The notes beneath the pieces were generated by a model that saw only the letters and a list, made by a program, of their open reading frames with translations, was not told where the DNA came from and ran no database searches. Positions 1 through 64,000 of a stretch of 64,000 nucleotides of DNA are shown here, in pieces. The stretch's first letter is position 1. The number at the start of each line of letters is the position of its first letter. The position numbers and the translations under genes were made by a program. This DNA comes from Patescibacteria group bacterium. Lineage in GTDB: Bacteria > Patescibacteriota > Microgenomatia > 0-14-0-10-38-17. The stretch covers positions 74,132-138,131 of the forward strand of contig JBMNNJ010000001.1 in NCBI GenBank assembly GCA_050953885.1. The letters run 5' to 3'.

Positions 1-1174
1 TCGCGGCCACCGGCGCACCTATGTGGGGGCTCTGCCGGGGAGAATAATTCAGGGGATGAAAGAAGCGGGGACCAAAAACCCGGTTTTTATGCTTGACGAA
101 ATTGATAAGGTGGGGGCGGATTTTCGCGGCGATCCGGCCAGCGCCTTGCTTGAAGCATTGGATCCGGAGCAAAATAAAGAGTTTTCCGATCATTATCTTG
201 AGGTCCCTTATGATCTTTCTGAGGTTTTTTTCATCGCTACCGGTAATGTTTTAGATAATATTTTGCCTCCTTTGCGCGACCGAATGGAGATTATCCATTT
301 CCCCGGTTATACCGATGAGGAAAAGTATTTTATTGCCAAACGCTATCTTTGGCCGAAGCAATTAGAAGCTAATAGTCTTGAAAAAGAGGGAATTACCATT
401 ACGCCGGCGGCTTTGTATAAAATTATTCGTTCTTATACACGCGAGGCGGGAGTCCGTCAGCTGGAAAGAGAGTTGTCGAGGATTGCCAGAAAAAAGGCTC
501 GTCAGGTGGCGGAAGGAAAAAAAGTCGAGAAAAAAATTACCCCTGCTCAGCTTCACTCCCTGCTGGGGCCGGTGGAGTTTTCCTCTTTGGCGGCAGAGAC
601 CAAAGAAGAGGTGGGACGAGCCACGGGATTAGCCTGGACGCAGGCAGGGGGAGAAATTTTATTTATCGAGGTGGCGTTAATGCCGGGGAGAGGACAAATT
701 CTTTTAACCGGCCATTTGGGCGAGGTGATGAAGGAGTCCTGCCAAGCGGCAATTTCCTATGTCCGTAGCCATTGGGAGAAATTGGGGTTAAAAAAAGATT
801 TTAATAAGAATTTGGATATTCATGTCCATGTTCCCGAGGGGGCAGTGCCTAAAGATGGTCCTTCGGCGGGGGTGGCCATTGCCACAGCGGTGGTCTCAGC
901 GCTCACCGGCAAGCCGGTGAGAAGCGAGGTGGGGATGACGGGAGAAATTACCCTGCGGGGGAAGGTTTTGGAAATTGGCGGGGTAAAAGAAAAAGTTTTA
1001 GCCGCTCACCGCGCCGGTTTGAAAAAAGTGGTTTTACCAAAGGATAACAAGAAAAATTTGGAGGATATTCCAGCAAAAATCAGGAAGGAGATGAAATTTG
1101 TTTTTGCCGAAAATTTAGATGAGGTTTTTAAAGAGGCTTTGGTGGAGAATAAAAAGAAAAAATTAAAGACTTAA
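1..1174 (+). CDS. lon: Lon protease, C-terminal part (AAA+ C-terminal region and S16 proteolytic domain); 5' end cut by window edge
   Basis: Frame continuous from position 2. Conserved [15 protein letters not shown] and [14 protein letters not shown] motifs, and the catalytic-Ser motif [14 protein letters not shown]. Confidence 0.9.
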
Positions 1175-1486
1175 TTTTTTCCGTAATTGCTTAATTTCTA
1201 AAAGTGTTTTAGTAAGAATATTTGCTTTGCGTAGAGGAACAGCGTTGGAAGGAAGAACGCCTTCAGGAAATTTGTTTCCTATGATTTCTACTTCATTATT
1301 AACGCTGTAGATAATCTTAGGATTGGCAAGGGGAAAATCTTGGTTAAAGGATAATTGCTTTTCTTCTTCCAGGCGCTCTTTACCTTGCTTTAAATTTTGG
1401 CTTTTGGGTGTCTGCAACATCTCTTTTCTTGCTCTCCCCCAGCTAAGCCGGGCTATATATCGTTCGTTTTCTACTATTCTGGCCAT
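1163..1486 (-). CDS. hypothetical protein (107 aa), starts 17 nt after the tRNA-Glu 3' end on the same strand
   Basis: Intact ORF; I recognise no family. Its position suggests co-transcription with the tRNA. Confidence 0.35.
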   Translation of the reverse strand: MARIVENERYIARLSWGRARKEMLQTPKSQNLKQGKERLEEEKQLSFNQDFPLANPKIIYSVNNEVEIIGNKFPEGVLPSNAVPLRKANILTKTLLEIKQLRKKLSL

Positions 1487-1502
1487 GTTATGTTTTAATT
1501 TG

Positions 1503-1574
1503 TAGCCCCATCGGGATTTGAACCCGAATTGCCAGGATGAGAACCTGGTGTCCTAACCGTTAGACGATAGGGCC
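1503..1574 (-). tRNA. tRNA-Glu (anticodon CUC), CCA not encoded
   Basis: Reverse complement folds as a cloverleaf: acceptor GGCCCTA/TGGGGCT, D-arm GTCTAACGGTTAGGAC, anticodon stem CCAGG/CCTGG with loop TTCTCAT, T-arm TCGGG-TTCAAAT-CCCGA. Confidence 0.8.
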
Positions 1575-1640
1575 GGAAAATTTTCTGCCGTCGGCAGAAA
1601 ATTTAATCCGCCAGCTGGTGGATTGCCTTTTGACTTTTCT

Positions 1641-1669
1641 ATTATATCTTCTTTCCTTTTTCTTGACAA
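1641..1669 (-). promoter_or_regulatory. near-consensus promoter for tRNA-Glu on the minus strand, TTGTCA-17-TATAAT; its -35 overlaps the greA -35 back to back
   Basis: Reverse complement of 1641-1669 reads ttgtca-17nt-tataat. It shares the palindromic ttgacaa core with the plus-strand promoter. Confidence 0.45.
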
Positions 1670-1691
1670 GGGAAGGTTAAAGTAATATAAT
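1663..1691 (+). promoter_or_regulatory. consensus sigma-70-like promoter for greA, TTGACA-17-TATAAT
   Basis: ttgaca at 1663-1668, 17-nt spacer, tataat at 1686-1691, about 88 nt upstream of the greA ATG. Confidence 0.55.
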
Positions 1692-1778
1692 CCCTTCATT
1701 CTTTAAATTTTCCAAGGCGGAAACGTTTTTTAATCTGCAGAAAAAGGGCTTCTTCTGGGTTATTTTTAGCTACGTTTT

Positions 1779-2243
1779 TTGAATATGGATAAAAAAATAT
1801 TAACTCCTGAAGGATTTCGTGATCTTCAGGAAAAATTAGACCAGTTAAGAAAAAAGCGACCGGCGATTTTGGACCGGCTGGAACATGCTCGAAATATGGG
1901 TGATTTGGCAGAGAATAGCGAATATACCCAAGCTAAGCAAGATTTGGAATTTTTGGACCACCAGATTGACGAGTTAGAAGAGAAAATTAGCCAAGCGCAA
2001 GTGGTTGGCGACGAGGATAAAAACGGTCAGGTAAAAATTGGTAGCCGGGTAGAGGTGGTTTTGGGCCAAAAAACGAGTGTTCTTTCGGTTGTTGGCGATG
2101 ATGAGGGCAATCCTTTGGCGGCAAAAATTTCTTATTCCTCGCCCTTAGGCCAAGCTCTTTTGGGGAAAAAAGCCGGCGAGGAAGCAGTGCTTAAAACCCC
2201 AACGGGGGAAGAATTAGTTTATAAGATTAAAAAAGTTAGTTAA
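1779..2243 (+). CDS. greA: transcription elongation factor GreA
   Basis: 154 aa with N-terminal coiled coil (LTPEGFRDLQEKLDQLR, MGDLAENSEY) and C-terminal FKBP-like domain. Confidence 0.9.
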   Translation: MNMDKKILTPEGFRDLQEKLDQLRKKRPAILDRLEHARNMGDLAENSEYTQAKQDLEFLDHQIDELEEKISQAQVVGDEDKNGQVKIGSRVEVVLGQKTSVLSVVGDDEGNPLAAKISYSSPLGQALLGKKAGEEAVLKTPTGEELVYKIKKVS

Positions 2244-2276
2244 AAGAGAATTTTTTGTGGTAAACTAAGGCTTAAG

Positions 2277-3737
2277 ATGAATGCGCGTTTGGAAGAAATT
2301 CGTCAAGAGAGAATTAAGAAACTTCAACAGTGGCGCCAATTTGGCGTTGATCCTTTTCCTCCCCGCACCCCCCCGAGAGAACCAATAGAAGAGGCAAGAA
2401 AAAAAGAAGGAGAAAAAGTGAGCGTTTGCGGGCGGATTAAGGCTTGGCGGGGTCATGGCGGCTCTTCTTTTGCCGATCTTTACGATCAGAGCGGCAAGAT
2501 TCAACTTTTTTTCAGCCGTCGTGATTTAGGAGAAGAAAATTATCAGCGTCTTGAGCTTTTGGATATTGGTGACTTTCTTTTTGCTCAGGGGGAAGTTTTT
2601 ACCACCCAAAAAGGGGAAGTAAGCATTAAAGTTTCTTCTTACCAGCTTTTAGCTAAGTCTTTACGTCCTTTGCCGGGAAAATGGCGAGGGTTGCGGGATA
2701 TTGAATTGCGTTGCCGCAAGCGCTATTTGGATCTTTTAGTTAATCCTTCTTCGCGGGATGTTTTTTTAAAACGAAGCCAAATAGTGAGTTTCATGCGCTC
2801 TTTTTTGGAAAAAAGAGGCTTTTTAGAGGTAGAAACCCCCACACTTCAGCCAATTTACGGCGGGGCTTCGGCGCGGCCTTTTGTTACCCATCATCACGCC
2901 TTAGATGTTGATCTTTATCTGAAGGTTTCCGACGAGCTTTATCTTAAGCGGTTGATTATTGGGGGGATTGAGAAGGTTTTTGAAATTGACCATAATTTCC
3001 GGAATGAAGGCATTGATAAGCATCATAATCCGGAGTTTACGATGATGGAATGCTACTGGGCTTATGCCGATTATCAGGATATGATGACGCTGACAGAAGA
3101 GCTTTTTTCACAATTGGCCAAGGAAGTTTTAGGCAAGACGATAATTTCCTATCAAGGCCATAAAATTAACTTAAAAGCGCCTTGGGAAAGAATAAACATG
3201 GCCGAAGCTATTAAGCACTACTTGGGTTGGGACGCTAAAAAGATAAGCGATCGGGAGTTAAAGAAAAAGTTGGCGCAAAGGAAAATTACCTTGCCGGGAA
3301 AATTTAACCGGGGTTTGGCAATTGCCGCTCTTTTTGAGGAAGTAGAACCTTATTTAATTCAGCCTACGATCATCTATGATTATCCTAAGGAAACAACGAT
3401 GCTTTGCAAGTTAAAGCCCGGGAATCCGGATTTAATTGAACGCTTTGAGCCTTATATTGCCGGCATGGAGGTGGGCAATGCTTATTCGGAATTAAATGAT
3501 CCCCTTCTTCAACGAGAGTTTTTTGCGGATCAAGTAAGAAGAAAAAAAGCTGGCGAAGAAGAAGCCACGCCCATGGATGAGGATTTTCTTGAGGCAATGG
3601 AGTATGGGATGCCCCCTACCGGGGGTTTAGGAATTGGTATTGACCGGATGGTGATGCTTTTAACGGGGCAGGAAAATATTCGCGATGTGATTTTATTCCC
3701 AACGCTTAAGCCGAAGAAAGAAGAGAAGAGTATTTAG
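2277..3737 (+). CDS. lysS: lysyl-tRNA synthetase (class II)
   Basis: N-terminal OB domain and class II core motifs FLEVETP, FRNEG, GGLGIGIDRMVMLLTG. Confidence 0.95.
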   Translation: MNARLEEIRQERIKKLQQWRQFGVDPFPPRTPPREPIEEARKKEGEKVSVCGRIKAWRGHGGSSFADLYDQSGKIQLFFSRRDLGEENYQRLELLDIGDFLFAQGEVFTTQKGEVSIKVSSYQLLAKSLRPLPGKWRGLRDIELRCRKRYLDLLVNPSSRDVFLKRSQIVSFMRSFLEKRGFLEVETPTLQPIYGGASARPFVTHHHALDVDLYLKVSDELYLKRLIIGGIEKVFEIDHNFRNEGIDKHHNPEFTMMECYWAYADYQDMMTLTEELFSQLAKEVLGKTIISYQGHKINLKAPWERINMAEAIKHYLGWDAKKISDRELKKKLAQRKITLPGKFNRGLAIAALFEEVEPYLIQPTIIYDYPKETTMLCKLKPGNPDLIERFEPYIAGMEVGNAYSELNDPLLQREFFADQVRRKKAGEEEATPMDEDFLEAMEYGMPPTGGLGIGIDRMVMLLTGQENIRDVILFPTLKPKKEEKSI

Positions 3738-3780
3738 TATTAAGTATCAGGTATGAAAATGTTAAATAGAAATTGGGAAT

Positions 3781-4030
3781 TCGCCCCGCTCTGGCGGGGC
3801 TGAAATTAAGAAATTGAAAATGGGGAAAAATTTTGTTTCATTATTGCGGGCTGACCATAACTGTCATTCTGACGAAAGTCAGAACGAATAACTAAATTCA
3901 AAAGTTAAAATTTAAAAGTCAAAAGTACAAGTTAAAATTAAAAAGTAGAGCAAAAAGAACTTTTAACTTTTGACTTGCAATTTTGATCCGCCAGCTGGCG
4001 GATTGACTTTTGAATTTTGAATTATTTTTT
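3781..4030. repeat. intergenic repeat cluster: GC hairpin gccccgc-tctg-gcggggc (possible lysS terminator), gtcattctgacgaaagtcagaa hairpin, AT-rich k-mer element, ccgccagctggcgg palindrome
   Basis: Every module recurs elsewhere in the window; see findings. Confidence 0.7.
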
Positions 4031-4094
4031 CGTCTTCTATTCGTGTCAATTCGTGTATCTTAGTAATTTGACAATATAACAATTTAGTTTATCT

Positions 4095-4643
4095 ATGATC
4101 ACTCGTGAAGAAGCCTTAAAACTTTTGGAAGAAAATTTATCCAATCAAAATTTGGTAAAGCATAGTTTGGCTTCAGAAGCAGTAATGCGCGCTTTGGCGC
4201 GTTATTTGGGCGAGAATGAAGAGGAGTGGGGTTTGGCCGGGCTTTTGCATGATTTAGACGCTCAAATTGTCTCGCCCCAAGAGCATGGTTTGAAAACGGT
4301 GGCCATTTTGGGAGAAAGGATCACTCCTGCCATGGCGCAGGCGATTAAGGCTCATAACCAACCTTTTAATAATATTAAACGAGAAAGCAAGTTTGATTAC
4401 GCTTTGGCAGCGGGGGAAACAATTACCGGTTTAATTGTCGCTTCAACGTTGGTTTTGCCGAGCAAAAAATTAGCCGATTTAAAAGCCGAGAGTGTTTTGA
4501 AAAGATTTGGGGAAAAGCATTTTGCCGCTGGGGCGCGGCGGGAAGATATTATTTTATGCGAAAAGCTGGGATTAAGCTTGGAAGAGTTTGTTTCCCTTGC
4601 CTTAAAAGCGATGCAGGAGGTAAGCGGGGAATTAGGGTTATAA
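4095..4643 (+). CDS. HD-domain metal-dependent phosphohydrolase (small, 182 aa)
   Basis: H...HD signature (VKHSLASEAV ... GLLHDLD). Confidence 0.6.
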   Translation: MITREEALKLLEENLSNQNLVKHSLASEAVMRALARYLGENEEEWGLAGLLHDLDAQIVSPQEHGLKTVAILGERITPAMAQAIKAHNQPFNNIKRESKFDYALAAGETITGLIVASTLVLPSKKLADLKAESVLKRFGEKHFAAGARREDIILCEKLGLSLEEFVSLALKAMQEVSGELGL

Positions 4644-4747
4644 TAAGATAAATTATTAAACTGTTAAATTGTTATATTTTTTAGAAAATTCAAAATTAAA
4701 ACAAAAAAAACTTTTGACTTTTGAATTTTGCATTTTGAATTATCTTT

Positions 4748-6004
4748 ATGCTTTCTATCGACTTTATTCGCCAAAACAAGGAGTTGGTTAAAAAGGAAGC
4801 GGTAGAAAAACAGCTTGATCCCAAGGTGGTGGATCAGCTTTTAGCCATTGACGAGGAAAGGCGGGAGCTAATTCAGAAAATAGAAGTCCTGCGTCAGCAA
4901 AGAAAAACTGCTTCTCAAAAGAGAGACATTGAGACGGGGAAAAAGATAAAAGAAGAGTTGGGAAAGCTTGAGTCGGAGCTTAAAAAGAAAGAAGAGGAAT
5001 ATAAAAACCTCATGCTTTTGGTTCCCAATATTTCCTCGCCGGATACACCCCTGGAAGATAAGGAAATTTATCGTTGGGGTAAGAAGCCAAAATTTAATTT
5101 TCCGCCGCTTTCTCATCTTGAGTTGGGGGAAAAGTTAGACCTTATTGACCTTGAAAAAGGAGTGCAAACCGCCGGCTTTAGGGGTTATTATCTTAAAAAT
5201 GAAGCGGCCCAACTTCATTTTGCCCTTCTTTTTTATGCTTGGCAGAAAATTATCAGCAAAGGCTTTACTCCGCTGTTAGTGCCAACAATTTTGCGGGAAT
5301 TTGCTCTCTTAGGAAGCGGCCATTTTCCTTTTGGCCGGGAGGATATCTATCAGATTGCCAATCCCGGTAAGCTTGAAAGCGGGAAAACCATAAGCGAACC
5401 ATTGTTTTTAGCCGGTACCGCCGAACCCTCTCTTTTGGCATATTTTGCCAACGAAACTTTAAAAGAAGAGGATTTGCCGGTTAAAGTTTGCGGCTGGACA
5501 CAGTGTTATCGCTCGGAGGTGGGCAGTTACGGCCGTGACACGCAAGGGATTTACCGGATTCATGAGTTTATGAAGGTGGAACAGGTAGTTTTATGCCCGG
5601 CCGATGAGAAAGTTTCTGACGAGTGGTTGGAGAAAATGCGTATTTATTCGGAAGAAATTTTGCGTGATTTAAAACTTCCTTATCGGGTTATTCAAGTAGG
5701 GAAAAAAGAAATGGGGGCAGGAAAGAGGAAAATGTATGACTTGGAAACCTGGATGCCCTCGCGGCAAGGTTATGGGGAAACCCATTCCGATTCAAATTTA
5801 ACCGACTGGCAGGCGCGGCGGTTAAATATTAAGTATAAGACCAAAAAAGGAGAAATAAAGTTTGTACATTGTCTTAATAACACCGTTTTGGCCTCGCCGC
5901 GAATTTTAATTGCCGTTTTGGAAAATTTTCAGCAAAAAGACGGCTCCATTTTAATCCCCAAAGTTTTACAAAAACTGGTCGGAAAGAAAAAAATCGCCCG
6001 CTGA
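4748..6004 (+). CDS. serS: seryl-tRNA synthetase
   Basis: N-terminal coiled-coil arm followed by a class II core (GFTPLLVPTILRE, YRSEVGSYGRDTQGIYRIHEF, GETHSDSNLTDWQARRL). Confidence 0.9.
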   Translation: MLSIDFIRQNKELVKKEAVEKQLDPKVVDQLLAIDEERRELIQKIEVLRQQRKTASQKRDIETGKKIKEELGKLESELKKKEEEYKNLMLLVPNISSPDTPLEDKEIYRWGKKPKFNFPPLSHLELGEKLDLIDLEKGVQTAGFRGYYLKNEAAQLHFALLFYAWQKIISKGFTPLLVPTILREFALLGSGHFPFGREDIYQIANPGKLESGKTISEPLFLAGTAEPSLLAYFANETLKEEDLPVKVCGWTQCYRSEVGSYGRDTQGIYRIHEFMKVEQVVLCPADEKVSDEWLEKMRIYSEEILRDLKLPYRVIQVGKKEMGAGKRKMYDLETWMPSRQGYGETHSDSNLTDWQARRLNIKYKTKKGEIKFVHCLNNTVLASPRILIAVLENFQQKDGSILIPKVLQKLVGKKKIAR

Positions 6005-6089
6005 GTCCCGGTGTTAATTAACTTTCAAGCTCAAAAAATCCTTCGAAAAAAGGACAGGGGTTTTTCTTGTTTTTTTGACGTGATAAGCA

Positions 6090-6133
6090 AATACTATAGA
6101 CACTAAATTGCTATATAGTAATTTAGTGAAAAA
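6090..6133. repeat. 45-bp conserved element containing a 26-28 bp near-perfect palindrome (cactaaattgctatatagtaatttagtg); second copy at 16316-16361
   Basis: Two copies about 10 kb apart, both followed by gaaaaa. Confidence 0.7.
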
Positions 6134-6204
6134 TTAAGAAAATTTTTTTTGGGGGGAGCAAATCTAATTTTTTAAAACCTGTCTTTTTAGTCTTGAAACC
6201 AGAG

Positions 6205-6285
6205 GTGTAAATAGCCCCGCCGTGGCGGGATCCGCCCCGAGCGGACCGCCAAAGGCGGATCCCGCTATGGCGGGACAACCCACCT
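6205..6285. repeat. GC-rich nested palindromes (gccccgccgtggcggg ... gggatccgcc/ggcggatccc ... cccgctatggcgggac) directly 3' of the minus-strand MiaB-like gene; possible terminator
   Basis: Related palindromes at 3783, 24054 and 30725. Confidence 0.6.
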
Positions 6286-8190
6286 CTAAGGTGTAACTGC
6301 TTTTTCCAGCCAATGGGCGGCTTTTTTTACAAGGGGTTCTTTTTCTTTTTCAGCCAAAGAAAGCATCTTAAAAGCAAGCTCTTCCCAGTTTTCAACTTTA
6401 TTTTTAAGCTTTACGGTGGTTACCAGAGCGGCTCTTTTTAGCCAAATGTTTTCGGAATTTAGCCAATCATAAAGAAGATTATTCTTTTTTGGGGAATTTT
6501 TTAAGACAGGAGCCAAAACTTCGCCGGCAAGAGTGTCAGTTACGGCCCAATTGTTAATATTTTTGGTAATTAATTTTTCTAACCAGGAAATATCTTTTAT
6601 TGCCAAATTTTTTTGGTATAAACCTAAAAGAAAAATCCCCGCCAGCTTGCTATCTAAATTTTTGGTAGAAATTAATTTTTCCGCGGTAGTAAAACAAACC
6701 GCGGTTGTTTTTAACTCTGGATATTCTTTCCAATATTTTTTAATGATTTTTCTGATTTCTTTTGTTCTCACTCCATAAGAAATAATTTTTTCTCCAATTA
6801 ACTTGTTGCGGCTTTGAGCGAATTTTTTATCTTGATTTTTCCGCAGTTCTTGATCAAGAAAGCGGGAAAAGTCTTTATCGGGTTTTTTCAAAAGTAATTT
6901 GCCGTAAAGTTTTTTATTGCCGGCCAGGCCGGTAATTTCTACGGGGATAATTTTGGGCGCTAATTTTTGAGAGGTGTCAATTTCTATTTCCCAAAAATTT
7001 TCCGTCAAGCCTTGCCATGCTTTCCCCCTTTTTCCTAAAATTAAGCAATTTAATTTTTTGCCGATGAGTTTTTTTCCTTCCTCTTGGCGAATTTCTTTGG
7101 TTAGAGCGCGAACTTTTCGGCTTCTTTCTTTTTTAATTTCCGGCGGGATTTCTTTCCAGAGACCCTTTTCAATCATTTTTTCGGCAGTAGTACCCGGTCG
7201 GGGAGAGAAACGAAAGGTGTGGGTAAAGGCAATTCTTGTCTCTTCAATATATTGTAGCGTTTGCCGAAAATCTTCTTCGGTTTCTCCCGGAAAGCCAACT
7301 AAAATGTCCGCCCGCAAATTAAATTCAGGGATTTCTTGTTTTATATATTGTAGTAGCTTTTTTGTTTTATTTAGATCGGTTTTTGGCCGATTCATTAATC
7401 GGTGAAGACGGGGCGAGCCGGTTTGGAGGGCAAGATGAAAATAAATAGAAAGGCGTTTTTCTTGTTGATGGTCTTTTAGATAAGTTTCTATAAGAGAGGG
7501 AGTAATTAAATTAGGGGTAAGTGAGCTTAGGGAAAGGCGAGGGATTTTCGTTTTTGTTAAGATTAAATTGATAAGATCGTTAAGGTTAAGATTGGGTTTT
7601 AAGTCTTGGCCAAAGGCAGAAAGATTAATACCGCATAAAACCACTTCCTGAACACCCCGACCTACCAGTTGGTTAATTTCTTTAATAATTTCTTTTGGCG
7701 GTTTGCTTTGAAAGTTGGGGCGCAAAAGAGGGACGATGCAGAAGGAACAATATTGTTGGCAACCGTCCTGAATTTTTACCCATTCTCGAGCCGGCGCTTC
7801 TTTGCCTTGAAAAGTTTTTTTCTTTTCCGGAAAATGTGGAAAGCAAGACGCGATTATTTGGGGAATTTTTTCTTTATCGGGATTACCAATAAAAAGATCG
7901 GCCGCCGGTAAGTTTATTCCTAATTTTTTTTGGACCTCAACGGCGCAACCGGTGGCCACTAAAAAACTTTGGGGGAATTCTTTCTTAAAATGGTTGATGG
8001 CCTGACGGGCTTCATGCTCGGCTTTTTTAGTAACGGCACAGGTGTTTAAAATGATTAAGTCGGGAGCGGTTTTATTTTTGGTGTCAAAAAGAGCAAAACC
8101 TTTATCAATTAACTCTTCTTGAATTTTTTTGCTTTCTGCTTGGTTAACCCGACAACCGAAGGTTTGGATGAGGAAAGAAGGCGGTTTCAT
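6286..8190 (-). CDS. MiaB/RimO-family radical-SAM methylthiotransferase (MTTase N-domain, CxxxCxxC, TRAM) with an extra C-terminal ~190-aa AlkD/AlkC-like HEAT-repeat domain
   Basis: Start chosen at MKPPSFLIQTFGCRVNQ. Radical-SAM motif CQQYCSFC, TRAM segment, then a tail that aligns with AlkD (NWAVTDTLAGEVL, ENIWLKRAAL, KKAAHWLEKA). Confidence 0.8.
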   Translation of the reverse strand: MKPPSFLIQTFGCRVNQAESKKIQEELIDKGFALFDTKNKTAPDLIILNTCAVTKKAEHEARQAINHFKKEFPQSFLVATGCAVEVQKKLGINLPAADLFIGNPDKEKIPQIIASCFPHFPEKKKTFQGKEAPAREWVKIQDGCQQYCSFCIVPLLRPNFQSKPPKEIIKEINQLVGRGVQEVVLCGINLSAFGQDLKPNLNLNDLINLILTKTKIPRLSLSSLTPNLITPSLIETYLKDHQQEKRLSIYFHLALQTGSPRLHRLMNRPKTDLNKTKKLLQYIKQEIPEFNLRADILVGFPGETEEDFRQTLQYIEETRIAFTHTFRFSPRPGTTAEKMIEKGLWKEIPPEIKKERSRKVRALTKEIRQEEGKKLIGKKLNCLILGKRGKAWQGLTENFWEIEIDTSQKLAPKIIPVEITGLAGNKKLYGKLLLKKPDKDFSRFLDQELRKNQDKKFAQSRNKLIGEKIISYGVRTKEIRKIIKKYWKEYPELKTTAVCFTTAEKLISTKNLDSKLAGIFLLGLYQKNLAIKDISWLEKLITKNINNWAVTDTLAGEVLAPVLKNSPKKNNLLYDWLNSENIWLKRAALVTTVKLKNKVENWEELAFKMLSLAEKEKEPLVKKAAHWLEKAVTP

Positions 8191-8194
8191 GGCT

Positions 8195-8250
8195 AAAAAA
8201 CACGAATTAACGCGAACGGGAAACGAATGAACGCGAATGAGCGAATAATT
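8195..8250. repeat. acgcgaat / acgaatg periodic repeat array
   Basis: cacgaattaacgcgaacgggaaacgaatgaacgcgaatgagcgaat; related arrays at 18470, 21325 and 41858. Confidence 0.6.
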
Positions 8251-8256
8251 GGCAAA

Positions 8257-8346
8257 GCACACGGGATTAAACAGGATGTTTACGGGATGAAACAGGATAA
8301 AAAATCCCGTTCAATCCTGTCCTAAATCCTGTTGTATCCCGTGTGC
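8257..8346. repeat. about 90-bp imperfect palindrome (gcacacgggat ... acaggat x2 | atcctgt x2 ... atcccgtgtgc) in the divergent MiaB-like/secA intergenic region
   Basis: Arm-to-arm reverse-complement match read directly from the sequence. Confidence 0.7.
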
Positions 8347-8444
8347 TTCTCTATCAATTTAGCAATTTAACAATATCGCAGTTTATCTTTTCCATTATAT
8401 CATCAGCCTTAGCCTTGAAAGCAAAGATGGTTTATAATTAAACT

Positions 8445-11174
8445 ATGCTTTCATTTCTTAAAAATATTTTTGATGATCAGGGGAGGGAAATTAAGCGCCT
8501 TTCCAAACTGGTAAACGAAGCTAATTCTTGGGAGGCAAAAATCGGGAAATTAAGCGACCAAGAATTAGCCTTAAAAACGAAGGAGTTTAAAAAAAGATTA
8601 GCAAAGGAAACTCTGGGTTCTTTTTTACCCGAAGCTTTTGCGGTGGTGCGGGAGGCCTCGCGGCGGACCATTGGCTTGCGTCATTTTGATGTTCAACTTA
8701 TTGCTGCTGCCGCTCTTTTTGAAGGAAAAATTGCCGAGCAAAAAACCGGCGAGGGGAAAACCTTATCGGCGACGCCGGCGCTTTATCTGCGGGCGCTTGA
8801 AGGAAGAGGAGCACATTTGGTAACGGTTAACGATTACCTGGCGCGCCGTGATGCCGGTTGGATGGGGCCGATTTTCCACTTTTTGGGGCTTTCGGTGGGC
8901 TGTTTGGTTCACGATCAGGCTTTCTTGTTCGACCCGCAATTTTATCAGGAAGCCGACGATGAGCGTTTGGCGCATTTGCGACCGGTGTCAAGAAAAGAGG
9001 CTTATCGGGCGGATATTACTTATGGCACTAATAATGAATTTGGTTTTGACTATCTTCGCGATAATTTAGTTTTCAATTTGTCCGATAAGGTCCAGCGGGG
9101 CCATTATTTTGCCGTGGTGGACGAAGTTGATTTCGCCTTAATTGATGAGGCCAGAACCCCGCTGATTATTTCCTCCCCGGAGCTTGAGGCGACGGATAAA
9201 TATTATCAGTTTGCCCGTTTGGCGCGGGAGCTTAACAATGGCGTTGATTATAAAGTTGACGAAGAGGCAAAAAATGTCCTTTTAACCGACCATGGTATTT
9301 CCAAGGTGGAAAAGCGTTTGGGGGTGGAAAATCTTTACGAAAAGGATTTTGAAAGCATCCATCATTTGGAAAACGCTTTAAAAGCCAAAGAGCTTTTTCG
9401 CCTTAACCGTGATTATGTGATTAAGGACGGTGAAGTGGTGATTGTCGATGAATTTACCGGCCGCTTAATGTTTGGGCGGCGTTGGTCGGCGGGGCTGCAT
9501 CAAGCGGTCGAGGCAAAGGAAGGGGTAAAAATTCAACAGGAATCAAAAACTTTAGCCACCATTTCTTTCCAAAACTATTTTCGTCTTTACGAGGTTTTGT
9601 CGGGGATGACAGGAACGGCTTATACCTCGCGGGAGGAATTTAAGAAAATTTACGGGCTGCAAACTTTGGTAATTCCTACTTATAAGCCGATAAAAAGAGT
9701 TGATCACCCCGACGCGATTTTTAAGACGCAACGGGCAAAATATACGGCGGTGGCTAATAAGGTGGAAGAACTTTATAAGAAAGGTCAGCCGGTTTTAGTG
9801 GGCACCACCTCGATTGAAAAAAACGAAATTGTTTCCAAGCTTTTGGATCATAAAAGGATTCCTCATCAGGTTTTAAACGCTAAAAACCATGAAAAGGAAG
9901 CGGCGGTAATTGCCCAAGCGGGGAGAAAGGGGGCGGTAACCGTGGCCACCAACATGGCCGGGCGAGGAGTGGATATTGTTTTGGGAGGAGAGCCGCCAAA
10001 GGAAATTCGAAATTCGAAATTAGAAATTAAAAATGGTAGGAAAGAAAAAGAAGAATGGCAGAAGGAGCATGATGAGGTGGTCGGTTTGGGGGGGTTGTTT
10101 GTTTTGGGAACGGAGCGGCATGAGGCAAGAAGGATTGATAACCAACTGCGCGGCCGCTCCGGCCGCTTGGGCGATCCCGGTTCTTCCCAGTTTTTTATTG
10201 CCTTAGACGATGATATGATGCGTGTCTTTGGGGGAGAGCAAATCGCCTCTCTTATGACTCGCTTTAATTTTCCCGATGAGGTGCCGATTGAGAATAGTTT
10301 AATCAGCCGTTCTTTGGACCAAATTCAGGCGAAGGTGGAAAATTTGAATTTTGATGCTCGGCGTTATTTGGTGGAATATGATGACGTGATTAACAAACAG
10401 CGGGAAATTATTTATAAAATTAGGGATAAAGTTTTGCTTTGGGAAGAAGAAAAGAATTTTGCCGCTTTCAAGAAAACATTTTTGGGAAGGATTAATCAAG
10501 AGCTTGAAAGTTCAGTTGAACGCCATACTGAGTATGTCGAAAGCGAAATCGGGAAAATTGACGATGATGCTTTATTGAATGAAGTTTTAGAAATTATTCC
10601 TCTTCAGAATAAGGAAAGCCTAAAAAAAGAAATTTATGGCCGGCAGGGGGAGGCGGTTAAGAAAGCTCTTAAGGATTTAGCCAAAAATTCCTGGCAGACG
10701 CTTGAGGAGAAAATAGGTAGGGATAATCTTTTAACCTTAGGGAAATGGGTTTATCTTTCCACCCTTGACCGTTTTTGGACTCAACATCTTGACAATATGG
10801 AGGCCTTAAGAGAAGGAATTTCCCTGCGGGCTTATGGTCAGGAAAATCCGCTGACGGCTTATAAAAAAGAAGCCTTTGAGGCTTTTGATAAATTAATGGG
10901 AGAAATTGATTATCAGGTGAGCCGGCGGATTTTACGCCTTGAGGTAAAAGAACCGGCTTTTGTTTCTCCTTTTTCGGGTTTAATTACCAACGCCGATCGC
11001 GCGGACGGGATGGGTTTAACGGCAAATTTTAACAAGCCATTGTCAAGCGCTTCTCAACCGTCGCCATCACATGCCAAAGCGCCGGGGCGTAACGATCCCT
11101 GCCCATGCGGAGCGAAGAAAGCTGACGGTACCCCTAAAAAATATAAACATTGTTGTTACCCTAAATATGGATAG
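8445..11174 (+). CDS. secA: preprotein translocase ATPase SecA
   Basis: 909 aa with DEAD-like motor motifs and the C-terminal zinc-finger tail CPCGAKK...KKYKHCCYPKYG. Confidence 0.97.
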   Translation: MLSFLKNIFDDQGREIKRLSKLVNEANSWEAKIGKLSDQELALKTKEFKKRLAKETLGSFLPEAFAVVREASRRTIGLRHFDVQLIAAAALFEGKIAEQKTGEGKTLSATPALYLRALEGRGAHLVTVNDYLARRDAGWMGPIFHFLGLSVGCLVHDQAFLFDPQFYQEADDERLAHLRPVSRKEAYRADITYGTNNEFGFDYLRDNLVFNLSDKVQRGHYFAVVDEVDFALIDEARTPLIISSPELEATDKYYQFARLARELNNGVDYKVDEEAKNVLLTDHGISKVEKRLGVENLYEKDFESIHHLENALKAKELFRLNRDYVIKDGEVVIVDEFTGRLMFGRRWSAGLHQAVEAKEGVKIQQESKTLATISFQNYFRLYEVLSGMTGTAYTSREEFKKIYGLQTLVIPTYKPIKRVDHPDAIFKTQRAKYTAVANKVEELYKKGQPVLVGTTSIEKNEIVSKLLDHKRIPHQVLNAKNHEKEAAVIAQAGRKGAVTVATNMAGRGVDIVLGGEPPKEIRNSKLEIKNGRKEKEEWQKEHDEVVGLGGLFVLGTERHEARRIDNQLRGRSGRLGDPGSSQFFIALDDDMMRVFGGEQIASLMTRFNFPDEVPIENSLISRSLDQIQAKVENLNFDARRYLVEYDDVINKQREIIYKIRDKVLLWEEEKNFAAFKKTFLGRINQELESSVERHTEYVESEIGKIDDDALLNEVLEIIPLQNKESLKKEIYGRQGEAVKKALKDLAKNSWQTLEEKIGRDNLLTLGKWVYLSTLDRFWTQHLDNMEALREGISLRAYGQENPLTAYKKEAFEAFDKLMGEIDYQVSRRILRLEVKEPAFVSPFSGLITNADRADGMGLTANFNKPLSSASQPSPSHAKAPGRNDPCPCGAKKADGTPKKYKHCCYPKYG

Positions 11175-11254
11175 ATTAAGTTAAAAAAATAGCGAAGTCC
11201 CCCAAGGTTCGCTCTTTGAGCCGTGTATGAATAATACCTAAAGGCGAAAAGTAA

Positions 11255-11314
11255 GAACCGGGGGACGGGAGCGGAAAAAAATACAAGAAGTGCTGTTATC
11301 CGAAGTACGGGTAA
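11255..11314 (+). pseudogene. relic second copy of the SecA C-terminal zinc-finger tail (EPGDGSGKKYKKCCYPKYG-stop), different frame, no start codon
   Basis: Translation of 11255-11314 gives the SecA tail motif with synonymous changes relative to the real tail. Confidence 0.6.
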
Positions 11315-11456
11315 AAAAAATTCAAAATTTAAAATTCAAAAGTTAAAATTACAACTCAAAATTAAAAAGTTTTTAGCGCGCACTGAAGTGCGCTACTACA
11401 AAAAATGGAATAGCGGACTTTAGTCCGCGCCGGTAATTTAACAATTTAAAAAATTC

Positions 11457-12470
11457 ATGACCAAAGAAGAATTATCAAGCCGTTTAAGAACTTTGGAAGA
11501 AAAGCTTAATCTTGAGGTGAAGAAAAAACGCCTTGAGGAGCTTAAGAAAGAAAGTGAGAATCCGGCTCTTTGGCAAGACCACCAGCGAGCAGCCCAGATA
11601 ATGAAGGAGCTGGCAGATTTGCAAAAAGAGATGGAAACCATGGAAATGGCGGCTCTTTTTCTTGAAGAAGGAGAACTGGCGGAAGCCGAAAAATTGCTCT
11701 CGCAAGCGGAAAAAGAACTTTACTTTTCCGGCCCTTATGATCGGGGTGGAGCGATGGTGACTATTCAAGCCGGTCAGGGGGGAACAGAGGCGATGGATTG
11801 GGCGGGGATGTTAACACGAATGTACCAGCGGTTTTTTGAAAAAAAAGGCTGGCATTATGAAATTTTAGATCGTTCTTCGGGGGAGGAGGCGGGAATTAAG
11901 AGCGTCACCATGAGGGTGGAGGGGAAAAATGTTTACGGCATGCTAAAACATGAACAGGGAGCCCATCGTTTGGTGCGCCAATCGCCTTTTAATGCTGATA
12001 AACTGCGCCAAACTTCTTTTGCGCGGGTGGAAGTTTTTCCCCTTCTTCCCAAAGAGGATTTTGAAATTAATGAAGATGAAATTGAGTTTGAGGCTTTTCG
12101 GGCCGGTGGCCATGGCGGCCAAAACGTTAACAAAGTGGCCACGGCGGTGCGTTTACGCCATAAACCGACGGGCATCGTCGTTTCCTGCCAATCACAGCGT
12201 TATCAGCCCCAAAATCGGGAATTGGCAATGGATATGTTGCGGCAAAAGCTTTGGGCGCTTAAGGAGGAAGAGCGGGAGAAAAAAGAAGCCCAAATTCGCG
12301 GCGAATATCATGCTCCCAGCTGGGGCCAGCAAATTCGGTCTTATGTTTTGCACCCTTATAAAATGATTAAAGATTTGCGCACCGGTTATCAAACAAGCAA
12401 TGTGGAAGCAGTTTTAGATGGTGATTTAGACGGATTTATTGAGGAAGAAATTAAAATCTTGGCAAGATAA
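11457..12470 (+). CDS. prfB: peptide chain release factor 2 (SPF and GGQ motifs); single contiguous ORF with no programmed frameshift
   Basis: SPF tripeptide motif, GGQ motif, 337 aa. Confidence 0.93.
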
Positions 12471-12507
12471 AAAAATTGTGTTATAGTGGTTTAAGTTATT
12501 AAAAAGT

Positions 12508-13005
12508 ATGGCAGAAGAAGAAACCTATCTTATCAGCGACTTGGAGGAAAGTCAGGTAACGCCGGAAGAAGAAGGAAAAGAAGAAAACTTTTTTTCTTCT
12601 CCCAAGGGGAAAATTATCACCGCCACCGTGGCGGTGGTGGCAATTATTTTGGGCGTTTTTAGCGGGAAACTTTTAGCCAAACCCGGCGAGCAGGAGGCAA
12701 AAACGGCTAGTGCCGGCGTGGCGGAAGGAGAGGAGATTAAGCGGGGAATGGAATTTGGTCTTCTCGACGCCGAGGAAACTTTTAAGGATAACGCGATTGG
12801 GGTTTTGAAAGAAGGAGGGATTGACGGTGAGGGGACTCATCATTTGGAGCGAGAAGGCGGGCCGTCGCAGAATGTTTACCTCACTTCCTCTGCCGTGGAT
12901 TTAAGCCAATTAATAGGTCGCAAGGTTCAGGTTTGGGGGGAAACTTTTGCTACCCAAAAAGCGGGCTGGTTTATGGATGTGGTGAAGGTGAAAGTTTTAG
13001 AATAA
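12508..13005 (+). CDS. hypothetical single-pass membrane protein (165 aa) immediately upstream of ftsE
   Basis: One TM helix (ITATVAVVAIILGVF) and a small C-terminal domain. Confidence 0.4.
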   Translation: MAEEETYLISDLEESQVTPEEEGKEENFFSSPKGKIITATVAVVAIILGVFSGKLLAKPGEQEAKTASAGVAEGEEIKRGMEFGLLDAEETFKDNAIGVLKEGGIDGEGTHHLEREGGPSQNVYLTSSAVDLSQLIGRKVQVWGETFATQKAGWFMDVVKVKVLE

Positions 13006-13018
13006 AAGAGGCTTTCTT

Positions 13019-13753
13019 ATGATGACAACTGCCGAGGAAAACGAAACCGTTGAGAACGAAAAAAAAGCGGTAGTGAGATTAGAGAAGGTAGGAAAAAAAT
13101 TTGGGCCGCTAACAATTTTTGAGGAAATTAGTTTTTCTCTTTTTCCGGGCGAATTTGCCTTTTTGGTGGGGCCTTCAGGTTCAGGCAAAACCACCCTGCT
13201 TCGTTTAATTTACCGCGAACTTTTGCCAACAACGGGGGAAATTTTTTTAGACGAGGAGGAAATTTCGGCAAAAATTTCGGGGCGAAAACTTTGCGAGGTG
13301 AGGAAAAAAATTGGCCGAGTTTTTCAGGATTTAAAAATTATTCAAGACCGGACGGCTTGGGAAAACTTAATGCTGGCTTTTCAGATTTTAGGGAAGAACG
13401 ATAAGGAGGCAAAGAGCCAGATGGAGGAAATTTTTTCTCTTGTTGGTCTTGAAGAAAGAATGAATCTTTTCCCCAGCCAACTATCAGAGGGGGAAAAACA
13501 GCGATTGGGAATTGCCCGGGCGCTGGTGGGTGAGCCGGAAATTCTTTTAATTGATGAACCGACCAGTAATTTGGACCCGGCCAACACTTGGCAGATTATG
13601 AAGCTTTTGGACGAGATTAACAAGAAAGGGATTGCCGTTTTTTTGGCCACCCACGACGAGGATTTAGTAGATTCTTTGCAAAAAAGAGTGATCGAGATTG
13701 GTCAGGGAAAGTTGTTGCGAGATGAGAAAAAAGGAGGTTATTCAGCAAAATGA
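13019..13753 (+). CDS. ftsE: cell-division ABC ATPase FtsE
   Basis: Walker A GPSGSGKTT, ABC signature LSEGEKQR, Walker B ILLIDEP; followed by ftsX. Confidence 0.85.
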   Translation: MMTTAEENETVENEKKAVVRLEKVGKKFGPLTIFEEISFSLFPGEFAFLVGPSGSGKTTLLRLIYRELLPTTGEIFLDEEEISAKISGRKLCEVRKKIGRVFQDLKIIQDRTAWENLMLAFQILGKNDKEAKSQMEEIFSLVGLEERMNLFPSQLSEGEKQRLGIARALVGEPEILLIDEPTSNLDPANTWQIMKLLDEINKKGIAVFLATHDEDLVDSLQKRVIEIGQGKLLRDEKKGGYSAK

Positions 13754-14637
13754 ATAGTTTAAAAACGGCCTTAAGCCATATTCGCCGTTCCCCCTACCAA
13801 ACGGTTTTAATTATTTTGGTTTTGTTTTTTTCCTTTTTCCTTTTAACTTCTTTTGCGATTTTAGCCTTTGCTTCGCAAAAAGTGTTGACTTTTTTTGAAG
13901 CCAAGCCGCAGGCGATTGCTTATTTAAAAGACGAAGCCACCCCTGAGCAGGTGCAGGCGGTGGTTGATAAGCTTAAAGCCACCGGCAAGGTTAAGGAAAT
14001 AAAATATGTTTCCAAAGAAGAGGCTTTAAGAATTTATCAGGAGGCCAACAAGGATAATCCCCTGCTTTTGGAAATGGTAACCGCCGATATTCTGCCGGCA
14101 AGTTTGGAAATTTCCGCAAGTAATATTTCCTATCTTGAGGAATTGGCTTCTATTTTGGAAAAGGAAGACATTGTTTCCGTTTCCGAAAGCGGGAAAAAAG
14201 AGATTGACTTTGCCAAGGATATTGCCACTTCACTGCGGCAATGGACGCAAACAATTAGAAGGGTGGGAATAGGTTTGGGCGCTTTTTTATTAGCCGAGTG
14301 CTTTTTGCTTATTTTAGTGATTACCTCGATGAAAATTGCCCTGCGGCGCGAAGAAGTGGAAATTGTGCGTCTTTTAGGAGGTTCTTCCTGGTTTGCCCGC
14401 CTGCCTTTCTTATTTGAGGGGGCGATTTATGGATTTTTAGGTTCGCTTTTGGGGGCGGGGGCGACTTATTTGCTTTTAAGCCAAGGCGGGAAAATGGCGG
14501 AACAATTTTTAGGGAATATTGGCATTTTCCCCCTGCCTTTCTCTTTTTTGATCGCTCTTTTTGGAGGAACGGTTGTTTTTGCCTCGTTTCTTTGCGCTTT
14601 AGCCAGCTTCACGGCAACAAGACGGTATTTAAAATAA
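13750..14637 (+). CDS. ftsX: cell-division permease-like protein FtsX
   Basis: 4-TM topology with a periplasmic loop, overlapping the ftsE stop. Confidence 0.85.
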   Translation: MNSLKTALSHIRRSPYQTVLIILVLFFSFFLLTSFAILAFASQKVLTFFEAKPQAIAYLKDEATPEQVQAVVDKLKATGKVKEIKYVSKEEALRIYQEANKDNPLLLEMVTADILPASLEISASNISYLEELASILEKEDIVSVSESGKKEIDFAKDIATSLRQWTQTIRRVGIGLGAFLLAECFLLILVITSMKIALRREEVEIVRLLGGSSWFARLPFLFEGAIYGFLGSLLGAGATYLLLSQGGKMAEQFLGNIGIFPLPFSFLIALFGGTVVFASFLCALASFTATRRYLK

Positions 14638-14770
14638 ACTTCGCCGGCGTTTCTTCAGCAAGGAGTATTTTTTGCAAAAGAAGGCGGGATTATGGCATAA
14701 TGATAAAGAAAGTTAAACTCGTAATGCGTAACAGGTAATGCGTAATGTGTAAATGCAAAGCGCAAAGAGT

Positions 14771-14843
14771 GTAGGGGCGCATCACGATGCGCCCGCATCT
14801 TGACACAAATTATCTAACGGGCGATTCGTGAATCGCCCCTACA
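14771..14843. repeat. structured element bounded by GTAGGGGCG/CGCCCCTAC inverted repeats, with two inner hairpins (ggcgcatc-ac-gatgcgcc and gggcgattc-gt-gaatcgccc)
   Basis: Larger copy at 21367-21483 and a minimal copy near 25270. Confidence 0.7.
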
Positions 14844-14877
14844 AAGCCAATAATATTCTTTGATATTTTAAAAAAAT

Positions 14878-16056
14878 ATGGGAAAAAGAAAAAAGCTGTT
14901 TTGGTTTATTTTTGCTATTTTTGTCGGCTTTATTTTTTATTCCGGCTCAACGGTTTTGGCCGATGAGGTGAGCGATAAGTTTAACGATCTGCAAAACCAA
15001 ATCAGCGAGCTGGAGAAAAAGCTTGAGGAAACGCGGGGGCAAAAGCAAACTCTTTCTTCGCAAATTGCCTACATGAATCAGCAGATTCAAATTGCCCAGT
15101 TAAAAATTAACCAAACTCAAGCCCAAATAAGCGCCCTCGAAGAAGAAATTAATGATCTTTCCTTAAAAATTGATCGCCTTGATGTTTCTTTGGACAAACT
15201 TTCTCAATTGCTTTTGCGCCGGGTGGTGGAAACCTATAAAAAAGGCCAGCTTGAGCCCGCCTTGCTTCTTTTTGCCACCGAAGATATGAGCCAATTTTTA
15301 ACCAATTATCGTTATCTTCAGGAGGCGCAAAAGCATGACAAAGCCTTAATTTTGGCGGTGCAAGCGGCAAGGGATAATTTTGACGCCCAAAAAAGCCTTA
15401 AAGAAGAAAAACAGGCGGAGTTGGAAAAATTAAGGGTCCAGCTTCAACAGCAAAATAATGCCTTGGCACAGCAAAGAGCGGACAAAGAACGTCTTTTGGC
15501 GGTTACGAAAAGTAATGAAGCTTTGTATCAGCAAATGCTGGCCAATGCCTTGGCAGAGCTTCAGGCAATTCAGGCAATTGTGGCCGGCAGAGGGGAAGAA
15601 AAAGAAGTAGGCCAAGTTAAAGAAGGGGAAAAAATTGCCACTGTTATTCAAGGTAAATCCGCCTGTTCAACAGGAACACATTTACATTTCGAAGTGAGAG
15701 AGGGAAGCGCCCTGAAAAATCCCTTTACTTATCTTTCTTCAACTTCGCTAATTAATGATTCTGGTGGAGATGAATATTTTTTTGGGGGGAGTTGGTCTTG
15801 GCCATTAGTGGGGACAATAAGGCTAACACAGGGCTTTGGCAATACCTGGTGGGTGCGTTCCGGCGGGGCTAATTATCCTTCTCATACGGGAATTGATATT
15901 GTTTCCGACAATAGCGCGGTTTCGGCGGTTAAGGAGGGGACTTTATTTAATGGTTCAATTAAATGCGGAGGAGGAAATTTATTTTATGTGCGGGTGGATC
16001 ATGCTGACTCCGGTCTTGACACTTATTATCTTCACGTTAACTACGCCAAACTTTAA
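14878..16056 (+). CDS. EnvC-like coiled-coil protein with an M23/LytM peptidase domain whose segments appear circularly permuted
   Basis: Signal/TM, long coiled coil, then the STGTHLHFEV (HxH) segment before the HTGIDIV ... GGGN ... YYLHVNY segment; sits directly after ftsEX. Confidence 0.75.
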   Translation: MGKRKKLFWFIFAIFVGFIFYSGSTVLADEVSDKFNDLQNQISELEKKLEETRGQKQTLSSQIAYMNQQIQIAQLKINQTQAQISALEEEINDLSLKIDRLDVSLDKLSQLLLRRVVETYKKGQLEPALLLFATEDMSQFLTNYRYLQEAQKHDKALILAVQAARDNFDAQKSLKEEKQAELEKLRVQLQQQNNALAQQRADKERLLAVTKSNEALYQQMLANALAELQAIQAIVAGRGEEKEVGQVKEGEKIATVIQGKSACSTGTHLHFEVREGSALKNPFTYLSSTSLINDSGGDEYFFGGSWSWPLVGTIRLTQGFGNTWWVRSGGANYPSHTGIDIVSDNSAVSAVKEGTLFNGSIKCGGGNLFYVRVDHADSGLDTYYLHVNYAKL

Positions 16057-16119
16057 AGCCCTATAGCGAAACTTCAGTAAAATAGTGCTGGAGCCTGAAT
16101 TTTAAAATGCTCTAAAGCA

Positions 16120-16190
16120 TTTAATCCCGAGGTTCCTGCCTAATCAACCCCCGGAGTTGATTAGATTTGCAACCTCGGGAGCAATACTTA
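16120..16190. repeat. cccgaggtt ... ctaatcaacccccggagttgattag ... aacctcggg hairpin element
   Basis: Related copies at 25423-25475 and 35800-35920. Confidence 0.65.
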
Positions 16191-16315
16191 ATTTCTAATT
16201 TTCTTTGCTTGCGGCAGGTCGTCTACTGTAGGAGGATTGGCGCGGACTGCCTGCCCGCCCGCTGGCGGAAAGCACGCTATTTCATTTAACATCCAGCCAC
16301 ATTATTGTTTTATCG

Positions 16316-16361
16316 ATTATACTATAGGAACTAAATTACTATATAGTAATTTAGTGAAAAA
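16316..16361. repeat. second copy of the 45-bp element with a perfect 26-bp palindrome actaaattactatatagtaatttagt
   Basis: Matches 6090-6133. Confidence 0.7.
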
Positions 16362-16373
16362 GAGCAGACTATT

Positions 16374-17684
16374 TTGGGGAATTGGGTAATAAATTTTCTT
16401 CTTGATAAAAAGAGGTTAGTTTTTGATAATAAAAACACGGTGGAAAAAAAGAAAATCTTTTTTCTTTTATTGGGAGCGTTTATTTTTCTGCTTTTACCAT
16501 CGGTGGTTTTTGGCCAGGTGGTAATTAACGAAGTTTATTATCAAGGAGACTCCACGAAGGAGTGGGTAGAAATTTATAATTATGGTGATGCTTCTTTTAA
16601 TTTAATGAACTGTCGGCTTGAAGATAATAATGGTAGTGATAATATTGGTGCTTATTCAATTAACGCTAAAGAGTTTTTGGTGATTGCGAAAATCGGAAAC
16701 AATAGTCTTGCAGAAGCTGTTGGCAGTCCGGGGAAAATTATTTGGTTGGATGGGCCAATAGGAAACGGTTTGGCTGATGGAGGAGATCGTCTTTTGCTGT
16801 CTTGTGGTGGGGAAGAGATAGATAAGATAAGCTGGGGTTCTGATATAATTTATTTTAATATAAAGGCAGTCGGCAATGGCTATTCTCTTGAGCGCTTACC
16901 GACAGGACAAGGAGATTTTGTTGAGCAGAAAAACCCAACACCGGGAAAAGGGGTTTTTATTGCCTTTACGCCAATACCCACAGCGACGATATCGCCATCG
17001 CCTCAATTGACATCAGACCTTACTCCAACAGTAATCGTTACCCCCGCTCCTGCAGCAGTGAAAGCAACTTATCAAATAAACGAGGTAAAAAACGAAAAAG
17101 GGGAGGTTCTTTCCAGTGTTAAAATTTATGTTGACGACCAGTATCTTCATCATTACGCGCCCGAGGTCTTGGAATTTGGCGACGGCTATTATTGCGATGA
17201 TGATAAAAAAGTGGCCTGCGGCTTCGGCGAGCATTCAATTAGGCTTGAAAAAAACGGCTACGAGGATTGGGAGGAAACAAAGGAGATTAAGGCGGGAGAT
17301 GCTTATTCGGTTAATCCGGTAATGGCTTTTTTACCCTCGCCAACACCAAACCCTACCGCTACTCCTGTTTCTAGTTTATCGCCAACAGGGCGGATAAGCC
17401 CAAGCCCGTCGTTGGCGATAACTTCTCTTTTATTAAGCCCGACTTCTTCTTCGCCCCTTTTGCCTTTTGCTGACTTTGCCTTAGTTCCTAAAAAGATCAC
17501 GGGCGAAGAAGAAATTTTGGAGGAAAATTTGGGGCAGGTTTTAGGAGAAGAAAAAAGAGAAGAAAAGAAAAGTTCAAGCTGGTATTTTGGTGTCGGCGCT
17601 TTTTATTTAGGCGTTTCCGGCTGGCGCTTAGCGCGGAAAAACGATAATGATATAATGGAAAAGTTAAATTTTGAAGAAAAATAA
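16374..17684 (+). CDS. secreted or surface protein with a Lamin-tail-domain (LTD), Pro/Thr-rich linkers, a second beta-rich domain and a C-terminal TM anchor
   Basis: LTD signature VVINEVYY ... WVEIYNYGD ... GDRLLL ... ISWG; PT-rich linkers; C-terminal hydrophobic segment. Confidence 0.55.
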   Translation: MGNWVINFLLDKKRLVFDNKNTVEKKKIFFLLLGAFIFLLLPSVVFGQVVINEVYYQGDSTKEWVEIYNYGDASFNLMNCRLEDNNGSDNIGAYSINAKEFLVIAKIGNNSLAEAVGSPGKIIWLDGPIGNGLADGGDRLLLSCGGEEIDKISWGSDIIYFNIKAVGNGYSLERLPTGQGDFVEQKNPTPGKGVFIAFTPIPTATISPSPQLTSDLTPTVIVTPAPAAVKATYQINEVKNEKGEVLSSVKIYVDDQYLHHYAPEVLEFGDGYYCDDDKKVACGFGEHSIRLEKNGYEDWEETKEIKAGDAYSVNPVMAFLPSPTPNPTATPVSSLSPTGRISPSPSLAITSLLLSPTSSSPLLPFADFALVPKKITGEEEILEENLGQVLGEEKREEKKSSSWYFGVGAFYLGVSGWRLARKNDNDIMEKLNFEEK

Positions 17685-18091
17685 TGAAAAAAGTCCTTTC
17701 TTTTTTAAATCGCTTTTTACCGCCAATTTTGGTAATGGCGTTAATTTTTTATCTTTCTTCCCGTTCTTCCTTTTCGGTTTCGCCAAAATTTTGGTTAAAT
17801 TTTTTAGTTTTTAAAACCCTTCACTTTTTAGAATTCGGGTTTTTATTCCTGCTTTGGGCGCGCGCTTTTTTGGGCAATAAAAATCGTTTTTGGCTGGCTT
17901 TTCTTTTGAGCTTTTTTTGGGCCTTAACCGATGAGGTTCATCAGCTTTTTGTCCCTACCCGAGAGGGGACAATCCGTGATATGCTCATTGATACGGCCGG
18001 AATTTTATTTTTTTGGTGGCTTTTATGGAGTATCTTACCAAAAGCGCCCAAGAAACTAAAGAATTGGGCGAAAAAATTGGCGCTAATTTAA
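17684..18091 (+). CDS. VanZ-like family membrane protein
   Basis: LTDEVHQLFVPTREGTIRDMLIDTAG motif. Confidence 0.7.
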   Translation: MKKVLSFLNRFLPPILVMALIFYLSSRSSFSVSPKFWLNFLVFKTLHFLEFGFLFLLWARAFLGNKNRFWLAFLLSFFWALTDEVHQLFVPTREGTIRDMLIDTAGILFFWWLLWSILPKAPKKLKNWAKKLALI

Positions 18092-18468
18092 AGCCGGGTG
18101 ATCTCTTGGCTTGTTTTGGCCAGCTGGGAGGCGGAAAAACCACCTTTCTTCAAGGAGTGGCCAAGGCTTTGGGGATAAAGGAGCGAATTTTAAGTCCGAC
18201 TTTTATTTTGATGCGCCAATACGAACTTCCCCACCAAAAAAGAGGGATAGAAAGATTTTATCATTGGGACTGGTATCGGATTAAGGGAGAAAAGGAAGCC
18301 TTGGCGGCGGGTTTTGGCGAAAATCTTCTTGATCCAAAAGCGGTAGTGGCGGTAGAATGGGCCGAAAACGCCCTTAAAGCCTTGCCGAGAAAAAGAATTG
18401 AGGTTCATTTTGAATATGGGGAGAAAGAAAAAGAGAGAAGAATAAGGATTATTAGAAAGAATTGTTAA
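18025..18468 (+). CDS. tsaE: tRNA t6A37 threonylcarbamoyl-adenosine biosynthesis ATPase TsaE
   Basis: GQLGGGKTTF P-loop, SPTF, HWDWYR motifs. Start at MEYLTK; overlaps the VanZ gene 3' end. Confidence 0.8.
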   Translation: MEYLTKSAQETKELGEKIGANLKPGDLLACFGQLGGGKTTFLQGVAKALGIKERILSPTFILMRQYELPHQKRGIERFYHWDWYRIKGEKEALAAGFGENLLDPKAVVAVEWAENALKALPRKRIEVHFEYGEKEKERRIRIIRKNC

Positions 18469-18469
18469 A

Positions 18470-18535
18470 AGACGCGAATTGACGCGAATGAGAAACGAAG
18501 GGACGCGAATGAGCGAATGGAATGGTTGGAGTAGC
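18470..18535. repeat. acgcgaat periodic repeat array directly after the tsaE stop
   Basis: gacgcgaattgacgcgaatgagaaacgaagggacgcgaatgagcgaatggaatgg. Confidence 0.6.
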
Positions 18536-18612
18536 GCCGTTTACGGCGCGCTAAAAATCAACGCGAACAACTAAATTTCGTTATTCCAATAATGAAGTAA
18601 TTTATTTTCTGT

Positions 18613-18906
18613 ATGATTCTTTTCATAGATACTACTAATAACCAAAAGATTTTCCTAAAATTGGGAGAAAAAGCCAGTATTATAAATAAAAGTGAGGATT
18701 TATTGGGGGCGATAGAAACTTTATTAAATGAAAGCGGTTGTACAATAGATGATATTAGCGGGATAGAAATTAACACCGGTCCGGGGTCTTTTACCGGTTT
18801 GCGTATCGGGATAACGATTGCCAATATTTGGGGTTGGTTTAAAAAAATTAAGGTTAACGGCAAACTGATAAACGCTCAAGATTTTATTTTGCCAAAATAC
18901 GAATAG
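18613..18906 (+). CDS. tsaB: TsaB-like (inactive Kae1/YeaZ homolog), unusually short at 97 aa
   Basis: ILFIDTT ... GIEINTGPGSFTGLRIGITIAN; only the N-terminal subdomain is present. Confidence 0.7.
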   Translation: MILFIDTTNNQKIFLKLGEKASIINKSEDLLGAIETLLNESGCTIDDISGIEINTGPGSFTGLRIGITIANIWGWFKKIKVNGKLINAQDFILPKYE

Positions 18907-18922
18907 AAGTTAAAAGAAACTA

Positions 18923-20416
18923 ATGAGAAAAATCCTGCCCTTTTTTCTAACTTTAATAATTTTTCTTTTTGGTTTTTCCAGTGAGTCTTTTGCCTCTTTT
19001 TCTCCCTCCTCGGCTCAAGATTTAAGTTTTTATGGTGAGTATTGCCAGAGCCAAGAGTGGCGGTGGCTTTGCCAGGTTGGGCAAACGGAATTGGCGGCCT
19101 TAAAAGAAGAAGACGGCTGGGAGTTGGTTTTAGATGATTTTGCTTTTTTTGGCCAAAATCGGGGGATAGAGTTTGTTTTTCCTGCCCTTGAAAACGGTTT
19201 AGAAAATCCGGTGTTAGTCCTTTCCTTACGGGCAATGGGGGAAACTTTTGGTTGGGCGCGGCTGGAAATTTACCAAAAAGACACTTGGCAAATGGTTTGG
19301 GGTGGAGTAGGCCAGGACCGCTTGGTTTTTTATGGCGATAAACCCTGGCGGGAAGAAGTTAATCTAAAAGAAGTTTTGGGAGGTGGTTTAGAAGAAGAAT
19401 TAAAGGAGGGTTTGCGAGTGCGGTTACAAGTGGGGCCGTTAGTTTCCTCAAGCTATGTTTTGCCCGCTATTGACCAAGCAGTGATTATTGACAAGGGTAA
19501 CCAAAACGAGATTTTAACTCCCACCTTGGGGATAACATTGGCCTTAAGTCTCACCCCAACGGCGACTCCTATGGTTTTTCCTTCCCCTACCTTAACGTCA
19601 ACGCTAACCCCAACAGCGACTCCGACACCAACTGGCACCATTGAGGAAAATAAAGTTGTTTGGATTTTCCCCCAAGATGGGGAAACGGTTTCGGGGAAAG
19701 TGATTTTAGAAGCAAGATTAGAGGAGGAAGGGGAAGAAACGAAAACCTTGCGGGAGGTCTTTTTCTGGCGGCCTTTGGGCCAAAACTCGTGGCAGCAACT
19801 TGCGGAAAATATTTGGGAAACCGAAAATCTACCCTTGGGAGAATACCAACTGCAGACAAAACTAACCAGCGAGGAAGGCGAGGAAAAAAGCGCGGAAATA
19901 GTGGTGAGCTTAGGGGCGAGGATTTTTAATGTTTTTTTAACCGGGAGAACTCTTTCTTGGCAAACCGATCGACCCACCCTGGGCCGAATTATTTATGATC
20001 GTGCTTCTCATTTGGGGGTTGAGAAAAATTATCCCAATTTTGGTTATCTTTGGGCAAGTGAGCCTACCAGTAGGCAAAAGCAAACCAGCCATCAGTTTAC
20101 TTTTGGGCAAATTCCCGCTGGTCGGTATTATTACCGCATTTTGGCTTTTGGCTCGCCGGTTTCCTACAGCGACGAGTATGTTTTGGAAACGGATTCTTTG
20201 CTAATCGAAGAAGAAAAGGTTTTGGGCCAAGCGGCAAGCGCTGAAGCAAGCATTTCTTTGCCACCGACACCAGAGGAAAACGGAGAAGAAGTTTTTGATC
20301 AAAGCCAACCATTAGCTGAAGAAAAGCCATTCAATTTTCCTCGCTTTTTAGCCTTGTTTTTACTAGGGGTTTTGGCCGGAGGAGGGATTGTTCATTTGAC
20401 AAAGAAGGAAAAATAG
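18923..20416 (+). CDS. secreted hypothetical protein with a PT-rich linker and C-terminal TM anchor
   Basis: Signal peptide, TPTATPTPTG linker, C-terminal hydrophobic segment. Confidence 0.45.
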   Translation: MRKILPFFLTLIIFLFGFSSESFASFSPSSAQDLSFYGEYCQSQEWRWLCQVGQTELAALKEEDGWELVLDDFAFFGQNRGIEFVFPALENGLENPVLVLSLRAMGETFGWARLEIYQKDTWQMVWGGVGQDRLVFYGDKPWREEVNLKEVLGGGLEEELKEGLRVRLQVGPLVSSSYVLPAIDQAVIIDKGNQNEILTPTLGITLALSLTPTATPMVFPSPTLTSTLTPTATPTPTGTIEENKVVWIFPQDGETVSGKVILEARLEEEGEETKTLREVFFWRPLGQNSWQQLAENIWETENLPLGEYQLQTKLTSEEGEEKSAEIVVSLGARIFNVFLTGRTLSWQTDRPTLGRIIYDRASHLGVEKNYPNFGYLWASEPTSRQKQTSHQFTFGQIPAGRYYYRILAFGSPVSYSDEYVLETDSLLIEEEKVLGQAASAEASISLPPTPEENGEEVFDQSQPLAEEKPFNFPRFLALFLLGVLAGGGIVHLTKKEK

Positions 20417-20432
20417 TCTTAAATTAGTCTTA

Positions 20433-21323
20433 ATGAGCGCTAAAAAAGGTTTAAAAGATTTTTTTATTCCCGGCGAAAGTAATAATTTTCGCGCCCGTCT
20501 GCTCCATCTGCCATTTTTGGCCGCCTTTCTCTTTTTTTTCCTTTTTTTTAAAACCGCCCTTTCTTTATACCTTTTAACTAATCCGGCGGTTTTAGGTTAT
20601 TCTTCGCAAATTACCAGCGCCCAGATTATAGAGTTAACAAATGCGGAACGGCAGAAGTATGGCCTGCCGGCGTTAACGCCTAGCCCTCTTTTGGAAAAAG
20701 CGGCGCGGCTTAAGGCGGAGGATATGTTTGCCGGCGACTATTGGTCGCATCGCTCGCCTACGGGAAAAACCCCTTGGGATTTTTTGAAAGAAGTTGGTTA
20801 TAATTATGTTTACGCTGGGGAAAATTTAGCCCGTGACTTTGCCGACGCGTCGGGAGTGGTGGCGGCGTGGATGGCCTCGCCGACTCATAAAGAAAATATT
20901 GTAAGTAAGAATTATCAGGAAATTGGGGTGGCGGTGGTTGATGGCGAGCTTGGGGGTTTGAAGACTACTCTGGTGGTGCAGATGTTTGGGACGCCGACAA
21001 GGCTGGTGGGAGAAAAGCCGCCGGCGCCGGTTCAGGAAATGCCGCCAGAGATAAAAGCAAAAACGGAGGAAAAAGGAGGAGTGCTTCCCTCGGCGGAAAA
21101 TAATAATCTTGGAGAAAAAGGAGGAACGATTGACCTTTTATCCTTAGAAAAACTGGCGGTGGTTTTTTGCTTGGGGTTACTCTTAGGAGTTTTAGTGGTA
21201 GATAAGGTGGTGGCGGAAAGAAGGCAAACGCCGCGATTAACAGCCGACAACAATGCCCATCTTATTTTCCTGCTTTTGGTGATTTTAGTAGTGGTTCTTT
21301 TGGAAGCGGGGACGATTGTTTAA
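20433..21323 (+). CDS. CAP/SCP/PR-1-like domain protein with N-terminal TM and C-terminal TM
   Basis: CAP motifs (LTNAERQKYGLPAL, YWSHRSP, GENLA, HKENI). Confidence 0.7.
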   Translation: MSAKKGLKDFFIPGESNNFRARLLHLPFLAAFLFFFLFFKTALSLYLLTNPAVLGYSSQITSAQIIELTNAERQKYGLPALTPSPLLEKAARLKAEDMFAGDYWSHRSPTGKTPWDFLKEVGYNYVYAGENLARDFADASGVVAAWMASPTHKENIVSKNYQEIGVAVVDGELGGLKTTLVVQMFGTPTRLVGEKPPAPVQEMPPEIKAKTEEKGGVLPSAENNNLGEKGGTIDLLSLEKLAVVFCLGLLLGVLVVDKVVAERRQTPRLTADNNAHLIFLLLVILVVVLLEAGTIV

Positions 21324-21324
21324 G

Positions 21325-21483
21325 ATACGCGAATTAACACGAATGGAAAACGAATGGACGCGAATTTGTAGGGGCGGGGTTTTTCCCCGCCCGAAACCAA
21401 AATGAATTCTATAGGGGCGATTCATGAATCGCCCGTTAGGGTAATTGGCGCCAATATGCGGGCGCATCGTGATGCGCCTCTAC
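21325..21483. repeat. acgcgaat array (21325-21365) followed by a 117-bp GTAGGGGCG-bounded structured element with 4 inner hairpins
   Basis: Same families as 18470 and 14771. Confidence 0.65.
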
Positions 21484-21500
21484 ATATTTTTTTATGAAAT

Positions 21501-21761
21501 ATGAAAAATAAGAAAGAAAACACCGTTTTTCCCTACGAGTATTTAGTTTTGGCGATAATTTTGGCCTCGGCGGCGATTTTATTGCTTTATTTTCCTCCTC
21601 TTTCGGGGAAAAGGGAAATAGTGGCTCTCTCCTTAGGCATTTTTTATTTTCTTTGGGGGATTTGGCATCATAGTCGTCGCGGCGATTTAGTTTTAAAAAT
21701 TATTTTGGAATATTTAGCGGTGGCCGCTTTAGGCGTGGCGGCTTTATTAATTTTAATTTAA
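21501..21761 (+). CDS. small hypothetical membrane protein (86 aa, 3 TM)
   Basis: Hydrophobic ORF ending 4 nt before the next gene. Confidence 0.4.
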   Translation: MKNKKENTVFPYEYLVLAIILASAAILLLYFPPLSGKREIVALSLGIFYFLWGIWHHSRRGDLVLKIILEYLAVAALGVAALLILI

Positions 21762-21764
21762 AAA

Positions 21765-22502
21765 ATGAAGGGTATTATCTTAGCTGGTGGTTTAGGCACG
21801 CGCCTTTATCCTCTCACTTGGGCAACCAACAAGCATCTTCTGCCTGTTTTTGACCAGCCGATGATTTTTTATCCGATTAATACTTTAGTAAAGGCAGGGG
21901 TTAGGGAGATTTTGGTGGTTACCGGCGGGCCGCATGCGGGACATTTTCTTCAGGTTTTGAAAAACGGCAAGGAGTTGGGATTGAAGCATTTGGAATATGC
22001 TTATCAGGAAGGAGAAGGGGGCATTGCTGCCGCCCTTTCTTTGGCGGAGGACTTTGCCGATGGAGAAGCGGTGGCGGTGGTTTTAGGCGATAACACCACC
22101 GATGCCGATATTTCCCCGGCGGTCAAAAATTTTCAAGCTGGAGCGACCGTTTTTTTAAAAAAGGTGCCCGACCCCGAACGTTTTGGTGTACCTGTTTTTT
22201 CCAAAAAAAACCCTAAAAAAATTATTAAGATTGAAGAAAAACCGGCCAAACCGCAATCAAATTTTGCCGTTACCGGCCTTTATCTTTATGATAATGAGGT
22301 TTTCAAAATTATTAAAACCTTGAAACCGTCGGCGCGAGGAGAGCTGGAGATAACCGATGTTAATAATGGCTATCTTGAACAAGGCAAGCTTAACTGGTTT
22401 GAGCTTGAGGGTTTTTGGTCCGACGCCGGCACCTTTGAGAGCCTTTTTCGTACTAACCAATATTGGGCCAAGAAAAAGATGAGCAAGGCTAAACTCCCTT
22501 AA
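21765..22502 (+). CDS. sugar-1-phosphate nucleotidyltransferase (short RmlA-like glucose-1-P thymidylyltransferase)
   Basis: GIILAGGLGTRLYPLT N-terminal motif; 245 aa. Confidence 0.8.
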   Translation: MKGIILAGGLGTRLYPLTWATNKHLLPVFDQPMIFYPINTLVKAGVREILVVTGGPHAGHFLQVLKNGKELGLKHLEYAYQEGEGGIAAALSLAEDFADGEAVAVVLGDNTTDADISPAVKNFQAGATVFLKKVPDPERFGVPVFSKKNPKKIIKIEEKPAKPQSNFAVTGLYLYDNEVFKIIKTLKPSARGELEITDVNNGYLEQGKLNWFELEGFWSDAGTFESLFRTNQYWAKKKMSKAKLP

Positions 22503-23907
22503 TAACCGCCAAAGGCTTAAGGCGGGCGACTTTTTCGGTTAAACCTTCCTTAACTAATACTTCAACTACCTCTTCGATGTCTTTATAAGCTCCCGGCGCT
22601 TCATCGGCAACTTTATGAAAGGGAAGGTTGTAAATTATTTCTCCCATTGACTTTTCAAACTGGGAAAGGCTGATGTTTTTTTGGGCAGCGCGGCGGGACA
22701 TCAGTCGGCCGGCGCCATGGTTGACGGAATGGAAGGTTTCCTTATTTTTGGCCGTGCCGACAACGATATAAGAGGCAGTGCCCATACTGCCGGGGATAAG
22801 AGCCGGATGGCCGGTTTTGGCAAAAGAGGGAGGATTTTGGGGATGACCGGCCGGCAGCGCCCGAGTGGCGCCTTTGCGATGGACTAAAACCTTTTGACCA
22901 AAATGACTTTCCCACTTAGCAATGTTATGGGCAACATCGTAAAGAAGGGCAAGGGGGTCATTATTGCCAAAAGTTTCCCGCCAAGCCTGGCGGACAAAGT
23001 GGGTGATAATCTGGCGGTTGGCAAAGGCAAAGTTAACGCAGGCGGCCATGGCGCCAAAGTAGCGTTCTCCTTCAGGGGTAGTAACCGGGAGAGCGGCTAA
23101 GCCTTGATTTGGAATTTGCAGACGGTATTTTTCTTTTTCCCGCCAAAGAATTTGGGTGTAGTCAAGGCAAGTTTGGTGGCCTAAGGCACGGGAGCCGGTA
23201 TGGATCATCACCGTTATTTGATTAGGGAAAAGGTCGAATGCTTGGGCAGTTGAGGGGTCAAAAATCCGGTCTACTTTTTGGATTTCAATAAAGTGGTTGC
23301 CGGAGCCCAGAGTGCCTAATTCGTTTTTAGCGCGCCCGATCGCTTTTGTCGAGAGGTAAGAAAATTCTGCTTCTTTCATTTGGCCATTTTCTTCCGTTTT
23401 TTCCAAATCGTCTTTTTGCGCCAGACCCTTTTTTACTAAAAAAGAAAGCCCTTCCCGGCAAACCTTTTCCAGCGGCAGATCAAGACGCCCTTTTTGGTGT
23501 TGCCCGCCAAGGCCCAAGGGCACAAGCTGGCTAATTTTCTCAATTAATTGCCGGAGCAAAGAGGGGGTAAAAACCTTTTCGTCAAAAAACTGTTGGGAAA
23601 GAAGAAGACGCACCCCGCAATTAATATCCATCCCCACGGCGCCGGCGGAAACTAAACCATTCGTAGCCATAACGCCGCCAATTGGCAGGCCGAAACCTTC
23701 ATGGATATCCGGCATTCCCAAAACCGGCGAGATAACCTCCGGCAGGCAGGCAGCGGCAACTAATTGTTCCAAGCTTCTATCTTCTTGAATTGGTTTCAAA
23801 AGTTTTTCAGAGGCATAAATTATTACCTCGGCTTGCATCGGCCCGCTTTTTTTGATCCGCCATTTTTGAGGAGAAAGTGGTTCAAGGTTAAACATTATTG
23901 TCGGCAA
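22489..23907 (-). CDS. rtcB: RNA 3'-phosphate ligase RtcB
   Basis: MDINCGVR, GSGNHFIE, HNIAKWE, IPGSMGT and SVNHGAGR motifs. Confidence 0.9.
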   Translation of the reverse strand: MPTIMFNLEPLSPQKWRIKKSGPMQAEVIIYASEKLLKPIQEDRSLEQLVAAACLPEVISPVLGMPDIHEGFGLPIGGVMATNGLVSAGAVGMDINCGVRLLLSQQFFDEKVFTPSLLRQLIEKISQLVPLGLGGQHQKGRLDLPLEKVCREGLSFLVKKGLAQKDDLEKTEENGQMKEAEFSYLSTKAIGRAKNELGTLGSGNHFIEIQKVDRIFDPSTAQAFDLFPNQITVMIHTGSRALGHQTCLDYTQILWREKEKYRLQIPNQGLAALPVTTPEGERYFGAMAACVNFAFANRQIITHFVRQAWRETFGNNDPLALLYDVAHNIAKWESHFGQKVLVHRKGATRALPAGHPQNPPSFAKTGHPALIPGSMGTASYIVVGTAKNKETFHSVNHGAGRLMSRRAAQKNISLSQFEKSMGEIIYNLPFHKVADEAPGAYKDIEEVVEVLVKEGLTEKVARLKPLAVIKGV

Positions 23908-24049
23908 TGTTATAATAAAGAAAGTTAAATTGCTAAATTGCTAAGCAGTTTAACTATATTAACAAACTCAAAACTTAAATCGCAAAGATCAAAACCTAAC
24001 TCAAAGTTCAAAAACGTTTTTATGTGTTGGTTTTGATTTTTAAATTTGG

Positions 24050-24300
24050 TTTTGTCCCGCCATAGCGGGACCCCGTTGCGGCGGGGCATTTTGATCCGCC
24101 AGCTGGCCTTGTACCAGCACGGTACAGAGCTGACGGACAGGGTTCATTCCTGTAGCTGTCATTCCTGAACTAAATTCAGGACAGGCTCTGACGAAAGTCA
24201 GGATCTAAATGATTCTGAATCAAGTTCAGAATGACGCTAATCGTGGCCGTCATTCTGATGAATCCGCCAGCTTGCGGATCAAATCTGAAAGCTACCACGC
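24050..24300. repeat. composite cluster of GC palindromes and hairpin modules in the divergent rtcB/24455 intergenic region
   Basis: gtcccgccatagcgggac, ccgccagctgg (interrupted), tctgacgaaagtcagga, gattctgaatcaagttcagaatgacg, gatccgcaagctggcggattc. Confidence 0.75.
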
Positions 24301-24454
24301 AAAACTCAAATCTTAAAAATTACATATATTTCAGAAAGATTTAACATTTACCATTTGAGTTTTAAGTTTTCAAACTACAAGTTGCCTGCCGCTTTCTTTT
24401 TTGCTTTTTTGATTTAACGATTTAATGATTTGGTAATTTTTTGTTATCTTTATT

Positions 24455-24958
24455 ATGCCCGATAAAAAAATTTTTTTCAACAATCCTGTTTTGGGGAAAA
24501 AATCGCTGGTGGAAGTGGTGGAGGAGATTGTGGCTTTTATTAACCATGACCCCCAATCTTTTTACCACTTAATTATTGGCACCGATTCGCAAGACCATGC
24601 ACTGGAGAAAGTTAATGGTTATCTTAATTTAGTCTCGGCGATTGTTATTTATCGCGACGGCCATGGCGGCCGTTATTTTTGGCGACGGCAAAGGCTGCCT
24701 CATTCCCGAAATCTTCGGGAGAAAATTTATCAGGAAACTCTTACCTCGTTGGACTTAGCGCAAAAGCTGGTGCCTTTGTTGCACCAAAAACTTAATGGTA
24801 ATGAATATGAGCTGGAGATTCATATTGATGTGGGTAATGCCGGGCCAACACGGGAAATGATTCGCGAGCTGGTGGCGATGGTAAATAGTAACGGGTTTCG
24901 GGCTAAAACCAAACCCGAATCATATGGCGCCACCTGCGTGGCGGATAAATACACCTAA
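24455..24958 (+). CDS. conserved hypothetical protein, possibly RNase-H-like DUF458/YkuK family (tentative)
   Basis: HLIIGTDSQ motif; 167 aa; family assignment from memory only. Confidence 0.35.
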   Translation: MPDKKIFFNNPVLGKKSLVEVVEEIVAFINHDPQSFYHLIIGTDSQDHALEKVNGYLNLVSAIVIYRDGHGGRYFWRRQRLPHSRNLREKIYQETLTSLDLAQKLVPLLHQKLNGNEYELEIHIDVGNAGPTREMIRELVAMVNSNGFRAKTKPESYGATCVADKYT

Positions 24959-24959
24959 A

Positions 24960-25180
24960 AAAAGTCAAAAGTTAAAAGTCAAAAGTTAAATATAAAAAGT
25001 TAGTAACTCGTAATAAGTAAATTCAAAATTCAAAAGTCAAAATTCAAAATTGCAAGTCAAAAGTTAAAAATTTTTTTATTCTACTTTTGAATTTTAACTT
25101 GTAATTTTGACTTTTAAATTTTAACTTTTGACTTTTAGTTATTCTCTGTCCGCCAGCTGGCGGACAGAATCATTCCCTCA
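24960..25180. repeat. about 170-bp AT-rich palindromic k-mer region (aaagtcaaaagttaaaa units) followed by the perfect 22-bp palindrome ctgtccgccagctggcggacag
   Basis: The 55-bp segment ttctacttttgaattttaacttgta.ttttgacttttaaatttt recurs at 30903 and, reverse-complemented, at 3905. Confidence 0.7.
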
Positions 25181-25422
25181 TTGCTACATTACTCTTGCTA
25201 TTATTATCTTGCTATTATTATCTTGCTATTATTGTCTTGTTATTATTACAGGTCTAATATCGTCATCATCGCTAGTGACTTATTTAGGGGGCGATCGCCC
25301 CTATTTTAATTCCCTTTTAAATTTAAAAATTTTTAGTTAATTATTTTTCTTCTATATTTTTAAAAATATAGCGGTAAAATATAGGTGAGTCAGAAAAAAG
25401 CCAGGCGAGAAAATTTTTTTAT

Positions 25423-25475
25423 CCCGAGGTTTGAAGCTAATCAACTCCGGGGGTTAAATGGCTTCAAACCTCGGG
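25423..25475. repeat. perfect 15-bp stem hairpin cccgaggtttgaagc ... gcttcaaacctcggg with ctaatcaactccggggg loop
   Basis: Family also at 16120 and 35800-35920. Confidence 0.7.
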
Positions 25476-25623
25476 AGTTAGCTATAAAATAATTCCGGTG
25501 ATTATTTTATTTTGATTTCCTAATTTCGCGAGCGCAAGCGAGTTAATTTCTCAATTTCAGCCCCGTCAGGGCGGGACGAATTTCTAACTTCTAATTTTCT
25601 TTTTTTTATGTGTTAGAATAAAG

Positions 25624-26640
25624 TTGATGAAACTACTCGTTACCGGTGGCGCGGGTTTTATCGGCACTAATTTTATTCGTTATTGGCTTAAGAATCATCC
25701 CCAAGACAAGGTTATTAATCTTGATAAACTTACCTATGCCGGTGACCGGCGAAATTTAGCAGATTTGGAAAGCGCTTCTTCTTACTGTTTTGTTAAAGGC
25801 GATATTGGCGATCCTAAATTGGTAGAAAAACTCATGGAAAAAGTTGAGGTGGTAGTGAACTTTGCCGCCGAAAGCCACGTTGATCGCTCAATTGAAAACC
25901 CCGAAGTTTTTCTTAAAACTAATATTTTGGGGACTTTTAATTTGCTTGAAGCGGCGCTTAAAAATAAAATTAGACGTTTTCATCATGTTTCTACCGACGA
26001 AGTTTATGGCGAGCTTCCTTTGGAGTCGGAGGAAAAATTTAACGAGGTAACAAAATTCGCCCCCCATAGCCCCTATTCGGCTTCTAAAGCTGGCTCCGAC
26101 CATTTAGTTTTAAGCTACTACTATACTTACGGTTTGCCGGTAACCATTACTAATTGTTCTAATAATTATGGTGCCTACCAGTATCCGGAAAAATTTATTC
26201 CCCGGATGATTACGAACCTTTTGGAGGGCAGGAAAATCCCTATTTATGGCGATGGTCGCTATGTCCGCGATTGGCTTTATGTTGAGGATCACGCACGGGC
26301 AATTGAAGCGTCTTTGCTTGACGGCAAGCCGGGACAAACCTATTGTGTGGGCGGCTTAACCAAAGATGTTAGTAATTTAGAGCTGGCAAAGATGATCTTA
26401 AAAATTATGGGTAAAAACGAAGATTTTTTAGAATTTGTGGCCGATCGGGCTGGTCATGACCGTCGTTATGCGGTTGACTGGGGAAAAATTAAGGATGAAC
26501 TTGGTTGGAAACCGCAGGAAACAATCGAATCGGGATTAGAGAAAACCGTTTCTTGGTATTGCCGGAATAAATCATGGTGGCAGGAAAAGAAGAAAGAAGC
26601 CGAGGAGTTTTATCAAAAATTAGCCGTTAAAAAAATTTAG
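25624..26640 (+). CDS. rmlB: dTDP-glucose 4,6-dehydratase
   Basis: TGGAGFIG, YSASKAGSDHL and other SDR motifs; 338 aa. Confidence 0.93.
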   Translation: MMKLLVTGGAGFIGTNFIRYWLKNHPQDKVINLDKLTYAGDRRNLADLESASSYCFVKGDIGDPKLVEKLMEKVEVVVNFAAESHVDRSIENPEVFLKTNILGTFNLLEAALKNKIRRFHHVSTDEVYGELPLESEEKFNEVTKFAPHSPYSASKAGSDHLVLSYYYTYGLPVTITNCSNNYGAYQYPEKFIPRMITNLLEGRKIPIYGDGRYVRDWLYVEDHARAIEASLLDGKPGQTYCVGGLTKDVSNLELAKMILKIMGKNEDFLEFVADRAGHDRRYAVDWGKIKDELGWKPQETIESGLEKTVSWYCRNKSWWQEKKKEAEEFYQKLAVKKI

Positions 26641-27213
26641 ATGAATTTCAAAAAACTTAAGATTTCGGGGTTAATCTTGGTTGAGCCGGATGTTTTTGGT
26701 GACGAGCGGGGATTTTTTTTGGAATCTTATCATCAGAAAAAATTTACCGAGGAGGGAATAAGAGTTAATTTTGTTCAGGACAATCATTCTCGCTCTTCGC
26801 GGGGAGTTTTACGGGGTCTTCACTTTCAAAAAGCTCCCTTTGCCCAAGATAAATTAGTGCGCGTGGTGCGGGGGGAGGTTTTCGATGTTGCCGTTGATCT
26901 TCGGCCCGATTCCCCAACGTTAGGCCAGTGGGAAGCGGTGGTGCTTTCCGAAAAAAATAAAAAAATATTTTTTATTCCCCAAGGTTTTGCCCATGGCTTT
27001 CTGGCTCTAAGCGAAGTAGTTGATTTTGAGTATAAGGTGAGTAATTTTTATTCGCCTGAAAGCGAGATGGGAATTATTTTTGATGATCCCCGCATTAATA
27101 TTTCCTGGCCTTTAGTAAAAGAAGAGCTAATTTTATCAGCCAAAGACAAGGGTTGGCCGTTGTTTTCTCAAGTTAAAGATGAATTAAAGAAGATATGGGG
27201 AAAACAAAAATAA
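26641..27213 (+). CDS. rmlC: dTDP-4-dehydrorhamnose 3,5-epimerase
   Basis: Cupin fold; RGLHFQ; starts at the rmlB stop. Confidence 0.93.
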   Translation: MNFKKLKISGLILVEPDVFGDERGFFLESYHQKKFTEEGIRVNFVQDNHSRSSRGVLRGLHFQKAPFAQDKLVRVVRGEVFDVAVDLRPDSPTLGQWEAVVLSEKNKKIFFIPQGFAHGFLALSEVVDFEYKVSNFYSPESEMGIIFDDPRINISWPLVKEELILSAKDKGWPLFSQVKDELKKIWGKQK

Positions 27214-28085
27214 TAGGAACTGGCTTAAGCGGTTTGGTAGGCTCACGCTTGGCGGAAATTCTCCAAAATAACTACTCATTTATTGATTTTTCTCTTGAGA
27301 CGGGGGTGGATATTTTAGATATTAAGTCTTTAGAAAAGCATTTTTTAGAAAATAAAGAAGCAAAAGTGGTGATCCATTTGGCGGCCTTTACGGATACGAA
27401 TGCCGCCTGGAGCCAGCGGGGAGATAAAAGTGGCCTTTGTTATCGTCTAAATGTTTTGGGGACGGAAAATATTATCAAACTTTGTCAAGAATATGGCCGG
27501 TATTTAATTTACGTTTCTACCGACTTTGTTTTTTCCGGCCAAAAAGATGGTGTTTATACCGAGGAAGATACTCCCGATCCGATTGAGTGGTATGGGCAAA
27601 CAAAGCGGTGGGCGGAGGAAGCGGTTTTGGAAAGTAGTCTGCCGGCGGCGATTGTTCGTCTTTCCTATCCCTTCCGGGCTTTTTTCCCGAAAAAAACCGA
27701 TTTGATACGAAAGATAATTGAGGGTTTAAAAAATCAAACACTTTATCCTCTTTTTACCGATCAAATAATCACCCCTACTTTTATTGATGATTTTGCCAAG
27801 GGGATTGGTTTTTTCCTAAAAGAAAAGCCGGTTGGTATTTTTCATTTGGTGGGAGAAAACCACCTTTCCCCCTACGCGGTGGGGTTGGAAGTGGCGCGAA
27901 CTTTTGGTTTTGATTCGAAATTAGTGAAGAAGGGAAGTTTAAAGGAGTATGAGCAAAATGCTCCCGCTGGTTCGCGGCCATTCCAAAAAAATTTAGCTCT
28001 TGATAATCAAAAAATTACTTCTTTGGGGATAAAGATGCTTCCCTTTGCGGCTGCGCTCCAAAAGGTGAAAGAACAACTTAGCTAA
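27195..28085 (+). CDS. rmlD: dTDP-4-dehydrorhamnose reductase
   Basis: GxxGxxG N-terminus, YGQTK catalytic motif. Confidence 0.88.
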   Translation: MGKTKIIGTGLSGLVGSRLAEILQNNYSFIDFSLETGVDILDIKSLEKHFLENKEAKVVIHLAAFTDTNAAWSQRGDKSGLCYRLNVLGTENIIKLCQEYGRYLIYVSTDFVFSGQKDGVYTEEDTPDPIEWYGQTKRWAEEAVLESSLPAAIVRLSYPFRAFFPKKTDLIRKIIEGLKNQTLYPLFTDQIITPTFIDDFAKGIGFFLKEKPVGIFHLVGENHLSPYAVGLEVARTFGFDSKLVKKGSLKEYEQNAPAGSRPFQKNLALDNQKITSLGIKMLPFAAALQKVKEQLS

Positions 28086-29116
28086 GTAAAGATTCTTTTG
28101 GCTAAAAGAATAACTCCTCCCGTTACTAAGGGAATAAAAAGATTATCGTTAAGGCGCCGGCCGTCAATTTTTGGTTCGCTGAATTCCAAGATGGTGGTAG
28201 TGATAATTGCTGGGGCTAAGAATTTCAAAGGCACATAGGGCAGGGAAACGGTAGCGGCGGCAATGGCACTAGCGAAGGCGGCACTCCAGCGCTTCTTTAA
28301 AGAATGACCATTATTTAGATAATAACCGGTAATCGCATTAATTGAATCCCCCACTGCCAAGGTTAAAATGGCTACTGTAGCAACAGGAAGAGGAAAAGCA
28401 AAAACAGCGGCTAAGCTGCTCCAGGTAAAAAGAAGCGGGCCAAGCCCTAAAAATTTCGGCAAGGGTTTTCGCTCGAAATAAATAATAATTTTATTTAAGA
28501 AAGTAAGAGGTCGAAGATGATTTAAGAGAAGAAGGATGGTTAAAAGAAGGGTAAAAAGGGCAAGGTAGTAGGGGGTTAAAATTTGATAATTAACCACCAG
28601 CGCTAAAGACAAGCCGTAAAAAAGATGGACAATTTTTCTCCTTAGGTTAACGTCCTTACTCCAGTCGGAAGCGTGTTTGGTTTGGGAAAGAAAATAAAAA
28701 AACCAAAAAATGGCGGTGGCAAGAAAGAAGCCGCCAACAACATCAGAAAGATGATGCAGTCCTAAACTAACCCGGGAGTAAGCAATTAAAAAAGCTCCAA
28801 AGAAACCCAAGGGGGAAAGTTTTGGCCAAAAAACGGTGATTGTCCAGGCAATAACGGTGGCCACCGCCGTATGCAAAGAAGGAAAGGCAAAATCGGCGGG
28901 GATATTGGTGGTTACTCCCAAAACAGCGGGGTTTTCAACAAAAGGCCGGCTTATTTGGGTTAAATCCTTAATTATTTTTCCAAAAAATAGGGTAAAAATT
29001 AAGGCGGGGGCAAAAATGGGTAGAAAATATTCTTTTTTAAATTTTAGGATAAAAAAAGCCAGCAGCCCGATTAATATCGGCAAAAGGAATGGTGAGTTAA
29101 GAATGGCGGCAATCAT
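28082..29116 (-). CDS. PAP2-family phosphatase domain fused to a C-terminal polytopic membrane domain (possibly CTP-dependent polyprenol/dolichol-kinase-like; tentative)
   Basis: PAP2 motifs KDLTQISRPF, PSLH, SRVSLGLHHLSDV; about 150 further aa with 4-5 TM helices. Confidence 0.55.
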   Translation of the reverse strand: MIAAILNSPFLLPILIGLLAFFILKFKKEYFLPIFAPALIFTLFFGKIIKDLTQISRPFVENPAVLGVTTNIPADFAFPSLHTAVATVIAWTITVFWPKLSPLGFFGAFLIAYSRVSLGLHHLSDVVGGFFLATAIFWFFYFLSQTKHASDWSKDVNLRRKIVHLFYGLSLALVVNYQILTPYYLALFTLLLTILLLLNHLRPLTFLNKIIIYFERKPLPKFLGLGPLLFTWSSLAAVFAFPLPVATVAILTLAVGDSINAITGYYLNNGHSLKKRWSAAFASAIAAATVSLPYVPLKFLAPAIITTTILEFSEPKIDGRRLNDNLFIPLVTGGVILLAKRIFT

Positions 29117-29928
29117 TTTTTGGAAAGGTTTTTCGTTTTAGAAACAGAAAGAGATTTTTTTTCTGATTTTTCGGTAAGAAAATTATTAATGGCAAATAAA
29201 AAGACGCCAAGAGAAAAAATTAATTCGGTAGGCTCTTGGTCTCGGGCATCAATAAAAGTGTCAAAAAAATTGAGATCCTCATGGAGCCAGAACTGGAGCC
29301 AAAGCAGGGTGTCTTTGCCAAGAAAGTCAGCAGAAGGAAGGCTTAAATCACGGATAAAAACAGCTACCAGTTCATCTATATACTGAACCCAAGAATAATA
29401 AAAAAGAATAGGGAAAAAATAGAAAGAAAGATTTTTTTGGGGGAAAAATTTTTCAATCCAAGGGGTCTTTTTTTTGAATTTTGAAACAATTATCCAGCCA
29501 AAAGAACCCCAAAGGCCAATTAAAATATAAATTTGTGGTAGTTTTCCTTGGAAAAAGCCTAAGTTATGAATAGTGATTTCGTTTTGGACATTTTTTTGGG
29601 CAATTTTTTCTGGGGTTTCTATTTCCAAGATTCTTTGTCCCCAAGAAATTTCTTCGCCGGCAACAAAGAATAAACCAAGCGATAAAATAAAAAAAACGCT
29701 TCCTAACCAGAAGTTTTTCTTTTTAAAAAAACTTAAGGCGGTTAAAAATGAAAAAATACTGGCTAAAAGAAAAAAAGTAAATTGCAGCCACTCAACTGGG
29801 CCGTCTTCGGCAATAAAAAGATGATAAAGATAAGCGTTTTTTATTTTAAAGACGATAAAAAAAATAACAAGAATAATAGGCAGAAGAAAAATAATTTTAT
29901 TTTTTCTAAAAATGTTTGTTAGCTTCAT
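29113..29928 (-). CDS. hypothetical polytopic membrane protein
   Basis: Multiple TM helices; lies in the operon between trmD and the PAP2 fusion. Confidence 0.4.
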   Translation of the reverse strand: MKLTNIFRKNKIIFLLPIILVIFFIVFKIKNAYLYHLFIAEDGPVEWLQFTFFLLASIFSFLTALSFFKKKNFWLGSVFFILSLGLFFVAGEEISWGQRILEIETPEKIAQKNVQNEITIHNLGFFQGKLPQIYILIGLWGSFGWIIVSKFKKKTPWIEKFFPQKNLSFYFFPILFYYSWVQYIDELVAVFIRDLSLPSADFLGKDTLLWLQFWLHEDLNFFDTFIDARDQEPTELIFSLGVFLFAINNFLTEKSEKKSLSVSKTKNLSKK

Positions 29929-30635
29929 TTTTTATTAATAATTTGTTTTTTTTGCCACTCTTTTATTTTTTTAGGATCGCCGCTAAGAAGAACTTGGGGC
30001 ACTTTTAGCCCGAGAAACTCTTCGGGGCGGGTATATTGAGGATATTCAATATAGACTTGAGATTTGAGATTAGAAGTTTGGGGCTGGGGAGAAGAATCAA
30101 CGATTTTTTCCAATCCCGGAGAGAAGGATTCGATTTGGTTGGCTTCTTCTTTTTTTAAAACTCCGGGCAGAAGACGAACGACGGTGTCGGTGATGGCCAT
30201 GGCCGGAATTTCCCCGCCGGTTAAGACAAAATCGCCTAAGGAAATTTCTTCGTCAACAAACTTTTTAATGCGTTCGTCAAAGCCCTCGTAATGGCCGCAA
30301 ATTAAAATTATTTCCTGAACTTTGGCTAATTGCCGGGCTTTTTTTTGGTTAAAAGTTTTTCCACGCGGAGTAAGAAGAATAATTTTTTGATTTTTCTTTG
30401 ACCAGTTATTGGTTAAATCTTTTAAGGCATTGTAAATTGGTTCAATGCGTAAAATCATCCCCGCGCCGCCGCCATAGGGGCGGTCATCAACGGTGCCGCG
30501 CTTGTCAATGGCCCACTGGCGCAAGTTATGGATTTTAATTTCCACCAGTCCTTTTTCTTGGGCGCGTTTAATAATGCTTTCCCCAAAAGGCCCTTCAAAC
30601 ATTTTTGGAAAAAGGGTTAAAATGTGGATGATCAT
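29925..30635 (-). CDS. trmD: tRNA (guanine37-N1)-methyltransferase TrmD
   Basis: SPOUT motifs: DDRPYGGGAGM, ICGHYEGFDER, LTGGE. Confidence 0.93.
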   Translation of the reverse strand: MIIHILTLFPKMFEGPFGESIIKRAQEKGLVEIKIHNLRQWAIDKRGTVDDRPYGGGAGMILRIEPIYNALKDLTNNWSKKNQKIILLTPRGKTFNQKKARQLAKVQEIILICGHYEGFDERIKKFVDEEISLGDFVLTGGEIPAMAITDTVVRLLPGVLKKEEANQIESFSPGLEKIVDSSPQPQTSNLKSQVYIEYPQYTRPEEFLGLKVPQVLLSGDPKKIKEWQKKQIINKK

Positions 30636-30699
30636 AAGTTGTATTCTATCAAGTTTTTGTGATATATTGCAAAATGAAAGCGAGTAACTCGTAACAAGT

Positions 30700-30960
30700 A
30701 ATCAGTAGAGTAAAAGGCAAAGACCTGCCGCAGTGGGGTCTTGCTATGGCGGGACAAAACCTAAATCAAAGTTCAAAAACAAAAGATAAACTCAAATGTT
30801 AAATCGCAAAACGCAAATCTACAACGCAAAACTCAAAACTTGAAAGACAAAAACAGAATTACAATTTAGAAATACAAATATTAAGCCCCTAAAGTTTTTT
30901 TGTTCTACTTTTGAATTTTAACTTGTACTTTTGACTTTTAAATTTTGACTTTTGAATTTA
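30700..30960. repeat. intergenic repeats: gtaactcgtaacaagtaa unit, gcagtggggtcttgctatggcgggac palindrome, AT-rich k-mer element
   Basis: Shares the 55-bp AT-rich segment with 25084 and 3905. Confidence 0.65.
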
Positions 30961-30962
30961 TT

Positions 30963-31358
30963 ATGAACGATTGTGTTTTTTGCCAAATTGCGGCCGGGAA
31001 AATTCCCTGTTTTAAAATTTACGAAGGGGAGGATTTTTTGGCTTTTTTGGATATTAATCCTTGGGTTGAAGGCCACACTTTGGTAATCCCCAAAAAGCAT
31101 TACCGTTGGGTTTGGGATATGCCGGAAGAATTAGTCGGTCAGTATTTTGCCGTGGTTAATAAAGTTGCTAATCATTATCGGCAGGTTTTTAAAACAGAAT
31201 TTGTGATGAGCTGGATTTATGGTTTTGAGGTACCCCACGCTCATGTTCATCTTTTCCCCAATTCGCGGGGAAAAATTGCCTTTTACCCAAAAGAAAAATT
31301 GCCAACGCTTACGAACGAGGAAGGGGAAAAGTTAGCGGCGGCATTAAAATTAAAATAA
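30963..31358 (+). CDS. HIT-family (histidine triad) nucleotide hydrolase
   Basis: HVHLFP histidine triad. Start at MNDCVFCQI. Confidence 0.88.
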   Translation: MNDCVFCQIAAGKIPCFKIYEGEDFLAFLDINPWVEGHTLVIPKKHYRWVWDMPEELVGQYFAVVNKVANHYRQVFKTEFVMSWIYGFEVPHAHVHLFPNSRGKIAFYPKEKLPTLTNEEGEKLAAALKLK

Positions 31359-31363
31359 GAACA

Positions 31364-32659
31364 ATGAAAATTGCGGTTGTGGGCGCCGGTTATGTGGGTT
31401 TAACCTGGGCGGCGGTGCTGGCATCGTTGGGCCATAAGGTTTTTTTGGTGGAAAATAATCAGGAAAAGTTAGCCAAGCTTAAGAAGGGACAGGCGCCTTT
31501 TTTTGAGCCCGGTCTGGAGCCCCTTTTGAAAAAAGGAATTAAGAGCAAGCGGCTTTACCTTTTTTCTTCTCTTAAAAACCTTCGGGAAAAACCGGCGCTG
31601 GTTTTTATTTGTGTCGGCACGCCTTCCCAAAAGGATGGCTCAATTGATCTTTCTTACGTGTTTCAAACAGCCGAAGAGTTGGGGAAAAATCTTTGGCTTG
31701 GCCAGATAACAGTGGCGCTTAAAAGCACCGTTTTGCCGGGGACAACCAAAAAAGTAGGGAAAATTATTAGTCAAAATAAAAGCAAAAAAGCAAATTTTAG
31801 TTTGGCTTTCTGTCCGGAATTTTTAAGAGAAGGAAAGGCAGTTGAAGACACTCTTCACCCCAGCCGCGTTATTATTGGCAGTGAGGACAAAAAGGCTGTT
31901 AGCCTTCTTAAAAAACTTCATGTTCCTTTTGGGGCGCCAATCCTAATGATGAAAATTGAGAGCGCCGAGCTCACCAAGTATGCGGCTAACGCCTATCTTG
32001 CCTTGCGGATTGTTTTTGCCAACCAAATTGCCGATTTGGTTGAGAAAGCAGGAGCGGATGTGGAGGAGGTTATTGCCGGCATTGGACTTGATCCTCGCAT
32101 TGGCACTGGCTACTGGTACCCCGGGCTAGGATATGGCGGCTCTTGTTTTCCCAAAGATGTGGCCGCCTTGGCCTCTTTTGGCGCCAAAGAGGGGTTAAAA
32201 AAGTCGCTTTTTTCTTTTATGCATGATTATAACCAAAGTCGTCCCGAGGAAAAATTAGCGGAGATTGAAGAAAAATGGGGTAGCCCGGCCGGAAAAAAAG
32301 TGGCTGTTTGGGGGCTGGCTTGTAAGCAGGGGACCGATGACGTGCGAGGTTCGGCGGCGCTTTTGGTGGCGGATAAATTATCCCAAAAAGGGGCAATGGT
32401 TTTTGCTTTTGACACCTTGGCGGAAGAAAATGCCCAAAGGGAATGCTCTCGTCTTTATTATTCTCCTGATCCTTATTTGGTAGCCAAAAATGCGGATTGG
32501 CTTTTGGTTTTAAGCGATGATCCTCTTTTTGCTAAGGCTAATTTTAAAAAAGTGAAGGAATTAATGAAGGGAAGGAAAATTTTTGATGCCCGCAATATTT
32601 TACCTAAAGAAAAACTTAAAAAGATGGGTTTTGAATATTTAGGCGTGGGCAGGAGTTAA
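31364..32659 (+). CDS. ugd: UDP-glucose 6-dehydrogenase family
   Basis: N-terminal Rossmann GAGYVG, catalytic GGSCFPKD. Confidence 0.88.
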   Translation: MKIAVVGAGYVGLTWAAVLASLGHKVFLVENNQEKLAKLKKGQAPFFEPGLEPLLKKGIKSKRLYLFSSLKNLREKPALVFICVGTPSQKDGSIDLSYVFQTAEELGKNLWLGQITVALKSTVLPGTTKKVGKIISQNKSKKANFSLAFCPEFLREGKAVEDTLHPSRVIIGSEDKKAVSLLKKLHVPFGAPILMMKIESAELTKYAANAYLALRIVFANQIADLVEKAGADVEEVIAGIGLDPRIGTGYWYPGLGYGGSCFPKDVAALASFGAKEGLKKSLFSFMHDYNQSRPEEKLAEIEEKWGSPAGKKVAVWGLACKQGTDDVRGSAALLVADKLSQKGAMVFAFDTLAEENAQRECSRLYYSPDPYLVAKNADWLLVLSDDPLFAKANFKKVKELMKGRKIFDARNILPKEKLKKMGFEYLGVGRS

Positions 32660-32707
32660 CTTTTATCTTGCTTGTCTTTTTTAAATAATTGTTGTATTTT
32701 AAGATTA

Positions 32708-33877
32708 ATGGTTAAAGAAAAAGCCGTCGTTATCATCCCTACTTATAACGAACGGGAAAACATTGGTCGGATGATTGAAGTTTTGGAAAAAGAAATTTTC
32801 CCGCAGATTAAGGATTGGGAAATGGCCATTTTGGTGGTCGATGACCATTCTCCCGACGGCACGGCCGAGATTGTGCGGGAGAAAATGAAAATTTATCCCA
32901 ACATTGAGCTTTCCTTAGGAGAAAAGCAGGGTTTGGGAGCGGCTTACGCGCGGGGGATGAAATACGCGATGCAAAAAATGAATGCCGATTGGGTGATTGA
33001 GTTTGACGCCGATTTTCAGCACGATCCGGCCTATATTCCTCAGCTTTTAAACGCCGCTAGGCAAGGCTACGATTATGTAGTTGGTTCCCGTTATGTTTCC
33101 GGCGGCAAGGTTCCGCAGGATTGGAATTTTTCCCGCCGCCTCATTAGCTCGTTGGGCAGTTTTGTCGCCCGTTTTATTCTTTTTTTTCCTTTTGAGTTTA
33201 GAAACGCCCCGCGCGATTTAACTTCCGGCCTTAAGGCCACCAAAGTTAAAGGATTTTTGGAGAAAATTGATTTAGACCATCTTCTTTCCAAAGGCTACGC
33301 TTATAAAATTGAGATTTTTTACCGGATGGTAAAGCTGGGAGCAAGGGTAAAAGAGATCCCCATTGAATTTAAAAATCGAGAGAAGGGGGAGTCAAAAATG
33401 CCACCCAAGAATTTAACTGATTCTTTAAAAGTGGTGATAAAATTGCGTCTTCAAGACGAGAAAACGCAAAGCTTTTTAAAATTCGCGGTGGTGGGATTTG
33501 TGGGTTACTTGGTTAACGCTCTTTCTTTGGCGCTTTTTACTTCTTTTTCCTGGCCAGAAGCTCTTTGCTGGCTTTTATCAACCGAGCTGGCGATTATTTC
33601 TAATTTTACCTGGAACAACCTTTGGACTTTTGCTAAAGAAAAGTTTACCAAGCCCTCTTTAGTTTTGAAGAAATTTCTCCAGTTTAACCTTACTTCAGCC
33701 GGAGCCTTAGTTATCCAAACGGTAATGGGTACGCTTTTAACCTCTCTTTTTGGGCCCGAGCATCGCCAGCTTTATCTGCCCCTAATTATTGTTTTTATGG
33801 TTTTGCCATATAACTGGTTGATGTATAATCGGGTAATTTGGAAAGTAGACAAGAAAGGTAAAAAAGAAAAAAAATGA
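32708..33877 (+). CDS. GT2 polyprenol-phosphate sugar synthase (DPM1/GtrB-like) fused to a C-terminal GtrA-like membrane domain
   Basis: VVIIPTYNE ... VVDDHSPDGT ... FDADFQHDP, then FLKFAVVGFVGYLVN ... NFTWNNLWTF. Confidence 0.85.
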   Translation: MVKEKAVVIIPTYNERENIGRMIEVLEKEIFPQIKDWEMAILVVDDHSPDGTAEIVREKMKIYPNIELSLGEKQGLGAAYARGMKYAMQKMNADWVIEFDADFQHDPAYIPQLLNAARQGYDYVVGSRYVSGGKVPQDWNFSRRLISSLGSFVARFILFFPFEFRNAPRDLTSGLKATKVKGFLEKIDLDHLLSKGYAYKIEIFYRMVKLGARVKEIPIEFKNREKGESKMPPKNLTDSLKVVIKLRLQDEKTQSFLKFAVVGFVGYLVNALSLALFTSFSWPEALCWLLSTELAIISNFTWNNLWTFAKEKFTKPSLVLKKFLQFNLTSAGALVIQTVMGTLLTSLFGPEHRQLYLPLIIVFMVLPYNWLMYNRVIWKVDKKGKKEKK

Positions 33878-34293
33878 GTAGTCCGGAAAAACATTTTCCA
33901 GAAAGCCATTATTTTTCTTCCTATCAAGAATATCGTTCTTTTGGTGGGCAGCTTAATGAAGAATTTTTTAACCAAGCGCTTGAGTTTTTGAAAGACGGTC
34001 AACAACTAAAATCTCAGCAGAAAGTTTATATTCAGTCAGAAAGGCACTGTGCTTACCGGGCGGGTGTTATTCCTTCTCCTCAAGAGGAACGCCTTTATGT
34101 TTTCTTAAGAGAACTAATGCCTCCGCCTTCCTCGGTGGAGAAAAAAAGTCAAGATAATAAGGGTTTCCCTTGGCAGTTAGGTGACCATTCTCTTTTAGCA
34201 GAAGTTTTCTTGCTTAATAACAATATCTTTTCTTACCAGCAATTTACAGATTATTTTCCTCATATTTTCAACAAAGAAGAAAAAAGCGGGTAA
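33874..34293 (+). CDS. hypothetical soluble protein (139 aa)
   Basis: ORF only; no family recognised. Confidence 0.35.
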   Translation: MSSPEKHFPESHYFSSYQEYRSFGGQLNEEFFNQALEFLKDGQQLKSQQKVYIQSERHCAYRAGVIPSPQEERLYVFLRELMPPPSSVEKKSQDNKGFPWQLGDHSLLAEVFLLNNNIFSYQQFTDYFPHIFNKEEKSG

Positions 34294-34294
34294 G

Positions 34295-35503
34295 CTAAAG
34301 ATAGGGTGTCCAGTCGCTTATAGACATGGTGTTAAAGCTGATAAAGCTTATGGCGTAAAGAAAAAGAGCCGGTAAAAGAAGAATGAAGGGAATTAAAAAT
34401 TGCTTCTTTTGAAAAAAATTTTCTCCACCTAAGATTAAAAAAGGCAGGGCGGGAATGAGGTAGCGGGCAATGTCGCGATGGGCCACAAAAATGAGGGAAA
34501 AGTAAAAAACAACCGGGAAAATAAAGAGAATATCAGTTTTATATTTTTGCCAAAGGAAAGAAAGAAGAATTCCCCCTAAAAGATAGTAAAGATAAACGTC
34601 TTCGAGCCAAAATGTTCCTACCCATTTCTCATTGAAATCAAAAACCTGAAATGGCGGCCAAAAAAGATGAATGTTGTCGCCGGTTTTAAAATAGGCCCAA
34701 AAATCGCCGGTGGTGATTTTATAGAGAGAGAAAACGCTGATAATGCCCAACGGCGTTAAAAGTATTGGCCAAAACTTCTTTAGTCCCTCTTTAATTTTCT
34801 TCTTATCTTTTAAGAGCGAAGAAGATTTTAAAACTTCAATCAAGCCCGCCAAACCCAGAGCGCCGGCTAAAAGCACCCCCGGGCTTTTAACGGTTTGGGA
34901 AAAAATCGCCATTAAGGCGCTTTTACCATAATTTCCTTTTTTGAAAAAGTAGATGGCGCTGATAATAAAAAACAAAAAAAGCGGTTCGGGGCTGGGAACA
35001 TTTTTAACCACCAACCAGCGGGCGGGGAAAAAGACAAAAAGAGAGGCTAGAAAAAGACTGGCTTTTTGTCTTTTGGTTACCAAGAGAAGGAGTTGGTAAA
35101 AAGCAAAGATAGCCGCAAGACTGGTAAGCTGAGTAACAAAAATGGCCGCATGAGGGAAATCAATTTTAGGAATTTGGGCGGCAAGCCAAATTAGGGCCGG
35201 GTAGGCGGGGAAATGAGCGGGGAAGTAGGCAGGCGGCAGGGTGTTGGGGAAAAGAGCCTCAATTTTTTGAGGATCATACCAAGTTTTGGCCACAATAATA
35301 TAATTCAGGCTGTCAAAATTAAGCAAAACGGTGGAGAAGTTAAATTTTTCCGGGTAGTTTAAGCCGAAAAATGATTCAAGATGAAAAACAAAGGGGAAAT
35401 AAAGAAGGGCGGCGGAAAGAAAAGAAACCAGCGCTAAAGTCCAAAAAGGATGAAGCAGGGCCAACTTGCCAAGGTGGGAAAAGAAATTCTTAATTTTGGC
35501 CAT
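34295..35503 (-). CDS. polytopic membrane protein, GT-C-like (paralog of 55417-56565)
   Basis: Shared N-terminal motif SLNYIIVAKTWY ... FPNT (compare FDGFHYLSIARGGYGY ... FFPLFP in 55417). Confidence 0.5.
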   Translation of the reverse strand: MAKIKNFFSHLGKLALLHPFWTLALVSFLSAALLYFPFVFHLESFFGLNYPEKFNFSTVLLNFDSLNYIIVAKTWYDPQKIEALFPNTLPPAYFPAHFPAYPALIWLAAQIPKIDFPHAAIFVTQLTSLAAIFAFYQLLLLVTKRQKASLFLASLFVFFPARWLVVKNVPSPEPLFLFFIISAIYFFKKGNYGKSALMAIFSQTVKSPGVLLAGALGLAGLIEVLKSSSLLKDKKKIKEGLKKFWPILLTPLGIISVFSLYKITTGDFWAYFKTGDNIHLFWPPFQVFDFNEKWVGTFWLEDVYLYYLLGGILLSFLWQKYKTDILFIFPVVFYFSLIFVAHRDIARYLIPALPFLILGGENFFQKKQFLIPFILLLPALFLYAISFISFNTMSISDWTPYL

Positions 35504-35559
35504 CGTCTTTTTTCTTTAGTATAGCAAAAATGATAAAATTGCTAAACTGTTATTTTGTT

Positions 35560-35930
35560 AAATTATGACACGACTAACAAGCCGTCATTCTGAACTCGAT
35601 TCAGAATCGTTGTTTAATGCCTAAAGAAATGATTCTGATTTTCATCAGGACAACGCTTTCGTTAGAATGACGGCGGGAGGAGTCAGGATGACGACAGCCG
35701 TGCCGTCATTCCGGACTTGATCCGGAATCTGTGTTATTACCAAGGAAAGATTCTGACTTTCGTCAGAATGACAGAGAAGCGCCAGAATGACAGTAAGGGA
35801 ATAATTCTGCCTAATCAACTCCGGGGACTAATCCCGAGGTTTGAAGCTAAAAAAGTCCCGAGGTTTGAAGGCTCGCCAACTCCGGGGGTTAAATAGCTTC
35901 AAACCTCGGGAAAATAAGCAGAAATGATAA
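35560..35930. repeat. large composite repeat cluster (hairpin modules in both orientations plus tandem cccgaggtttgaag hairpins)
   Basis: gccgtcattctgaactcgattcagaatcg, gattccggatcaagtccggaatgacgg, cccgaggtttgaagc x2, gcttcaaacctcggg. Confidence 0.75.
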
Positions 35931-35961
35931 GGGGAAATTTATGTTAAGATAATAAACAGCG

Positions 35962-37524
35962 ATGGCTAAATATAAAGAAAAATTTCTTCGTTGGGCTCCA
36001 TTTGTCTTACTGGTTTTTCTCTCGGCTTTCCTGCGTTTTTATAAGCTTGAGGATTTAACTACTTTTCTTGATGATCAGGGACGAGATGTTTTAAAAGCGG
36101 CCCAAATTATAAAAGAAAAAGATCTACCGTTTATTGGCCCTTTGGCCTCAATGGGGAATGTTTATTTAGGGCCTCTTTATTACTGGGCGATTACTCCCGT
36201 TCTTTGGCTTTTTGGCTTTAATCCGGTTGGGCCGGTGGTTTTGGTGGCTCTTTTGGGAGTGCTAACCAATATTTTGCTTTTTTTCTTTCTTTGGCGTTAT
36301 TTTGACAAAAAAAGCGCTTTTTTGGCTAGTTTTCTTTACGCTCTTTCGCCTTTAATTTTGCAAAACAGCCGTTTTTCCTGGAACCCCAATCCGGTGCCTC
36401 TTTTTACCCTGCTTTGGTTTCTCTTGATGTTAAAATTTTTTGATGAGGAGAAAGGGCGATGGGCCCTTGGGGCGGGGATTTGCTTGGGGATTCTTCTTCA
36501 GCTTCATTATGTTACCGGCTTGCTTTTATTATTCACCGGGGCGGCTTTATTATTTTGGCTGATTAAGAAAAGCCGCCAAGAAAGTTTTTCCCCAAAACTC
36601 TTGAAACCTTTAGGCTGGTTAATCTTAGGAGTTATTATTCCCCTCATTCCCTTTATTCTTTTTGAATTTAAAAATTATTTTCTTAACACCCGGGCGGCGT
36701 GGCAATTCCTTTTTGACGGTCATAAAGAAGAGCTTTTGGCAGAAAGTTTGTTAAGCCGCGTTTTTGCTTTACTTAATCGTTTTTTTCAGGAACTTTTGGG
36801 TCTTTCCCGCCCTTCCCCTCTGCCGCTGGCTTACTTTATTTTAACCGTTCTTTCTCTTTTCTTTGTGGGAGGGAAAAAATTGGGAAAAGAAAAAAAGAAA
36901 ATAATTTTTTCTTCTGCCGCGATTTTAGTTTTAACGCCGTTTTTGCTTTGTGGGGCGGTTGGGGGCGAAATTCATCTTCATTATATTGGCCTTCTTTATC
37001 CTTTTGTTTTTATTATTGTGGCGGCGGGAGATTATTTATGGCGTCGGGCGCGGTTTTGGCCGTTGGTAATTTTAAATAGCGCTCTTTTGCTTTTGGCCTG
37101 TTACCAAATGGGGAGTTGGGATTATCGGCAAATTATTACCGCTGACAGTAATCATCAGATAGAAAAAGCGAAGCTGACCGCCGAGTACATTAGCCAGGAA
37201 GCGGAGGATAAAAATATTTTCGTCGCTTCCCTCACCGGTTCTCCTTTTGCCTACCCGGCTCGCTATTTTCTTTATCTTCAGGATTTTACCGTCGATTCTT
37301 TACAGCCCTCATCTGTTTTTGCTGTTTGCTATGATCAACCTTGCCAACCGGAGAAAAGCATTCTTTGGGAATTAGCCCAATTTGGGATTTTAAAAACGGT
37401 AAGCGAGAAAGCGCTTCCTTATGGGGTGTGGGTGTATGAATTAAAAACTCAAATGTCAAGCTTAGAACTCAAATCTCAAAACGCAAATGTCAAATCTACA
37501 TGGCAAATGTTAAAACTTTTTTAA
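35962..37524 (+). CDS. polytopic membrane glycosyltransferase-like protein (GT-C; paralog of 62095-63459); last ~25 codons come from an AT-rich repeat element
   Basis: N-terminal motif FLDDQGRDV ... IGPLASMGNVYLGPLYYW; 520 aa. Confidence 0.55.
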   Translation: MAKYKEKFLRWAPFVLLVFLSAFLRFYKLEDLTTFLDDQGRDVLKAAQIIKEKDLPFIGPLASMGNVYLGPLYYWAITPVLWLFGFNPVGPVVLVALLGVLTNILLFFFLWRYFDKKSAFLASFLYALSPLILQNSRFSWNPNPVPLFTLLWFLLMLKFFDEEKGRWALGAGICLGILLQLHYVTGLLLLFTGAALLFWLIKKSRQESFSPKLLKPLGWLILGVIIPLIPFILFEFKNYFLNTRAAWQFLFDGHKEELLAESLLSRVFALLNRFFQELLGLSRPSPLPLAYFILTVLSLFFVGGKKLGKEKKKIIFSSAAILVLTPFLLCGAVGGEIHLHYIGLLYPFVFIIVAAGDYLWRRARFWPLVILNSALLLLACYQMGSWDYRQIITADSNHQIEKAKLTAEYISQEAEDKNIFVASLTGSPFAYPARYFLYLQDFTVDSLQPSSVFAVCYDQPCQPEKSILWELAQFGILKTVSEKALPYGVWVYELKTQMSSLELKSQNANVKSTWQMLKLF

Positions 37525-37760
37525 AGCTTAAAGTTGTTTTTTTAGATTTAAGTTTTGAATTGTTGTTTTGATCTGCCAGCTGGCGGATTGAGTTGTAGTT
37601 TTAAGTTTTGCGATTTAACATTTGAGTTTATTTTTTGTTTTTGAACTTTAATTTAGGTTCTAATCTTTTCCGCCAGCTGGCGGGTTGATATTTGATTTTT
37701 GTATTTTTTTAATACTGATTTTCATCAGGACAACAGTTGCGTTTTGTCCGTAGTCCAACC
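37441..37760. repeat. AT-rich element (reverse-complement copy of 50645-50710) plus ccgccagctggcgg palindromes
   Basis: gatctgccagctggcggattgag and ttccgccagctggcgggttg. Confidence 0.7.
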
Positions 37761-37863
37761 CGAGGCGCCACAGTTACCGGCGAGGCAGGAATCCCGTTGT
37801 GCTAAGACATTGAAACAATAAAGCAATCTAATAAGGTAATTTTATGTTATTATCATTTTTAAG

Positions 37864-38631
37864 ATGAATAAGAAAGAGGCGGCGATTTTTCTTTCGGTGG
37901 TGATTCCTTGCTATAACGAGGAGGCAAATTTAAAAAGAGGGGTTTTGGGGGAAGTTAACGACTATCTTCAAAAACAAAAATATTCTTGGGAGGTAATCAT
38001 CTCCGATGATGGCTCAACTGATAAAAGCAAGGATTTAGCCGAAAAATTTGCGAAAAGTAATCAGGGCTTTAGGCTTTTGAAAAATCAGCATGGCGGCAAG
38101 CCCTACGCTGTTTGGCAGGGAATTAAGAAGGCGCGGGGACAAATTGTTTTGTTTACCGACATGGATCAGTCCACCCCCATTAGGGAAATAGAAAAGCTTT
38201 TGCCTTATTTTAAGAAAAACTACGACGTAGTGATCGGTTCAAGAGGCTGGAAACGAACCGGCGCCCCTTTCTATCGGCAAATAGCGGCTTTTATTTTCTT
38301 GCAAGTGCGCCGTCTCCTGCTTTTACCGGAAATTATCGACACCCAATGCGGTTTTAAGGCTTTTAAAACTAAAGTGGCTCAAGAGCTTTTTTCCAAACTT
38401 TCGGTTTTGAAAAATTGGCAGGAAGCTTCCGGCTGGCGGGTAACCGCTTTTGATGTAGAGCTTTTGTTTTTGGCCAAGAAAAAGGGCTACCGGATTAAAG
38501 AAGTGCCGGTTTTGTGGCGCGATGAGGATGTGGCTTTGGGAAAAAATAAAAGTTTTGTCAAAGAATCGCGACAAATGCTGGAGCAGATTATAAACGTGCG
38601 TCGTCAGGAACGGCGGGGGGAATACGAATAG
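37864..38631 (+). CDS. GT2 glycosyltransferase, polyprenol-phosphate sugar synthase-like (DPM1/ArnC-like)
   Basis: LSVVIPCYNEE ... ISDDGSTD ... FTDMDQS. Confidence 0.85.
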   Translation: MNKKEAAIFLSVVIPCYNEEANLKRGVLGEVNDYLQKQKYSWEVIISDDGSTDKSKDLAEKFAKSNQGFRLLKNQHGGKPYAVWQGIKKARGQIVLFTDMDQSTPIREIEKLLPYFKKNYDVVIGSRGWKRTGAPFYRQIAAFIFLQVRRLLLLPEIIDTQCGFKAFKTKVAQELFSKLSVLKNWQEASGWRVTAFDVELLFLAKKKGYRIKEVPVLWRDEDVALGKNKSFVKESRQMLEQIINVRRQERRGEYE

Positions 38632-38668
38632 GTTTCCTTTTGTCGCAATAGGTTATAATAGGGAAAGA

Positions 38669-40180
38669 ATGAAAAAAAACTCCCCGTTTCTGGTTTTAAA
38701 AAAGGCCTTTAAGCCTTACCAAAAACTAATTTTTCTGGTTCTTCTTTTGCTTTTTCTTCTCACCCGTTTTTCAAACCTTAAGGCATTGCCAATCTTTTGC
38801 GATGAGGCAATTTATATTCGCTGGGCGCAAATTGCCGATGAAAATCATGATCATCTTTTTATTTCCCTCACTGACGGCAAACCCCCCTTACATATTTGGG
38901 CAATGATTCCTTTCTTAAGAATTTTTAGCGATCCGTTGGTGGCGGGACGGATTACCTCCGGTTTAGCCGGCCTGTTGCTTTTCTTGATTTTTTCTCTAAC
39001 CGCTTTTTTCTTTTTTAAAAAACCCATTTTCCCTCTTTTGGCGGGATTGTTAATTGTTTTTACTCCTTATTTGCTTTTTTTTGACCGGATGGCTTTGGCG
39101 GAATCAATTTTAACCTGTTTTGCCGCCGGCTCTTTTTTACTGGCTTTTCTTTTAGGCCGCTACCCACGCTTCTTTTTGGCCGTTCTTTCCGGTGGTTGGT
39201 TAGGGCTGGCGCTTTTGGTTAAATCCCAAGCCTTTTTTTTCCTGCTACTCTTTCCTTTAGGAATAATTTTTACTTTAAAAGAAAAAGACAGAAAGAAACT
39301 TAAGAAATTTTTACTGCTTCTTTTGCCGGTTTTTGTCCTTTCTTTAGGAATTTACAATCTTCAGCGTGTTTCTCCTTATATGAGCTTAATTGCCCAAAAA
39401 AGCCAAACTTTTACCGTTCCCTTAAAAGAAGCCTTAGCCGACTTTAACCGTTTGTTTTCTAATTTAAAAACAGCTTTAAGCTGGTTTTGGCAGTATTTAA
39501 CGCCGCCGTTGTTTTTAACCTCTCTCCTGGGTTTAGGCTGGCTTTTGAAGAAAAATTGGCGTCAAGGGGTTTTTCTGACCGCCTGGATTTTAGCACCTCT
39601 TTTGGGAGCCTCCTTAATTGCCCAAGTTTTTACCTCTCGGTATTTGGCTTTTTTGAGTCCATTTTTTCTTTTGGGGACGGTTTATTTTTTTGGCCAGCTC
39701 TGGCAAAAAATTCCCCAAAAGCATTTTATCCTTTTAATAATTCTTATTTTGGCCTTGCCCGTTTGGCGTTCTTACCAGCTTATTTTTACTCCCCAGAATT
39801 TTCCTTTCTTGAAAAGTGATCGAGGGTATCTTGAGGACTGGACTGCTGGCTTTGGGATTGAGGAAACGGTGGAGCAAATTAAAGAAGCGCGTCAGGAGGG
39901 ATTACCGGTATTAGTCGGTACCGAAGGCTTTTTTGGCCTTCTTTCCCAGGGATTAGAAATTTATTTTGCCGACGATCCCAAAGTAGAAATTGTTGGTTTT
40001 TATCCTCTTCCTGAAAAATTGCCTCCTGCCGATTGGTTAGAAAAGACAAAAGAAAAAAAAGTTTTTTTTGTGGTTAATAACACTCCGGGGGATTTTAGCA
40101 ATGACCACTTTATTTTAAGAAGCGAATATTCTAAAATTAACAATACTGGTTCCCTGCGACTATATGAAGTGGTGGAATAA
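38669..40180 (+). CDS. ArnT/PMT-like GT-C membrane glycosyltransferase
   Basis: CDEAIYIRWAQ ... DGKPPLHIW N-terminal loop; 11-13 TM helices. Confidence 0.6.
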   Translation: MKKNSPFLVLKKAFKPYQKLIFLVLLLLFLLTRFSNLKALPIFCDEAIYIRWAQIADENHDHLFISLTDGKPPLHIWAMIPFLRIFSDPLVAGRITSGLAGLLLFLIFSLTAFFFFKKPIFPLLAGLLIVFTPYLLFFDRMALAESILTCFAAGSFLLAFLLGRYPRFFLAVLSGGWLGLALLVKSQAFFFLLLFPLGIIFTLKEKDRKKLKKFLLLLLPVFVLSLGIYNLQRVSPYMSLIAQKSQTFTVPLKEALADFNRLFSNLKTALSWFWQYLTPPLFLTSLLGLGWLLKKNWRQGVFLTAWILAPLLGASLIAQVFTSRYLAFLSPFFLLGTVYFFGQLWQKIPQKHFILLIILILALPVWRSYQLIFTPQNFPFLKSDRGYLEDWTAGFGIEETVEQIKEARQEGLPVLVGTEGFFGLLSQGLEIYFADDPKVEIVGFYPLPEKLPPADWLEKTKEKKVFFVVNNTPGDFSNDHFILRSEYSKINNTGSLRLYEVVE

Positions 40181-41849
40181 AATTTTAAAACACCAGAATC
40201 TTATTTTGGCCCTCTTATTTTTGGCGGCCAATATTCTTCTTTTGCTGCCTGTTTTGGGCAAGAACCAATTTTTTCCTTCTCATGATGACACCTGGATTAT
40301 CCGCCTCCAGCAGTTTGACCGAGCGATTAAATTGGGGCAGATCCCGCCGCGATTGGCTCCTGATATGGCCTTTGGGTTTGGCTATCCGATTTTTGTTTAT
40401 TACGCACCTCTTTTTACTTTCCTTTCCTGGATTTTTTTGAAAATTGTTGGTTCTTATTCTTTGGCGGTGGTTTTAACAATTATTTTCGTTAATTTCTTGG
40501 GGACTTGGGGGATGTTTCTTTTAGCCAAAAAATTTTTTGGCACAAAGGGAGGGGTTATTGCCGCTTTGGCCTTTATCTTTCTTCCTTATCGGGCTTTGGA
40601 TATTTATGTGCGGGGAGCCTTGGCCGAACTGGCCGCTCTTTCTTTCTTGCCGTTTTTTTTCTATTTTTTCTTCGGCCTTTTTGAGGGAAAAGAAAGAAAG
40701 AAAAATGCTTTAGGGCTTATTTTAGCCACCGTTGGCCTTCTTCTTTCTCATAACCTAATGATAATTATTTTCGCCTATCTTTTTTTGCCGTTTTTAATTT
40801 TGGCCTTTTGGCAGTTATTCCACCATCGTCTTCCCTGGCGCTGGCCAATTTTGGTTGTCTTTCTTGTTCTATTTTTAAGCGCCTTTTATTGGTTACCCAT
40901 GATAACCGGTCTGGATAATGTTCAGGCCGTTAGTCAGGCGCAAAAAACTTTTTTTGCCGACCATTTTGTTTATCTTCGTCAGCTTTGGGATTGGCCTTGG
41001 GGCTTCGGCGGTTCTGATGCTGGCTTAAGCGATGGGATGTCTTTTAAAATTGGTAAGGCTCATTTACTTTTGGCCTTGGGGGGATTGGTGGCTTTATTTT
41101 TGGCTAAAAAATGGCAAAAAGAATTTGCCTGCTTGCTTATCTTGGGTCTTTTCTCTTTGTTTTTTAGTCTTTCTTATTCATCCTTTTTTTGGGAAAACCT
41201 GCCTTATCTGGCGGTAGTTCAATTTCCGTGGCGTTTCTTAGGGCCCCTAAGTTTGGCAGTCTCTTTTTTTAGTGGAGCGATTGTTTTTTTTCCACAGCTA
41301 AGATTTTTTTCAAGCTGGCCAAGAACGGTTAAGACCGCCGGGATGGCGGCGATTGTTTTGGCAAGCGCCTTAGGATTGGTTTATTTTAACTTAAAATACT
41401 TTACCCCCCGTTTTAAGATTTACCAAGCCGACGAAGCTTATTTAACAGCGGAGAAAATTAGTCAGGCGGCAAAGGTGATTCCGGAATATTTACCTTTCTG
41501 GGCCAGCGTTTGGCCGGAGGAAAAACCGGCACAGGCGGTTGAGACAGAAGAGGGGAAGACGGAAATTTCTCTTGATTCTCCTTATAAAATCACTTTTCGG
41601 GTTGAGGGAAAAAAAGAAGAGGAGATTATTGTCAATCGTTTTTATTTCCCCGGTTGGCAAGCCAAAAGTGCTTCGGAGGAGAAAATAATTCTTGAACCAG
41701 AAAAAGAGAAGGGAAGAATTGTTTTAACTTCCAAAGTTGGCGAAAACGAAGAAATTACTCTTTTTTTTGCCCCCACTTTGGTGGAAAAAATAGGGATTGC
41801 TTTTTCGATTTTGGGATTAATACTTTTATTAGTGGTGGTTTTTTATTAA
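40164..41849 (+). CDS. large polytopic membrane protein, GT-C-like (YfhO-like?), family shared with 50729 C-terminal half and 60372
   Basis: FPSHDDTWIIRL ... IPPRLAP ... GFGYPIFVYYAPLF and C-terminal FYFPGWQA. Confidence 0.5.
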   Translation: MKWWNKILKHQNLILALLFLAANILLLLPVLGKNQFFPSHDDTWIIRLQQFDRAIKLGQIPPRLAPDMAFGFGYPIFVYYAPLFTFLSWIFLKIVGSYSLAVVLTIIFVNFLGTWGMFLLAKKFFGTKGGVIAALAFIFLPYRALDIYVRGALAELAALSFLPFFFYFFFGLFEGKERKKNALGLILATVGLLLSHNLMIIIFAYLFLPFLILAFWQLFHHRLPWRWPILVVFLVLFLSAFYWLPMITGLDNVQAVSQAQKTFFADHFVYLRQLWDWPWGFGGSDAGLSDGMSFKIGKAHLLLALGGLVALFLAKKWQKEFACLLILGLFSLFFSLSYSSFFWENLPYLAVVQFPWRFLGPLSLAVSFFSGAIVFFPQLRFFSSWPRTVKTAGMAAIVLASALGLVYFNLKYFTPRFKIYQADEAYLTAEKISQAAKVIPEYLPFWASVWPEEKPAQAVETEEGKTEISLDSPYKITFRVEGKKEEEIIVNRFYFPGWQAKSASEEKIILEPEKEKGRIVLTSKVGENEEITLFFAPTLVEKIGIAFSILGLILLLVVVFY

Positions 41850-42024
41850 AAATTACATTGTTAGAAGACGCGAATTAACACGAATGTAAGGCGGCCCCAT
41901 GTGTGTTCGCCTGTCAAAGGGCTTGTGTTTTGCATGTTTAAAACCATTAATCGGGTCGACACATGGGTCGACCCCTACCAATTCCCGTCACAGGCGGGAT
42001 CCCTACCTCGTTTAATTAACGTAA

Positions 42025-43482
42025 ATGAATAAAAATAGACGGCTTTTCTTTCTTGCTTTTTTGGGGGTGGCGGCTATTTTTCTGCTAATTTACCACGGTG
42101 CCTTAGATAACTATTTTTTTCAGGATGATTTTTATTTCTTGCGTCTTTCCCGCGCGGAAAGTTTTCTTGACTTTCTTAAATTTTTTAGCCCCTGGCACCA
42201 GCAGGGCTTTCCTGCTTATCGGCCCTTAGGCACTCAAGTTTATTTTTTCTTTGGCCAGCTTTTTCCCGCTTTTGCCTCGCCGTATATTATGCGCGGGATT
42301 TTATTTCTATTTCATTTTTTTAACTTTTTTCTTATTTTTAAAATTTTAAAAAAACTTCTTAAGAAAGATTGGTTGGCTTTAATTTTAGCCGCCCTTTATT
42401 TAAACGCGCCGCTTCATTTTTTAAGCCTTTATTATCTGGCTGCTTTCCAGCAGGTTTTGGCGGCCTTTTTCCAGCTTTTAGGCTTTTATCTTTATCTTAA
42501 AAACAAGAAAAAAGCAGTTTATTTTTGTTATTTAGGAGCGCTTTTGGCAAAAGAAACCGCCATTTTTTTTCCCGCTCTTTTGCTTATTTTTAAGACGCTT
42601 GTCTATTTTGACAAAAATAAGAGTTTTAAAAATATTAAAAGCGAGATTGGGGGGGAAAAACGCTATTGGCTTGGTTTCGTTTTTTTAGCTTTTGCCTACG
42701 CTTTGTTGCGATTATTGTCTTTTTCCCAGCCTCCGGGTGAGGAATACCGACTTTCTTTAACGCCAAAAACCTTCTTTTCTTCTCTGCGTTGGTATTTAAT
42801 TTGGCTCTTGGGAGCGCCGGAGACAATCATTAATTATGCTCAAGGAGGGATTAATTTTTCGGTAGCTAAATTTACTAATGATGCGGGGATTTCGGCCTAT
42901 TTTTTTGGCGGGCTCTTTTTAGCAGAGTTTATCGTTCTTTGTTTAATTTTAATAAATTTAGGCCGCAAAAAGAAAGGCCGCCGGCAGGTAGCTCTTTTTT
43001 TGCTTTTAGGGCTGGCGGCGATGATAATTTCTTTGGCTTCGGTAATTTTTATGCCCTATCACCGCTTTGCCCACTACCTTGATCTTGCTCTATTTTTATT
43101 TTTAGTTATTTTTGGGCTTCTTGTCAAGAGGGAAAAAGGACTAACGCTAACTTTAGCTTTTGTTTTTACTTTTTTGTTCTTAGCGAACGCTTTCTTTTGT
43201 GTTAGAATTGACGAGAAACTTCATTGGGCGCCGGCCCGCCCGAGAATAGCGGCAAAATACCAAGAATTTTTTAAGGATGAAGGGGTTTGCGATAAGAGGC
43301 AGGGAATTTATTTTATTGATGCCAAGTCTAATTCAGCAAAAGAAGTCGCCATCGCTCTCTCGTTTGCTGATGGCCCCCGCTATTTTTGTCAGAATTACGA
43401 TTTACCGGTTTTTTATCAGGGGTTAGTCGAACCAAACGAGAAAGAAAAGCAACAACTTTTAATAATTAGCAGCGGCAACTAA
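42025..43482 (+). CDS. polytopic membrane protein, probable GT-C glycosyltransferase
   Basis: FQDDFYFL and YRPLG motifs in the first loops. Confidence 0.4.
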   Translation: MNKNRRLFFLAFLGVAAIFLLIYHGALDNYFFQDDFYFLRLSRAESFLDFLKFFSPWHQQGFPAYRPLGTQVYFFFGQLFPAFASPYIMRGILFLFHFFNFFLIFKILKKLLKKDWLALILAALYLNAPLHFLSLYYLAAFQQVLAAFFQLLGFYLYLKNKKKAVYFCYLGALLAKETAIFFPALLLIFKTLVYFDKNKSFKNIKSEIGGEKRYWLGFVFLAFAYALLRLLSFSQPPGEEYRLSLTPKTFFSSLRWYLIWLLGAPETIINYAQGGINFSVAKFTNDAGISAYFFGGLFLAEFIVLCLILINLGRKKKGRRQVALFLLLGLAAMIISLASVIFMPYHRFAHYLDLALFLFLVIFGLLVKREKGLTLTLAFVFTFLFLANAFFCVRIDEKLHWAPARPRIAAKYQEFFKDEGVCDKRQGIYFIDAKSNSAKEVAIALSFADGPRYFCQNYDLPVFYQGLVEPNEKEKQQLLIISSGN

Positions 43483-43495
43483 TAAGACAATTTCT

Positions 43496-44995
43496 ATGGT
43501 TAAAAAAGAAAACGCTGATCAGGTTAAAGGGAGAGCGGTGAGGGGAACGCTTACCCTCACGGCGCGGCGGATTATTCTTAAGGGGATTGACCTTTTGGGG
43601 ATGATTTTTTTGGCCCGGCTTTTAACGCAGGAAGAGTTTGGTATTTTCGGGATTATTAACTTTATTGTTTTTACTCTTTTTGGCTTTTTGTCGGATATTG
43701 GCTTGGGCGCTTCTTTGATTCAAAAAAAGGAAAAGATTAAAAAAGACGATTTGGCAACCGTTTTCACCACTCAGTTGGTTTTAGTTTTAGTTTTAAATCT
43801 TTTGGTTTGGTTGCTTTCTCCTTATTTAGTAAAGGTTTATAATCTTTCCCCGGCCCATATTTGGCTTTTGCGAACGACGGCTTTCTGCCTAATTTTAACT
43901 TCTTTCAAAACAATTCCCTCGGTTTTACTGGAAAGGGAGCTTTTGTATGAGAAACTTTTAATTCCCGAAATAGCGGAAACTATTTCTTATAATATTTTGG
44001 CGGTTTTTTTGGCCTTTCGCGGCTTTGGGGTTTGGAGTTTAACCATTTCTCTTTTGGTGCGGACTTTTTTAGGGGCCCTTATTTTATTCTTTATTTCTCC
44101 TTGGCCAATTCGCCTAAAAATCAAGCGCGCTTCGCTTAAAAATCTTCTTTCTTTTGGGGTGCCTTATCAGCTTAATTCCTTTCTGTCGCTTTTAAAGGAT
44201 AATCTTACCCCCACCGTGATTGCCTTCTTTTATGGGCCGGCGGCGGTGGGATATGTTAATTTGGCGCAAAGTATTGCTTTTAAGCCGATGGAAATTACCA
44301 ACATTGTTAATCGCTTGGTTTTTCCCATTTTTTCCAAAATTCAAGATGATCGTGATCGGGTGGGCAGATGGTTGGAAAAAGGAGTACGGCTAATGGCCTA
44401 TTTATATTTCCCTCTTGTTTTGGGGCTTTTGGTTACCGCTCGACCAATTTTGACCTATATTTATGCCGACCGTTCCGATAAATGGCTGCCGGCATTATCT
44501 GCCCTTTATCCTTTTCTTTTAGGATCGTTGCCGGTGGTTTTTACCACCACCGCCACTAATGTAATTTACGCCTTAGGCCAAGCCAAAACTGTTTTAAGAG
44601 TAATGGTAATTTATACTTTAATTACGTGGGGAGTGGGCATTCCTTTAATTTTAAAAATTGGTTTTTCGGGTATTGCCTGGGCGAATGTGGTGGTGGGAAT
44701 TGTTAGCGTTATTTTAATCAATCATGAACTTAAAAAGGCAAAAATAAATTTTTCTCTTACGAAGGCTGTTGCTATCCCTTTTTTTTCTTCTCTTCTGATG
44801 GCTCTTTTTCTTTTACCAGCCGTCGCTTGGGTTAAAGGCATTCCCAGTCTTATAGGGATTGTTTTTCTTGGGGCATTTCTTTATTTTCTTTTTCTTTTCC
44901 TTTTTCTTCGGGGTAAAATAAAGGAAGAAGTTGCTTTAGTAAAAAGCCTTTTACCAAAATATGAAAGAAGTAAAGCCACAAAAGAGGAAAGATAA
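43496..44995 (+). CDS. Wzx-like oligosaccharide flippase (MOP superfamily polysaccharide biosynthesis protein)
   Basis: About 12 TM helices with a characteristic N-terminal region (ARLLTQEEFGIF). Confidence 0.75.
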   Translation: MVKKENADQVKGRAVRGTLTLTARRIILKGIDLLGMIFLARLLTQEEFGIFGIINFIVFTLFGFLSDIGLGASLIQKKEKIKKDDLATVFTTQLVLVLVLNLLVWLLSPYLVKVYNLSPAHIWLLRTTAFCLILTSFKTIPSVLLERELLYEKLLIPEIAETISYNILAVFLAFRGFGVWSLTISLLVRTFLGALILFFISPWPIRLKIKRASLKNLLSFGVPYQLNSFLSLLKDNLTPTVIAFFYGPAAVGYVNLAQSIAFKPMEITNIVNRLVFPIFSKIQDDRDRVGRWLEKGVRLMAYLYFPLVLGLLVTARPILTYIYADRSDKWLPALSALYPFLLGSLPVVFTTTATNVIYALGQAKTVLRVMVIYTLITWGVGIPLILKIGFSGIAWANVVVGIVSVILINHELKKAKINFSLTKAVAIPFFSSLLMALFLLPAVAWVKGIPSLIGIVFLGAFLYFLFLFLFLRGKIKEEVALVKSLLPKYERSKATKEER

Positions 44996-45893
44996 AAAAA
45001 TTTCCGTAGTAATTATTTCTCGAAATGAGGAGCCAAGAATAAGGCAGTGTCTTTTGGGCGCCAAAAAAGTGGGCGATGAGGTTATTTTGGTGCTTGGCTC
45101 CCGTGAGAAAGGCAATGTTTTGGAAGAAGCCCGAAAAGTGGGGGCGAAAATTTTTTGCCGCCCTTTTGATAATTATTCAAATCAAAAAAACTTTGCTATT
45201 AGCAAGGCGCAAGGTGATTGGATTTTTTCCTTAGACGCCGATGAGGAAATAAGCTCCTCGTTGGCAAAAGAACTTAAAGAAGCCACGGCGGATCTTTCTT
45301 ACAACGGCTATCTTGTGCCGCGGCAAAATATTATTTTTGGGAAAAAAATTCGCGGCGGCGGCTGGTGGCCGGATGAACAACTACGTTTCTTTGCTAAGGG
45401 TTTTGGCCAATTCTCTGGTTTAATCCATGAAAGGGTAGATGTTCAAGGAGGGGTAGGGAAGCTAAAATCGCCCCTCATTCACTACAACTATGATTCTTTA
45501 GAGGGCTTTATTGACCGGCTTAATCGTTACACTAGCTTTGAAGCAGAAAAGCTGGTCAAAGAAGGCTATTCTTTTTCCCAAAAGGATTGTTTAACACGAC
45601 CGATAGAGGAATTTTTAGGCCGTTTTTTTGCCCAAAAAGGCTGGCTTGACGGTTTCCATGGTTTGGCGCTTGCCCTGCTTCAGGCTTTTTATACGCTGGT
45701 AATTTATCTTAAAGTTTGGCAAAAAGAAGGTTTTGCGTCCATGAAGCCACTTTCTGACAAAAAAATCCAAAAAATTAGTCGTGAGAAGAAAAAGGAATTT
45801 TGTTATTGGCGTGATACTTATTTAATTGAAAAAGAAGAAAACTCTTTTAAACGCTTTTTTTTAAGATTAAGAAGAAAAATTTTTTATGGCTAA
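44961..45893 (+). CDS. GT2 glycosyltransferase (GGWWPD subfamily)
   Basis: ISVVIISRNEE ... LDADEE ... GGGWWPDEQLRFF. Confidence 0.8.
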   Translation: MKEVKPQKRKDKKISVVIISRNEEPRIRQCLLGAKKVGDEVILVLGSREKGNVLEEARKVGAKIFCRPFDNYSNQKNFAISKAQGDWIFSLDADEEISSSLAKELKEATADLSYNGYLVPRQNIIFGKKIRGGGWWPDEQLRFFAKGFGQFSGLIHERVDVQGGVGKLKSPLIHYNYDSLEGFIDRLNRYTSFEAEKLVKEGYSFSQKDCLTRPIEEFLGRFFAQKGWLDGFHGLALALLQAFYTLVIYLKVWQKEGFASMKPLSDKKIQKISREKKKEFCYWRDTYLIEKEENSFKRFFLRLRRKIFYG

Positions 45894-46887
45894 AGAAAAA
45901 GCAAAAATTGCCGTTATTATTTTAAATTGGAATCAAATTGATTTAACGCTGGCATGTTTGAAATCAGTTTTTCAGTCTAGAGCCGATGGACAAATTGAAA
46001 TTGAGGCGATCGTGATTGATAATGGTTCAACAGATAACTCAAAAAAGCGCCTGAAAGAAATTCAAGAGAGAAGAAATTTATCCCGCCAAGGGCGGGGTGA
46101 AATTAGGATTTCGCGAAGCAAATTTCCCAATTTCAAGGTTATTTTTAATAAAGAGAATCTTGGCTTTGCCGGCGGGAATAATGTGGGCATCCGTTATGCG
46201 CTAAAAAAAGGAGCCGATTTTGTTTTTATTTTAAATAACGACACCGAGATTAAAAATGATTGTCTTTTAAATTTATGGCAGACTTTTGAGGAGGAGGAAA
46301 AAATTGGCATTGTTTCTCCCAAAATTTATTATGCCCCGGGGTTTGAGTTTCATAAAAAAAGATACCAAAAAAAAGACTTAGGAAAGGTGATTTGGTATGC
46401 TGGTGGAAAAATTGACTGGGATAATGTTTTAGGCCGCCATTTGGGAGTAGATGAAGTTGACCAAGGTCAGTATGAAAAAAAGGAGGAAAACGAATTTGCC
46501 ACCGGCTGTGCTTTTATGGCCAAAAGAGCGGTGTTTGAGAATGTTGGCCTTTTTGACGAGCGATTTTTTCTTTATCTTGAAGATTTAGATTTTTCTTATC
46601 GAGTTGTCAAAGCTGGTTTTAAGCTTGTTTTTAATCCTCAAGCGATTGTTTGGCATAAAAATGCCGGCTCATCCTCAGCCGGTTCGGCTTTGCAAACCTA
46701 TTATTTTACCCGCAACCGCCTTCTTTTTGCCCAAAAACACGCCCCGTTAAAACTAAAACTTTTGGTTTATCGCCAGGCCTTAGAAAAAATGCGGCAGGGA
46801 AGCAAGATAGAAAAAGAGGCGGGACGGGATTTTTTTAAAAGGCGCTTTGAATTTCAAGAAATTGATAAAATAAAAGGAAATGATTAA
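45886..46887 (+). CDS. GT2 glycosyltransferase (rhamnosyltransferase-like)
   Basis: AVIILNWNQ ... IDNGSTD ... YLEDLDFSYR. Confidence 0.8.
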   Translation: MAKEKAKIAVIILNWNQIDLTLACLKSVFQSRADGQIEIEAIVIDNGSTDNSKKRLKEIQERRNLSRQGRGEIRISRSKFPNFKVIFNKENLGFAGGNNVGIRYALKKGADFVFILNNDTEIKNDCLLNLWQTFEEEEKIGIVSPKIYYAPGFEFHKKRYQKKDLGKVIWYAGGKIDWDNVLGRHLGVDEVDQGQYEKKEENEFATGCAFMAKRAVFENVGLFDERFFLYLEDLDFSYRVVKAGFKLVFNPQAIVWHKNAGSSSAGSALQTYYFTRNRLLFAQKHAPLKLKLLVYRQALEKMRQGSKIEKEAGRDFFKRRFEFQEIDKIKGND

Positions 46888-47653
46888 AAATTCTTTAAAG
46901 ATTTCCGTCAACATTATTGTTCGTAATGAAGAAAAGCGAATTAAGGAGTGTCTTCTTTCGGCGCGTTTGATTGCCGATGAGATTATTTTGGTGGATATGG
47001 AGTCGGACGACAAAACCGTAGAGATTGCCAAAAAATATGCCGATAAAATTTATTCTTATTCCCAAGTAGGCTATGTTGAGCCGGCGCGCAACTTTGGTAT
47101 CAAAAAATGTTCTGGCGATTGGATTTTTATTTTGGATGCCGACGAGCGGATCACTCCCGAGTTGGCAAACGAAATTATGCAAACTTTGCCTCAAACTTCG
47201 GAAAGTGTTGGCGCTTTTGCTATTCCCCGGGCCAATTATAATTTTGGTGTTTGGCTAAAGCATGGCGGTTGGTGGCCGGATTATCAAGTTCGGCTTTTAA
47301 GAAAGAAAAGTTTCGTTGTTTGGCCGGAGGCGATTCATAGTTTTCCGAAATTTAAAGGCGAGCAGAAAAAATTAAATAATCCCTTTAGACATTTGGCTAA
47401 TGAGAATATTGAGGGAATGGTGGAGAAAACTATTAATTATTCTCAAAAAGAAGCAAATCTTATTTTTGCCGGCGGCGAAAAAGTTAGCGCTTTAACTATT
47501 CTTAAAAAAATGCTGGCGGAATTTTTCCGGCGAGGAATTAAGAAGGGGGGCGTTTTGGATAAGACTGCTGGTATTATCCAAAGCCTTTACCAGGCTTTTG
47601 CGGTTATGTGTACTTATATTTTTCTTTGGGAGAAACAGCATGAAAATCAGTAA
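46880..47653 (+). CDS. GT2 glycosyltransferase (GGWWPD subfamily)
   Basis: Paralog of 44961 and 56729. Confidence 0.8.
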   Translation: MIKNSLKISVNIIVRNEEKRIKECLLSARLIADEIILVDMESDDKTVEIAKKYADKIYSYSQVGYVEPARNFGIKKCSGDWIFILDADERITPELANEIMQTLPQTSESVGAFAIPRANYNFGVWLKHGGWWPDYQVRLLRKKSFVVWPEAIHSFPKFKGEQKKLNNPFRHLANENIEGMVEKTINYSQKEANLIFAGGEKVSALTILKKMLAEFFRRGIKKGGVLDKTAGIIQSLYQAFAVMCTYIFLWEKQHENQ

Positions 47654-48323
47654 TTTTTTTCTTCCTTTTGATATTTTTTGTCGGCATAAGACAGTGGCTA
47701 GGTTAATTGGTAATCAGGAGGGAGAAATATTGGATGTGGGTGGAGGTGTGAAGGGGCTAAACCGTTTTGTTAAAAATAAGGTGGTGGTGAGCAATTTAAA
47801 AGAGGGCGATGTTTTGGCTGATGGGCGGGCCCTCCCTTTTGCTGATAATTCTTTTTCCTTGGTTACCAGTATTGATGTGTTAGAACATGTTCCACCTCAG
47901 GATCGAGAAAAATTCGTAAGCGAGCTGAAACGTGTCGCTAAAAAAAGAGTGATTTTATCTTTTCCTTTAGGAACAAAGACTCATATTAGGGCAGAAAAAG
48001 AACTCAAGGATTTTTTAGAAAAAAAGGGGGAAGAGGTTGGCTATCTTGAAGAGCATATTGCCAATGGCTTGCCGACGCTTAAAGAATTAGAAAAAATCTT
48101 AAAAAACCATTCTTTTCAGATTTTCTTTGGGGAAAACTTTAACCTTAATAATTTTTTATTTAAAGTCCAGTTTAGTTTAGGCGAAAAAAGAGTTTTAGGA
48201 AGATTTTATTTTTATTTCCAAAAATTAATTAACTTCTTGCTTAATGTTTTTTATTATCCGTTTTCCCTTTCCAAAAAACCACGCCGCTTTACTAATCGCG
48301 CTTATGTAGTGATTAATAAGTGA
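47640..48323 (+). CDS. class I SAM-dependent methyltransferase
   Basis: ILDVGGG ... DVLEHV motifs. Start at MKISNFF. Confidence 0.7.
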   Translation: MKISNFFLPFDIFCRHKTVARLIGNQEGEILDVGGGVKGLNRFVKNKVVVSNLKEGDVLADGRALPFADNSFSLVTSIDVLEHVPPQDREKFVSELKRVAKKRVILSFPLGTKTHIRAEKELKDFLEKKGEEVGYLEEHIANGLPTLKELEKILKNHSFQIFFGENFNLNNFLFKVQFSLGEKRVLGRFYFYFQKLINFLLNVFYYPFSLSKKPRRFTNRAYVVINK

Positions 48324-48372
48324 TAATCTAATTATTATATATAATATTATTTCAATTCATTAAATAATATCA

Positions 48373-49437
48373 ATGAAAAAGGCCGTTTTTTTTGATCCCT
48401 ATCTTGATACTTTAGGCGGTGGTGAGCGTTATACTTTAACTTTTGCCAGGATACTTTTGGATGAAGGCTGGCAGGTTTCTCTTCTTTGGAAAAAAGACGA
48501 CATTTTGAAAAAAGCCGAAGAAAGATTTAATCTTAACTTAGGGAAAATAGAAATTTTTCCTTTAGAAATTCTTAATAATAGTCTTACTCAAAAATATCAT
48601 TTTTTTAAAGATTATCAGCTTTATTTTCATCTTTCCGACGGTAGTGTTCCCCTGATGTTTGCCCAAAAGAACTTGCTCCATTTTCAGGTGCCTTTTAAGA
48701 AGACAGGAGGAAGGAGTTTTTCTAACCGCTTAAAATTAAAATTGGTTAATGAAGTTGTTTGTAACTCTTTTTTTACCAAAAAAATTATTGACAAGGAATT
48801 TGGGGTAGAAAGTCAGGTGCTTTATCCGCCGGTGGCGGTAGAAGATTTTTATAACCACGAGCAAAAAGAAAAAGTTATTTTAGCTGTCGGCCGCTTTGAA
48901 CAAACGATGCAAGCCAAAAAGCAGGATGTTTTGGTGGAAGTTTTTAAAAAAATGGTCGATAGCGGTTTGAGAGATTGGCAATTGGTGTTGGCAGGAGCTT
49001 CTCTTTCAGAAGAAGGGGAAAATGAATTTCTTGGAAGATTAAAAAAAGAAGCCAATGGTTATCCGGTTTCTTTTATGGTTAATATCCCTTTTCAAGAACT
49101 GAAAAAACTTTATTGGCAGGCGGCTATTTTTTGGCATGCGGCAGGGTTTGGTGTTAATGAGAAAGAAAATCCGGAAAAAGTGGAACACTTTGGGATGACT
49201 ACCATTGAGGCTATCGCCGCCGGCTGTTGGCCTTTAGTTTATGAAGCCGGGGGCCAGCGGGAAATTTTTGCCTCTTTTCCCCAAAAAAATCTTTGTTTAT
49301 GGCATTCTCAAGAAGAACTGGCGGCCAAAACTTTGGCAGTGATTGAAAACCAGCCTTCAAACAAAGAACTAAGTTCTTTAGCTAAAAAATTTTCGGTAGA
49401 AAGTTTTGCCGAAAATGTTAAAAAAATTATCTATTAA
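48373..49437 (+). CDS. GT4 (group 1) glycosyltransferase
   Basis: C-terminal E..GMT.IEA..G.P motif. Confidence 0.8.
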   Translation: MKKAVFFDPYLDTLGGGERYTLTFARILLDEGWQVSLLWKKDDILKKAEERFNLNLGKIEIFPLEILNNSLTQKYHFFKDYQLYFHLSDGSVPLMFAQKNLLHFQVPFKKTGGRSFSNRLKLKLVNEVVCNSFFTKKIIDKEFGVESQVLYPPVAVEDFYNHEQKEKVILAVGRFEQTMQAKKQDVLVEVFKKMVDSGLRDWQLVLAGASLSEEGENEFLGRLKKEANGYPVSFMVNIPFQELKKLYWQAAIFWHAAGFGVNEKENPEKVEHFGMTTIEAIAAGCWPLVYEAGGQREIFASFPQKNLCLWHSQEELAAKTLAVIENQPSNKELSSLAKKFSVESFAENVKKIIY

Positions 49438-49441
49438 ATAA

Positions 49442-50353
49442 ATGAAAAGCGTTTCTATTATTATCCCCAACTGGAACGGCGAACGACAGTTAAAGAAAAA
49501 TTTGCCTTTATTATTTAATGTATTGGCTAAATTTAACGGGGAAAGCGAAATAATTATTATTGATGATCAGTCGGAAGATGGCTCCAGAGGATATCTTAAA
49601 AAGATGCGGAATCAGAAAAAACTTAGGCTTATTTTTAATAATAAGAATCTTGGTTTTGGCGGGAGCGTTAATAGGGGGGTAAGGGCGGCGCGATATGATA
49701 TTGTGTTTTTACTTAACACCGATGTGGAGGCGAAAACGGGTTGTTTTGAGCACATTTTGCCTCATTTTGAAAAAAAAGATGTTTTTGGAGTAGGAGCGAA
49801 TGCCGATTGGTTGGTGGGGCGGGGCCAATTTATTAACGGTTATTTTGATATTTCTTCGCCCATAAAAATAAAAAAAACTTGCCAAGAAGCGCAACCTTCA
49901 TTTTGGGTTTCCGGGGGCCATAGCGCTTTTAGGAAAAATCTTTGGGAAAAATTAGGCGGTCTTGACCCTCTTTACGCGCCCTTTTATTTTGAAGAAACCG
50001 ATCTTTGCTACCGCGCCTGGAAACGAGGCTGGAAAGTGCTTTTGGAGCCCAAGGCGCCGGTTTTACACAAGCACGAGGAAAGCGTGATTCGTCAAAATTT
50101 TTCGCCCCGGCATATTAGTTCTGTTGCCCAAAGAAACCAATTAATTTTTATCTGGAAAAACATCACCGATGAGAATATGTTTGCCGAACATAAAAAGGCC
50201 CTGATAAAGCGATTAGCCAAAAAGCCTTCTTATTTTAAGGTTTTTTTGACGGCGGCAAAAAAATGGCCGGAAATTAAAAGAAAACGAGCGATTGAAGAAA
50301 AAGAGATGGTTTTAACGGATAAAGAAATATTTGATAAATTTAAGATGAGATAG
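49442..50353 (+). CDS. GT2 glycosyltransferase
   Basis: SIIIPNWNG ... IIDDQSEDGS ... FYFEETDLCYR. Confidence 0.8.
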   Translation: MKSVSIIIPNWNGERQLKKNLPLLFNVLAKFNGESEIIIIDDQSEDGSRGYLKKMRNQKKLRLIFNNKNLGFGGSVNRGVRAARYDIVFLLNTDVEAKTGCFEHILPHFEKKDVFGVGANADWLVGRGQFINGYFDISSPIKIKKTCQEAQPSFWVSGGHSAFRKNLWEKLGGLDPLYAPFYFEETDLCYRAWKRGWKVLLEPKAPVLHKHEESVIRQNFSPRHISSVAQRNQLIFIWKNITDENMFAEHKKALIKRLAKKPSYFKVFLTAAKKWPEIKRKRAIEEKEMVLTDKEIFDKFKMR

Positions 50354-50399
50354 AAATAATAAACGGTAATTGTTTTTTATGATGAAAATTAAAGTCAAA

Positions 50400-50710
50400 A
50401 CAATCTAAATGCAAAGCGCGATCCGCCAGCTGGCGGACAGGATCTACCGTTCTTTAGACATTAATAACGATTCTGAATCAAGTTCAGAATGACGCTAATC
50501 GTAACCGTCATCCTGACGAAAGTCAGGATCTTTCCTTGTCATTAACACAGATTCCGGATCAAGTCCGGAATGACGGTTTCCGAGTTCGTCATTCTGACGA
50601 ATTCGCCAGCGGGCGGATTAAACTTTAAAAAGTTTTAACATTTACCATGTAGTTTTGCCATTTGACATTTGCGTTTTGAGATTTGAGTTTGTTTTTCGTG
50701 TCCATTCGTT
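50400..50710. repeat. composite intergenic repeat cluster (palindrome, three hairpin modules, AT-rich element)
   Basis: gatccgccagctggcggacaggatc; gattctgaatcaagttcagaatgacg; catcctgacgaaagtcaggat; gattccggatcaagtccggaatgacgg. Confidence 0.8.
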
Positions 50711-50728
50711 TCTTATTCGTTTTGGTTC

Positions 50729-53323
50729 ATGTCTTTTAGCAATGAAACAATGAAGCAGTCTAAGCCTCTTTTATCAATCATCATCGTTTCCTACAACACC
50801 CGGGAGCTTTTGGAAAAATGCCTTAACTCCGTGGTTAAATCATTAGCCGGCTCTAATCTTAAAAGCAACCAAGAAAAGATCCTGAACCAAGTTCAGGATG
50901 ACGCTAATCGCAACCGTCATCCTGACGATCCGCCAGCTGGCGGACAGGATCTGCCCTTGACCGAAATCATCGTTGTTGATAATAATTCCCGCGACGATTC
51001 GGTAGAAATGCTTCAAAATTTAAAATTGAAACTTGAAAATTCATTGAAAATTCAAAACTTAAAATTGAAAATTATTGTTAATAACGATAATCTTGGCTTT
51101 GCCAAGGCGGTTAATCAGGGAATTAAGAAAAGCCGAGGAGAATACTTGCTTCTTTTGAATTCCGACACGATTGTTCCTCCTCAAACTTTAGAAAAAATGA
51201 TTGAATTTGCCAGAAAGAAAAAAGACGCGGGCATTATTGCCCCCAAACTCTTAGATAAAAATGGAAAAACCTCCCAACCTTCCTGCTACCGTTTGCCGGC
51301 AATTAAGGGAGCCGTTAAAGAATTTTGGTTAGGGGAAAAAGGTGCTTTTGGAAAATATCTTCCCCGTGGCGGCAATCCGGTTAAGCCAGAAGCGGTGGTA
51401 GGGGCGGCGATGCTTATTCCCCGAGCCGTTTATGATGTGGTGGGCGAGTTTGACGAAAAATATTTTATGTATTATGAGGATTTAGACTATTGCCGCCGTG
51501 TTAGAGAAGCGGGATTTGCGGTTTATTATTTACCAACCGCTAAGATTATTCATTATCATGGTCAAAGCGGCCAAAAAGAGCCTCAAAAAGTTAATCGCCA
51601 TCTTATTGAAAGCAGTAAAAAATATCATGGCCGCCTAAAACATTTTTTCTTAAATGCCATCATTCGCCTTGGTCAGGCTAAAAAGTTTTTGCCGCTTATC
51701 CTTTTGGTTTTGGCAATGTTGGTCTGGTCGGTTCATCATTTATATTTTTTAAAACCTGCTTTTCCAAAAACCCATGATGGCCATTTTCACCTTATTCGTT
51801 TAGCTGAATTTGACCGATCTTTCAAAGCAGGTATTATTCCCCCTCGCTGGGCACCGGGTTTGGCCAATGGTTTGGGAGCGCCAGTTTTTAATTATTTTTA
51901 TCCCTTGGTTTATTACCTGGGAGAAGGATTTCATCTTTTGGGCTTTTCTTTTGCTTCCTCTCTTAAATTGGTGGCCGCTCTTTCTTGCTTTGCGGCTTTT
52001 TTCTTTAGCTTTCTTTTCTTTAAACTTTTTTTTGCTACCCTATCAAGTTTCTTGGGGGCAAGTTTAGTGGTTTATGCTCCCTACAGCTTTCTTAATCTTT
52101 TTGTGCGCGGAGAATTTCCAGAAATTTTGGCCCTTTGCCTTTTACCGGCAATTTTCTGGGCCACCACCAAGGCGGTTTTAAATAAAGAAAAAAACCGCCA
52201 TTTTCTTTTAGCCGCTCTTCCTTGGGCGTTGATAATTTTATCCCACAATATTATTGCCCTGCTAGCTACTGTCTGGTTGATAATTTTTTTATTTTTAGTT
52301 TTAATCAGGGATAGAAAAGCCGCTAAAAAAACAATTTTTATTTTTTTGTTATCGCTTGCTTTAAGCGCCTTTTTTTGGATACCGGCATTGGGAGAAATGA
52401 AATATGTTCATCTGGGTTATGATGAAGTTTTTTCCTGGTGGGACCATTTTCCCACTCTTAGGCAGTTAATTTATTCTCCTTGGGGGCATGGTTATTCTTA
52501 TCCGGGACAAAGCGATGAAATGTCTTTTCAAATTGGCTTACCCCATCTTTTTCTTTCCCTATCGGCAGGGATACTTCTTTTAATCCAGCTTTTCAAAGAC
52601 AAGAAAAATTTTTGGAAAAGCTGGAAAAATCTAGCCATTTTTTTCTTTGCCTTTTCTTCTTTTACCTTTATCTTTTTAATGAATCACCGCTCTTCTTTTT
52701 TCTGGCAAACGCTTCCTTTTCTTTCCCGGGTCCAGTTTCCGTGGCGGTTTTTGGGATTTTTAAATTTTTCTCTTTGTTTCTTAATTACTTTTTTCTTAGA
52801 ACAGCTTTTATCTTTTTCAAAAGAAAAAATCGCCTTGCCAGTTATTTTTCTTATTTTTATCGGAACATTTTTTGCTTATTTTGGTTATATCCGGCCGGAA
52901 AGTTATCTTACTCAAGAAGTAATCTTTAATTCAAATGAAGTGCGGGAAACCACTACCAATGCCAATGAAATTTTACCGATTTGGGCGCCAAAAGATAGTT
53001 ATCAAAATATTAATTTAACCAATACAATAGAGTGTAAAGAGTTTTCCTGCGAAACATCAACTGCCTTTAACCAAGAAAAAGAAGTTATTTTCAGAAAATT
53101 TTATTTTCCTTCTTGGCAGGGAAAAATTGATGACTTTCCTTTAAGGCTTTATCCTCAAGAAAAAACAGGCTTGATAGCCGCGCTGGTTCCGGCCGGAAAT
53201 CATCAGGTTAGGATAGAGTGGGGGAAAACTAATCTTGAAAGGGCGGCCGATTATATCAGTCTTGCTTCGCTTGTCTTTTTGTTTTCTTTTATTACGATCT
53301 TTAAAAAGAAAAAATTAACTTGA
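50729..53323 (+). CDS. fusion protein: N-terminal GT2 domain plus C-terminal large GT-C-like polytopic membrane domain (YfhO-like family)
   Basis: LSIIIVSYNTRE ... VVDNNSRDDS ... YYEDLDYCRR, then FPKTHDGHFHLIRL ... IPPRWAP ... GAPVFNYFYPLVYY and C-terminal FYFPSWQG. Confidence 0.8.
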   Translation: MSFSNETMKQSKPLLSIIIVSYNTRELLEKCLNSVVKSLAGSNLKSNQEKILNQVQDDANRNRHPDDPPAGGQDLPLTEIIVVDNNSRDDSVEMLQNLKLKLENSLKIQNLKLKIIVNNDNLGFAKAVNQGIKKSRGEYLLLLNSDTIVPPQTLEKMIEFARKKKDAGIIAPKLLDKNGKTSQPSCYRLPAIKGAVKEFWLGEKGAFGKYLPRGGNPVKPEAVVGAAMLIPRAVYDVVGEFDEKYFMYYEDLDYCRRVREAGFAVYYLPTAKIIHYHGQSGQKEPQKVNRHLIESSKKYHGRLKHFFLNAIIRLGQAKKFLPLILLVLAMLVWSVHHLYFLKPAFPKTHDGHFHLIRLAEFDRSFKAGIIPPRWAPGLANGLGAPVFNYFYPLVYYLGEGFHLLGFSFASSLKLVAALSCFAAFFFSFLFFKLFFATLSSFLGASLVVYAPYSFLNLFVRGEFPEILALCLLPAIFWATTKAVLNKEKNRHFLLAALPWALIILSHNIIALLATVWLIIFLFLVLIRDRKAAKKTIFIFLLSLALSAFFWIPALGEMKYVHLGYDEVFSWWDHFPTLRQLIYSPWGHGYSYPGQSDEMSFQIGLPHLFLSLSAGILLLIQLFKDKKNFWKSWKNLAIFFFAFSSFTFIFLMNHRSSFFWQTLPFLSRVQFPWRFLGFLNFSLCFLITFFLEQLLSFSKEKIALPVIFLIFIGTFFAYFGYIRPESYLTQEVIFNSNEVRETTTNANEILPIWAPKDSYQNINLTNTIECKEFSCETSTAFNQEKEVIFRKFYFPSWQGKIDDFPLRLYPQEKTGLIAALVPAGNHQVRIEWGKTNLERAADYISLASLVFLFSFITIFKKKKLT
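50878..50951 (+). repeat. 74-75 bp hairpin repeat element inserted in-frame inside the GT2 domain of the 50729 gene (encodes KILNQVQDDANRNRHPDDPPAGGQD)
   Basis: Near-identical to intergenic copies at 50468-50545 and 53400-53545: gatcctgaaccaagttcaggatgacgctaatcgcaaccgtcatcctgacgatccgccagctggcggacaggatc. Confidence 0.8.
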
Positions 53324-53369
53324 GTTATATCCAAATCTTTATGGCAAAACGTAATTTTGCCTCTTGGCC

Positions 53370-53620
53370 CCGTATAATTTTGGTACGGGACTTGACGAGT
53401 TCGTCATCCTGACGAAAGTCAGGATCTGCCTTTGGCATTAACACAGATTCCGGATCAAGTCCGGAATGACGGTTTCCGAGTTTGTCGTTCTGACTCCTCT
53501 TACCGTCATTCTGACAATCCGCCAGCTGGCGGACAGGATCTGCCTCTTTCTGACGATAAGGCAGATTATAAGACAGATTCTGAATTAAATTCAGCATGAC
53601 GACCAGGGGATTATTTATGT
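53370..53620. repeat. composite repeat cluster (same modules as 50400-50640)
   Basis: The 90-aa minus-strand ORF here is simply a translation of the repeats. Confidence 0.8.
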
Positions 53621-53717
53621 TATTATTTTTTTAGTTTTTTCTTTGGGAGTAATTTTATTTACCCGAGGATATTGGTGGGGGTAAAAAATATTAATTATCA
53701 GGTGTTATACGCGGTGT

Positions 53718-55400
53718 ATGGCAAAATTGAGAATTTTTAAGAAACCAGTTTTCTGGTTAGTATTGATTTTGGCTTTAGCGGCTTTTTTAAGGTTTTATAA
53801 AATCGACCAGGTGCCACCTTCGTTAAATTGGGACGAGGTGGCCATTGGCTATAATGCCTACTCAATTTTAAAAACCGGCAAGGATGAGTGGGGCGTGCCT
53901 TTTCCTCTTTTAGGTTTTGAGTCGTTTGGAGAATACAAGTTGCCTCTTTTTATTTACGCGACTATCCCTGGAGTGGGAATTTTTGGCTTAAATGAATTGG
54001 GGGTGCGATTTGCACCGGCGCTTTTTGGGGTCGTTGGGGTTTGGGCCGCCTATCTTTTGGCCAAAGAGATGTTTAAAAAAGAAAAAGTTGCCCTTTTAAC
54101 CGCCTTTATTCTTGCCGTTGACATTTGGCATCTTCAAATTACCCGTGTTGCCTTTGAAGCCGGCCTTGCCCAGCTTTTAATCTGCTTTTCCATTCTTTTC
54201 TTGCTTAAATCAGAGAAAAAATGGTTTTTTTTGCCCCTTTCCTTTTTGATGGCCTGCCTTGCCGTTTATACTTATAATTCTTCCCGCACCTTTATTCCTC
54301 TCTTTTTTGCTTTTGCTTTTCTTTTAAGGCCCCGCTTATTTTTAAAAAATAAAAAGGGGCTTTTTTGGGGCGCAGTAATTATTTTGCTTTTTGCTGTTCC
54401 TCTTCTTTTAAATTATCACAAGCCTGTTGTTCAGGGCCGTTATCAATTAATCAGTATTCAAAGCGATCCGGGTTTTATTCTTACCATTAATCAAAAAAGA
54501 GGAGAACTTTTAGAAAAAGGCTGGCCGCCGGCCTTGGCGCGTTTGGTTCATAATAAAGCCACTCATTATGTTTGGAGTTTTTCTAAATATTATTTTCTTC
54601 ACTTTACCCCCTCTTTTCTATTTATTGAAGGCGCCGAGCACACCCAGCAAAGTGTTCCCGGGTTGGGTCAATTTCTTTGGTTTTGGGGGCCATTTTTGCT
54701 TCTGGGAACAATAATTACTCTCAAGAAGGTGATTAGAAAGAAAAGTTTTCCAAGTAAACTCCTTTTTTTACAGATATTGGTCTCGCCGGTAGGCACGGCA
54801 ATGACTATCAACGCCAACCCCCATGCCCTGCGAACTTTTTGTGGTTTACCGGCTTGGCAAATTATTATTGCTATAGGCGTTGGCGAAGCGATCATTCTTC
54901 TTAAAAAAATTAGAAAACCATTACTTCAATATATAATAGGAGTGGGGATGACGATTCTTTTTTTAGCTAACTTTGCCTATTATTTACATCAGTATTATTT
55001 AGTGTATCCCAAAGAATATGCTCACGATTGGCAATATGGTTATAAAGAAGCGGTTTTTTATGTTTGGGAAAACCACGACCAGTATGACAAAGTATTTTTT
55101 GCCCGTGATTATGGGGAACCATATATTTTCTTTCTTTTTTACACAAAATACCCTCCCCAAGCTTATCAGCAAGCCAGCAAAGAACGAGTGGAGCGTTATA
55201 ATTGGGTTTGGGTAGACCGGATTGAAAAATTTTATTTTCCTGACTTTAGCGAACCGGGAAGCTCAGTTTTGGAAATTGCCCGCCGGGAAAAAGAGAGACT
55301 TCTTTTTGTCGGCTTATCCGGTGATTTGCCTCAAGAATGGATAGAAAAAGTGGTCAGGTTTCCAAATGGCAAGGTGGCCTTTGAAATTGGCAAACCTTAA
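53718..55400 (+). CDS. ArnT/PMT-like GT-C membrane glycosyltransferase (paralog of 57486-59225)
   Basis: Conserved N-terminal region FLRFYKIDQVPPSLNWDEVAIGYNAYSI. Confidence 0.65.
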   Translation: MAKLRIFKKPVFWLVLILALAAFLRFYKIDQVPPSLNWDEVAIGYNAYSILKTGKDEWGVPFPLLGFESFGEYKLPLFIYATIPGVGIFGLNELGVRFAPALFGVVGVWAAYLLAKEMFKKEKVALLTAFILAVDIWHLQITRVAFEAGLAQLLICFSILFLLKSEKKWFFLPLSFLMACLAVYTYNSSRTFIPLFFAFAFLLRPRLFLKNKKGLFWGAVIILLFAVPLLLNYHKPVVQGRYQLISIQSDPGFILTINQKRGELLEKGWPPALARLVHNKATHYVWSFSKYYFLHFTPSFLFIEGAEHTQQSVPGLGQFLWFWGPFLLLGTIITLKKVIRKKSFPSKLLFLQILVSPVGTAMTINANPHALRTFCGLPAWQIIIAIGVGEAIILLKKIRKPLLQYIIGVGMTILFLANFAYYLHQYYLVYPKEYAHDWQYGYKEAVFYVWENHDQYDKVFFARDYGEPYIFFLFYTKYPPQAYQQASKERVERYNWVWVDRIEKFYFPDFSEPGSSVLEIARREKERLLFVGLSGDLPQEWIEKVVRFPNGKVAFEIGKP

Positions 55401-55416
55401 TAAAAAAAATTTTAAA

Positions 55417-56565
55417 ATGGAGAAAATTAAGAAAACTTTACTATTTTTTTGTCTTTTCCAGATAATTTTAGTTATAGCTTTTTTTCTTTCAGAAAAATTA
55501 CCGTCACAAAAAGAAACTTATCTGGGACGGGGCTTTGGTGAACAAACGAATAAACCTTTAGTTTGGTCGCGGGCTAATTTTGATGGTTTTCATTATCTTT
55601 CTATCGCCCGTGGTGGTTATGGTTACCTTCAGGAGGCTTTTTTTCCTCTTTTCCCGCTATTGATAAGATTTTTAGCGCCTTTTTTTAAAGGCTATTTAAA
55701 TGCCGGTTTTTTCTTAGTTAATTTTGCTTTTTTGGTAATGATTTACGCTTTTCAGCTTTTAATGGAGATAGGCAAAAAAAAGAATCTTGATCGCTTACTG
55801 CTTCTTTTTCTTTTTTTTCCCACCAGTTTTTATTTTGCCTGCCTTTATAACGAGAGTCTTTTTTTAGCTTTTGTTTTTCTTTCTTTTTTCCAGGCTAAAA
55901 AGGGCAAGTGGCTTTGGGCAGGCATTTTAGCCGCTCTTGCCTCGGCTACCCGTGTGGTGGGGATCTTTATGCTCCCCGCTCTTTTAGTAGAATTTTTAGA
56001 ACAAAACCATTGGTCTTTTAAATCTTTTTTGAAAAAAAAGCATTGGCCAAAATTAGCGGCAATTGGCGTTAGCGTTTTAGGGTTTTTAGCTTATGCGGCT
56101 TATCTTAAAATAAAAACCGGCGACTGGCTCCGCTTTGCCAGCGTTCAGGCGGGATTTGGGGCGCAAAGAACTACTAGCCGTTTAATTCTCTTGCCCCAAG
56201 TTTTTTGGCGCTATTTAAAAATGATTGTTACCGTTGACCCCCATCAATATCTTTATTTCAATGTTTGGCTGGAATTTTTGGTTGCCTTAATGTTTTTGCT
56301 TTTGCTTATTTTGGGCTGGGGGAAAAGAAAAAAATATCAGATTCCTGCCAGCTTTCTCACTTTTGCCAGCTTTGCTTATTTGCTTCCCACCCTAACCGGC
56401 ACTTTTTCTTCCCTACCACGCTATGTTTTAGCTTGCTTTCCCGCTTTTATGGTTTTGGAAAAATTGCTTTCTCAAAAACGGCTTTTTAGGATTTATTTTG
56501 TTTTTAGCATCTTGGGTTTTACTCTTTTGGCCGCCTTTTTTTTCCGCGGCTATTGGGTGGCGTAA
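55417..56565 (+). CDS. polytopic membrane protein, putative mannosyltransferase-like GT-C (PIG-V/DUF2029-like; tentative)
   Basis: WSRANFDGFHYLSIARGGYGYLQEAFFPLFP. Start at MEKIKK. Confidence 0.45.
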   Translation: MEKIKKTLLFFCLFQIILVIAFFLSEKLPSQKETYLGRGFGEQTNKPLVWSRANFDGFHYLSIARGGYGYLQEAFFPLFPLLIRFLAPFFKGYLNAGFFLVNFAFLVMIYAFQLLMEIGKKKNLDRLLLLFLFFPTSFYFACLYNESLFLAFVFLSFFQAKKGKWLWAGILAALASATRVVGIFMLPALLVEFLEQNHWSFKSFLKKKHWPKLAAIGVSVLGFLAYAAYLKIKTGDWLRFASVQAGFGAQRTTSRLILLPQVFWRYLKMIVTVDPHQYLYFNVWLEFLVALMFLLLLILGWGKRKKYQIPASFLTFASFAYLLPTLTGTFSSLPRYVLACFPAFMVLEKLLSQKRLFRIYFVFSILGFTLLAAFFFRGYWVA

Positions 56566-56728
56566 GAAATGATAAAATAAAGACGAATCATTGTCGCCTT
56601 ACAAAAAATTCATGGTTGATAATATCGTTTTTTTAAAACCTGAAATCTGCCTTATTAACAAAGCCCAAAAATTAAAAGCCAAAAGCACAAGTTAAAATTA
56701 AAAATTTTGGCTTTTAAATTTTTTTATT

Positions 56729-57505
56729 ATGACTCTTTCCGTTGCTTTAGCCACCTATAATGAGGAGAAAAATTTGCCTTCTTGCCTTGAAGCGGTGAAA
56801 GATTGGGTAGAGGAGATTGTTGTTGTTGACGGTTCCTCAACGGACAAAACGCGGGAAATTGCCCAAAAATATGGAGCGCGGGTGATTAAAACCACCAACA
56901 AACCGATTTTCCATATTAACAAGCAAATGGCCATTGACGCCTGCCGCGGCGACTGGATTCTTCAGTTAGACGCTGATGAAATTGTGGAACCGGCCTTGAA
57001 AAAAGAAATTTTGGCCGTAATTAAAAAGGGCAGTGACTTTGACGCTTTTTCCCTACCCCGTAAAAACTTTTTTTTGGGCCGTTGGCTTTCAAAAGGGGGG
57101 CAGTATCCCGACACGGTGATCAGATTTTTCAAAAAAGGTAAGGCCTTTTTGCCCTGCCAATCGGTTCATGAACAAATGATGGTTCCATCGGGAAAAATAG
57201 GCAATCTTTCCGGTCATCTTCTCCATTATCCCTATCCAAGTTTTAATGAATATTTGGTAAAATTTAACCGTTATACCGATTTAACCGCCGCAGAATATCT
57301 TAAAAACCCAAAAATAAAACCAAATTTTTGGTATTATTTAAAATCGGAAGCGCAAGGAACAGGGGCATTTTTAGCCCGCTACCTACGCCACAAAGGCTTT
57401 GTTGATGGCTTTGCGGGTTTTGTTTTCGCTCTTTTTTCAGGTCTTCATTATCCGGTGGCGTTTATTAAGTATTGGGAAAAAAGATATGAAAGAAAAAAAG
57501 ACTAA
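56729..57505 (+). CDS. GT2 glycosyltransferase (GGQYPD subfamily)
   Basis: LSVALATYNEE ... LQLDADE ... GGQYPDTVIRFF. Confidence 0.8.
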   Translation: MTLSVALATYNEEKNLPSCLEAVKDWVEEIVVVDGSSTDKTREIAQKYGARVIKTTNKPIFHINKQMAIDACRGDWILQLDADEIVEPALKKEILAVIKKGSDFDAFSLPRKNFFLGRWLSKGGQYPDTVIRFFKKGKAFLPCQSVHEQMMVPSGKIGNLSGHLLHYPYPSFNEYLVKFNRYTDLTAAEYLKNPKIKPNFWYYLKSEAQGTGAFLARYLRHKGFVDGFAGFVFALFSGLHYPVAFIKYWEKRYERKKD

Positions 57506-59225
57506 AAAAGCCGTCCCCTCTTGGTTTATCTTATTAATAATTTTAGCGGTGGCCGGTTTTTTCCGTTTTGTTGGTTTAGATCAAATACCACCGGGAATTA
57601 ATGTCGATGAAAGCGCGATTGGCTATAACGCTTACTCAATTAAAGAAGCAGGTATTGACGAATGGGGCAAGAAATATCCCACCGTTTTTTTATCCTATGG
57701 CGACAGTAAGCCGCCGGGGTTAATTTATGCAGTGGCGCTTTTGCTTAACTTTTTTCCTCCCTCGGTAATGGTGGTTCGTCTGCCATCGGCAATTGCCGGT
57801 TTTTTGGCTATTATAGGCATTTATTTTTTAGTCAAAGAATTTTTTCCAAAAGATAAGCTTTTGCCTCTTTTGGGAGCGGCAATTTTTGCCTTTTCCCCCG
57901 TGTTTTTCCAAGTTAGTCGCTTTTTTTACGAAAGTAACGTGGCCAATACTTTTTTTATTTTCGGCTTGCTTTTTCTTTTAAGGTCTATCAATGAAAAGAA
58001 AATTCCTAAAGGGAACAAAAATATTATTTTGGCAATTATTTTTTTGGGGTTATCCGGTTACTTTTATATTGCCCACCGCGTTATTTCTTTGGCGGTCTTC
58101 TTTTTAACAATCTTGTTTTTTCTTCTCAAAAAGAGCATTTCTTTTAAGAAAGGCTGCCTTTTAGCACTTCTTTATCTTCTTTTAACCCTGCCTATTTTTT
58201 GGCAATTTTTTACCGGTTCGGGGCTTAAAAGGTTAAGCCAAGAAGGGGAATTAGTTAATTTTGGCGCGGAGTTAACGATTAATGAAAGAAGGGGTCTTTG
58301 TTACTTATCAAGCAATAAAAATCCAATAATAACGAAGGCTTGTTATCTTTTTTGGAATAAGCCGCTCTCAAGAATTCAAAGCACGGCCGCTTCGTTTTTA
58401 AAACATTTTTCGATTGATTTTTTATTTGTTGAGGGGACTAATAGTGTTGATCGGTCAGTTTCCGGCTATGGGCCATTTCTATTTATCTTTATTCCTTTTT
58501 ATTTAGTTGGCCTTTTTATTTTAGTTTGGCAATCAATTAATGATCGTCGTAAACTGGCTCTTCTTGTCCTTGCCGGAGCGGTTATTGCTTCTCTCCCGAG
58601 CGTTGCTTCCTCCCAACCGACAGAACATCGCGCCCTGCCGTTTTTTATTTTCATTTTTCTTATTGTTCTTTTTGGGCTGAAATTTTTTTTCTCGCTTTTT
58701 GAAAAAAAGGGGAAATTTTTAGTTTTTCTTGCTTTAATTTTAATTTTTCTTTTTAGCACTACTCGTTATTTAACCGACTACTTTTTGATTCATACTAAGA
58801 ATAACGATTCTTTGTTTCGTCCCGATATCCCGGTGGTAATGGCTTATATTGCTGAAAGAGAACAAAATTACGACCGAGTCCTTTTTAATGATTATCGGGA
58901 GGATGCTCTTTTGGCTTTAGCCTTTTTAAATCAATTTGATCCTACTTATTTTGTTCAGAATGTCAAAAGAAGCGATCCAAATCAATATGGTTGGACTTTT
59001 CCAATTAAGCTGGGTAAATATGAACGAGGAAATTTTGATATTAACCAACTTTTAGCTGATTATGATTTTAAAGAGGACGGTCGGATCCTTCTTGTAACTA
59101 CTCCTCTTTCTCAAAAAAATTATTATCAAGCCGCTTCTTTAAGAATTTTCGATCGTCATCAGGTTCATTGTCTCACGGAAATTTATGACATTGGGGAGTT
59201 GAAGAAAACATTAGAAAAAGAGTAA
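57486..59225 (+). CDS. ArnT/PMT-like GT-C membrane glycosyltransferase
   Basis: FFRFVGLDQIPPGINVDESAIGYNAYSI. Start at MKEKKTKK. Confidence 0.65.
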   Translation: MKEKKTKKAVPSWFILLIILAVAGFFRFVGLDQIPPGINVDESAIGYNAYSIKEAGIDEWGKKYPTVFLSYGDSKPPGLIYAVALLLNFFPPSVMVVRLPSAIAGFLAIIGIYFLVKEFFPKDKLLPLLGAAIFAFSPVFFQVSRFFYESNVANTFFIFGLLFLLRSINEKKIPKGNKNIILAIIFLGLSGYFYIAHRVISLAVFFLTILFFLLKKSISFKKGCLLALLYLLLTLPIFWQFFTGSGLKRLSQEGELVNFGAELTINERRGLCYLSSNKNPIITKACYLFWNKPLSRIQSTAASFLKHFSIDFLFVEGTNSVDRSVSGYGPFLFIFIPFYLVGLFILVWQSINDRRKLALLVLAGAVIASLPSVASSQPTEHRALPFFIFIFLIVLFGLKFFFSLFEKKGKFLVFLALILIFLFSTTRYLTDYFLIHTKNNDSLFRPDIPVVMAYIAEREQNYDRVLFNDYREDALLALAFLNQFDPTYFVQNVKRSDPNQYGWTFPIKLGKYERGNFDINQLLADYDFKEDGRILLVTTPLSQKNYYQAASLRIFDRHQVHCLTEIYDIGELKKTLEKE

Positions 59226-59245
59226 GTTAGAAAACCTTTCTTAAA

Positions 59246-60349
59246 ATGGGAAAAATTAAAGTGGGGATTGATATTTCTCCTCTTAAAAATGCCAACCGTT
59301 TTCGAGGGGTAGGTTTTTATACAAAGAATTTAGTGGAATCGTTACAGAGTCTAATAAAAGAAAACAAAAAATACTCAAATTGGCAAATAAACTTAATTGA
59401 AAATTGGAAATTGGAAATTGGAAATTTTGATTTGTTTCATTACCCTTATTTTGATATTTTTTTTCCTACTCTTCCCAAAAAAAAGAATATCCCCACAGTG
59501 GTGACGGTTCATGACTTAACGCCCTTGGTTTTTCCCGAGCATTACCCGGCGGGAGTACGAGGGAAAATTAATTGGTTGCGGCAAAAAAGAAACCTAAAAA
59601 AAACCGAGGCAATTATCACCGATTCCCAAAAATCAAAGCAGGACATTGTTAAAATTGTCGGTTATCCTGAAAAGAGGGTTCATGTGGTCTACTTAGCCCC
59701 TTCTTTTGACCCTAAAAAATTTAAAACTGAAAATTTAAAATTGAAAATTAAACAAAAGTATCATCTTCCTGATAATTTTGTTTTGTATGTGGGTGATGTT
59801 AATTGGAATAAAAATCTCCCCGGTTTGGTGAAAGCTTGCCGAAAAATAGGTATTCCTTTGGTGATTGTGGGTAAGCAGGCGGTGAGCAAAGATTATGACC
59901 AAACCCATCCGGAAAATCAGGGCTTGGTTTGGTTGCAAAGGGAAGCAGAAAAATCTAAATTGCTAAAACGCGATCACTCTAAGTCTCTGCTTTTATTAGG
60001 CTTTGTTGAGGAAGAAGACTTGGCGGCTTTATATAATTTAGCCACTCTTTATTGCCAGCCTTCATTTTATGAAGGCTTTGGCATGCCGGTGGTGGAAGCC
60101 ATGGCCGGCGGTTGCCCGGTGGTTTGCTCTAATCAAGGATCGTTACCAGAAATTGGCGGCCAAGCAGTTGCTTATTTTGATCCTTATAAGAAAGGCAATT
60201 TGGAAAAAGTTTTAAAAAAGGTTTGGGAAGATAAAAATTTAAGGCAAGAACTTGCCCAAAAAGGCTTAGCCCAAGCCAAAAAATTTTCCTGGCCAAAATG
60301 CGCCCAAGAAACACTTAATGTTTATCAGAAGATTTTAGATAATTCATAA
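59246..60349 (+). CDS. GT4 (group 1) glycosyltransferase
   Basis: EGFGMPVVEAMAGGCPVVCSN. Confidence 0.82.
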   Translation: MGKIKVGIDISPLKNANRFRGVGFYTKNLVESLQSLIKENKKYSNWQINLIENWKLEIGNFDLFHYPYFDIFFPTLPKKKNIPTVVTVHDLTPLVFPEHYPAGVRGKINWLRQKRNLKKTEAIITDSQKSKQDIVKIVGYPEKRVHVVYLAPSFDPKKFKTENLKLKIKQKYHLPDNFVLYVGDVNWNKNLPGLVKACRKIGIPLVIVGKQAVSKDYDQTHPENQGLVWLQREAEKSKLLKRDHSKSLLLLGFVEEEDLAALYNLATLYCQPSFYEGFGMPVVEAMAGGCPVVCSNQGSLPEIGGQAVAYFDPYKKGNLEKVLKKVWEDKNLRQELAQKGLAQAKKFSWPKCAQETLNVYQKILDNS

Positions 60350-60371
60350 GGCTGTTGCCCCTATATTTTAA

Positions 60372-62117
60372 ATGAAAAAGGAAACATTTTTTTTAAAAAC
60401 CAAAAAAATTCTTCCTGTCATCTTAATTTTGCTTTTAGGAGCTTATTGTTCGAAAGGCCTTTTTACTTATCATTTTTTTAGCACTCATGACGGCGACCAT
60501 CATCTTGCTCGTAGTTATGATGCCGTAAAGACGCTTTCGGAAGGACATTTTCCGCTTCGTTGGGCGGGTAGTTTAAATTATTTCTGCGGGATTCCTATTT
60601 TTAATTTTTTCTACCCCCTTTTTTACTATTTAATTTTTCTGGTTAATCTTTTAGTTGGCGATATTATTTTCTCGCTAAAAATCGTTTATGTTTTAAGCTT
60701 TACGCTTGCTCCTTTGTTTTTTTATCTTTGGCTAAAGAGGGAGACTAAGAACCCCATCGCCTCACTTTTAGGGGCGATACTTTATCTTTTTGTTCCCTAT
60801 CGTTTCTTGCTTGTTTTTGTTCGCTCCAGTCCCGAATTTATGGCTTATACGATTTTACCGGTTTTTTTATATCTTTTAAGTATTTTCTTTGAAAAAATTA
60901 AGAAAAAAGAAAGAAACGCTGCTTACCTTTTTGGCTTTTTAACTTCTCTTTCGGGAGCGGCTTTAATTACCGCTCATCAATTAATAGCCTTTTTGCTCTT
61001 TCCGATTATTTTTTTATGGTTTGTAATAAAAACTTGGCAAACAAAAGTTTACAAGCAAAAAGTTAATTTTTTATGGCTTATTTTTTTAACGGCGGTATCT
61101 ATTGTTGGCTTGAGCGCTTTTTTTTGGGGACCGGTTTTTTTAGAAAAAGGGGAAGTTAAAATCGGAGAGTTGGAGGTTATTAGCTACTGGCAACATTTTC
61201 CTTCTTTAAAACAATTAATTCATTCCCCCTGGGGTTACTTTTATTCCGCTCCCGGTGTTGAAAATGATGGCATGTCTTTTTCCTTAGGTTATGCACAATG
61301 GGCGGTTTTGGGGTTGTCGGGAATTTGGTTGGTAATTAAGGCGGTAAAAACAGGACTTCTTAAAACAATGAGAGAAAATTTTGGAGTGCTATTTTTCTTT
61401 TTAATCTCTGTTTTCGCTCTTTTTCTGATGCTTGAACAATCTAGGTTTGTTTGGGAGCTATTTGTTTTATTGCAAGAAGTTCAGTTTCCTTGGCGTTTTT
61501 TGGGAGTAACCTCTTTTACTATTGCTGCCTTAGGGGGGTTTTGGTTAACACAGATTGGCAACAAAAAAATTGTTTATGCTTTGGCAATATTAATTTCTTT
61601 TTTGGCAATCTATGGTAATCGCAACCATCTTCTCCCCCAACCCTTAGCAGAACCAGAAAGATACGAAGATTTTGAGAGGCTACATCCCCATCGGTATAGC
61701 ACGACTACTCTTGGAGATGATATTCTTAATAGAGAAGCCGAAAAGGCATGTTATTTTGGTGACCCTTTTCTTTTAGTTAATAAAGAAAAAATTGAAAATA
61801 AACTTAATCGGGGCAATACTTTTGGAGAGGTTTACTTTAAATGGCCCCAGCAAGAAGCAAGTGCAACAATTAATCTTAATTTAGAATACTTTCCCGGGAT
61901 CTATAAAATTAAGATCAATGGAGAAGAAATAAAAAAAATCAGCAATTTTTCAGGAAGAATAGCTTTAGAAGAGATTTCTTTAAAAGAAGGGGAAAATGTT
62001 ATTAGCTGGCAAATCGTCCAGTCGCCAATTGAGCGGTTTTTTAATGGTGTTAGCTTGGGTTTTTTAGTCCTTTGGTTGATTTTAATACCAATCTATGAAA
62101 TTAAAAGGAAAGCTTAA
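60372..62117 (+). CDS. large polytopic membrane protein, GT-C-like (YfhO-like family; paralog of 40164 and 50729 C-terminal half)
   Basis: FFSTHDGDHHLARS ... FPLRWAG ... GIPIFNFFYPLFYY. Confidence 0.5.
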   Translation: MKKETFFLKTKKILPVILILLLGAYCSKGLFTYHFFSTHDGDHHLARSYDAVKTLSEGHFPLRWAGSLNYFCGIPIFNFFYPLFYYLIFLVNLLVGDIIFSLKIVYVLSFTLAPLFFYLWLKRETKNPIASLLGAILYLFVPYRFLLVFVRSSPEFMAYTILPVFLYLLSIFFEKIKKKERNAAYLFGFLTSLSGAALITAHQLIAFLLFPIIFLWFVIKTWQTKVYKQKVNFLWLIFLTAVSIVGLSAFFWGPVFLEKGEVKIGELEVISYWQHFPSLKQLIHSPWGYFYSAPGVENDGMSFSLGYAQWAVLGLSGIWLVIKAVKTGLLKTMRENFGVLFFFLISVFALFLMLEQSRFVWELFVLLQEVQFPWRFLGVTSFTIAALGGFWLTQIGNKKIVYALAILISFLAIYGNRNHLLPQPLAEPERYEDFERLHPHRYSTTTLGDDILNREAEKACYFGDPFLLVNKEKIENKLNRGNTFGEVYFKWPQQEASATINLNLEYFPGIYKIKINGEEIKKISNFSGRIALEEISLKEGENVISWQIVQSPIERFFNGVSLGFLVLWLILIPIYEIKRKA

Positions 62118-63459
62118 TTGGTCTTGCCTAACTTTGTTGGCAGTTTTGGTTATTTTTCTTTTTCTTCGTTTTTACCAACTGCCCCAACGAACCATTTTTA
62201 ATTGGGATCAGGAAAGGGATGCTTTTGAAGTGCAAAAAATTCTTTCTGGCGACCCAAGCCTTATCGGCCCGCGTGTTTTGGGGCCGCAAGGGTTTTTCTT
62301 AGGCCCTTATTTTTACTATCTTTTAGCGCCATTTTATTTCCTCACCGGCGGCCACCCCCAAGCGATTGTTTATTTCCTAATCGTCTTGAACCTTGTTTTT
62401 TTCTTGGCCGCCTATTTGATTGTTAAAAAAATCTGGGGAGAAAAAACCGCCCTAATCTTTCTTTTTCTTTGGACGATTAATCCGGCGGCAATAGAAACGG
62501 TGGCCTGGAATCCGACCCTAATCCCCTTAATGATTATTTTAATCTGGTTTACCCTTTCTCAAAAAAGTTATTTTTGGTTGGGCTTAAGCCTTTCTTTGGC
62601 GATTAATTTCCATTTTCAGGCAGTTTTTTTGGCGCCTTTTATTTTACTTTTTTTGTTTTGGCAAAGAGAGCTTTCGGGAAAAAATTTAGGCAAAGCGGCG
62701 TTGGGATTTTTTTTACCCTTTATTCCCTTGCTTCTTTTTGACTTACGACATAACTTCTTAAATTTTAAGCTTTTGGGGCAGTTTATAAAAGAGCGAGGCG
62801 AGGGGGGCAATTTTTTGGCTTGGCGGCCGGTGCTGGCTAATTTTTTAACTGGCTTTTGGGGGGAGGAAAAAATTTGGCTCCCCTTGACTTTAGCGCTTGT
62901 TCTTTTAACCCTGTGGCTTGTTAAAAAGCAAAAAAATTATTTTTCCAAAAACTTTCTTAAAAGTCTTCTTTTTCTTTACCCCATTGTTTTGTTGGGTTTT
63001 AGCATTTATGGCCAAAGACCGTCGGAATATTATTTTAATTTTCTTTTACCCTTTTTTATTTTAGTTTTGGCCTTATTTATCAGCTCTTTTGGCAAATTAA
63101 AACGGCTGTTTTTTTTGCTTCTTTTTATTCTTCTCTGGTTGCCAAAAACGATGGAAAAAACCGTTCCTGTTTCGGTTAGTTTGTTGGCGAAAGACAAAGC
63201 AATTGCTTATTTGGTAGAAAAAAACGGGAAAATACCGGCGGAAGTTCGCTATCAAACTCCTTTAGGCGAGGAAGCAGGTTTTTCCTATTTGCTAAATTAC
63301 TACGGCTTGGAAAAAGCGACCGAAGGAGAAAGAAAAATCTGGCTGGTAAGCATTCCGCCGGCAGAAGAAAGCCAAGCTTTTGGTGGAGTGGGAGTAAAAT
63401 TAATAGGAGAGGAAAAAAATTTGCTTATTAACAACGATTCTGAATCAAGTTCAGAATGA
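62095..63459 (+). CDS. polytopic membrane glycosyltransferase-like protein (paralog of 35962); stop codon supplied by a repeat element
   Basis: FNWDQERDAFEV ... IGPRVLGPQGFFLGPYFYY. Confidence 0.5.
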   Translation: MKLKGKLNWSCLTLLAVLVIFLFLRFYQLPQRTIFNWDQERDAFEVQKILSGDPSLIGPRVLGPQGFFLGPYFYYLLAPFYFLTGGHPQAIVYFLIVLNLVFFLAAYLIVKKIWGEKTALIFLFLWTINPAAIETVAWNPTLIPLMIILIWFTLSQKSYFWLGLSLSLAINFHFQAVFLAPFILLFLFWQRELSGKNLGKAALGFFLPFIPLLLFDLRHNFLNFKLLGQFIKERGEGGNFLAWRPVLANFLTGFWGEEKIWLPLTLALVLLTLWLVKKQKNYFSKNFLKSLLFLYPIVLLGFSIYGQRPSEYYFNFLLPFFILVLALFISSFGKLKRLFFLLLFILLWLPKTMEKTVPVSVSLLAKDKAIAYLVEKNGKIPAEVRYQTPLGEEAGFSYLLNYYGLEKATEGERKIWLVSIPPAEESQAFGGVGVKLIGEEKNLLINNDSESSSE

Positions 63460-63545
63460 CTGTAACCGCAGTCGTCATTCTAACGATCCGCTCGCTGGCG
63501 GACAGAATCTGTTTTGATTCTGAATCAAATTCAGAATAACGCTCT
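63425..63545. repeat. composite hairpin-module cluster
   Basis: gattctgaatcaagttcagaatgac; gtcgtcattctaacgatccgctcgctggcggacagaatc; gattctgaatcaaattcagaataacg. Confidence 0.75.
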
Positions 63546-63587
63546 GGCATATTTTATTTTTTTACGGGTTTCTTTGTATTTCTGTCT

Positions 63588-63861
63588 CAAGTATCAATTT
63601 AGCAATTTTGCTTTTAAGATAGCGCTTTTAAAAGTGTAATTCTGCAACTTGAGGGATTACTACCTGTTATTTTAAAACTTAAGAGGCTCAAATATGATAG
63701 ATTTAAATATGACAAATTTTTAAGCGATCGCCTAAAAATTTGTCATAGCGGGGTTGATGATAACGTTAACGTTAAGCCTTTAGTTCCAAACTTGGTAATT
63801 TATAGTTCCAAATTTGGCAATTTAGCAATTTTGTTTTTAAGATGACGCTTTTAAAAGACGA
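63588..63861. repeat. two copies of a ~44-bp segment (caatttagcaattttg.ttttaagat..cgcttttaaaag) flanking tandem 21-bp repeats; the second copy contains the start of the last gene
   Basis: Copy 1 has ATA in place of ATG followed by a stop. Confidence 0.6.
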
Positions 63862-64000
63862 GTTAGTCCATTTAAGTTTTTGCTTTTTTTCCGCCTTGTT
63901 TTTTTATTTCCTTTTTGGTTCTTTTTGGTTTTTCCCGCTTTGCCTTCTTTTGGGGTTTCTTATTGATGTTGATCACTTAGTTGATTATTTTTATTGCTTT
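63841..64000 (+). CDS. membrane protein, 5' part only (possibly YdjM-like membrane-bound metal-dependent hydrolase)
   Basis: MTLLKDELVHLSFCFF ... IDVDHLVDY; truncated by the window end. Confidence 0.35.

What the first reader, a model, noticed from the sequence alone, without database searches (positions are those of the whole stretch)
6286..6885. MiaB-like radical-SAM methylthiotransferase fused to an AlkD/AlkC-like HEAT-repeat nucleic-acid-binding domain
After a complete MTTase (N-terminal MTTase domain, CQQYCSFC radical-SAM core, TRAM barrel) the protein continues for about 190 aa. This tail aligns block by block with Bacillus AlkD (pfam DNA_alkylation): KIISYGVRTKEIRKIIKKYWKEY, NWAVTDTLAGEVLAP matching AlkD NWDLVDTLAPQVLG with the second catalytic Asp kept, ENIWLKRAAL and KKAAHWLEKA. 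AlkD-type HEAT-like repeats bind nucleic acid without base flipping and recognise bulky or charged lesions. Fused to a tRNA or rRNA thiomethylase, the domain could act as an extra substrate-binding or damage-sensing module. I do not know this architecture from characterised proteins.
Basis: partly seen in the sequence, partly recalled or inferred. Interest (0 to 1): 0.55.

Follow-up and report, generated by a model that had tools for sequence, protein, structure and literature searches.

The report
Recent MtaB–AlkD-like gene fusion
A tRNA-modifying enzyme gene and the small DNA-repair-like gene next to it were joined into one reading frame by a recent 27-base deletion in one narrow group of uncultured Patescibacteria, so the odd architecture is real but is probably an evolutionary accident and not a new functional module.

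Summary
Window 6286..8190 (-) is one uninterrupted 634-aa ORF. It has an MtaB-like radical-SAM methylthiotransferase (UPF0004, CxxxCxxC core, TRAM-like barrel) followed by about 200 aa that match Pfam PF08713 (E=4e-31). A confident AlphaFold model of the tail is closest to Bacillus cereus AlkD (TM 0.76). AlkD's catalytic Trp109/Asp113/Trp187 equivalents are kept. The functional reading is poorly supported. In the closest relatives (86% identity) the two parts are separate adjacent genes. The window and its fused siblings carry an in-frame 27-bp deletion that removed the stop codon, the spacer and part of the start codon. A fused and an unfused allele coexist at 99-99.8% identity. Sister lineages lack the alkD-like gene or carry it frameshifted. 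The tail belongs to a short (~200 aa) AlkD subfamily. At 39-61% identity its members never sit next to a methylthiotransferase. Most lie in, or are remnants of, a five-gene cluster (CoA ligase, HemN-like radical SAM, DinB, methyltransferase, AlkD). Both halves remain under purifying selection (dN/dS ~0.2). The best reading is a recent, near-neutral fusion of two independently acting proteins.

The parts
6286..8190 (-). Fused gene: 634 codons plus a TAG stop (6286-6288). The ORF can be extended to a GTG at 8262, but homologues start at MKPPSF.
   Evidence: The identical protein is deposited as MGI6775758.1, annotated only as a MiaB/RimO family methylthiotransferase.
7885..8175 (-). N-terminal MTTase (UPF0004) domain. 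The three auxiliary-cluster Cys lie in FGCRVN (8143-8160), NTCAVT (8029-8046) and TGCAVE (7936-7953).
   Evidence: Pfam PF00919, E=1.5e-20; motif coordinates.
7246..7776 (-). Radical-SAM core; the CQQYCSFC motif is at 7738-7761.
   Evidence: Pfam PF04055, E=1.1e-18.
6895..7056 (-). TRAM-like five-strand beta barrel (aa 379-432).
   Evidence: AlphaFold full-length model, pLDDT above 90 in this stretch. The MtaB model TIGR01579 aligns through it. Pfam TRAM is not detected.
6877..6903 (-). Fusion junction GKLL|LKKPD. The scar of the 27-bp in-frame deletion is at about 6889-6893. The former ATG of the alkD-like gene now reads TTG.
   Evidence: DNA alignment of the window and L005 (fused) against L004 (split); further junction variants.
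6307..6855 (-). Short-form AlkD-like HEAT-like-repeat domain (PF08713 match, aa 446-628).
   Evidence: Pfam E=3.9e-31; PDB AlkD E=6.5e-11; AlphaFold pLDDT 88.8; Foldseek best hit AlkD 5uuf_A, TM 0.76, rmsd 2.8 A.
6535..6555 (-). NNWAVTD, carrying the equivalents of AlkD Trp109 and Asp113. AlkD Asp110 is Ala here.
   Evidence: Alignment to AlkD; invariant across the short subfamily; coordinates.
6424..6450 (-). NIWLKRAAL, which aligns with AlkD NIWLQRAAI and includes the invariant Arg.
6301..6321 (-). AAHWLEK, carrying the equivalent of AlkD Trp187. The protein ends 5 residues later, so about 45 C-terminal residues of AlkD are missing.
   Evidence: All short-subfamily members end at the same point.
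6198..6292 (.). Long GC-rich nested hairpin that encloses the stop codon and lies between the convergent fused gene and serS. Its outer stem is shared with alkD-less relatives, so it looks like the old mtaB/serS terminator. The inner GC-rich core is a dispersed repeat.
   Evidence: RNA fold of -66 kcal/mol; alignment with L001/L007; second copy of the core at 24050-24095.

Best explanation
This is a young gene fusion restricted to one lineage. Shown: in one clade of Shapirobacteria-like Patescibacteria, a small alkD-like gene lies directly downstream of mtaB, at the very 3' end of that gene. In a subset of that clade, a 27-bp in-frame deletion removed the mtaB stop codon, the 15-nt spacer and the first base(s) of the alkD start codon. 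This left one 634-aa ORF with a linker of about 10 residues. Inferred: the two halves keep working as they did when separate. The N-terminal 433 aa would act as an MtaB-type radical-SAM methylthiotransferase that makes ms2t6A37 in tRNA. The C-terminal 200 aa would act as a short-form AlkD-family HEAT-like-repeat protein. It would bind duplex DNA on its basic concave face and, using the retained Trp-Asp-Trp triad, excise cationic or bulky alkylpurine adducts without base flipping. This is most likely a stand-alone resistance or repair function that arrived by horizontal transfer from a five-gene cluster (CoA ligase, HemN-like radical SAM, DinB, methyltransferase, AlkD). On this reading the fusion itself brings little or no new function and is selectively near-neutral.
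For: The ORF is continuous and both domain sets are significant. The tail model is confident (pLDDT 88.8, pTM 0.86). Its best structural match is B. cereus AlkD (TM 0.76), ahead of AlkD2 (0.58) and AlkF (0.66). The equivalents of Trp109, Asp113 and Trp187, plus the Arg of NIWLKR, are invariant in 25 short-subfamily sequences whatever their context. PMC8626424 names those three residues as AlkD's catalytic residues. Of 120 listed homologues of the whole protein, only one cluster is fused. The next relatives (77-88% identity) are 436-438-aa enzymes without the tail. L004 has mtaB (436 aa) followed, after a 15-nt spacer, by a 201-aa PF08713 gene. The window and L005 differ from L004 at the junction by exactly 27 bp. 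L001-L003 and L007 have no alkD gene. L006, L027, L028 and L030 share a +1 A frameshift in alkD. L016 is unfused although its enzyme is 99.8% identical to the fused P0001, and the free-standing P0271 is 99% identical to the P0001 tail. Short-subfamily members at 39-61% identity lie next to a DVU_1556-like methyltransferase or within the five-gene cluster, or beside recombinases and restriction-modification genes. Among the surveyed loci, a co-oriented neighbouring methylthiotransferase occurs only in this clade; more distant PF08713 loci have none adjacent apart from one weak opposite-strand hit in L034. No methylthiotransferase fusion appears among the 150 nearest representatives in 1.84 billion proteins. 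dN/dS between the two fused alleles is 0.22 for the tail and 0.20 for the enzyme. The full-length model has a disordered linker and no confident packing.
Against: Four distinct fused alleles (P0302, P0307, P0001, P0305; 90-94% identity) have kept the frame and all key residues under purifying selection. The fusion is therefore tolerated and could be mildly advantageous. The tail lacks AlkD's last ~45 residues, which include the DNA contact His220. AlkD's B-helix residues Tyr27 and Lys29 are Leu and Gly here, and the K29A mutation alone costs AlkD at least 10,000-fold in binding to abasic DNA. Glycosylase activity is therefore not assured. No biochemical data exist for any short-form member. 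The transfer from the five-gene cluster rests on a short similarity of the 15-nt spacer to the end of the methyltransferase gene.
Confidence: 0.72

Rival explanations
1. Functional module. The HEAT-like-repeat tail acts as a second nucleic-acid-binding surface of the methylthiotransferase. It would help recruit tRNA or rRNA, sense alkylated or cationic bases in RNA, or couple tRNA modification to damage sensing.
For: The two parts are covalently joined by a short linker. The tail is basic (pI 9.75). The fused alleles are under purifying selection in both halves. AlkD-family members without glycosylase activity but with unusual nucleic-acid binding exist, namely AlkD2 and AlkF/AlkG.
Against: The fusion is confined to one cluster at 90% identity or more, and a fused and an unfused allele are nearly identical. 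The alkD-like gene is missing or frameshifted in sister lineages that keep mtaB. The short AlkD subfamily is otherwise found in contexts unrelated to tRNA. The enzyme already has its own TRAM-like RNA-binding barrel. The DNA-glycosylase catalytic triad is strictly conserved in the tail. No confident interdomain interface is predicted.
Confidence: 0.08
2. Passenger on the way to loss. The alkD-like part is a dispensable accessory gene that is no longer needed. The fusion would be one of several junction and coding lesions seen in this clade, and the tail has no function in the fused protein.
For: The gene is absent in L001 and L007, and frameshifted in four independent assemblies. The junction region exists in at least three indel states. 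The ATG of the alkD-like gene was lost in the fusion.
Against: Tail dN/dS between fused alleles is 0.22, no higher than the enzyme's 0.20, and no higher than between split alleles (0.39). All invariant family residues are kept in all four fused alleles. The tail folds confidently.
Confidence: 0.15
3. Artefact. The fusion comes from an assembly or sequencing error, or it is really two ORFs.
For: A contig from another assembly (L008) is 100% identical to the window but joins the HD-domain gene to the AlkD tail through an inversion-like breakpoint with 8 bp of microhomology. Chimeric joins therefore do occur at this locus.
Against: The same 27-bp deletion and the same continuous frame occur in L005 from a different metagenome, at 92% protein identity. 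The cluster also holds further fused members from other NCBI and JGI records, on contigs up to 597,657 nt. The window's gene order matches that of its relatives.
Confidence: 0.02

Closest known systems
Bacillus cereus AlkD (HEAT-like-repeat alkylpurine DNA glycosylase; PDB 3BVS, 5CL3, 5UUF)
   Same: Both match Pfam family PF08713. The alpha-solenoid fold is the same (TM 0.76, rmsd 2.8 A over 189 columns). The catalytic Trp109/Asp113/Trp187 equivalents and the NIWLxRAA Arg are conserved. The N-terminal region corresponding to helices A-C has the same length and is not deleted as it is in AlkD2.
   Different: Sequence identity is only 23%. The tail ends 5 residues after the Trp187 equivalent, so the last ~45 residues are missing (profile positions 179-213, including the His220 contact). 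Tyr27 is Leu, Lys29 is Gly and Asp110 is Ala. It is fused to a radical-SAM enzyme. Its activity is untested.
YtkR2 / C10R5 (AlkD-like self-resistance glycosylases in the yatakemycin and CC-1065 gene clusters)
   Same: These are AlkD homologues that sit in small-molecule gene clusters together with a HemN-like radical-SAM enzyme and a methyltransferase (the C10P/C10Q pair, PMC6050322). The short AlkD subfamily is likewise the last gene of a conserved cluster of CoA ligase, HemN-like radical SAM, DinB and methyltransferase.
   Different: No direct sequence comparison with YtkR2 or C10R5 was made here. The five-gene cluster is far smaller than those pathways and its product is unknown. In the window the gene is an orphan, detached from the cluster.
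Streptococcus mutans AlkD2 and B. cereus AlkF/AlkG (non-enzymatic HEAT-like-repeat proteins)
   Same: They have the same superfamily fold (TM 0.58 to 4x8q, 0.66 to 3zbo). They show that family members can lack glycosylase activity.
   Different: AlkD2 lacks helix B and has Asn at the position of AlkD residue 187. The tail keeps the helix-B region in length and keeps the Trp. AlkF/AlkG use a beta-hairpin that is not seen in the tail model.
MtaB (YqeV) tRNA t6A37 methylthiotransferase
   Same: It has the same three-part layout of UPF0004 domain, radical-SAM core and TRAM-like barrel. The three N-terminal Cys and the CxxxCxxC motif are present. Sources name close relatives MtaB. The B. subtilis YqeV family is described in PMC2952846.
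   Different: It scores 330 bits against an equivalog cut-off of 357. Pfam does not detect TRAM. It carries a 200-aa C-terminal extension that is not seen in any other listed relative.

Membership tests
MiaB/RimO-family radical-SAM methylthiotransferase (MtaB subgroup) | N-terminal UPF0004 domain with three conserved Cys for the auxiliary Fe-S cluster | tested here: met
   PF00919, E=1.5e-20. Cys are present in FGCRVN, NTCAVT and TGCAVE.
MiaB/RimO-family radical-SAM methylthiotransferase (MtaB subgroup) | Radical-SAM core with CxxxCxxC | tested here: met
   PF04055, E=1.1e-18. CQQYCSFC is at aa 144-151.
MiaB/RimO-family radical-SAM methylthiotransferase (MtaB subgroup) | C-terminal TRAM RNA-binding barrel | tested here: inconclusive
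   Pfam PF01938 is not detected even at E<=1. The TIGR01579 model aligns over its full length, and AlphaFold gives a confident five-strand barrel at aa 379-432.
MiaB/RimO-family radical-SAM methylthiotransferase (MtaB subgroup) | Score above the curated family or equivalog cut-off | tested here: inconclusive
   Subfamily TIGR00089 passes (336 against 251). The MtaB equivalog TIGR01579 is the best equivalog but falls just short (330 against 357).
MiaB/RimO-family radical-SAM methylthiotransferase (MtaB subgroup) | Forms ms2t6A37 in tRNA | not testable with these tools
   This needs LC-MS of tRNA nucleosides or a complementation test.
AlkD family (PF08713 HEAT-like-repeat DNA glycosylases) | Significant match to the PF08713 profile | tested here: met
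   108.8 bits against a cut-off of 21, E=3.9e-31.
AlkD family (PF08713 HEAT-like-repeat DNA glycosylases) | HEAT-like-repeat alpha-solenoid fold | tested here: met
   Twelve-helix model with pLDDT 88.8. The top eight PDB hits are all AlkD, with TM 0.75-0.77.
AlkD family (PF08713 HEAT-like-repeat DNA glycosylases) | Catalytic triad Trp109, Asp113, Trp187 (PMC8626424) | tested here: met
   All three align to W, D and W in the tail. They are invariant in the short subfamily and kept in all fused alleles.
AlkD family (PF08713 HEAT-like-repeat DNA glycosylases) | DNA-binding B-helix with Tyr27 and Lys29 (PMC4433238) | tested here: not met
   The region is present without a deletion and is helical in the model. 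However, Tyr27 aligns with Leu and Lys29 with Gly. The subfamily instead conserves R-N-[KR]-L-I.
AlkD family (PF08713 HEAT-like-repeat DNA glycosylases) | Complete set of repeats, including the C-terminal pair that carries the His220 DNA contact | tested here: not met
   The match stops at profile position 178 of 213 and at AlkD residue 193 of 237. The whole short subfamily ends there.
AlkD family (PF08713 HEAT-like-repeat DNA glycosylases) | Excision of cationic alkylpurines from DNA without base flipping | not testable with these tools
   This needs glycosylase and EMSA assays.

The most novel reading that the evidence does not exclude
The fusion is adaptive. Tethered to MtaB, the HEAT-like-repeat domain would act on RNA instead of DNA. 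It would recognise positively charged or alkylated bases in tRNA (natural ones such as m7G or m1A, or damage). It would then either steer the methylthiotransferase to, or away from, particular tRNAs, or excise damaged bases from RNA. That would be the first RNA-directed member of the AlkD superfamily.
Probability: 0.06. Interest if true: 0.65.

Novelty: new variant of a known kind. Interest (0 to 1): 0.3.

Why it matters
Domain fusions are often read as evidence of a functional link ('Rosetta stone' logic). This case shows how such an inference can mislead. A 27-bp deletion between neighbouring genes created a striking architecture that is polymorphic among near-identical strains and has no wider conservation. 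The lasting value lies in the tail's family. It is an uncharacterised short form of AlkD that keeps the catalytic triad but lacks the last repeat. It appears to move between Patescibacteria genomes, and most copies at 39-61% identity lie in, or are remnants of, a five-gene cluster built around a HemN-like radical-SAM enzyme and a methyltransferase. If that cluster makes a DNA-alkylating compound, the short AlkD would be its resistance gene. Orphan copies such as the one fused here would then be acquired immunity in organisms with very small genomes.

Tried and rejected
- NCBIfam has no model that matches the tail. PADLOC has no defence-system model for the tail or for the cluster proteins, apart from a weak methyltransferase hit.
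- A scan of IMG/VR viral contigs for the short AlkD subfamily found nothing.
- The scan of GTDB species genomes found only three loci.
- Larger PF08713 proteins among the nearest representatives (P0186, P0211, P0188, P0264, P0250) carry no second recognisable domain. P0134 and P0241 are low-complexity or repeat false leads.
- The first full-length alignment (A4) misplaced the distant short AlkD sequences (13-19% apparent identity), so I replaced it with A5. With A5 the tail is modelled poorly in the full-length run because the alignment is shallow there, so that run says little about domain packing beyond 'no confident interface'.
- I considered that the ORF might continue past the stop in another frame to supply AlkD's missing C-terminus. 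I rejected this because the region after the stop is a GC-rich hairpin shared with the terminator of alkD-less relatives, and every short-subfamily member ends at the same residue.
- I first read P0306 as a deletion of the tail. The DNA shows it is an unfused allele with a hairpin copy in the junction.
- Literature searches for PF08713 and for methylthiotransferase together with AlkD returned nothing.
Full report
**What is in the sequence**

On the minus strand, one ORF runs from 8262 (GTG) to the TAG at 6286-6288 without interruption. Homologues, and the identical deposited protein, begin at the ATG at 8190 (MKPPSF...), which gives 634 aa. That deposited protein is MGI6775758.1, 'MiaB/RimO family radical SAM methylthiotransferase [Patescibacteria group bacterium]', on a contig of 597,657 nt.

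Pfam finds three domains in this one protein:
- UPF0004, E=1.5e-20.
- Radical_SAM, E=1.1e-18.
- PF08713 DNA_alkylation, E=3.9e-31, 108.8 bits against a cut-off of 21, profile positions 2-178 of 213.

NCBIfam places the first ~430 aa in the MiaB/RimO subfamily (336 bits, cut-off 251). The best equivalog is MtaB, at 330 bits, just under its cut-off of 357. The three auxiliary-cluster Cys and the CQQYCSFC motif are present. Pfam does not see a TRAM domain. However, the MtaB model aligns over its full length, and the AlphaFold model has a confident five-strand barrel at aa 379-432.

The neighbours are housekeeping genes: lon, greA, lysS, an HD-domain gene and serS on one side, secA and a release factor on the other. 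Close relatives have the same gene order.

**The tail is an AlkD-type domain**

The last 204 aa match B. cereus AlkD chains at E=6.5e-11 over AlkD residues 7-193. An AlphaFold model built on 25 subfamily sequences is confident (pLDDT 88.8, pTM 0.86, twelve helices). Foldseek against the PDB returns AlkD as the top eight hits (TM 0.75-0.77, rmsd 2.8-2.9 A). Next come an Enterococcus 'DNA alkylation repair' protein, AlkD2 (TM 0.58) and AlkF (TM 0.66). Generic HEAT and armadillo proteins follow far behind.

PMC8626424 names AlkD's three catalytic residues as Trp109, Asp113 and Trp187. They align with W and D of NNWAVTD and with W of AAHWLEK. These residues, and the Arg of NIWLKR, are invariant in the subfamily.

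There are three differences from AlkD:
- The protein ends five residues after the Trp187 equivalent, so about 45 C-terminal residues are missing, including the His220 DNA contact.
- The B-helix residues Tyr27 and Lys29 are Leu and Gly. K29A alone costs AlkD at least 10,000-fold in binding to abasic DNA (PMC4433238).
- Asp110 is Ala.

The truncation is not a local accident. In a search of 1.84 billion representatives, the nearest relatives are 190-217 aa long and end at the same point, while more distant hits are the usual 230-260 aa.

**How the fusion arose**

Among the 120 listed homologues of the whole protein, only one cluster (P0001, 92% identity) has both parts. The next relatives (P0002-P0006, 77-88% identity) are 436-438-aa enzymes without the tail. 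Their loci give the history:
- L001-L003 (Candidatus Shapirobacteria) and L007 have mtaB followed directly by convergent serS, with no alkD-like gene.
- L004 has mtaB (436 aa), a 15-nt spacer, and a separate 201-aa PF08713 gene.
- The window and L005 differ from L004 at the junction by exactly 27 bp. The missing bases are the last three mtaB codons, its TAA, the spacer and the first base(s) of the ATG. The result is ...GKLL-LKKPDKDF... in frame, and the former start codon now reads TTG.

The sequence just after the alkD-like stop is homologous to the 3' end and terminator of mtaB in alkD-less relatives. The mtaB end looks duplicated on both sides of the inserted gene (FAP* upstream, VTP* downstream, against CTP* in L007). 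The gene therefore seems to have been inserted at the very end of mtaB. This last step is an inference from short similarities.

**The fusion is young and not fixed**

The fused cluster holds seven members from NCBI, JGI and ENA records, and four of them are distinct full-length fused alleles (90-94% identity). One member, P0306 (locus L016), has an enzyme 99.8% identical to the fused P0001, but its junction is not fused. That junction carries a copy of a GC-rich hairpin element, then the spacer and an ATG. A free-standing 203-aa protein, P0271, is 99% identical to the P0001 tail.

In the split lineage, four independent assemblies (L006, L027, L028, L030) share a +1 A frameshift in an A-run that truncates the alkD-like product to 112 aa.

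Within this narrow clade the alkD-like gene is therefore absent, frameshifted, intact and separate, or fused. The junction exists in at least three indel states.

**Selection**

Between the two fused alleles for which I have DNA (window and L005), dN/dS is 0.22 for the tail and 0.20 for the enzyme. Between split alleles the tail gives 0.39, on few substitutions. The tail is therefore not decaying in the fused form.

Between the window and L004, synonymous divergence of the tail (0.185) is less than half that of the adjacent enzyme (0.469). This fits a later arrival, or recombinational spread, of the alkD-like gene.

**Where the short AlkD subfamily lives elsewhere**

Members at 39-61% identity are never next to a methylthiotransferase. 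Most sit directly after, and overlap by 17 nt, a class-I SAM methyltransferase (DVU_1556-like). In L011, L012, L017 (a Saccharibacteria MAG), L022, L024, L025 and L082 they sit within a conserved five-gene cluster:
- a DVU_1553-like CoA ligase,
- a HemN-like radical-SAM enzyme,
- a DinB-like protein,
- the methyltransferase,
- the short AlkD.

L033 shows the same order but is cut by a contig end.

Other loci keep only fragments next to an intact AlkD gene. L013-L015 have the C-terminal part of the methyltransferase, and L009 has an N-terminal piece of the CoA ligase. These lie beside serine recombinases, an rve integrase or restriction-modification genes.

In the metagenome survey, adjacency to a methylthiotransferase occurs only in loci 82-86% identical to the window's tail, that is, in the same clade. 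The 66 more distant PF08713 loci show none, apart from one weak opposite-strand hit 1.5 kb away (L034).

The 15-nt spacer of L004 resembles the last bases of the methyltransferase gene upstream of AlkD in L011. This suggests the gene came from such a cluster.

The combination of a HemN-like radical-SAM enzyme, a methyltransferase and an AlkD homologue recalls the CC-1065 and yatakemycin clusters. There, C10P/C10Q build the cyclopropane warhead (PMC6050322) and an AlkD-like glycosylase gives self-resistance (PMC8626424). This is an analogy, not a tested homology.

**Interpretation**

The comparative picture points to two proteins with separate functions that became one polypeptide through a small deletion. 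The enzyme has its own TRAM-like RNA-binding barrel. The tail conserves a DNA-glycosylase catalytic triad whether it is fused, free or inside the five-gene cluster. The full-length model shows a disordered linker (aa 436-479, pLDDT below 50) and no confident packing, although the tail is poorly modelled in that run because the alignment is shallow there.

I therefore rate 'recent, near-neutral fusion; MtaB acts on tRNA and the short AlkD acts on DNA damage' at about 0.72.

Whether the short form is an active glycosylase is uncertain. The triad is kept, but the Tyr27 and Lys29 equivalents and the last repeat are missing. I would put that at roughly even odds.

**Novelty and score**

I found no description of a methylthiotransferase-PF08713 architecture in the searchable literature, and no such fusion among the 150 nearest representatives. 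The window's own protein is deposited without mention of the tail.

The architecture is new but evolutionarily shallow. Both parts belong to known kinds, so I class it as a new variant of a known kind, with interest about 0.3. The short AlkD subfamily and its five-gene cluster are the more promising lead.

Noticed in passing
L011:985-5603, L012, L017:42-4579, L022, L024, L025, L082 (L033 partial): A five-gene cluster is conserved across different Patescibacteria contigs, including a Saccharibacteria MAG. It comprises a DVU_1553-like CoA ligase, a HemN-like radical-SAM enzyme, a DinB-like protein, a DVU_1556-like SAM methyltransferase and the short AlkD, whose start overlaps the methyltransferase stop by 17 nt. 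It recalls the C10P/C10Q plus AlkD-like resistance arrangement of genotoxin clusters. Its product is unknown.
   Followed up: partly
L013-L015 (174-aa ORF + AlkD), L009/L010 (77-aa ORF + AlkD), L020, L021, L023, L032: These are degenerate versions of that cluster. Only a C-terminal fragment of the methyltransferase, or an N-terminal fragment of the CoA ligase, survives next to an intact short AlkD gene. They often lie beside a serine recombinase, an rve integrase or restriction-modification genes. The AlkD gene seems to outlive the rest of the cluster.
   Followed up: partly
L008 (JGI 3300065808) versus window 1-4266 and 6820-4468: This contig is 100% identical to the window up to 4266, then continues with the reverse complement of 6820..4468 through 8 bp of microhomology. 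The join creates a chimeric ORF (P0274) made of HD-domain residues 1-57 fused to the AlkD tail from SRNKL onward. It is either a misassembly or a minority inversion in the same population. The window's own gene order matches that of its relatives.
   Followed up: partly
window 6198-6292 and 24050-24095; L016:1385-1425: A GC-rich hairpin element of about 40 nt (GTCCCGCCAYAGCGGGAYCCCG..CGGCGGGGC) occurs in expanded form inside the terminator after the fused gene, again at about 24.05 kb, and in L016 at the mtaB/alkD junction. It behaves like a small dispersed REP-like repeat. Fifteen CCGCC-N(2-6)-GGCGG hairpins occur in the window.
   Followed up: partly
L006:3215-3236, and the equivalent sites in L027, L028 and L030: Four independent assemblies of the split lineage share the same +1 A insertion (A5 to A6) in the alkD-like gene, which truncates it to 112 aa. 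The downstream frame is otherwise intact. This is a recent pseudogene, or possibly slippage-prone phase variation.
   Followed up: partly
window 6289-6879 versus 6891-8190, compared with L004: Synonymous divergence from L004 is 0.185 in the tail but 0.469 in the adjacent enzyme. The alkD-like gene appears younger than, or was recombined more recently than, its host gene.
   Followed up: no
P0304 (JGI, contig of 46,412 nt), corresponding to window ~8062-8190: This member of the fused cluster is otherwise identical to the window protein but lacks 43 residues at the N-terminus, including the ATG start and the first auxiliary-cluster Cys (FGCRVN). It may be an inactivated mtaB allele in a sibling strain.
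   Followed up: no
P0284 versus P0286: These two short AlkD proteins have identical C-terminal halves (from SPEKIEVLY to the end) but clearly different N-terminal halves. This suggests mosaic recombination within the subfamily.
   Followed up: no

What the first reader, a model, noticed from the sequence alone, without database searches (positions are those of the whole stretch)
14771..14843. MITE-like structured element bounded by GTAGGGGCG inverted repeats with variable internal hairpin cargo
At 14771-14843 the stems GTAGGGGCG and CGCCCCTAC enclose two perfect inner hairpins (ggcgcatc-ac-gatgcgcc and gggcgattc-gt-gaatcgccc), predicting a three-way-junction fold. At 21367-21483 the same termini (second arm cgcctctac) enclose four hairpins, including gggcgggg-ttttt-ccccgccc and the same gggcgattcatgaatcgccc and ggcgcatcgtgatgcgcc. 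Near 25268-25290 the termini abut directly (agggggcgatcgccccta), which looks like an empty or minimal version. Shared terminal inverted repeats with variable cargo resemble a miniature inverted-repeat transposable element (MITE). Conserved multi-hairpin junctions also resemble small structured RNAs.
Basis: seen in the sequence. Interest (0 to 1): 0.55.

Follow-up and report, generated by a model that had tools for sequence, protein, structure and literature searches.

The report
GTAG-tagged REP doublet (REPIN-like) repeat
The flagged sequence is a known kind of small bacterial repeat: two inverted GTAG-headed palindromes (a REP dimer or REPIN). Here it sits between genes of a tiny-genome Candidatus Shapirobacteria bacterium, which is a new host rather than a new kind of element.

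Summary
14771-14842 (+) and 21411-21483 (-) are the same ~72-nt unit in opposite orientation, about 86% identical including the interior. Each unit has two inverted 24-nt GTAG-headed perfect hairpins and a conserved ~24-nt spacer. The second locus adds a third GTAG hairpin (21368-21392). It is therefore not shared terminal repeats with variable cargo.

The proposed 9-bp outer stem overlaps both inner hairpins, so the three-way junction cannot form as drawn. The minimum-energy fold is one long hairpin.

The units meet the published structural definition of canonical REPs, and the doublet is a head-to-head GTAG dimer (REPIN).

- The same doublet, with sharp GTAG/CTAC borders and no target-site duplication, occurs in five other contexts on related CPR-like contigs.
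- It is present or absent at three orthologous intergenic sites among close relatives.
- The hairpin family occurs in many phyla and in viral contigs. Elsewhere it sits in frame inside RayT (TnpA_REP) genes, the reported hallmark of subclass 2.4.

No RayT was found in about 84 kb of this genome, so mobilisation here is inferred. Verdict: new member of a known kind, of modest interest.

The parts
14771..14794 (+). REP-A: GTAG tag followed by a perfect 9-bp stem and 2-nt loop (GTAGGGGCGCATCACGATGCGCCC). It is the left half of doublet 1.
14795..14818 (+). Spacer of doublet 1 (GCATCTTGACACAAATTATCTAAC). It is homologous to the spacers of the other copies (consensus GCATATTGGCATGAATTACCC..AAC).
14819..14842 (-). 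REP-B: GTAGGGGCGATTCACGAATCGCCC on the minus strand, the right half of doublet 1. It is identical 24/24 to hairpins found in Clostridia, Thermotogaceae and Anaerolineaceae MAGs.
21368..21392 (+). Extra REP singlet GTAGGGGCGGGGTTTTTCCCCGCCC (8-bp stem, 5-nt loop). Together with the adjacent doublet it forms a trimer.
21411..21483 (-). Doublet 2, the same unit as 14771-14842 but inverted. REP-B' is at 21411-21434 (head degenerated to ATAG), the spacer is at 21435-21459, and REP-A' is at 21460-21483 (head GTAGA). In a second strain, REP-B' plus half the spacer is replaced by an unrelated A-rich palindromic module.
   Evidence: (I19)
25284..25304 (.). TTAG-GGGGCGATCGCCCC-TAT, a loop-less 14-nt palindrome sharing TAGGGGCGAT with REP-B. 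It is probably a REP remnant with the hairpin tip deleted.
41953..42006 (-). Two further GTAG-headed units in tandem on the minus strand. One is GTAGGGGTCGACCCATGTGTCGACCC (8-bp stem). The other is a weak one, GTAGGGATCCCGCCTGTGACGGGAATTG.
14672..14701 (+). Promoter-like site TTGCAA-18-(TG)CATAAT just after ftsX. Its hexamers are conserved in two relatives whose downstream intergenic sequence is otherwise unrelated. If it is real, doublet 1 lies in the 5' UTR of the M23 peptidase gene (ATG at 14878).
21316..21366 (+). ACGCGAAT-type degenerate repeat module that directly abuts the GTAG head. The same module precedes GTAG in several other copies (L127, L129, L130, L133, L138).
   Evidence: (D15)

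Best explanation
The element is a head-to-head dimer of GTAG-tagged repetitive extragenic palindromes, that is, a REPIN-type non-autonomous element, in a Candidatus Shapirobacteria (CPR/Patescibacteria) genome. Each half is a canonical REP: the tetranucleotide GTAG directly 5' of a G+C-rich perfect hairpin.

The two halves are distinct variants, A (..GCATC..GATGC..) and B (..GATTC..GAATC..). They face each other across a conserved ~24-nt spacer, so the single strand can form either two local hairpins or one long hairpin.

The most likely mode of spread is the one proposed for REP/REPIN elements. A HUH-Y1 transposase of the RayT/TnpA_REP type binds the folded hairpin plus the GTAG guide on single-stranded DNA at the replication fork. 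It then cuts and rejoins the DNA without making target-site duplications.

Once inserted, the element is carried in untranslated mRNA regions, where such hairpins can affect mRNA stability. Doublet 1 lies in a probable 5' UTR and doublet 2 lies between co-directional genes.

**Shown:** the anatomy, the family membership by structure, the dispersal, the sharp borders, the absence of duplications, the polymorphism among relatives, and the link of this hairpin family to RayT genes in other organisms.

**Inferred:** that a RayT acts, or recently acted, in this genome, and any RNA-level effect.
For: **Anatomy and identity of the unit**
- GTAG lies 0 nt from 8-9-bp perfect stems whose foot is GGGC, with 2-5-nt loops.
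- The two window copies are one unit in opposite orientation.
- The long hairpin is the minimum-energy fold at -40 to -43 kcal/mol (z = -7.8).

**Dispersal and borders**
- The metagenome scan found the same doublet, with a homologous spacer, in 5 further contexts on CPR-like contigs of 41-54% G+C.
- Homology stops exactly at GTAG and CTAC, and there are no flanking direct repeats.
- All copies are intergenic and occur in both orientations.

**Turnover at three orthologous sites**
- ftsX|M23: the doublet is in the window but not in L140 or L142.
- radical-SAM|secA: it is in L127 (93% nt identity in secA) but not in the window.
- CAP|DUF5656: it is partly replaced in strain L001 and absent in L140.

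**Evidence that the hairpin is selected**
- In 173 matches to GTAGGGGCG-NN-TC-NN-GA-NN-CGCCC from many phyla, the free dinucleotides are complementary in 164. Chance would give about 6%. At least 13 different complementary pairs are used.

**Link to RayT**
- A profile built from RayT homologues hits 4 of the 120 REP-selected genome loci: L063, L104, L054 and L099.
- L063 matches NF047646 'REP-associated tyrosine transposase' at 3e-15.
- PMC6006769 reports this as unique to TnpA_REP subclass 2.4.

**Published definitions that fit**
- The REP rules are in PMC6006769.
- 'HH' dimers 20-100 bp apart, and trimers made of a dimer plus a singleton, are described in PMC3733652.
Against: - No RayT/Y1 transposase gene was found in the 64-kb window, in about 20 kb of extra flanks from the same genome, or in any CPR-like locus fetched. 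This was tested by regex, by phmmer and by a clade-specific HMM. The rest of the genome could not be searched.
- Copy number is low: 2 doublets plus a few singlets in about 84 kb.
- At the orthologous sites the difference is a replacement of one repeat module by another, not a clean filled-versus-empty pair. Recombination could therefore contribute.
- Within the 7 CPR doublets there is no compensatory change, so neither fold is supported by covariation there.
Confidence: 0.7

Rival explanations
1. It is the same structural class (REP dimer) but an orphan. The lineage has no RayT. The copies are relics that are shuffled, replaced and lost by homologous or illegitimate recombination, possibly after DNA uptake from relatives, rather than by transposition.
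For: - No RayT was found in any sequence of this organism that could be read.
- Orthologous sites differ by module replacement between conserved flanks.
- Heads are degenerating (ATAG, GTAGA) and truncated copies exist: L132-L134, L138 and the 25288 palindrome.
- Copy number is low.
Against: - The identical 72-nt unit with sharp GTAG/CTAC borders lies in at least 7 unrelated flanking contexts. Recombination alone does not explain this easily.
- A genome 93% identical in secA carries a copy at a site where the window has none. This argues for recent movement.
Confidence: 0.2
2. It is a classical MITE. In this view it is a deletion derivative of a DDE-transposase insertion sequence, defined by terminal inverted repeats, with variable internal cargo and an 'empty' version at about 25290.
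For: - It is a short, non-coding, dispersed element with inverted ends.
- Its presence or absence is polymorphic among relatives.
Against: - There are no target-site duplications in 7 copies.
- The interior is conserved rather than variable.
- The 'ends' are complete REP hairpins that also occur alone and in many phyla.
- No transposase or parent IS lies nearby.
Confidence: 0.03
3. It is primarily a functional RNA element, either a structured small RNA or a UTR hairpin selected in place for mRNA stabilisation, attenuation or termination. In this view dispersal is secondary.
For: - Doublet 1 lies downstream of a promoter-like site conserved in relatives, and so probably in a 5' UTR.
- The predicted structure is very stable.
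- All three point changes in REP-B stems give G-U wobbles on one strand.
- PMC3733652 notes that GT pairing suggests many GTAG repeats act as RNA.
Against: - There is no Rfam match.
- Both orientations occur relative to neighbouring genes.
- No U-tract follows the stems, and the terminator scan is negative.
- Relatives have entirely different modules in the same UTR, so no specific RNA is conserved at the locus.
- There is no compensatory change among the CPR copies.
Confidence: 0.07

Closest known systems
GTAG-tagged REPs and their 'HH' dimers and trimers (Di Nocera et al. 2013, PMC3733652)
   Same: - A GTAG tag at one end of a 6-13-bp G+C-rich stem with a 2-3-nt loop.
- Dimers with GTAG on the outside, 20-100 bp apart.
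- Trimers made of a dimer plus a singleton.
- Location between co-directional genes.
- Coexistence with CGTC-tagged repeats in the same genome.
   Different: - The host phylum (Patescibacteria/CPR) is not among the phyla listed in that paper.
- Copy number is low.
- The two halves of the dimer are fixed as two different sequence variants.
- The figures of that paper are not held, so I could not check whether one of its 24 consensus families equals GTAGGGGCG...
REPINs of Pseudomonas and Enterobacteria (Bertels and Rainey 2011, PMC3116915; PMC3337134)
   Same: - Two inverted REPs plus a spacer, acting as the unit of duplication.
- A long-hairpin fold.
- Singlets that look like decay products.
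- No coding capacity.
   Different: - Classical REPIN populations have tens to hundreds of copies and a single-copy group 2 or 3 RAYT in the same genome. Here there are few copies and no RAYT has been found.
- The related transposases elsewhere look like subclass 2.4 / group 4.
REPs of TnpA_REP subclass 2.4 / RAYT group 4, including 'double-foot' REPs (Quentin et al. 2018, PMC6006769; Bertels et al. 2017, PMC5581495)
   Same: [quoted passage not shown]
- Palindromes tagged on both sides (GTAG...CTAC) are common, at 33 sites.
- The distribution is patchy across many classes, with moderate copy numbers.
   Different: That association was seen here only in other phyla (Calditrichaceae, Oscillospiraceae and others), not in the Shapirobacteria sequence available.
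E. coli BIMEs (mosaics of Y/Z REPs with other short motifs)
   Same: - Alternating orientation of two REP variants.
- Embedding in mosaics of other short repeat modules.
- The mosaics differ between strains.
   Different: - The sequences are unrelated.
- E. coli REPs are imperfect, bulged palindromes.
- The accompanying modules here (A-rich palindromes, ACGCGAAT and CGTAATG repeats, CGTC-tagged hairpins) are different.
Bacterial MITEs such as Nezha, RUP and NEMIS
   Same: Small, non-autonomous, structured intergenic repeats.
   Different: MITEs have terminal inverted repeats matching an IS and make target-site duplications. Neither is seen here.

Membership tests
Canonical GTAG-tagged REP (structural rules in PMC6006769 and PMC3733652) | A GT[AG]G tetranucleotide lies 0-2 nt 5' of the hairpin. 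| tested here: met
   GTAG directly abuts the stem at 14771, 14842(-), 21368, 21483(-) and 41978(-). One head has degenerated to ATAG (21411).
Canonical GTAG-tagged REP (structural rules in PMC6006769 and PMC3733652) | The basal stem is fully paired over 7-20 nt, the loop is 2-5 nt, and at least 3 of the first 4 stem bases are G or C. | tested here: met
   Stems are 8-9 bp and start with GGGC. Loops are 2 or 5 nt.
Canonical GTAG-tagged REP (structural rules in PMC6006769 and PMC3733652) | Many dispersed extragenic copies occur in one genome. | tested here: inconclusive
   There are 6-8 units in 64 kb, all intergenic, and none in a further ~20 kb.
Canonical GTAG-tagged REP (structural rules in PMC6006769 and PMC3733652) | Stem pairing is kept through complementary changes among family members. 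| tested here: met
   164 of 173 cross-phylum matches have complementary free dinucleotides. REP-A (CA/TG) and REP-B (AT/AT) are each compensated internally.
REPIN (Bertels and Rainey) | Two REPs lie in inverted orientation across a short spacer and can form a long hairpin. | tested here: met
REPIN (Bertels and Rainey) | The whole doublet, spacer included, is the unit that is copied. | tested here: met
   Seven doublets in different flanks share the spacer, and homology ends at GTAG/CTAC.
REPIN (Bertels and Rainey) | A cognate RAYT gene is present in the same genome. | not testable with these tools
   None was found in about 84 kb of this genome or in the related CPR loci.
REP family of TnpA_REP subclass 2.4 | [quoted passage not shown] | tested here: met
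   This was met for the hairpin family in other organisms: L063, L104, L054, L099, 101 of 120 hits in one homologue set and 103 of 120 in the other. It was not shown for this genome. The homologue sets were biased toward proteins sharing the hairpin-encoded words.
Classical MITE | Target-site duplications flank the element. | tested here: not met
   No direct repeats flank any of 7 copies. Only a palindromic T/TT...A/AA extension is seen.
Classical MITE | The terminal inverted repeats match those of an autonomous IS. | tested here: not met
   No transposase or IS is present in the window or flanks. There is no plasmid or phage match.
Described structured RNA family (Rfam 15) | A match reaches the family's gathering score. 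| tested here: not met
   Only a tRNA was found in the window. The best E-value at the element is 0.34, to miRNA hairpin models.
Intrinsic terminator | A G+C-rich hairpin is immediately followed by a T-run. | tested here: not met
   The scan calls no terminator at either element.

The most novel reading that the evidence does not exclude
A REP/REPIN family whose 24-nt hairpin is identical in an ultra-small CPR genome, in Firmicutes, Thermotogaceae and Chloroflexota MAGs and in many viral contigs is travelling horizontally. It may travel together with subclass-2.4 RayT genes that carry it inside their own reading frame. It is active, or was recently active, in Patescibacteria. That would run against the view quoted from the REP literature (for species-specificity; abstracts listed for vertical inheritance) that REPs are species-specific and REPIN-RAYT systems are vertically inherited. 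It would also make these intergenic mosaics a driver of strain-level variation in reduced genomes.
Probability: 0.3. Interest if true: 0.55.

Novelty: new member of a known kind. Interest (0 to 1): 0.3.

Why it matters
- REP and REPIN elements have been characterised mainly in Proteobacteria and Cyanobacteria. A literature search for 'repetitive extragenic palindromic' together with 'candidate phyla radiation' found only one paper holding both phrases, and I did not read it.
- Showing that a Shapirobacteria genome carries GTAG dimers, CGTC-tagged hairpins and other modules in strain-variable mosaics tells annotators what these intergenic blocks are.
- It may explain why related contigs break there. 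Two related contigs end about 100 nt after ftsX.
- It gives markers for strain tracking.
- It raises a testable question: do such reduced genomes keep a RayT, or do they inherit orphan REPs?
- The cross-phylum identity of the hairpin is a lead on horizontal spread of subclass-2.4 RayT systems.

Tried and rejected
- **Rfam.** Searches at gathering and at E <= 10 gave nothing relevant.
- **BLAST of the element** against plasmids and phages gave no match.
- **RayT in the window and loci.** A regex for HUH plus the Y motif found nothing. phmmer with E. coli RayT found only L063. The clade HMM found L063, L104, L054 and L099 and nothing in CPR sequence.
- **Neighbour genes.** Clustering of ORFs around 120 REP-bearing genome loci found no recurrent neighbour gene.
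- **Extending the genome.** Reading about 10 kb beyond each window end found no RayT and no further GTAG hairpins.
- **Third homologue search.** The query was a low-G+C RayT carrying REP-B. It returned Oscillospiraceae-type RayTs and no CPR-named protein.
- **Covariation among the 7 CPR doublets** was uninformative because the copies are too similar.
- **Literature search** for the DNA strings and the hairpin-encoded peptides gave no relevant paper.
- **HIP1.** The resemblance of GCGATCGC in the 25288 palindrome to cyanobacterial HIP1 was judged coincidental, because the organism is CPR and the flanks match REP-B.

Full report
**1. Observation**

- GGGCG-N10-CGCCC occurs three times in the window against 0.07 expected.
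- TAGGGGCGAT occurs four times against 0.15 expected.
- Both regions fold far better than dinucleotide shuffles, with z = -7.8 and -5.4.

So the signal is real.

The anatomy differs from the description. An inverted-repeat search (pair I19) and a pairwise alignment show one thing. Positions 14770-14843 on the plus strand are the same ~73-nt sequence as 21410-21484 on the minus strand. The interior is included, and identity is about 86%. The extra length at the second locus is a third hairpin (21368-21392) plus a linker. There is no 'variable cargo'.

The proposed 9-bp outer stem shares five bases with each inner hairpin. Only GTAG/CTAC (4 bp) could close a junction. That fold scores -28.2 kcal/mol, against -40.4 for one long hairpin and -27.7 for the two local hairpins alone. 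DNA parameters give -13.3, -23.1 and -18.4.

The third site is a loop-less 14-nt palindrome at 25288-25301. It equals REP-B minus its 8-nt tip.

**2. What the unit is**

Each half is GTAG followed immediately by a perfect 8-9-bp hairpin that starts with GGGC and has a 2-nt loop.
- REP-A is GTAGGGGCGCATCACGATGCGCCC, at 14771-14794 on the plus strand.
- REP-B is GTAGGGGCGATTCACGAATCGCCC, at 14819-14842 on the minus strand.
- The GTAG heads face outward, and a 24-nt spacer lies between the halves.

This meets the rules used to define canonical REPs. Those rules require GTAG or GTGG 0-2 nt from a fully paired 7-20-nt basal stem, a loop of 2-5 nt, and a G+C-rich foot (PMC6006769, read).

The doublet is what Di Nocera et al. 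call an HH dimer: GTAG outside, usually 20-100 bp apart. The second locus is one of their 'trimers', a singleton next to a dimer (PMC3733652). In Bertels and Rainey's terms it is a REPIN (abstracts listed).

A and B differ at two stem positions, and each is compensated within its own hairpin (CA/TG against AT/AT). The local hairpins are therefore perfect, while the long hairpin always carries two 2x2 internal loops.

**3. Host and setting**

FtsX homologues name the organism as Candidatus Shapirobacteria, in Microgenomates/CPR. The window encodes housekeeping and cell-envelope glycosylation genes and no transposase.

Doublet 1 lies between ftsX and an M23 peptidase gene. A promoter-like site TTGCAA-18-TGnCATAAT at 14672-14701 is conserved in two relatives whose downstream intergenic sequence is otherwise unalignable. 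Doublet 1 is therefore probably in a ~170-nt 5' UTR. This is an inference.

Doublet 2 plus the singlet fills most of the 177-nt gap between a CAP-domain gene and a DUF5656 gene. No promoter or terminator was called there.

**4. Copies elsewhere and borders**

One metagenome scan for REP-A plus the first four spacer bases returned 12 contigs.
- Seven carry the whole doublet, in five distinct flanking contexts.
- Four carry REP-A plus only the start of the spacer.
- One (L136) is a G+C-rich contig with a different arrangement.
- Eleven of the twelve have 41-54% G+C.

In the alignment of seven doublets, homology begins exactly at GTAG and ends exactly at CTAC. The spacer is recognisably conserved, the flanks are unrelated, and no direct repeats flank the element. 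The left arm was the search pattern, so its perfect conservation is partly ascertainment.

Six of about ten contexts have AATT or AATTT just 5' of GTAG, and CTAC is usually followed by AA. This may reflect a target preference, or co-occurrence with ACGCGAAT repeat modules. It was not resolved.

All copies are intergenic and lie in either orientation relative to neighbouring genes.

**5. Turnover**

Three orthologous sites differ among close relatives.
- ftsX|M23. The window has the doublet. L140 (about 82% nt identity) and L142 (84-91%) have other repeat modules after the shared promoter region.
- radical-SAM|secA. L127 (93% nt identity in secA) has a doublet between CGAATT and TTTATCTTTTCC. 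The window has ACGCGAAT repeats and a different long hairpin there.
- CAP|DUF5656. In a second strain (L001, 95-99.6% identity), REP-B' and half the spacer are replaced by a 98-nt A-rich palindromic module, and REP-A' is damaged. L140 lacks the element.

L140, L142 and L143 contain no GTAG hairpins at all.

These are replacements rather than clean filled and empty sites, so recombination may contribute alongside transposition.

**6. The wider hairpin family and its transposase**

They come from Chloroflexota, Clostridia, Deltaproteobacteria, Cyanobacteria, Omnitrophota, Bacteroidota, Thermotogaceae and others.
- The unconstrained dinucleotides are complementary in 164 of 173 matches, and many different pairs are used.
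- 33 sites are tagged on both sides.
- REP-B is identical 24/24 to hairpins in many Clostridia MAGs.

The same pattern also saturates a scan of viral contigs, with no transposase nearby.

No neighbouring gene recurs around the genome loci.

A RayT fragment lies on L063, at phmmer 2e-5 against E. coli RayT and NF047646 3e-15. A profile built from its homologues also finds L104, L054 and L099.

In all of these the hairpin lies inside the reading frame, just after the HUH motif, and in different frames: RGGSRTAPT, VGAIHESPL and RAIRESPLQ.
- 101 of 120 homologues in one set carry such peptides.
- 103 of 120 in the other set do so (sequences also).
- Both sets are biased toward proteins sharing those words.

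Quentin et al. describe exactly this as unique to TnpA_REP subclass 2.4 (RAYT group 4). They describe that subclass as scattered over many phyla with 'double-foot' REPs. Bertels et al. report moderate repeat numbers for that group. The in-gene hairpins are therefore already known, and they tie this hairpin family to a RayT clade.

**7. What is missing**

No RayT was found in the window, in about 20 kb of added flanks, or in any CPR-like locus. The collection scans were exhausted, so the rest of the genome could not be read. Whether this lineage has its own RayT is therefore open.

Within the seven CPR doublets there are no compensatory changes. Three single changes in REP-B all give G-U on one strand, which is only a weak hint of RNA-level constraint.

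**8. Verdict**

This is a GTAG-tagged REP head-to-head dimer (REPIN-type) with an extra singlet at the second locus. It sits in a Shapirobacteria genome whose intergenic regions are mosaics of several repeat families.

The most likely mechanism is RayT-type single-strand transposition, followed by passive or mildly functional residence in UTRs. My confidence is about 0.7 for the class and the mode, and lower that a RayT is present now.

The classical MITE and three-way-junction RNA readings are not supported.

It is a new member of a known kind. Interest is modest. The main open point is the cross-phylum identity of the hairpin and the unresolved source of mobilisation in a reduced genome.

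Noticed in passing
window 24226-24258, 35583-35772, 50484-50600, 50875-50958, 53402-53547, 63433-63543: A second repeat family looks like the published CGTC-tagged REPs: a CGTC tag, an 8-bp stem starting with AT, and a 4-5-nt loop (for example CGTCATCCTGACGAAAGTCAGGAT and CGTCATTCTGAACTTGATTCAGAAT). A second strain (L001) has a ~320-nt block of these inserted at window 18917-18923 and a ~220-nt block at window 22481-22523.
   Followed up: partly
window 1608-1621, 3988-4001, 25150-25163, 37670-37683, 50423-50436, 50930-50943, 53519-53532, 63488-63501: The palindrome (T)CCGCCAGCTGGCGG(A) recurs at least 8 times. It is often nested inside the CGTC-type hairpins as an extended loop.
   Followed up: no
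window 3894-3970, 11310-11375, 24947-25145, 30788-30983, 37443-37660, 56653-56710: A-rich modules with about 10-nt periodicity (AAAGTCAAAATTCAAAAGTT...) occur in inverted pairs that form long A+T-rich hairpins. One replaces REP-B' in strain L001, and one occupies the ftsX|M23 site in relative L140.
   Followed up: partly
window 8189-8246, 18461-18518, 21316-21366, 41857-41886: Degenerate ACGCGAAT/ACGAATG tandem-like modules begin at the stop codon of the upstream gene in three of the four copies (ATTGTT(T)AA...). They often directly precede a GTAG hairpin, both here and in L127, L129, L130, L133 and L138.
   Followed up: partly
window 14720-14769; L142 3180-3260; L133 1300-1350: A CGTAATG...AAAGCGCAAAG repeat module lies just upstream of doublet 1. 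It appears inverted at the same intergenic site in relative L142, and it lies next to a truncated doublet in L133.
   Followed up: no
window 8257-8346; 16125-16180, 25422-25476, 35832-35911: There are further long intergenic hairpins: GCACACGGGAT...ATCCCGTGTGC, and a TCCCGAGGTT...AACCTCGGGA family with three copies.
   Followed up: no
L268 8684-11036 versus window 4468-6820: One sample's contig carries this segment (serS and part of the radical-SAM/DNA_alkylation gene) inverted relative to the window, at 100% identity. This is either a real population inversion or an assembly chimera.
   Followed up: no
L143 and L144 (contig ends about 100 nt after ftsX): Two independent assemblies of a relative end about 100 nt after ftsX, in the repeat-filled intergenic region. 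Their last 108 nt are identical. This suggests that these mosaics break assemblies.
   Followed up: no
L198 (viral contig, 14.5 kb), L188, L148, L176, L183: Some IMG/VR contigs carry 6-11 copies of the GTAGGGGCG hairpin within 5-14 kb. In L198 all 11 copies are on one strand. G+C is 54-65%, and no RayT was detected on these stretches.
   Followed up: partly
L054 1-378; P0241-P0360: Oscillospiraceae-type RayT genes carry two in-frame copies of REP-B in inverted orientation (VGAIHESP and RAIRESPLQ) that bracket the HUH-coding part of the gene. REPs inside the gene are reported for subclass 2.4 in PMC6006769.
   Followed up: partly

What the first reader, a model, noticed from the sequence alone, without database searches (positions are those of the whole stretch)
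15600..16056. EnvC-like FtsEX partner whose M23 peptidase domain is circularly permuted
In the canonical LytM/M23 order, HxxxD and the GGGN/YxH region come before the C-terminal ...GSTG.ST.PHxHFE...P segment. Here, after the coiled coil, the protein first has VGQVKEGEKIATVIQGKSACSTGTHLHFEVREGSALKNPFTYL, the canonical C-terminal HxH segment. It then has PLVGTIRLTQGFGN ... PSHTGIDIV ... GGGNLFYVRVDHADSGLDTYYLHVNY, the canonical N-terminal segment, and then stops. All zinc ligands (H of HTGID, D, HLH) are present, so the domain may be active, unlike E. coli EnvC. The gene context (ftsE-ftsX-this gene) matches the FtsEX-EnvC amidase-activation module. A permuted M23 would be structurally unusual and informative on how FtsX couples to the hydrolase.
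Basis: partly seen in the sequence, partly recalled or inferred. Interest (0 to 1): 0.5.

Follow-up and report, generated by a model that had tools for sequence, protein, structure and literature searches.

The report
Circularly permuted M23 peptidase, FtsEX partner
The gene after ftsE-ftsX encodes a secreted coiled-coil protein whose zinc cell-wall peptidase (M23/LytM) domain has its two halves in swapped order; the swap is real, is conserved across a large group of ultra-small (Patescibacteria) bacteria, and I found no report of it for this enzyme family.

Summary
ORF 14878-16056 (+, 392 aa) has a signal/anchor segment, an EnvC-like coiled-coil hairpin and a C-terminal M23 domain. In that domain the HxH segment (res 240-290) precedes the WP...HxGxD...YxH segment (res 306-389).

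- **Sequence tests:** PDB phmmer, Pfam, BLASTP against a canonical coiled-coil-M23 protein, a doubled-target alignment and an in-silico "un-permutation" all show a clean circular permutation.
- **Not an artefact:** 131 of 134 retrieved homologues, about 95 of the 150 best 50%-identity clusters and 79 genomic loci share the order.
- **Context:** the gene sits in a conserved prfB-x-ftsE-ftsX-gene neighbourhood in Microgenomates-type Patescibacteria.
- **Active site:** H268, H270, H336, D340 and H386 are invariant in 119 full-length homologues.

The most likely function is an FtsEX-controlled, catalytically active septal peptidoglycan endopeptidase that acts directly, like PcsB, CwlO or RipC, rather than an amidase activator like EnvC. 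I rate it a new variant of a known kind and moderately interesting. Zinc-site geometry, activity and FtsX binding remain untested.

The parts
13019..13753 (+). ftsE (ABC ATPase)
   Evidence: Pfam ABC_tran E 2e-35. It is conserved directly upstream of ftsX in 70+ related loci.
13750..14637 (+). ftsX (FtsX_ECD plus FtsX permease domain)
   Evidence: Pfam FtsX_ECD E 4.6e-16 and FtsX E 1.1e-10. It lies immediately upstream of the coiled-coil-M23 gene in 79 of 83 loci examined.
14878..16056 (+). Whole gene: 392-aa secreted or anchored coiled-coil protein with a circularly permuted M23 domain
   Evidence: ORF list. Full-length AlphaFold2 model has pLDDT 90.0 and pTM 0.77. 566 homologues have E<=1e-10.
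14878..14961 (+). N-terminal signal peptide or membrane anchor (res 1-28: KRKK, hydrophobic core, TVLA|DE)
   Evidence: Read from the sequence. Modelled as helix 2-22. Cleavage is inferred.
14950..15507 (+). EnvC-like antiparallel coiled-coil hairpin (helices 25-54, 59-123 and 137-210; tip 124-136 with a short helix 127-133)
   Evidence: NCBIfam EnvC model matches res 33-224 to profile 4-195, E 8.7e-14, below its cut-off. E. coli EnvC 8hd0_E aligns 25-238 to 31-242. Secondary structure. Invariant Y120, Y146, Q151 and D154 flank the tip.
15508..15594 (+). Last helix and junction (res 211-239, motif AExxAIQxIxAGxGxE); candidate autoinhibitory or 'restraining' element
   Evidence: This is the most conserved block of the protein (mean column identity 0.73; E227, A230, G237 and G239 invariant). 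It is replaced together with the catalytic domain in the cassette-swap variant P0028. The role is inferred.
15595..15747 (+). M23 segment that is C-terminal in canonical enzymes (V.VGQ.V..G..I...G.S.CSTGTHLHFE...NP), now first; HxH = H268 (15679-15681) and H270 (15685-15687)
   Evidence: H268 and H270 are invariant in 119 sequences.
15748..15792 (+). New linker joining the old C-terminus to the old N-terminus (res 291-305; D298 at least 90% conserved, G304 invariant)
   Evidence: It has no counterpart in canonical M23 domains (gap). It is modelled with pLDDT above 90.
15793..16044 (+). M23 segment that is N-terminal in canonical enzymes (W.WP...Q.FG...HTGID...CGGG hairpin...YYLH), now last; H336 (15883-15885), D340 (15895-15897) and third catalytic His H386 (16033-16035)
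15664..15666 (+). Cys263, partner of Cys363 (15964-15966): near-invariant Cys pair bridging the two segments, possibly a disulfide
   Evidence: Both are at least 90% conserved. C/C occurs in 179 of 216 sequences, and 24 more carry the second Cys shifted by 3 positions. The bond itself is inferred.
11457..13005 (+). Conserved upstream neighbours: prfB (11457-12470) and a 165-aa membrane protein of unknown family (12508-13005)
   Evidence: Pfam PCRF/RF-1; the 165-aa protein has no family hit. Both are syntenic in most related loci.

Best explanation
The gene encodes the extracytoplasmic partner of the FtsEX divisome ABC complex in a Shapirobacteria/Microgenomates-type Patescibacterium.

After export, its long antiparallel coiled-coil hairpin docks by its tip between the two FtsX extracellular domains. 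The C-terminal domain is a zinc-dependent M23/LytM peptidoglycan endopeptidase whose chain has been circularly permuted. The canonical chain is cut in the loop after the 'YxHL' strand. The former C-terminal HxH segment now directly follows the coiled coil. A new linker of about 15-20 residues joins the old termini. The protein ends three to six residues after the third catalytic histidine.

All five active-site residues are kept, so the domain most likely cleaves peptidoglycan itself. ATP-driven movement of FtsEX would be transmitted through the coiled coil and would free the domain from autoinhibition by the highly conserved last helix (res 214-235). That helix is tethered by only about 4 residues to the new N-terminus, close in sequence context to the active-site strand.

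Shown here: the permutation, its conservation, the architecture, the synteny, residue conservation and the predicted single fold.

Inferred: FtsX binding, autoinhibition by the last helix, zinc binding, substrate and activity.
For: - **Permutation at sequence level:**
- **Family-wide conservation:** 131 of 134 retrieved proteins have HxH before HxGxD. About 95 of the 150 best 50%-identity clusters are permuted, 70 of them 370-440 aa long. 80 GTDB species loci were found.
- **Active site:** H268, H270, H336, D340 and H386 are invariant in 119 full-length homologues selected by E-value only. These are the M23-defining H(x)nD and HxH motifs plus the LytM-His260-equivalent histidine (PMC9662197).
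- **Coiled coil:** it is collinear with EnvC. The predicted hairpin has a short helix in the tip linker, as described for EnvC (PMC7668044). Invariant residues cluster around the tip.
- **Synteny:** prfB-x-ftsE-ftsX-gene is conserved in 79 of 83 loci.
- **Regulatory helix:** the last helix and junction form the most conserved block.
- **Precedent:** FtsEX partners that are themselves hydrolases and are autoinhibited include PcsB, CwlO and RipC (PMC11627006; PMC7668044).
Against: - No coordinates were available, so no permutation-aware superposition or zinc-ligand distance check could be made.
- The LytM Tyr204-equivalent oxyanion residue is not clearly conserved (position 333 is Y or G).
- Dojkabacteria homologues replace the HxGxD histidine (R-Y-A-I-D), so at least some family members may be non-catalytic.
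- FtsX binding, autoinhibition and activity rest on analogy alone.
Confidence: 0.8

Rival explanations
1. EnvC-type regulator: the permuted LytM domain does not cleave peptidoglycan. It serves as a docking groove that activates a separate amidase, as in the E. coli FtsEX-EnvC-AmiA/B system.
For: - The coiled coil is EnvC-like and the best NCBIfam hit is EnvC.
- Dojkabacteria homologues have lost the HxGxD histidine, which shows the scaffold can tolerate degeneration.
Against: - All five catalytic and zinc residues are invariant in 119 homologues. EnvC and NlpD lack them (PMC9662197).
- The EnvC model score of 51 bits is far below its 270-bit cut-off.
- In the same gene of close relatives the domain is swapped for a Cys-peptidase-like (Peptidase_C39-like) domain. 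This fits a catalytic cassette rather than an activator.
Confidence: 0.12
2. Artefact or decay product: a misassembly, a frameshift, or the remnant of a truncated tandem M23-M23 gene. On this reading the two pieces are separate incomplete fragments that do not form one functional fold.
For: - Tandem canonical M23-M23 proteins exist and match the permuted profile across C1-N2 (P0218, P0223). A truncated tandem is therefore formally conceivable.
- Foldseek found no significant PDB match.
Against: - The same order and the same termini occur in more than 130 independent proteins from many assemblies and sources, with identity down to 30-45%.
- The domain residues are strongly conserved.
- AlphaFold2 predicts one compact domain with pTM 0.88.
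- The protein ends at a conserved HVNY C-terminus.
Confidence: 0.02
3. A permuted M23 hydrolase that is active but works independently of FtsEX, for example in general wall turnover or as a lytic weapon against hosts or competitors. Gene adjacency to ftsEX would then be only operonic convenience.
For: - The permuted domain also occurs at the C-terminus of giant, probably surface or secreted, proteins with other modules (P0215, P0216, P0241).
- In this window there is a 240-nt gap between ftsX and the gene.
Against: - The coiled-coil hairpin is collinear with EnvC's FtsX-binding domain.
- The invariant coiled-coil residues cluster at the hairpin tip.
- ftsX adjacency is conserved in 79 of 83 loci over deep divergence, often with gaps of only a few nucleotides.
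Confidence: 0.06

Closest known systems
EnvC (E. coli / V. cholerae murein hydrolase activator; PDB 6TPI, 8HD0, 8TZL; NCBIfam NF008644)
   Same: - N-terminal signal, long antiparallel coiled-coil hairpin with a short helix in the tip linker, then a helix leading into a C-terminal LytM/M23-fold domain.
- The coiled coil aligns collinearly.
- Functional link to FtsEX.
   Different: - EnvC's LytM domain has canonical chain order and is catalytically degenerate. Here the domain is circularly permuted and keeps all catalytic residues.
- The EnvC family model scores 51 bits against a 270-bit cut-off.
- EnvC's restraining arm is a 50-residue kinked helix. Here the last helix is about 22 residues with a 4-residue tether.
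PcsB / CwlO / RipC (FtsEX-controlled coiled-coil peptidoglycan hydrolases of Gram-positives and mycobacteria)
   Same: - The coiled-coil FtsEX adaptor and the catalytic hydrolase are one polypeptide.
- Presumed autoinhibition relieved by the FtsEX ATP cycle (PMC7668044, PMC11627006).
- JGI labels homologues 'CwlO-like', and homologues carry weak PF24568 CC_PcsB hits.
   Different: - Their catalytic domains are CHAP or NlpC/P60 cysteine peptidases, not a zinc M23 domain.
- A close relative (P0028) does carry a Cys-peptidase-like domain on the same coiled coil.
Canonical coiled-coil-M23 proteins with an intact active site (e.g. P0273, P0280; 'MepM/NlpD'-annotated, about 380 aa)
   Same: Same length, same coiled coil plus M23 architecture and the same catalytic motifs. 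The coiled coil and the M23 N-segment align collinearly.
   Different: The HxH segment sits at the extreme C-terminus in them. Here it lies between the coiled coil and the rest of the domain.
Circularly permuted NlpC/P60 families (YaeF/poxvirus G6R, LRAT-like) and permuted topologies within the hybrid-barrel (HABAS) superfold
   Same: They are precedents for natural circular permutation in cell-wall peptidase folds (PMC6403190) and in the wider barrel-sandwich hybrid superfold to which M23 belongs (PMC11515920).
   Different: These are different enzyme families or superfold-level comparisons. None describes a permuted M23/LytM peptidase.

Membership tests
Peptidase family M23 (MEROPS M23B / Pfam PF01551) | H(x)nD zinc-binding motif | tested here: met
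   H336-T-G-I-D340. Both residues are invariant in 119 homologues. The motif definition is from PMC9662197.
Peptidase family M23 (MEROPS M23B / Pfam PF01551) | HxH motif (second His is a zinc ligand, first His activates water) | tested here: met
   H268-L-H270, invariant.
Peptidase family M23 (MEROPS M23B / Pfam PF01551) | Additional catalytic His in the 'YxH' strand (LytM His260) | tested here: met
   Y384-L-H386; H386 is invariant. It aligns to the canonical YAH/YGH position.
Peptidase family M23 (MEROPS M23B / Pfam PF01551) | Score above the Pfam gathering threshold | tested here: met
   39 bits against 28.7, but as two stretches in swapped order.
Peptidase family M23 (MEROPS M23B / Pfam PF01551) | Canonical collinear order: H(x)nD ... 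YxH ... HxH | tested here: not met
   The order here is HxH ... HxxxD ... YxH. Collinearity is restored only after in-silico re-permutation. This is the feature that makes it a variant.
Peptidase family M23 (MEROPS M23B / Pfam PF01551) | M23/LytM three-dimensional fold with ligands converging on one zinc site | tested here: inconclusive
Peptidase family M23 (MEROPS M23B / Pfam PF01551) | Zinc-dependent peptidoglycan endopeptidase activity | not testable with these tools
   Requires biochemistry.
EnvC, murein hydrolase activator (NCBIfam NF008644) | Family model score above the curated cut-off | tested here: not met
   51.3 bits against a 270-bit cut-off. Only the coiled coil matches.
EnvC, murein hydrolase activator (NCBIfam NF008644) | Degenerate LytM domain lacking catalytic residues; activates amidases | tested here: not met
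   All catalytic residues are present and invariant. Amidase activation itself is not testable here.
EnvC, murein hydrolase activator (NCBIfam NF008644) | Antiparallel coiled-coil hairpin followed by a helix leading into the LytM domain | tested here: met
   Helices 25-54/59-123, tip 124-136, helix 137-210, then helix 214-235. The alignment to EnvC is collinear.
FtsEX-controlled coiled-coil hydrolases (PcsB/CwlO/RipC class) | Coiled-coil adaptor fused to a catalytically competent peptidoglycan hydrolase domain | tested here: met
   Architecture; intact active site. Competence is inferred from residue conservation.
FtsEX-controlled coiled-coil hydrolases (PcsB/CwlO/RipC class) | Physical binding to the FtsX extracellular domain and ATPase-dependent activation | not testable with these tools
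   Only conserved gene adjacency (79 of 83 loci) and conservation of tip residues support it.
FtsEX-controlled coiled-coil hydrolases (PcsB/CwlO/RipC class) | Catalytic domain of CHAP or NlpC/P60 type | tested here: not met
   The domain here is M23. A sister allele, P0028, carries a Peptidase_C39-like Cys-peptidase domain.

The most novel reading that the evidence does not exclude
This would be the first natural circular permutant of the M23/LytM peptidase fold, fixed as the standard FtsEX partner across a whole class of Patescibacteria. On this reading the permutation is adaptive. It moves the coiled-coil attachment point from the canonical N-terminus to a site next to the active-site 'YxH' strand. 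The highly conserved last helix would then sit on a 4-residue leash at the catalytic groove. That would give a way for FtsEX to gate an active metallopeptidase that differs geometrically from the EnvC restraining arm. The last helix plus the hydrolase domain would behave as an exchangeable cassette, as the Cys-peptidase allele suggests.
Probability: 0.35. Interest if true: 0.7.

Novelty: new variant of a known kind. Interest (0 to 1): 0.55.

Why it matters
- **A natural experiment for the M23 field:** M23/LytM domains are among the most studied peptidoglycan hydrolases and antibacterial enzymes (lysostaphin, LytM, EnvC/NlpD). They are defined in databases by a fixed motif order. A conserved natural permutant shows the fold tolerates re-threading at a defined loop, which is useful for engineering chimeric lysins.
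- **Annotation:** it explains why Pfam hits on homologues are marked only 'faint' in the precomputed records and why Foldseek returned nothing, and it flags a blind spot in order-dependent annotation.
- **FtsEX mechanism:** it supplies a variant in which the mechanical input (the coiled coil) enters the catalytic domain at a different point. That could help test how mechanotransmission releases autoinhibition.
- **Cell division in Patescibacteria:** it identifies the likely septal hydrolase of a large, uncultivated bacterial class with reduced genomes.

Tried and rejected
- **Foldseek against the PDB with the domain model:** no significant hit. I read this as a consequence of the order-dependent 3Di alignment, not as evidence against the fold.
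- **afdb50 library:** not available, so I could not ask whether AFDB holds permuted models.
- **Model coordinates:** not exposed in /data, so no CE-CP or TM-align -cp run and no metal-site geometry check.
- **Literature:** searches for permuted M23/LytM and for FtsEX or EnvC in CPR/Patescibacteria returned only NlpC/P60 permutations, a superfold-level HABAS statement and unrelated papers.
- **Regulatory RNA or promoter in the 240-nt ftsX-gene spacer:** nothing above chance.
- **A canonical-order M23 with the same SACSTGTHLH signature in a Saccharibacteria-labelled 868-aa protein (L083):** tested as a possible closest canonical relative, but the similarity is limited to the motif.
- **Tandem M23-M23 proteins as the direct ancestor:** they fit the duplication-deletion model, but nothing ties them specifically to this lineage.
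- **Misassembly, frameshift or fragment explanations:** rejected because of more than 130 concordant homologues.

Full report
**1. What is in the sequence**

VGQVKEGEK... begins at nt 15601 and the stop codon is 16054-16056.

Upstream on the same strand lie four genes:
- prfB (11457-12470)
- a 165-aa membrane protein with no family match (12508-13005)
- ftsE (13019-13753; ABC_tran E 2e-35)
- ftsX (13750-14637; FtsX_ECD E 4.6e-16, FtsX E 1.1e-10)

Downstream lie an LTD/PEGA surface protein, a VanZ-like gene and tsaE.

The closest homologues are labelled Candidatus Shapirobacteria (91% identity). A wider set is labelled Microgenomates or Patescibacteria.

**2. Is the M23 domain really permuted?**

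Five independent sequence tests say yes.

(a) phmmer against PDB sequences splits the match. Residues 315-388 align to positions 29-92 of the M23 hydrolase 9gy1_A, and residues 244-278 align to positions 98-131. The same inversion appears with 5j1l, 3slu and 6muk.

(b) Pfam PF01551 scores 39 bits against a 28.7-bit cut-off in two stretches. Residues 244-281 match the end of the profile (positions 60-95 of 96).

(c) I aligned the domain to canonical M23 domains, once as single targets and once concatenated with themselves. The scores rose from 104, 95 and 104 to 179, 171 and 175. The doubled alignment is one collinear path that runs from the C-terminal half of copy 1 into the N-terminal half of copy 2. 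Shuffled queries give 33 +/- 5.5.

(d) BLASTP against P0273, a 383-aa coiled-coil-M23 protein of canonical order, aligns the whole coiled coil and the segment 297-386 collinearly. Residues 237-296 are left as an apparent insertion. That insertion (242-286) matches the extreme C-terminus of P0273 (340-382) at 47% identity.

(e) I re-ordered the two segments in silico (303-392 followed by 238-290). The re-ordered sequence matches 11 solved M23 chains as a single collinear stretch (9gy1_A, query 13-131 to chain 29-131, E 1e-8). The native order gives 5 hits, none with a single significant stretch.

The cut lies in the loop after the 'YxHL' strand. The old termini (…NPxxYL and W.WP…) are joined by a new linker, residues about 291-305.

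**3. Is it an artefact?**

No. The permuted order is shared by independent assemblies across deep divergence.
- A search with the domain found 13 homologues with the same order.
- Of the 134 proteins fetched, 131 have HxH before HxGxD. The exceptions are one canonical weak hit, one coiled-coil-only fragment and one domain-swap variant.
- An exhaustive profile search of 1.84 billion cluster representatives found 207 clusters at E<=1e-10. Among the 150 best, about 95 are permuted. Seventy of these are 370-440 aa proteins with the domain at the C-terminus.
- A motif-seeded scan of GTDB species genomes returned 80 loci. They are labelled Shapiro-, Woese-, Davies-, Beckwith-, Pace-, Levy-, Gottesman- and Curtissbacteria, and more distantly Dojkabacteria.

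**4. Conserved context**

I ran tblastn with the window's neighbouring proteins against all 83 loci then held. ftsX lies immediately upstream of the coiled-coil-M23 gene in 79 of them. The four exceptions are three very short contigs and one unrelated hit. ftsE, the 165-aa protein and prfB usually lie further upstream. The ftsEX association is therefore a conserved operon-like neighbourhood, not a coincidence of this window.

**5. Residue conservation**

I aligned 119 full-length homologues selected by E-value only. H268 and H270 (HxH), H336 and D340 (HxxxD) and H386 (the LytM-His260-equivalent in 'YYLH') are all invariant. So are S264, P282, G304, W308, P309, Q318, G321, G338, G354, Y370 and Y384. 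According to the M23 review PMC9662197, these are the family's defining catalytic residues. E. coli EnvC and NlpD lack them.

C263 and C363 form a near-invariant pair that links the two segments. C/C occurs in 179 of 216 sequences, and 24 more have the second Cys shifted by three positions. A disulfide is a reasonable guess but is unproven.

In the coiled coil, the invariant residues Y120, Y146, Q151 and D154 flank the hairpin tip. That is where EnvC binds the FtsX periplasmic domains (PMC7668044).

The most conserved block of the whole protein is the last helix and its junction, residues 211-239, with the motif AExxAIQxIxAGxGxE. Its mean column identity is 0.73, against 0.70 for the catalytic segments and 0.59-0.65 for the long helices.

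**6. Structure**

The AlphaFold2 model of residues 235-392 (14-sequence alignment) is a single compact beta-rich domain with pLDDT 90.4 and pTM 0.88. The new linker is confidently placed.

The full-length model (119-sequence alignment) has pLDDT 90.0 and pTM 0.77. It shows these elements:
- helix 2-22 (signal or anchor)
- helices 25-54 and 59-123
- a tip linker 124-136 containing a short helix
- helix 137-210
- helix 214-235
- after about 4 residues, the beta domain 240-389

This matches the EnvC plan of long helix I, a linker with a six-residue helix, long helix II and a restraining arm leading into the LytM domain (PMC7668044). The EnvC NCBIfam model aligns collinearly with residues 33-224 (E 8.7e-14), but the score of 51 bits is far below the 270-bit family cut-off.

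I could not run a permutation-aware superposition or measure ligand distances, because coordinates are not exposed.

**7. Most likely function and mechanism**

Shown:
- The protein is exported or anchored.
- It has an EnvC-like coiled coil.
- It carries a permuted M23 domain with an intact, invariant active site.
- It is encoded next to ftsEX throughout the lineage.

Inferred:
- The hairpin tip docks between the FtsX extracellular domains.
- The FtsE ATP cycle is transmitted through the coiled coil.
- The last helix (214-235) autoinhibits the M23 groove until it is displaced.
- The freed domain cleaves peptidoglycan cross-links at the septum.

Because the active site is intact, the system most resembles the direct-hydrolase FtsEX partners PcsB, CwlO and RipC (PMC11627006). 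The EnvC amidase-activator relay is the less likely model.

The permutation moves the coiled-coil entry point from the canonical N-terminus to the loop next to the strand that carries catalytic H386. It also leaves the protein's C-terminus there. This may place the regulatory helix on a very short leash at the groove. That step is speculation.

**8. Origin**

The exhaustive search also returned tandem canonical M23-M23 proteins. Examples are P0218 (319 aa) and P0223 (a BlaR1-type M56 domain plus two M23 domains). They match the permuted profile across C1-N2. This is the intermediate expected under the duplication-then-truncation model of circular permutation, but nothing links these particular proteins to the Patescibacteria lineage.

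The permuted domain has also spread to other architectures. It sits at or near the C-terminus of proteins of 1256, 894 (with Exo_endo_phos) and 2174 aa.

**9. Novelty**

Source databases label members 'hypothetical protein', 'peptidoglycan hydrolase CwlO-like protein' or 'murein hydrolase activator EnvC family protein'. No NCBIfam model reaches its cut-off.

Full-text searches found no description of a permuted M23/LytM domain. They returned only permuted NlpC/P60 families (PMC6403190) and a statement that hybrid-barrel (HABAS) topologies, a superfold that includes M23, are related by circular permutation (PMC11515920). The library is incomplete, so prior description elsewhere cannot be excluded.

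I classify it as a new variant of a known kind: a known enzyme family and a known FtsEX-partner architecture with a new chain topology.

**10. Verdict**

- Observation: confirmed.
- Confidence that this is a genuine, conserved circular permutation: about 0.9 or higher.
- Confidence that it is an FtsEX-controlled active endopeptidase: about 0.75-0.8.
- Interest: 0.55.

Noticed in passing
window 14816-15542 vs L084 71-797 (protein P0028): A close relative carries the same gene with 92% nucleotide identity (93% amino-acid identity over the first 217 residues). From about residue 218 it switches to a Cys-peptidase-like (Peptidase_C39/C39_2-like) C-terminal domain instead of the permuted M23 domain. 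The 12 cluster members come from NCBI, JGI, ENA and Logan. It looks like a swap of a 'last helix plus hydrolase' cassette on one FtsEX-binding coiled coil.
   Followed up: partly
window 12508-13005 (+): A 165-aa protein lies between prfB and ftsE. It has an acidic N-terminus, one transmembrane helix and a C-terminal domain with no Pfam match. It is conserved at this position in about 75 related loci at 33-65% identity, so it may be an uncharacterised component of the prfB-ftsEX unit.
   Followed up: partly
window 15664-15666 and 15964-15966 (Cys263, Cys363): A near-invariant cysteine pair sits five residues before HxH and at the CGGG hairpin, bridging the two permuted segments. When the second Cys is missing from its column it reappears three residues later. 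It may be a stabilising disulfide.
   Followed up: partly
L080 3161-4462, L081 1990-3258, L082 3188-4495: Dojkabacteria-labelled homologues (30-32% identity, also downstream of ftsEX) keep the permuted order, HLH and F-H-M. They have R-Y-A-I-D where the HxGxD zinc motif should be. This could be a degenerate, possibly regulatory, version of the permuted domain.
   Followed up: partly
proteins P0215 (1256 aa), P0216 (894 aa; cluster member P0281 2492 aa), P0241 (2174 aa): The permuted M23 domain also occurs at or near the C-terminus of very large proteins with other modules (Exo_endo_phos, TSP3 repeats). The permuted form therefore behaves as a mobile domain.
   Followed up: partly
proteins P0218, P0227, P0245, P0272, P0223, P0231, P0233 and others: Proteins with two or three tandem canonical M23 domains, some fused to a BlaR1-type M56 sensor domain, match the permuted profile across the C1-N2 junction. 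They are formal candidates for the duplication intermediate of a circular permutation.
   Followed up: partly
loci L004-L083 (record titles): Many GTDB MAG records that carry this Patescibacteria-type operon are titled 'uncultured Gammaproteobacteria' or 'uncultured Pseudomonadales bacterium'. One is titled 'Bathyarchaeia archaeon' and one 'candidate division TM6'. The titles look like placeholders, misbinning or mislabelling and should not be read as taxonomic spread.
   Followed up: no
window 16374-17684 (+), 17684-18091 (+), 18013-18468 (+): Downstream lies a 436-aa LTD (lamin-tail) plus PEGA protein with Pro/Thr/Ser-rich linkers and a C-terminal hydrophobic segment, followed by VanZ-like and tsaE ORFs. 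As listed, those two ORFs overlap by 79 nt, so the tsaE TTG start is probably too far upstream. LTD-like, VanZ and tsaE genes recur downstream in many related loci.
   Followed up: no
window 1-64000: GC skew is positive in every 2-kb bin, cumulative skew rises monotonically, and nearly all long ORFs are on the + strand. This fits a single leading-strand replichore segment.
   Followed up: no
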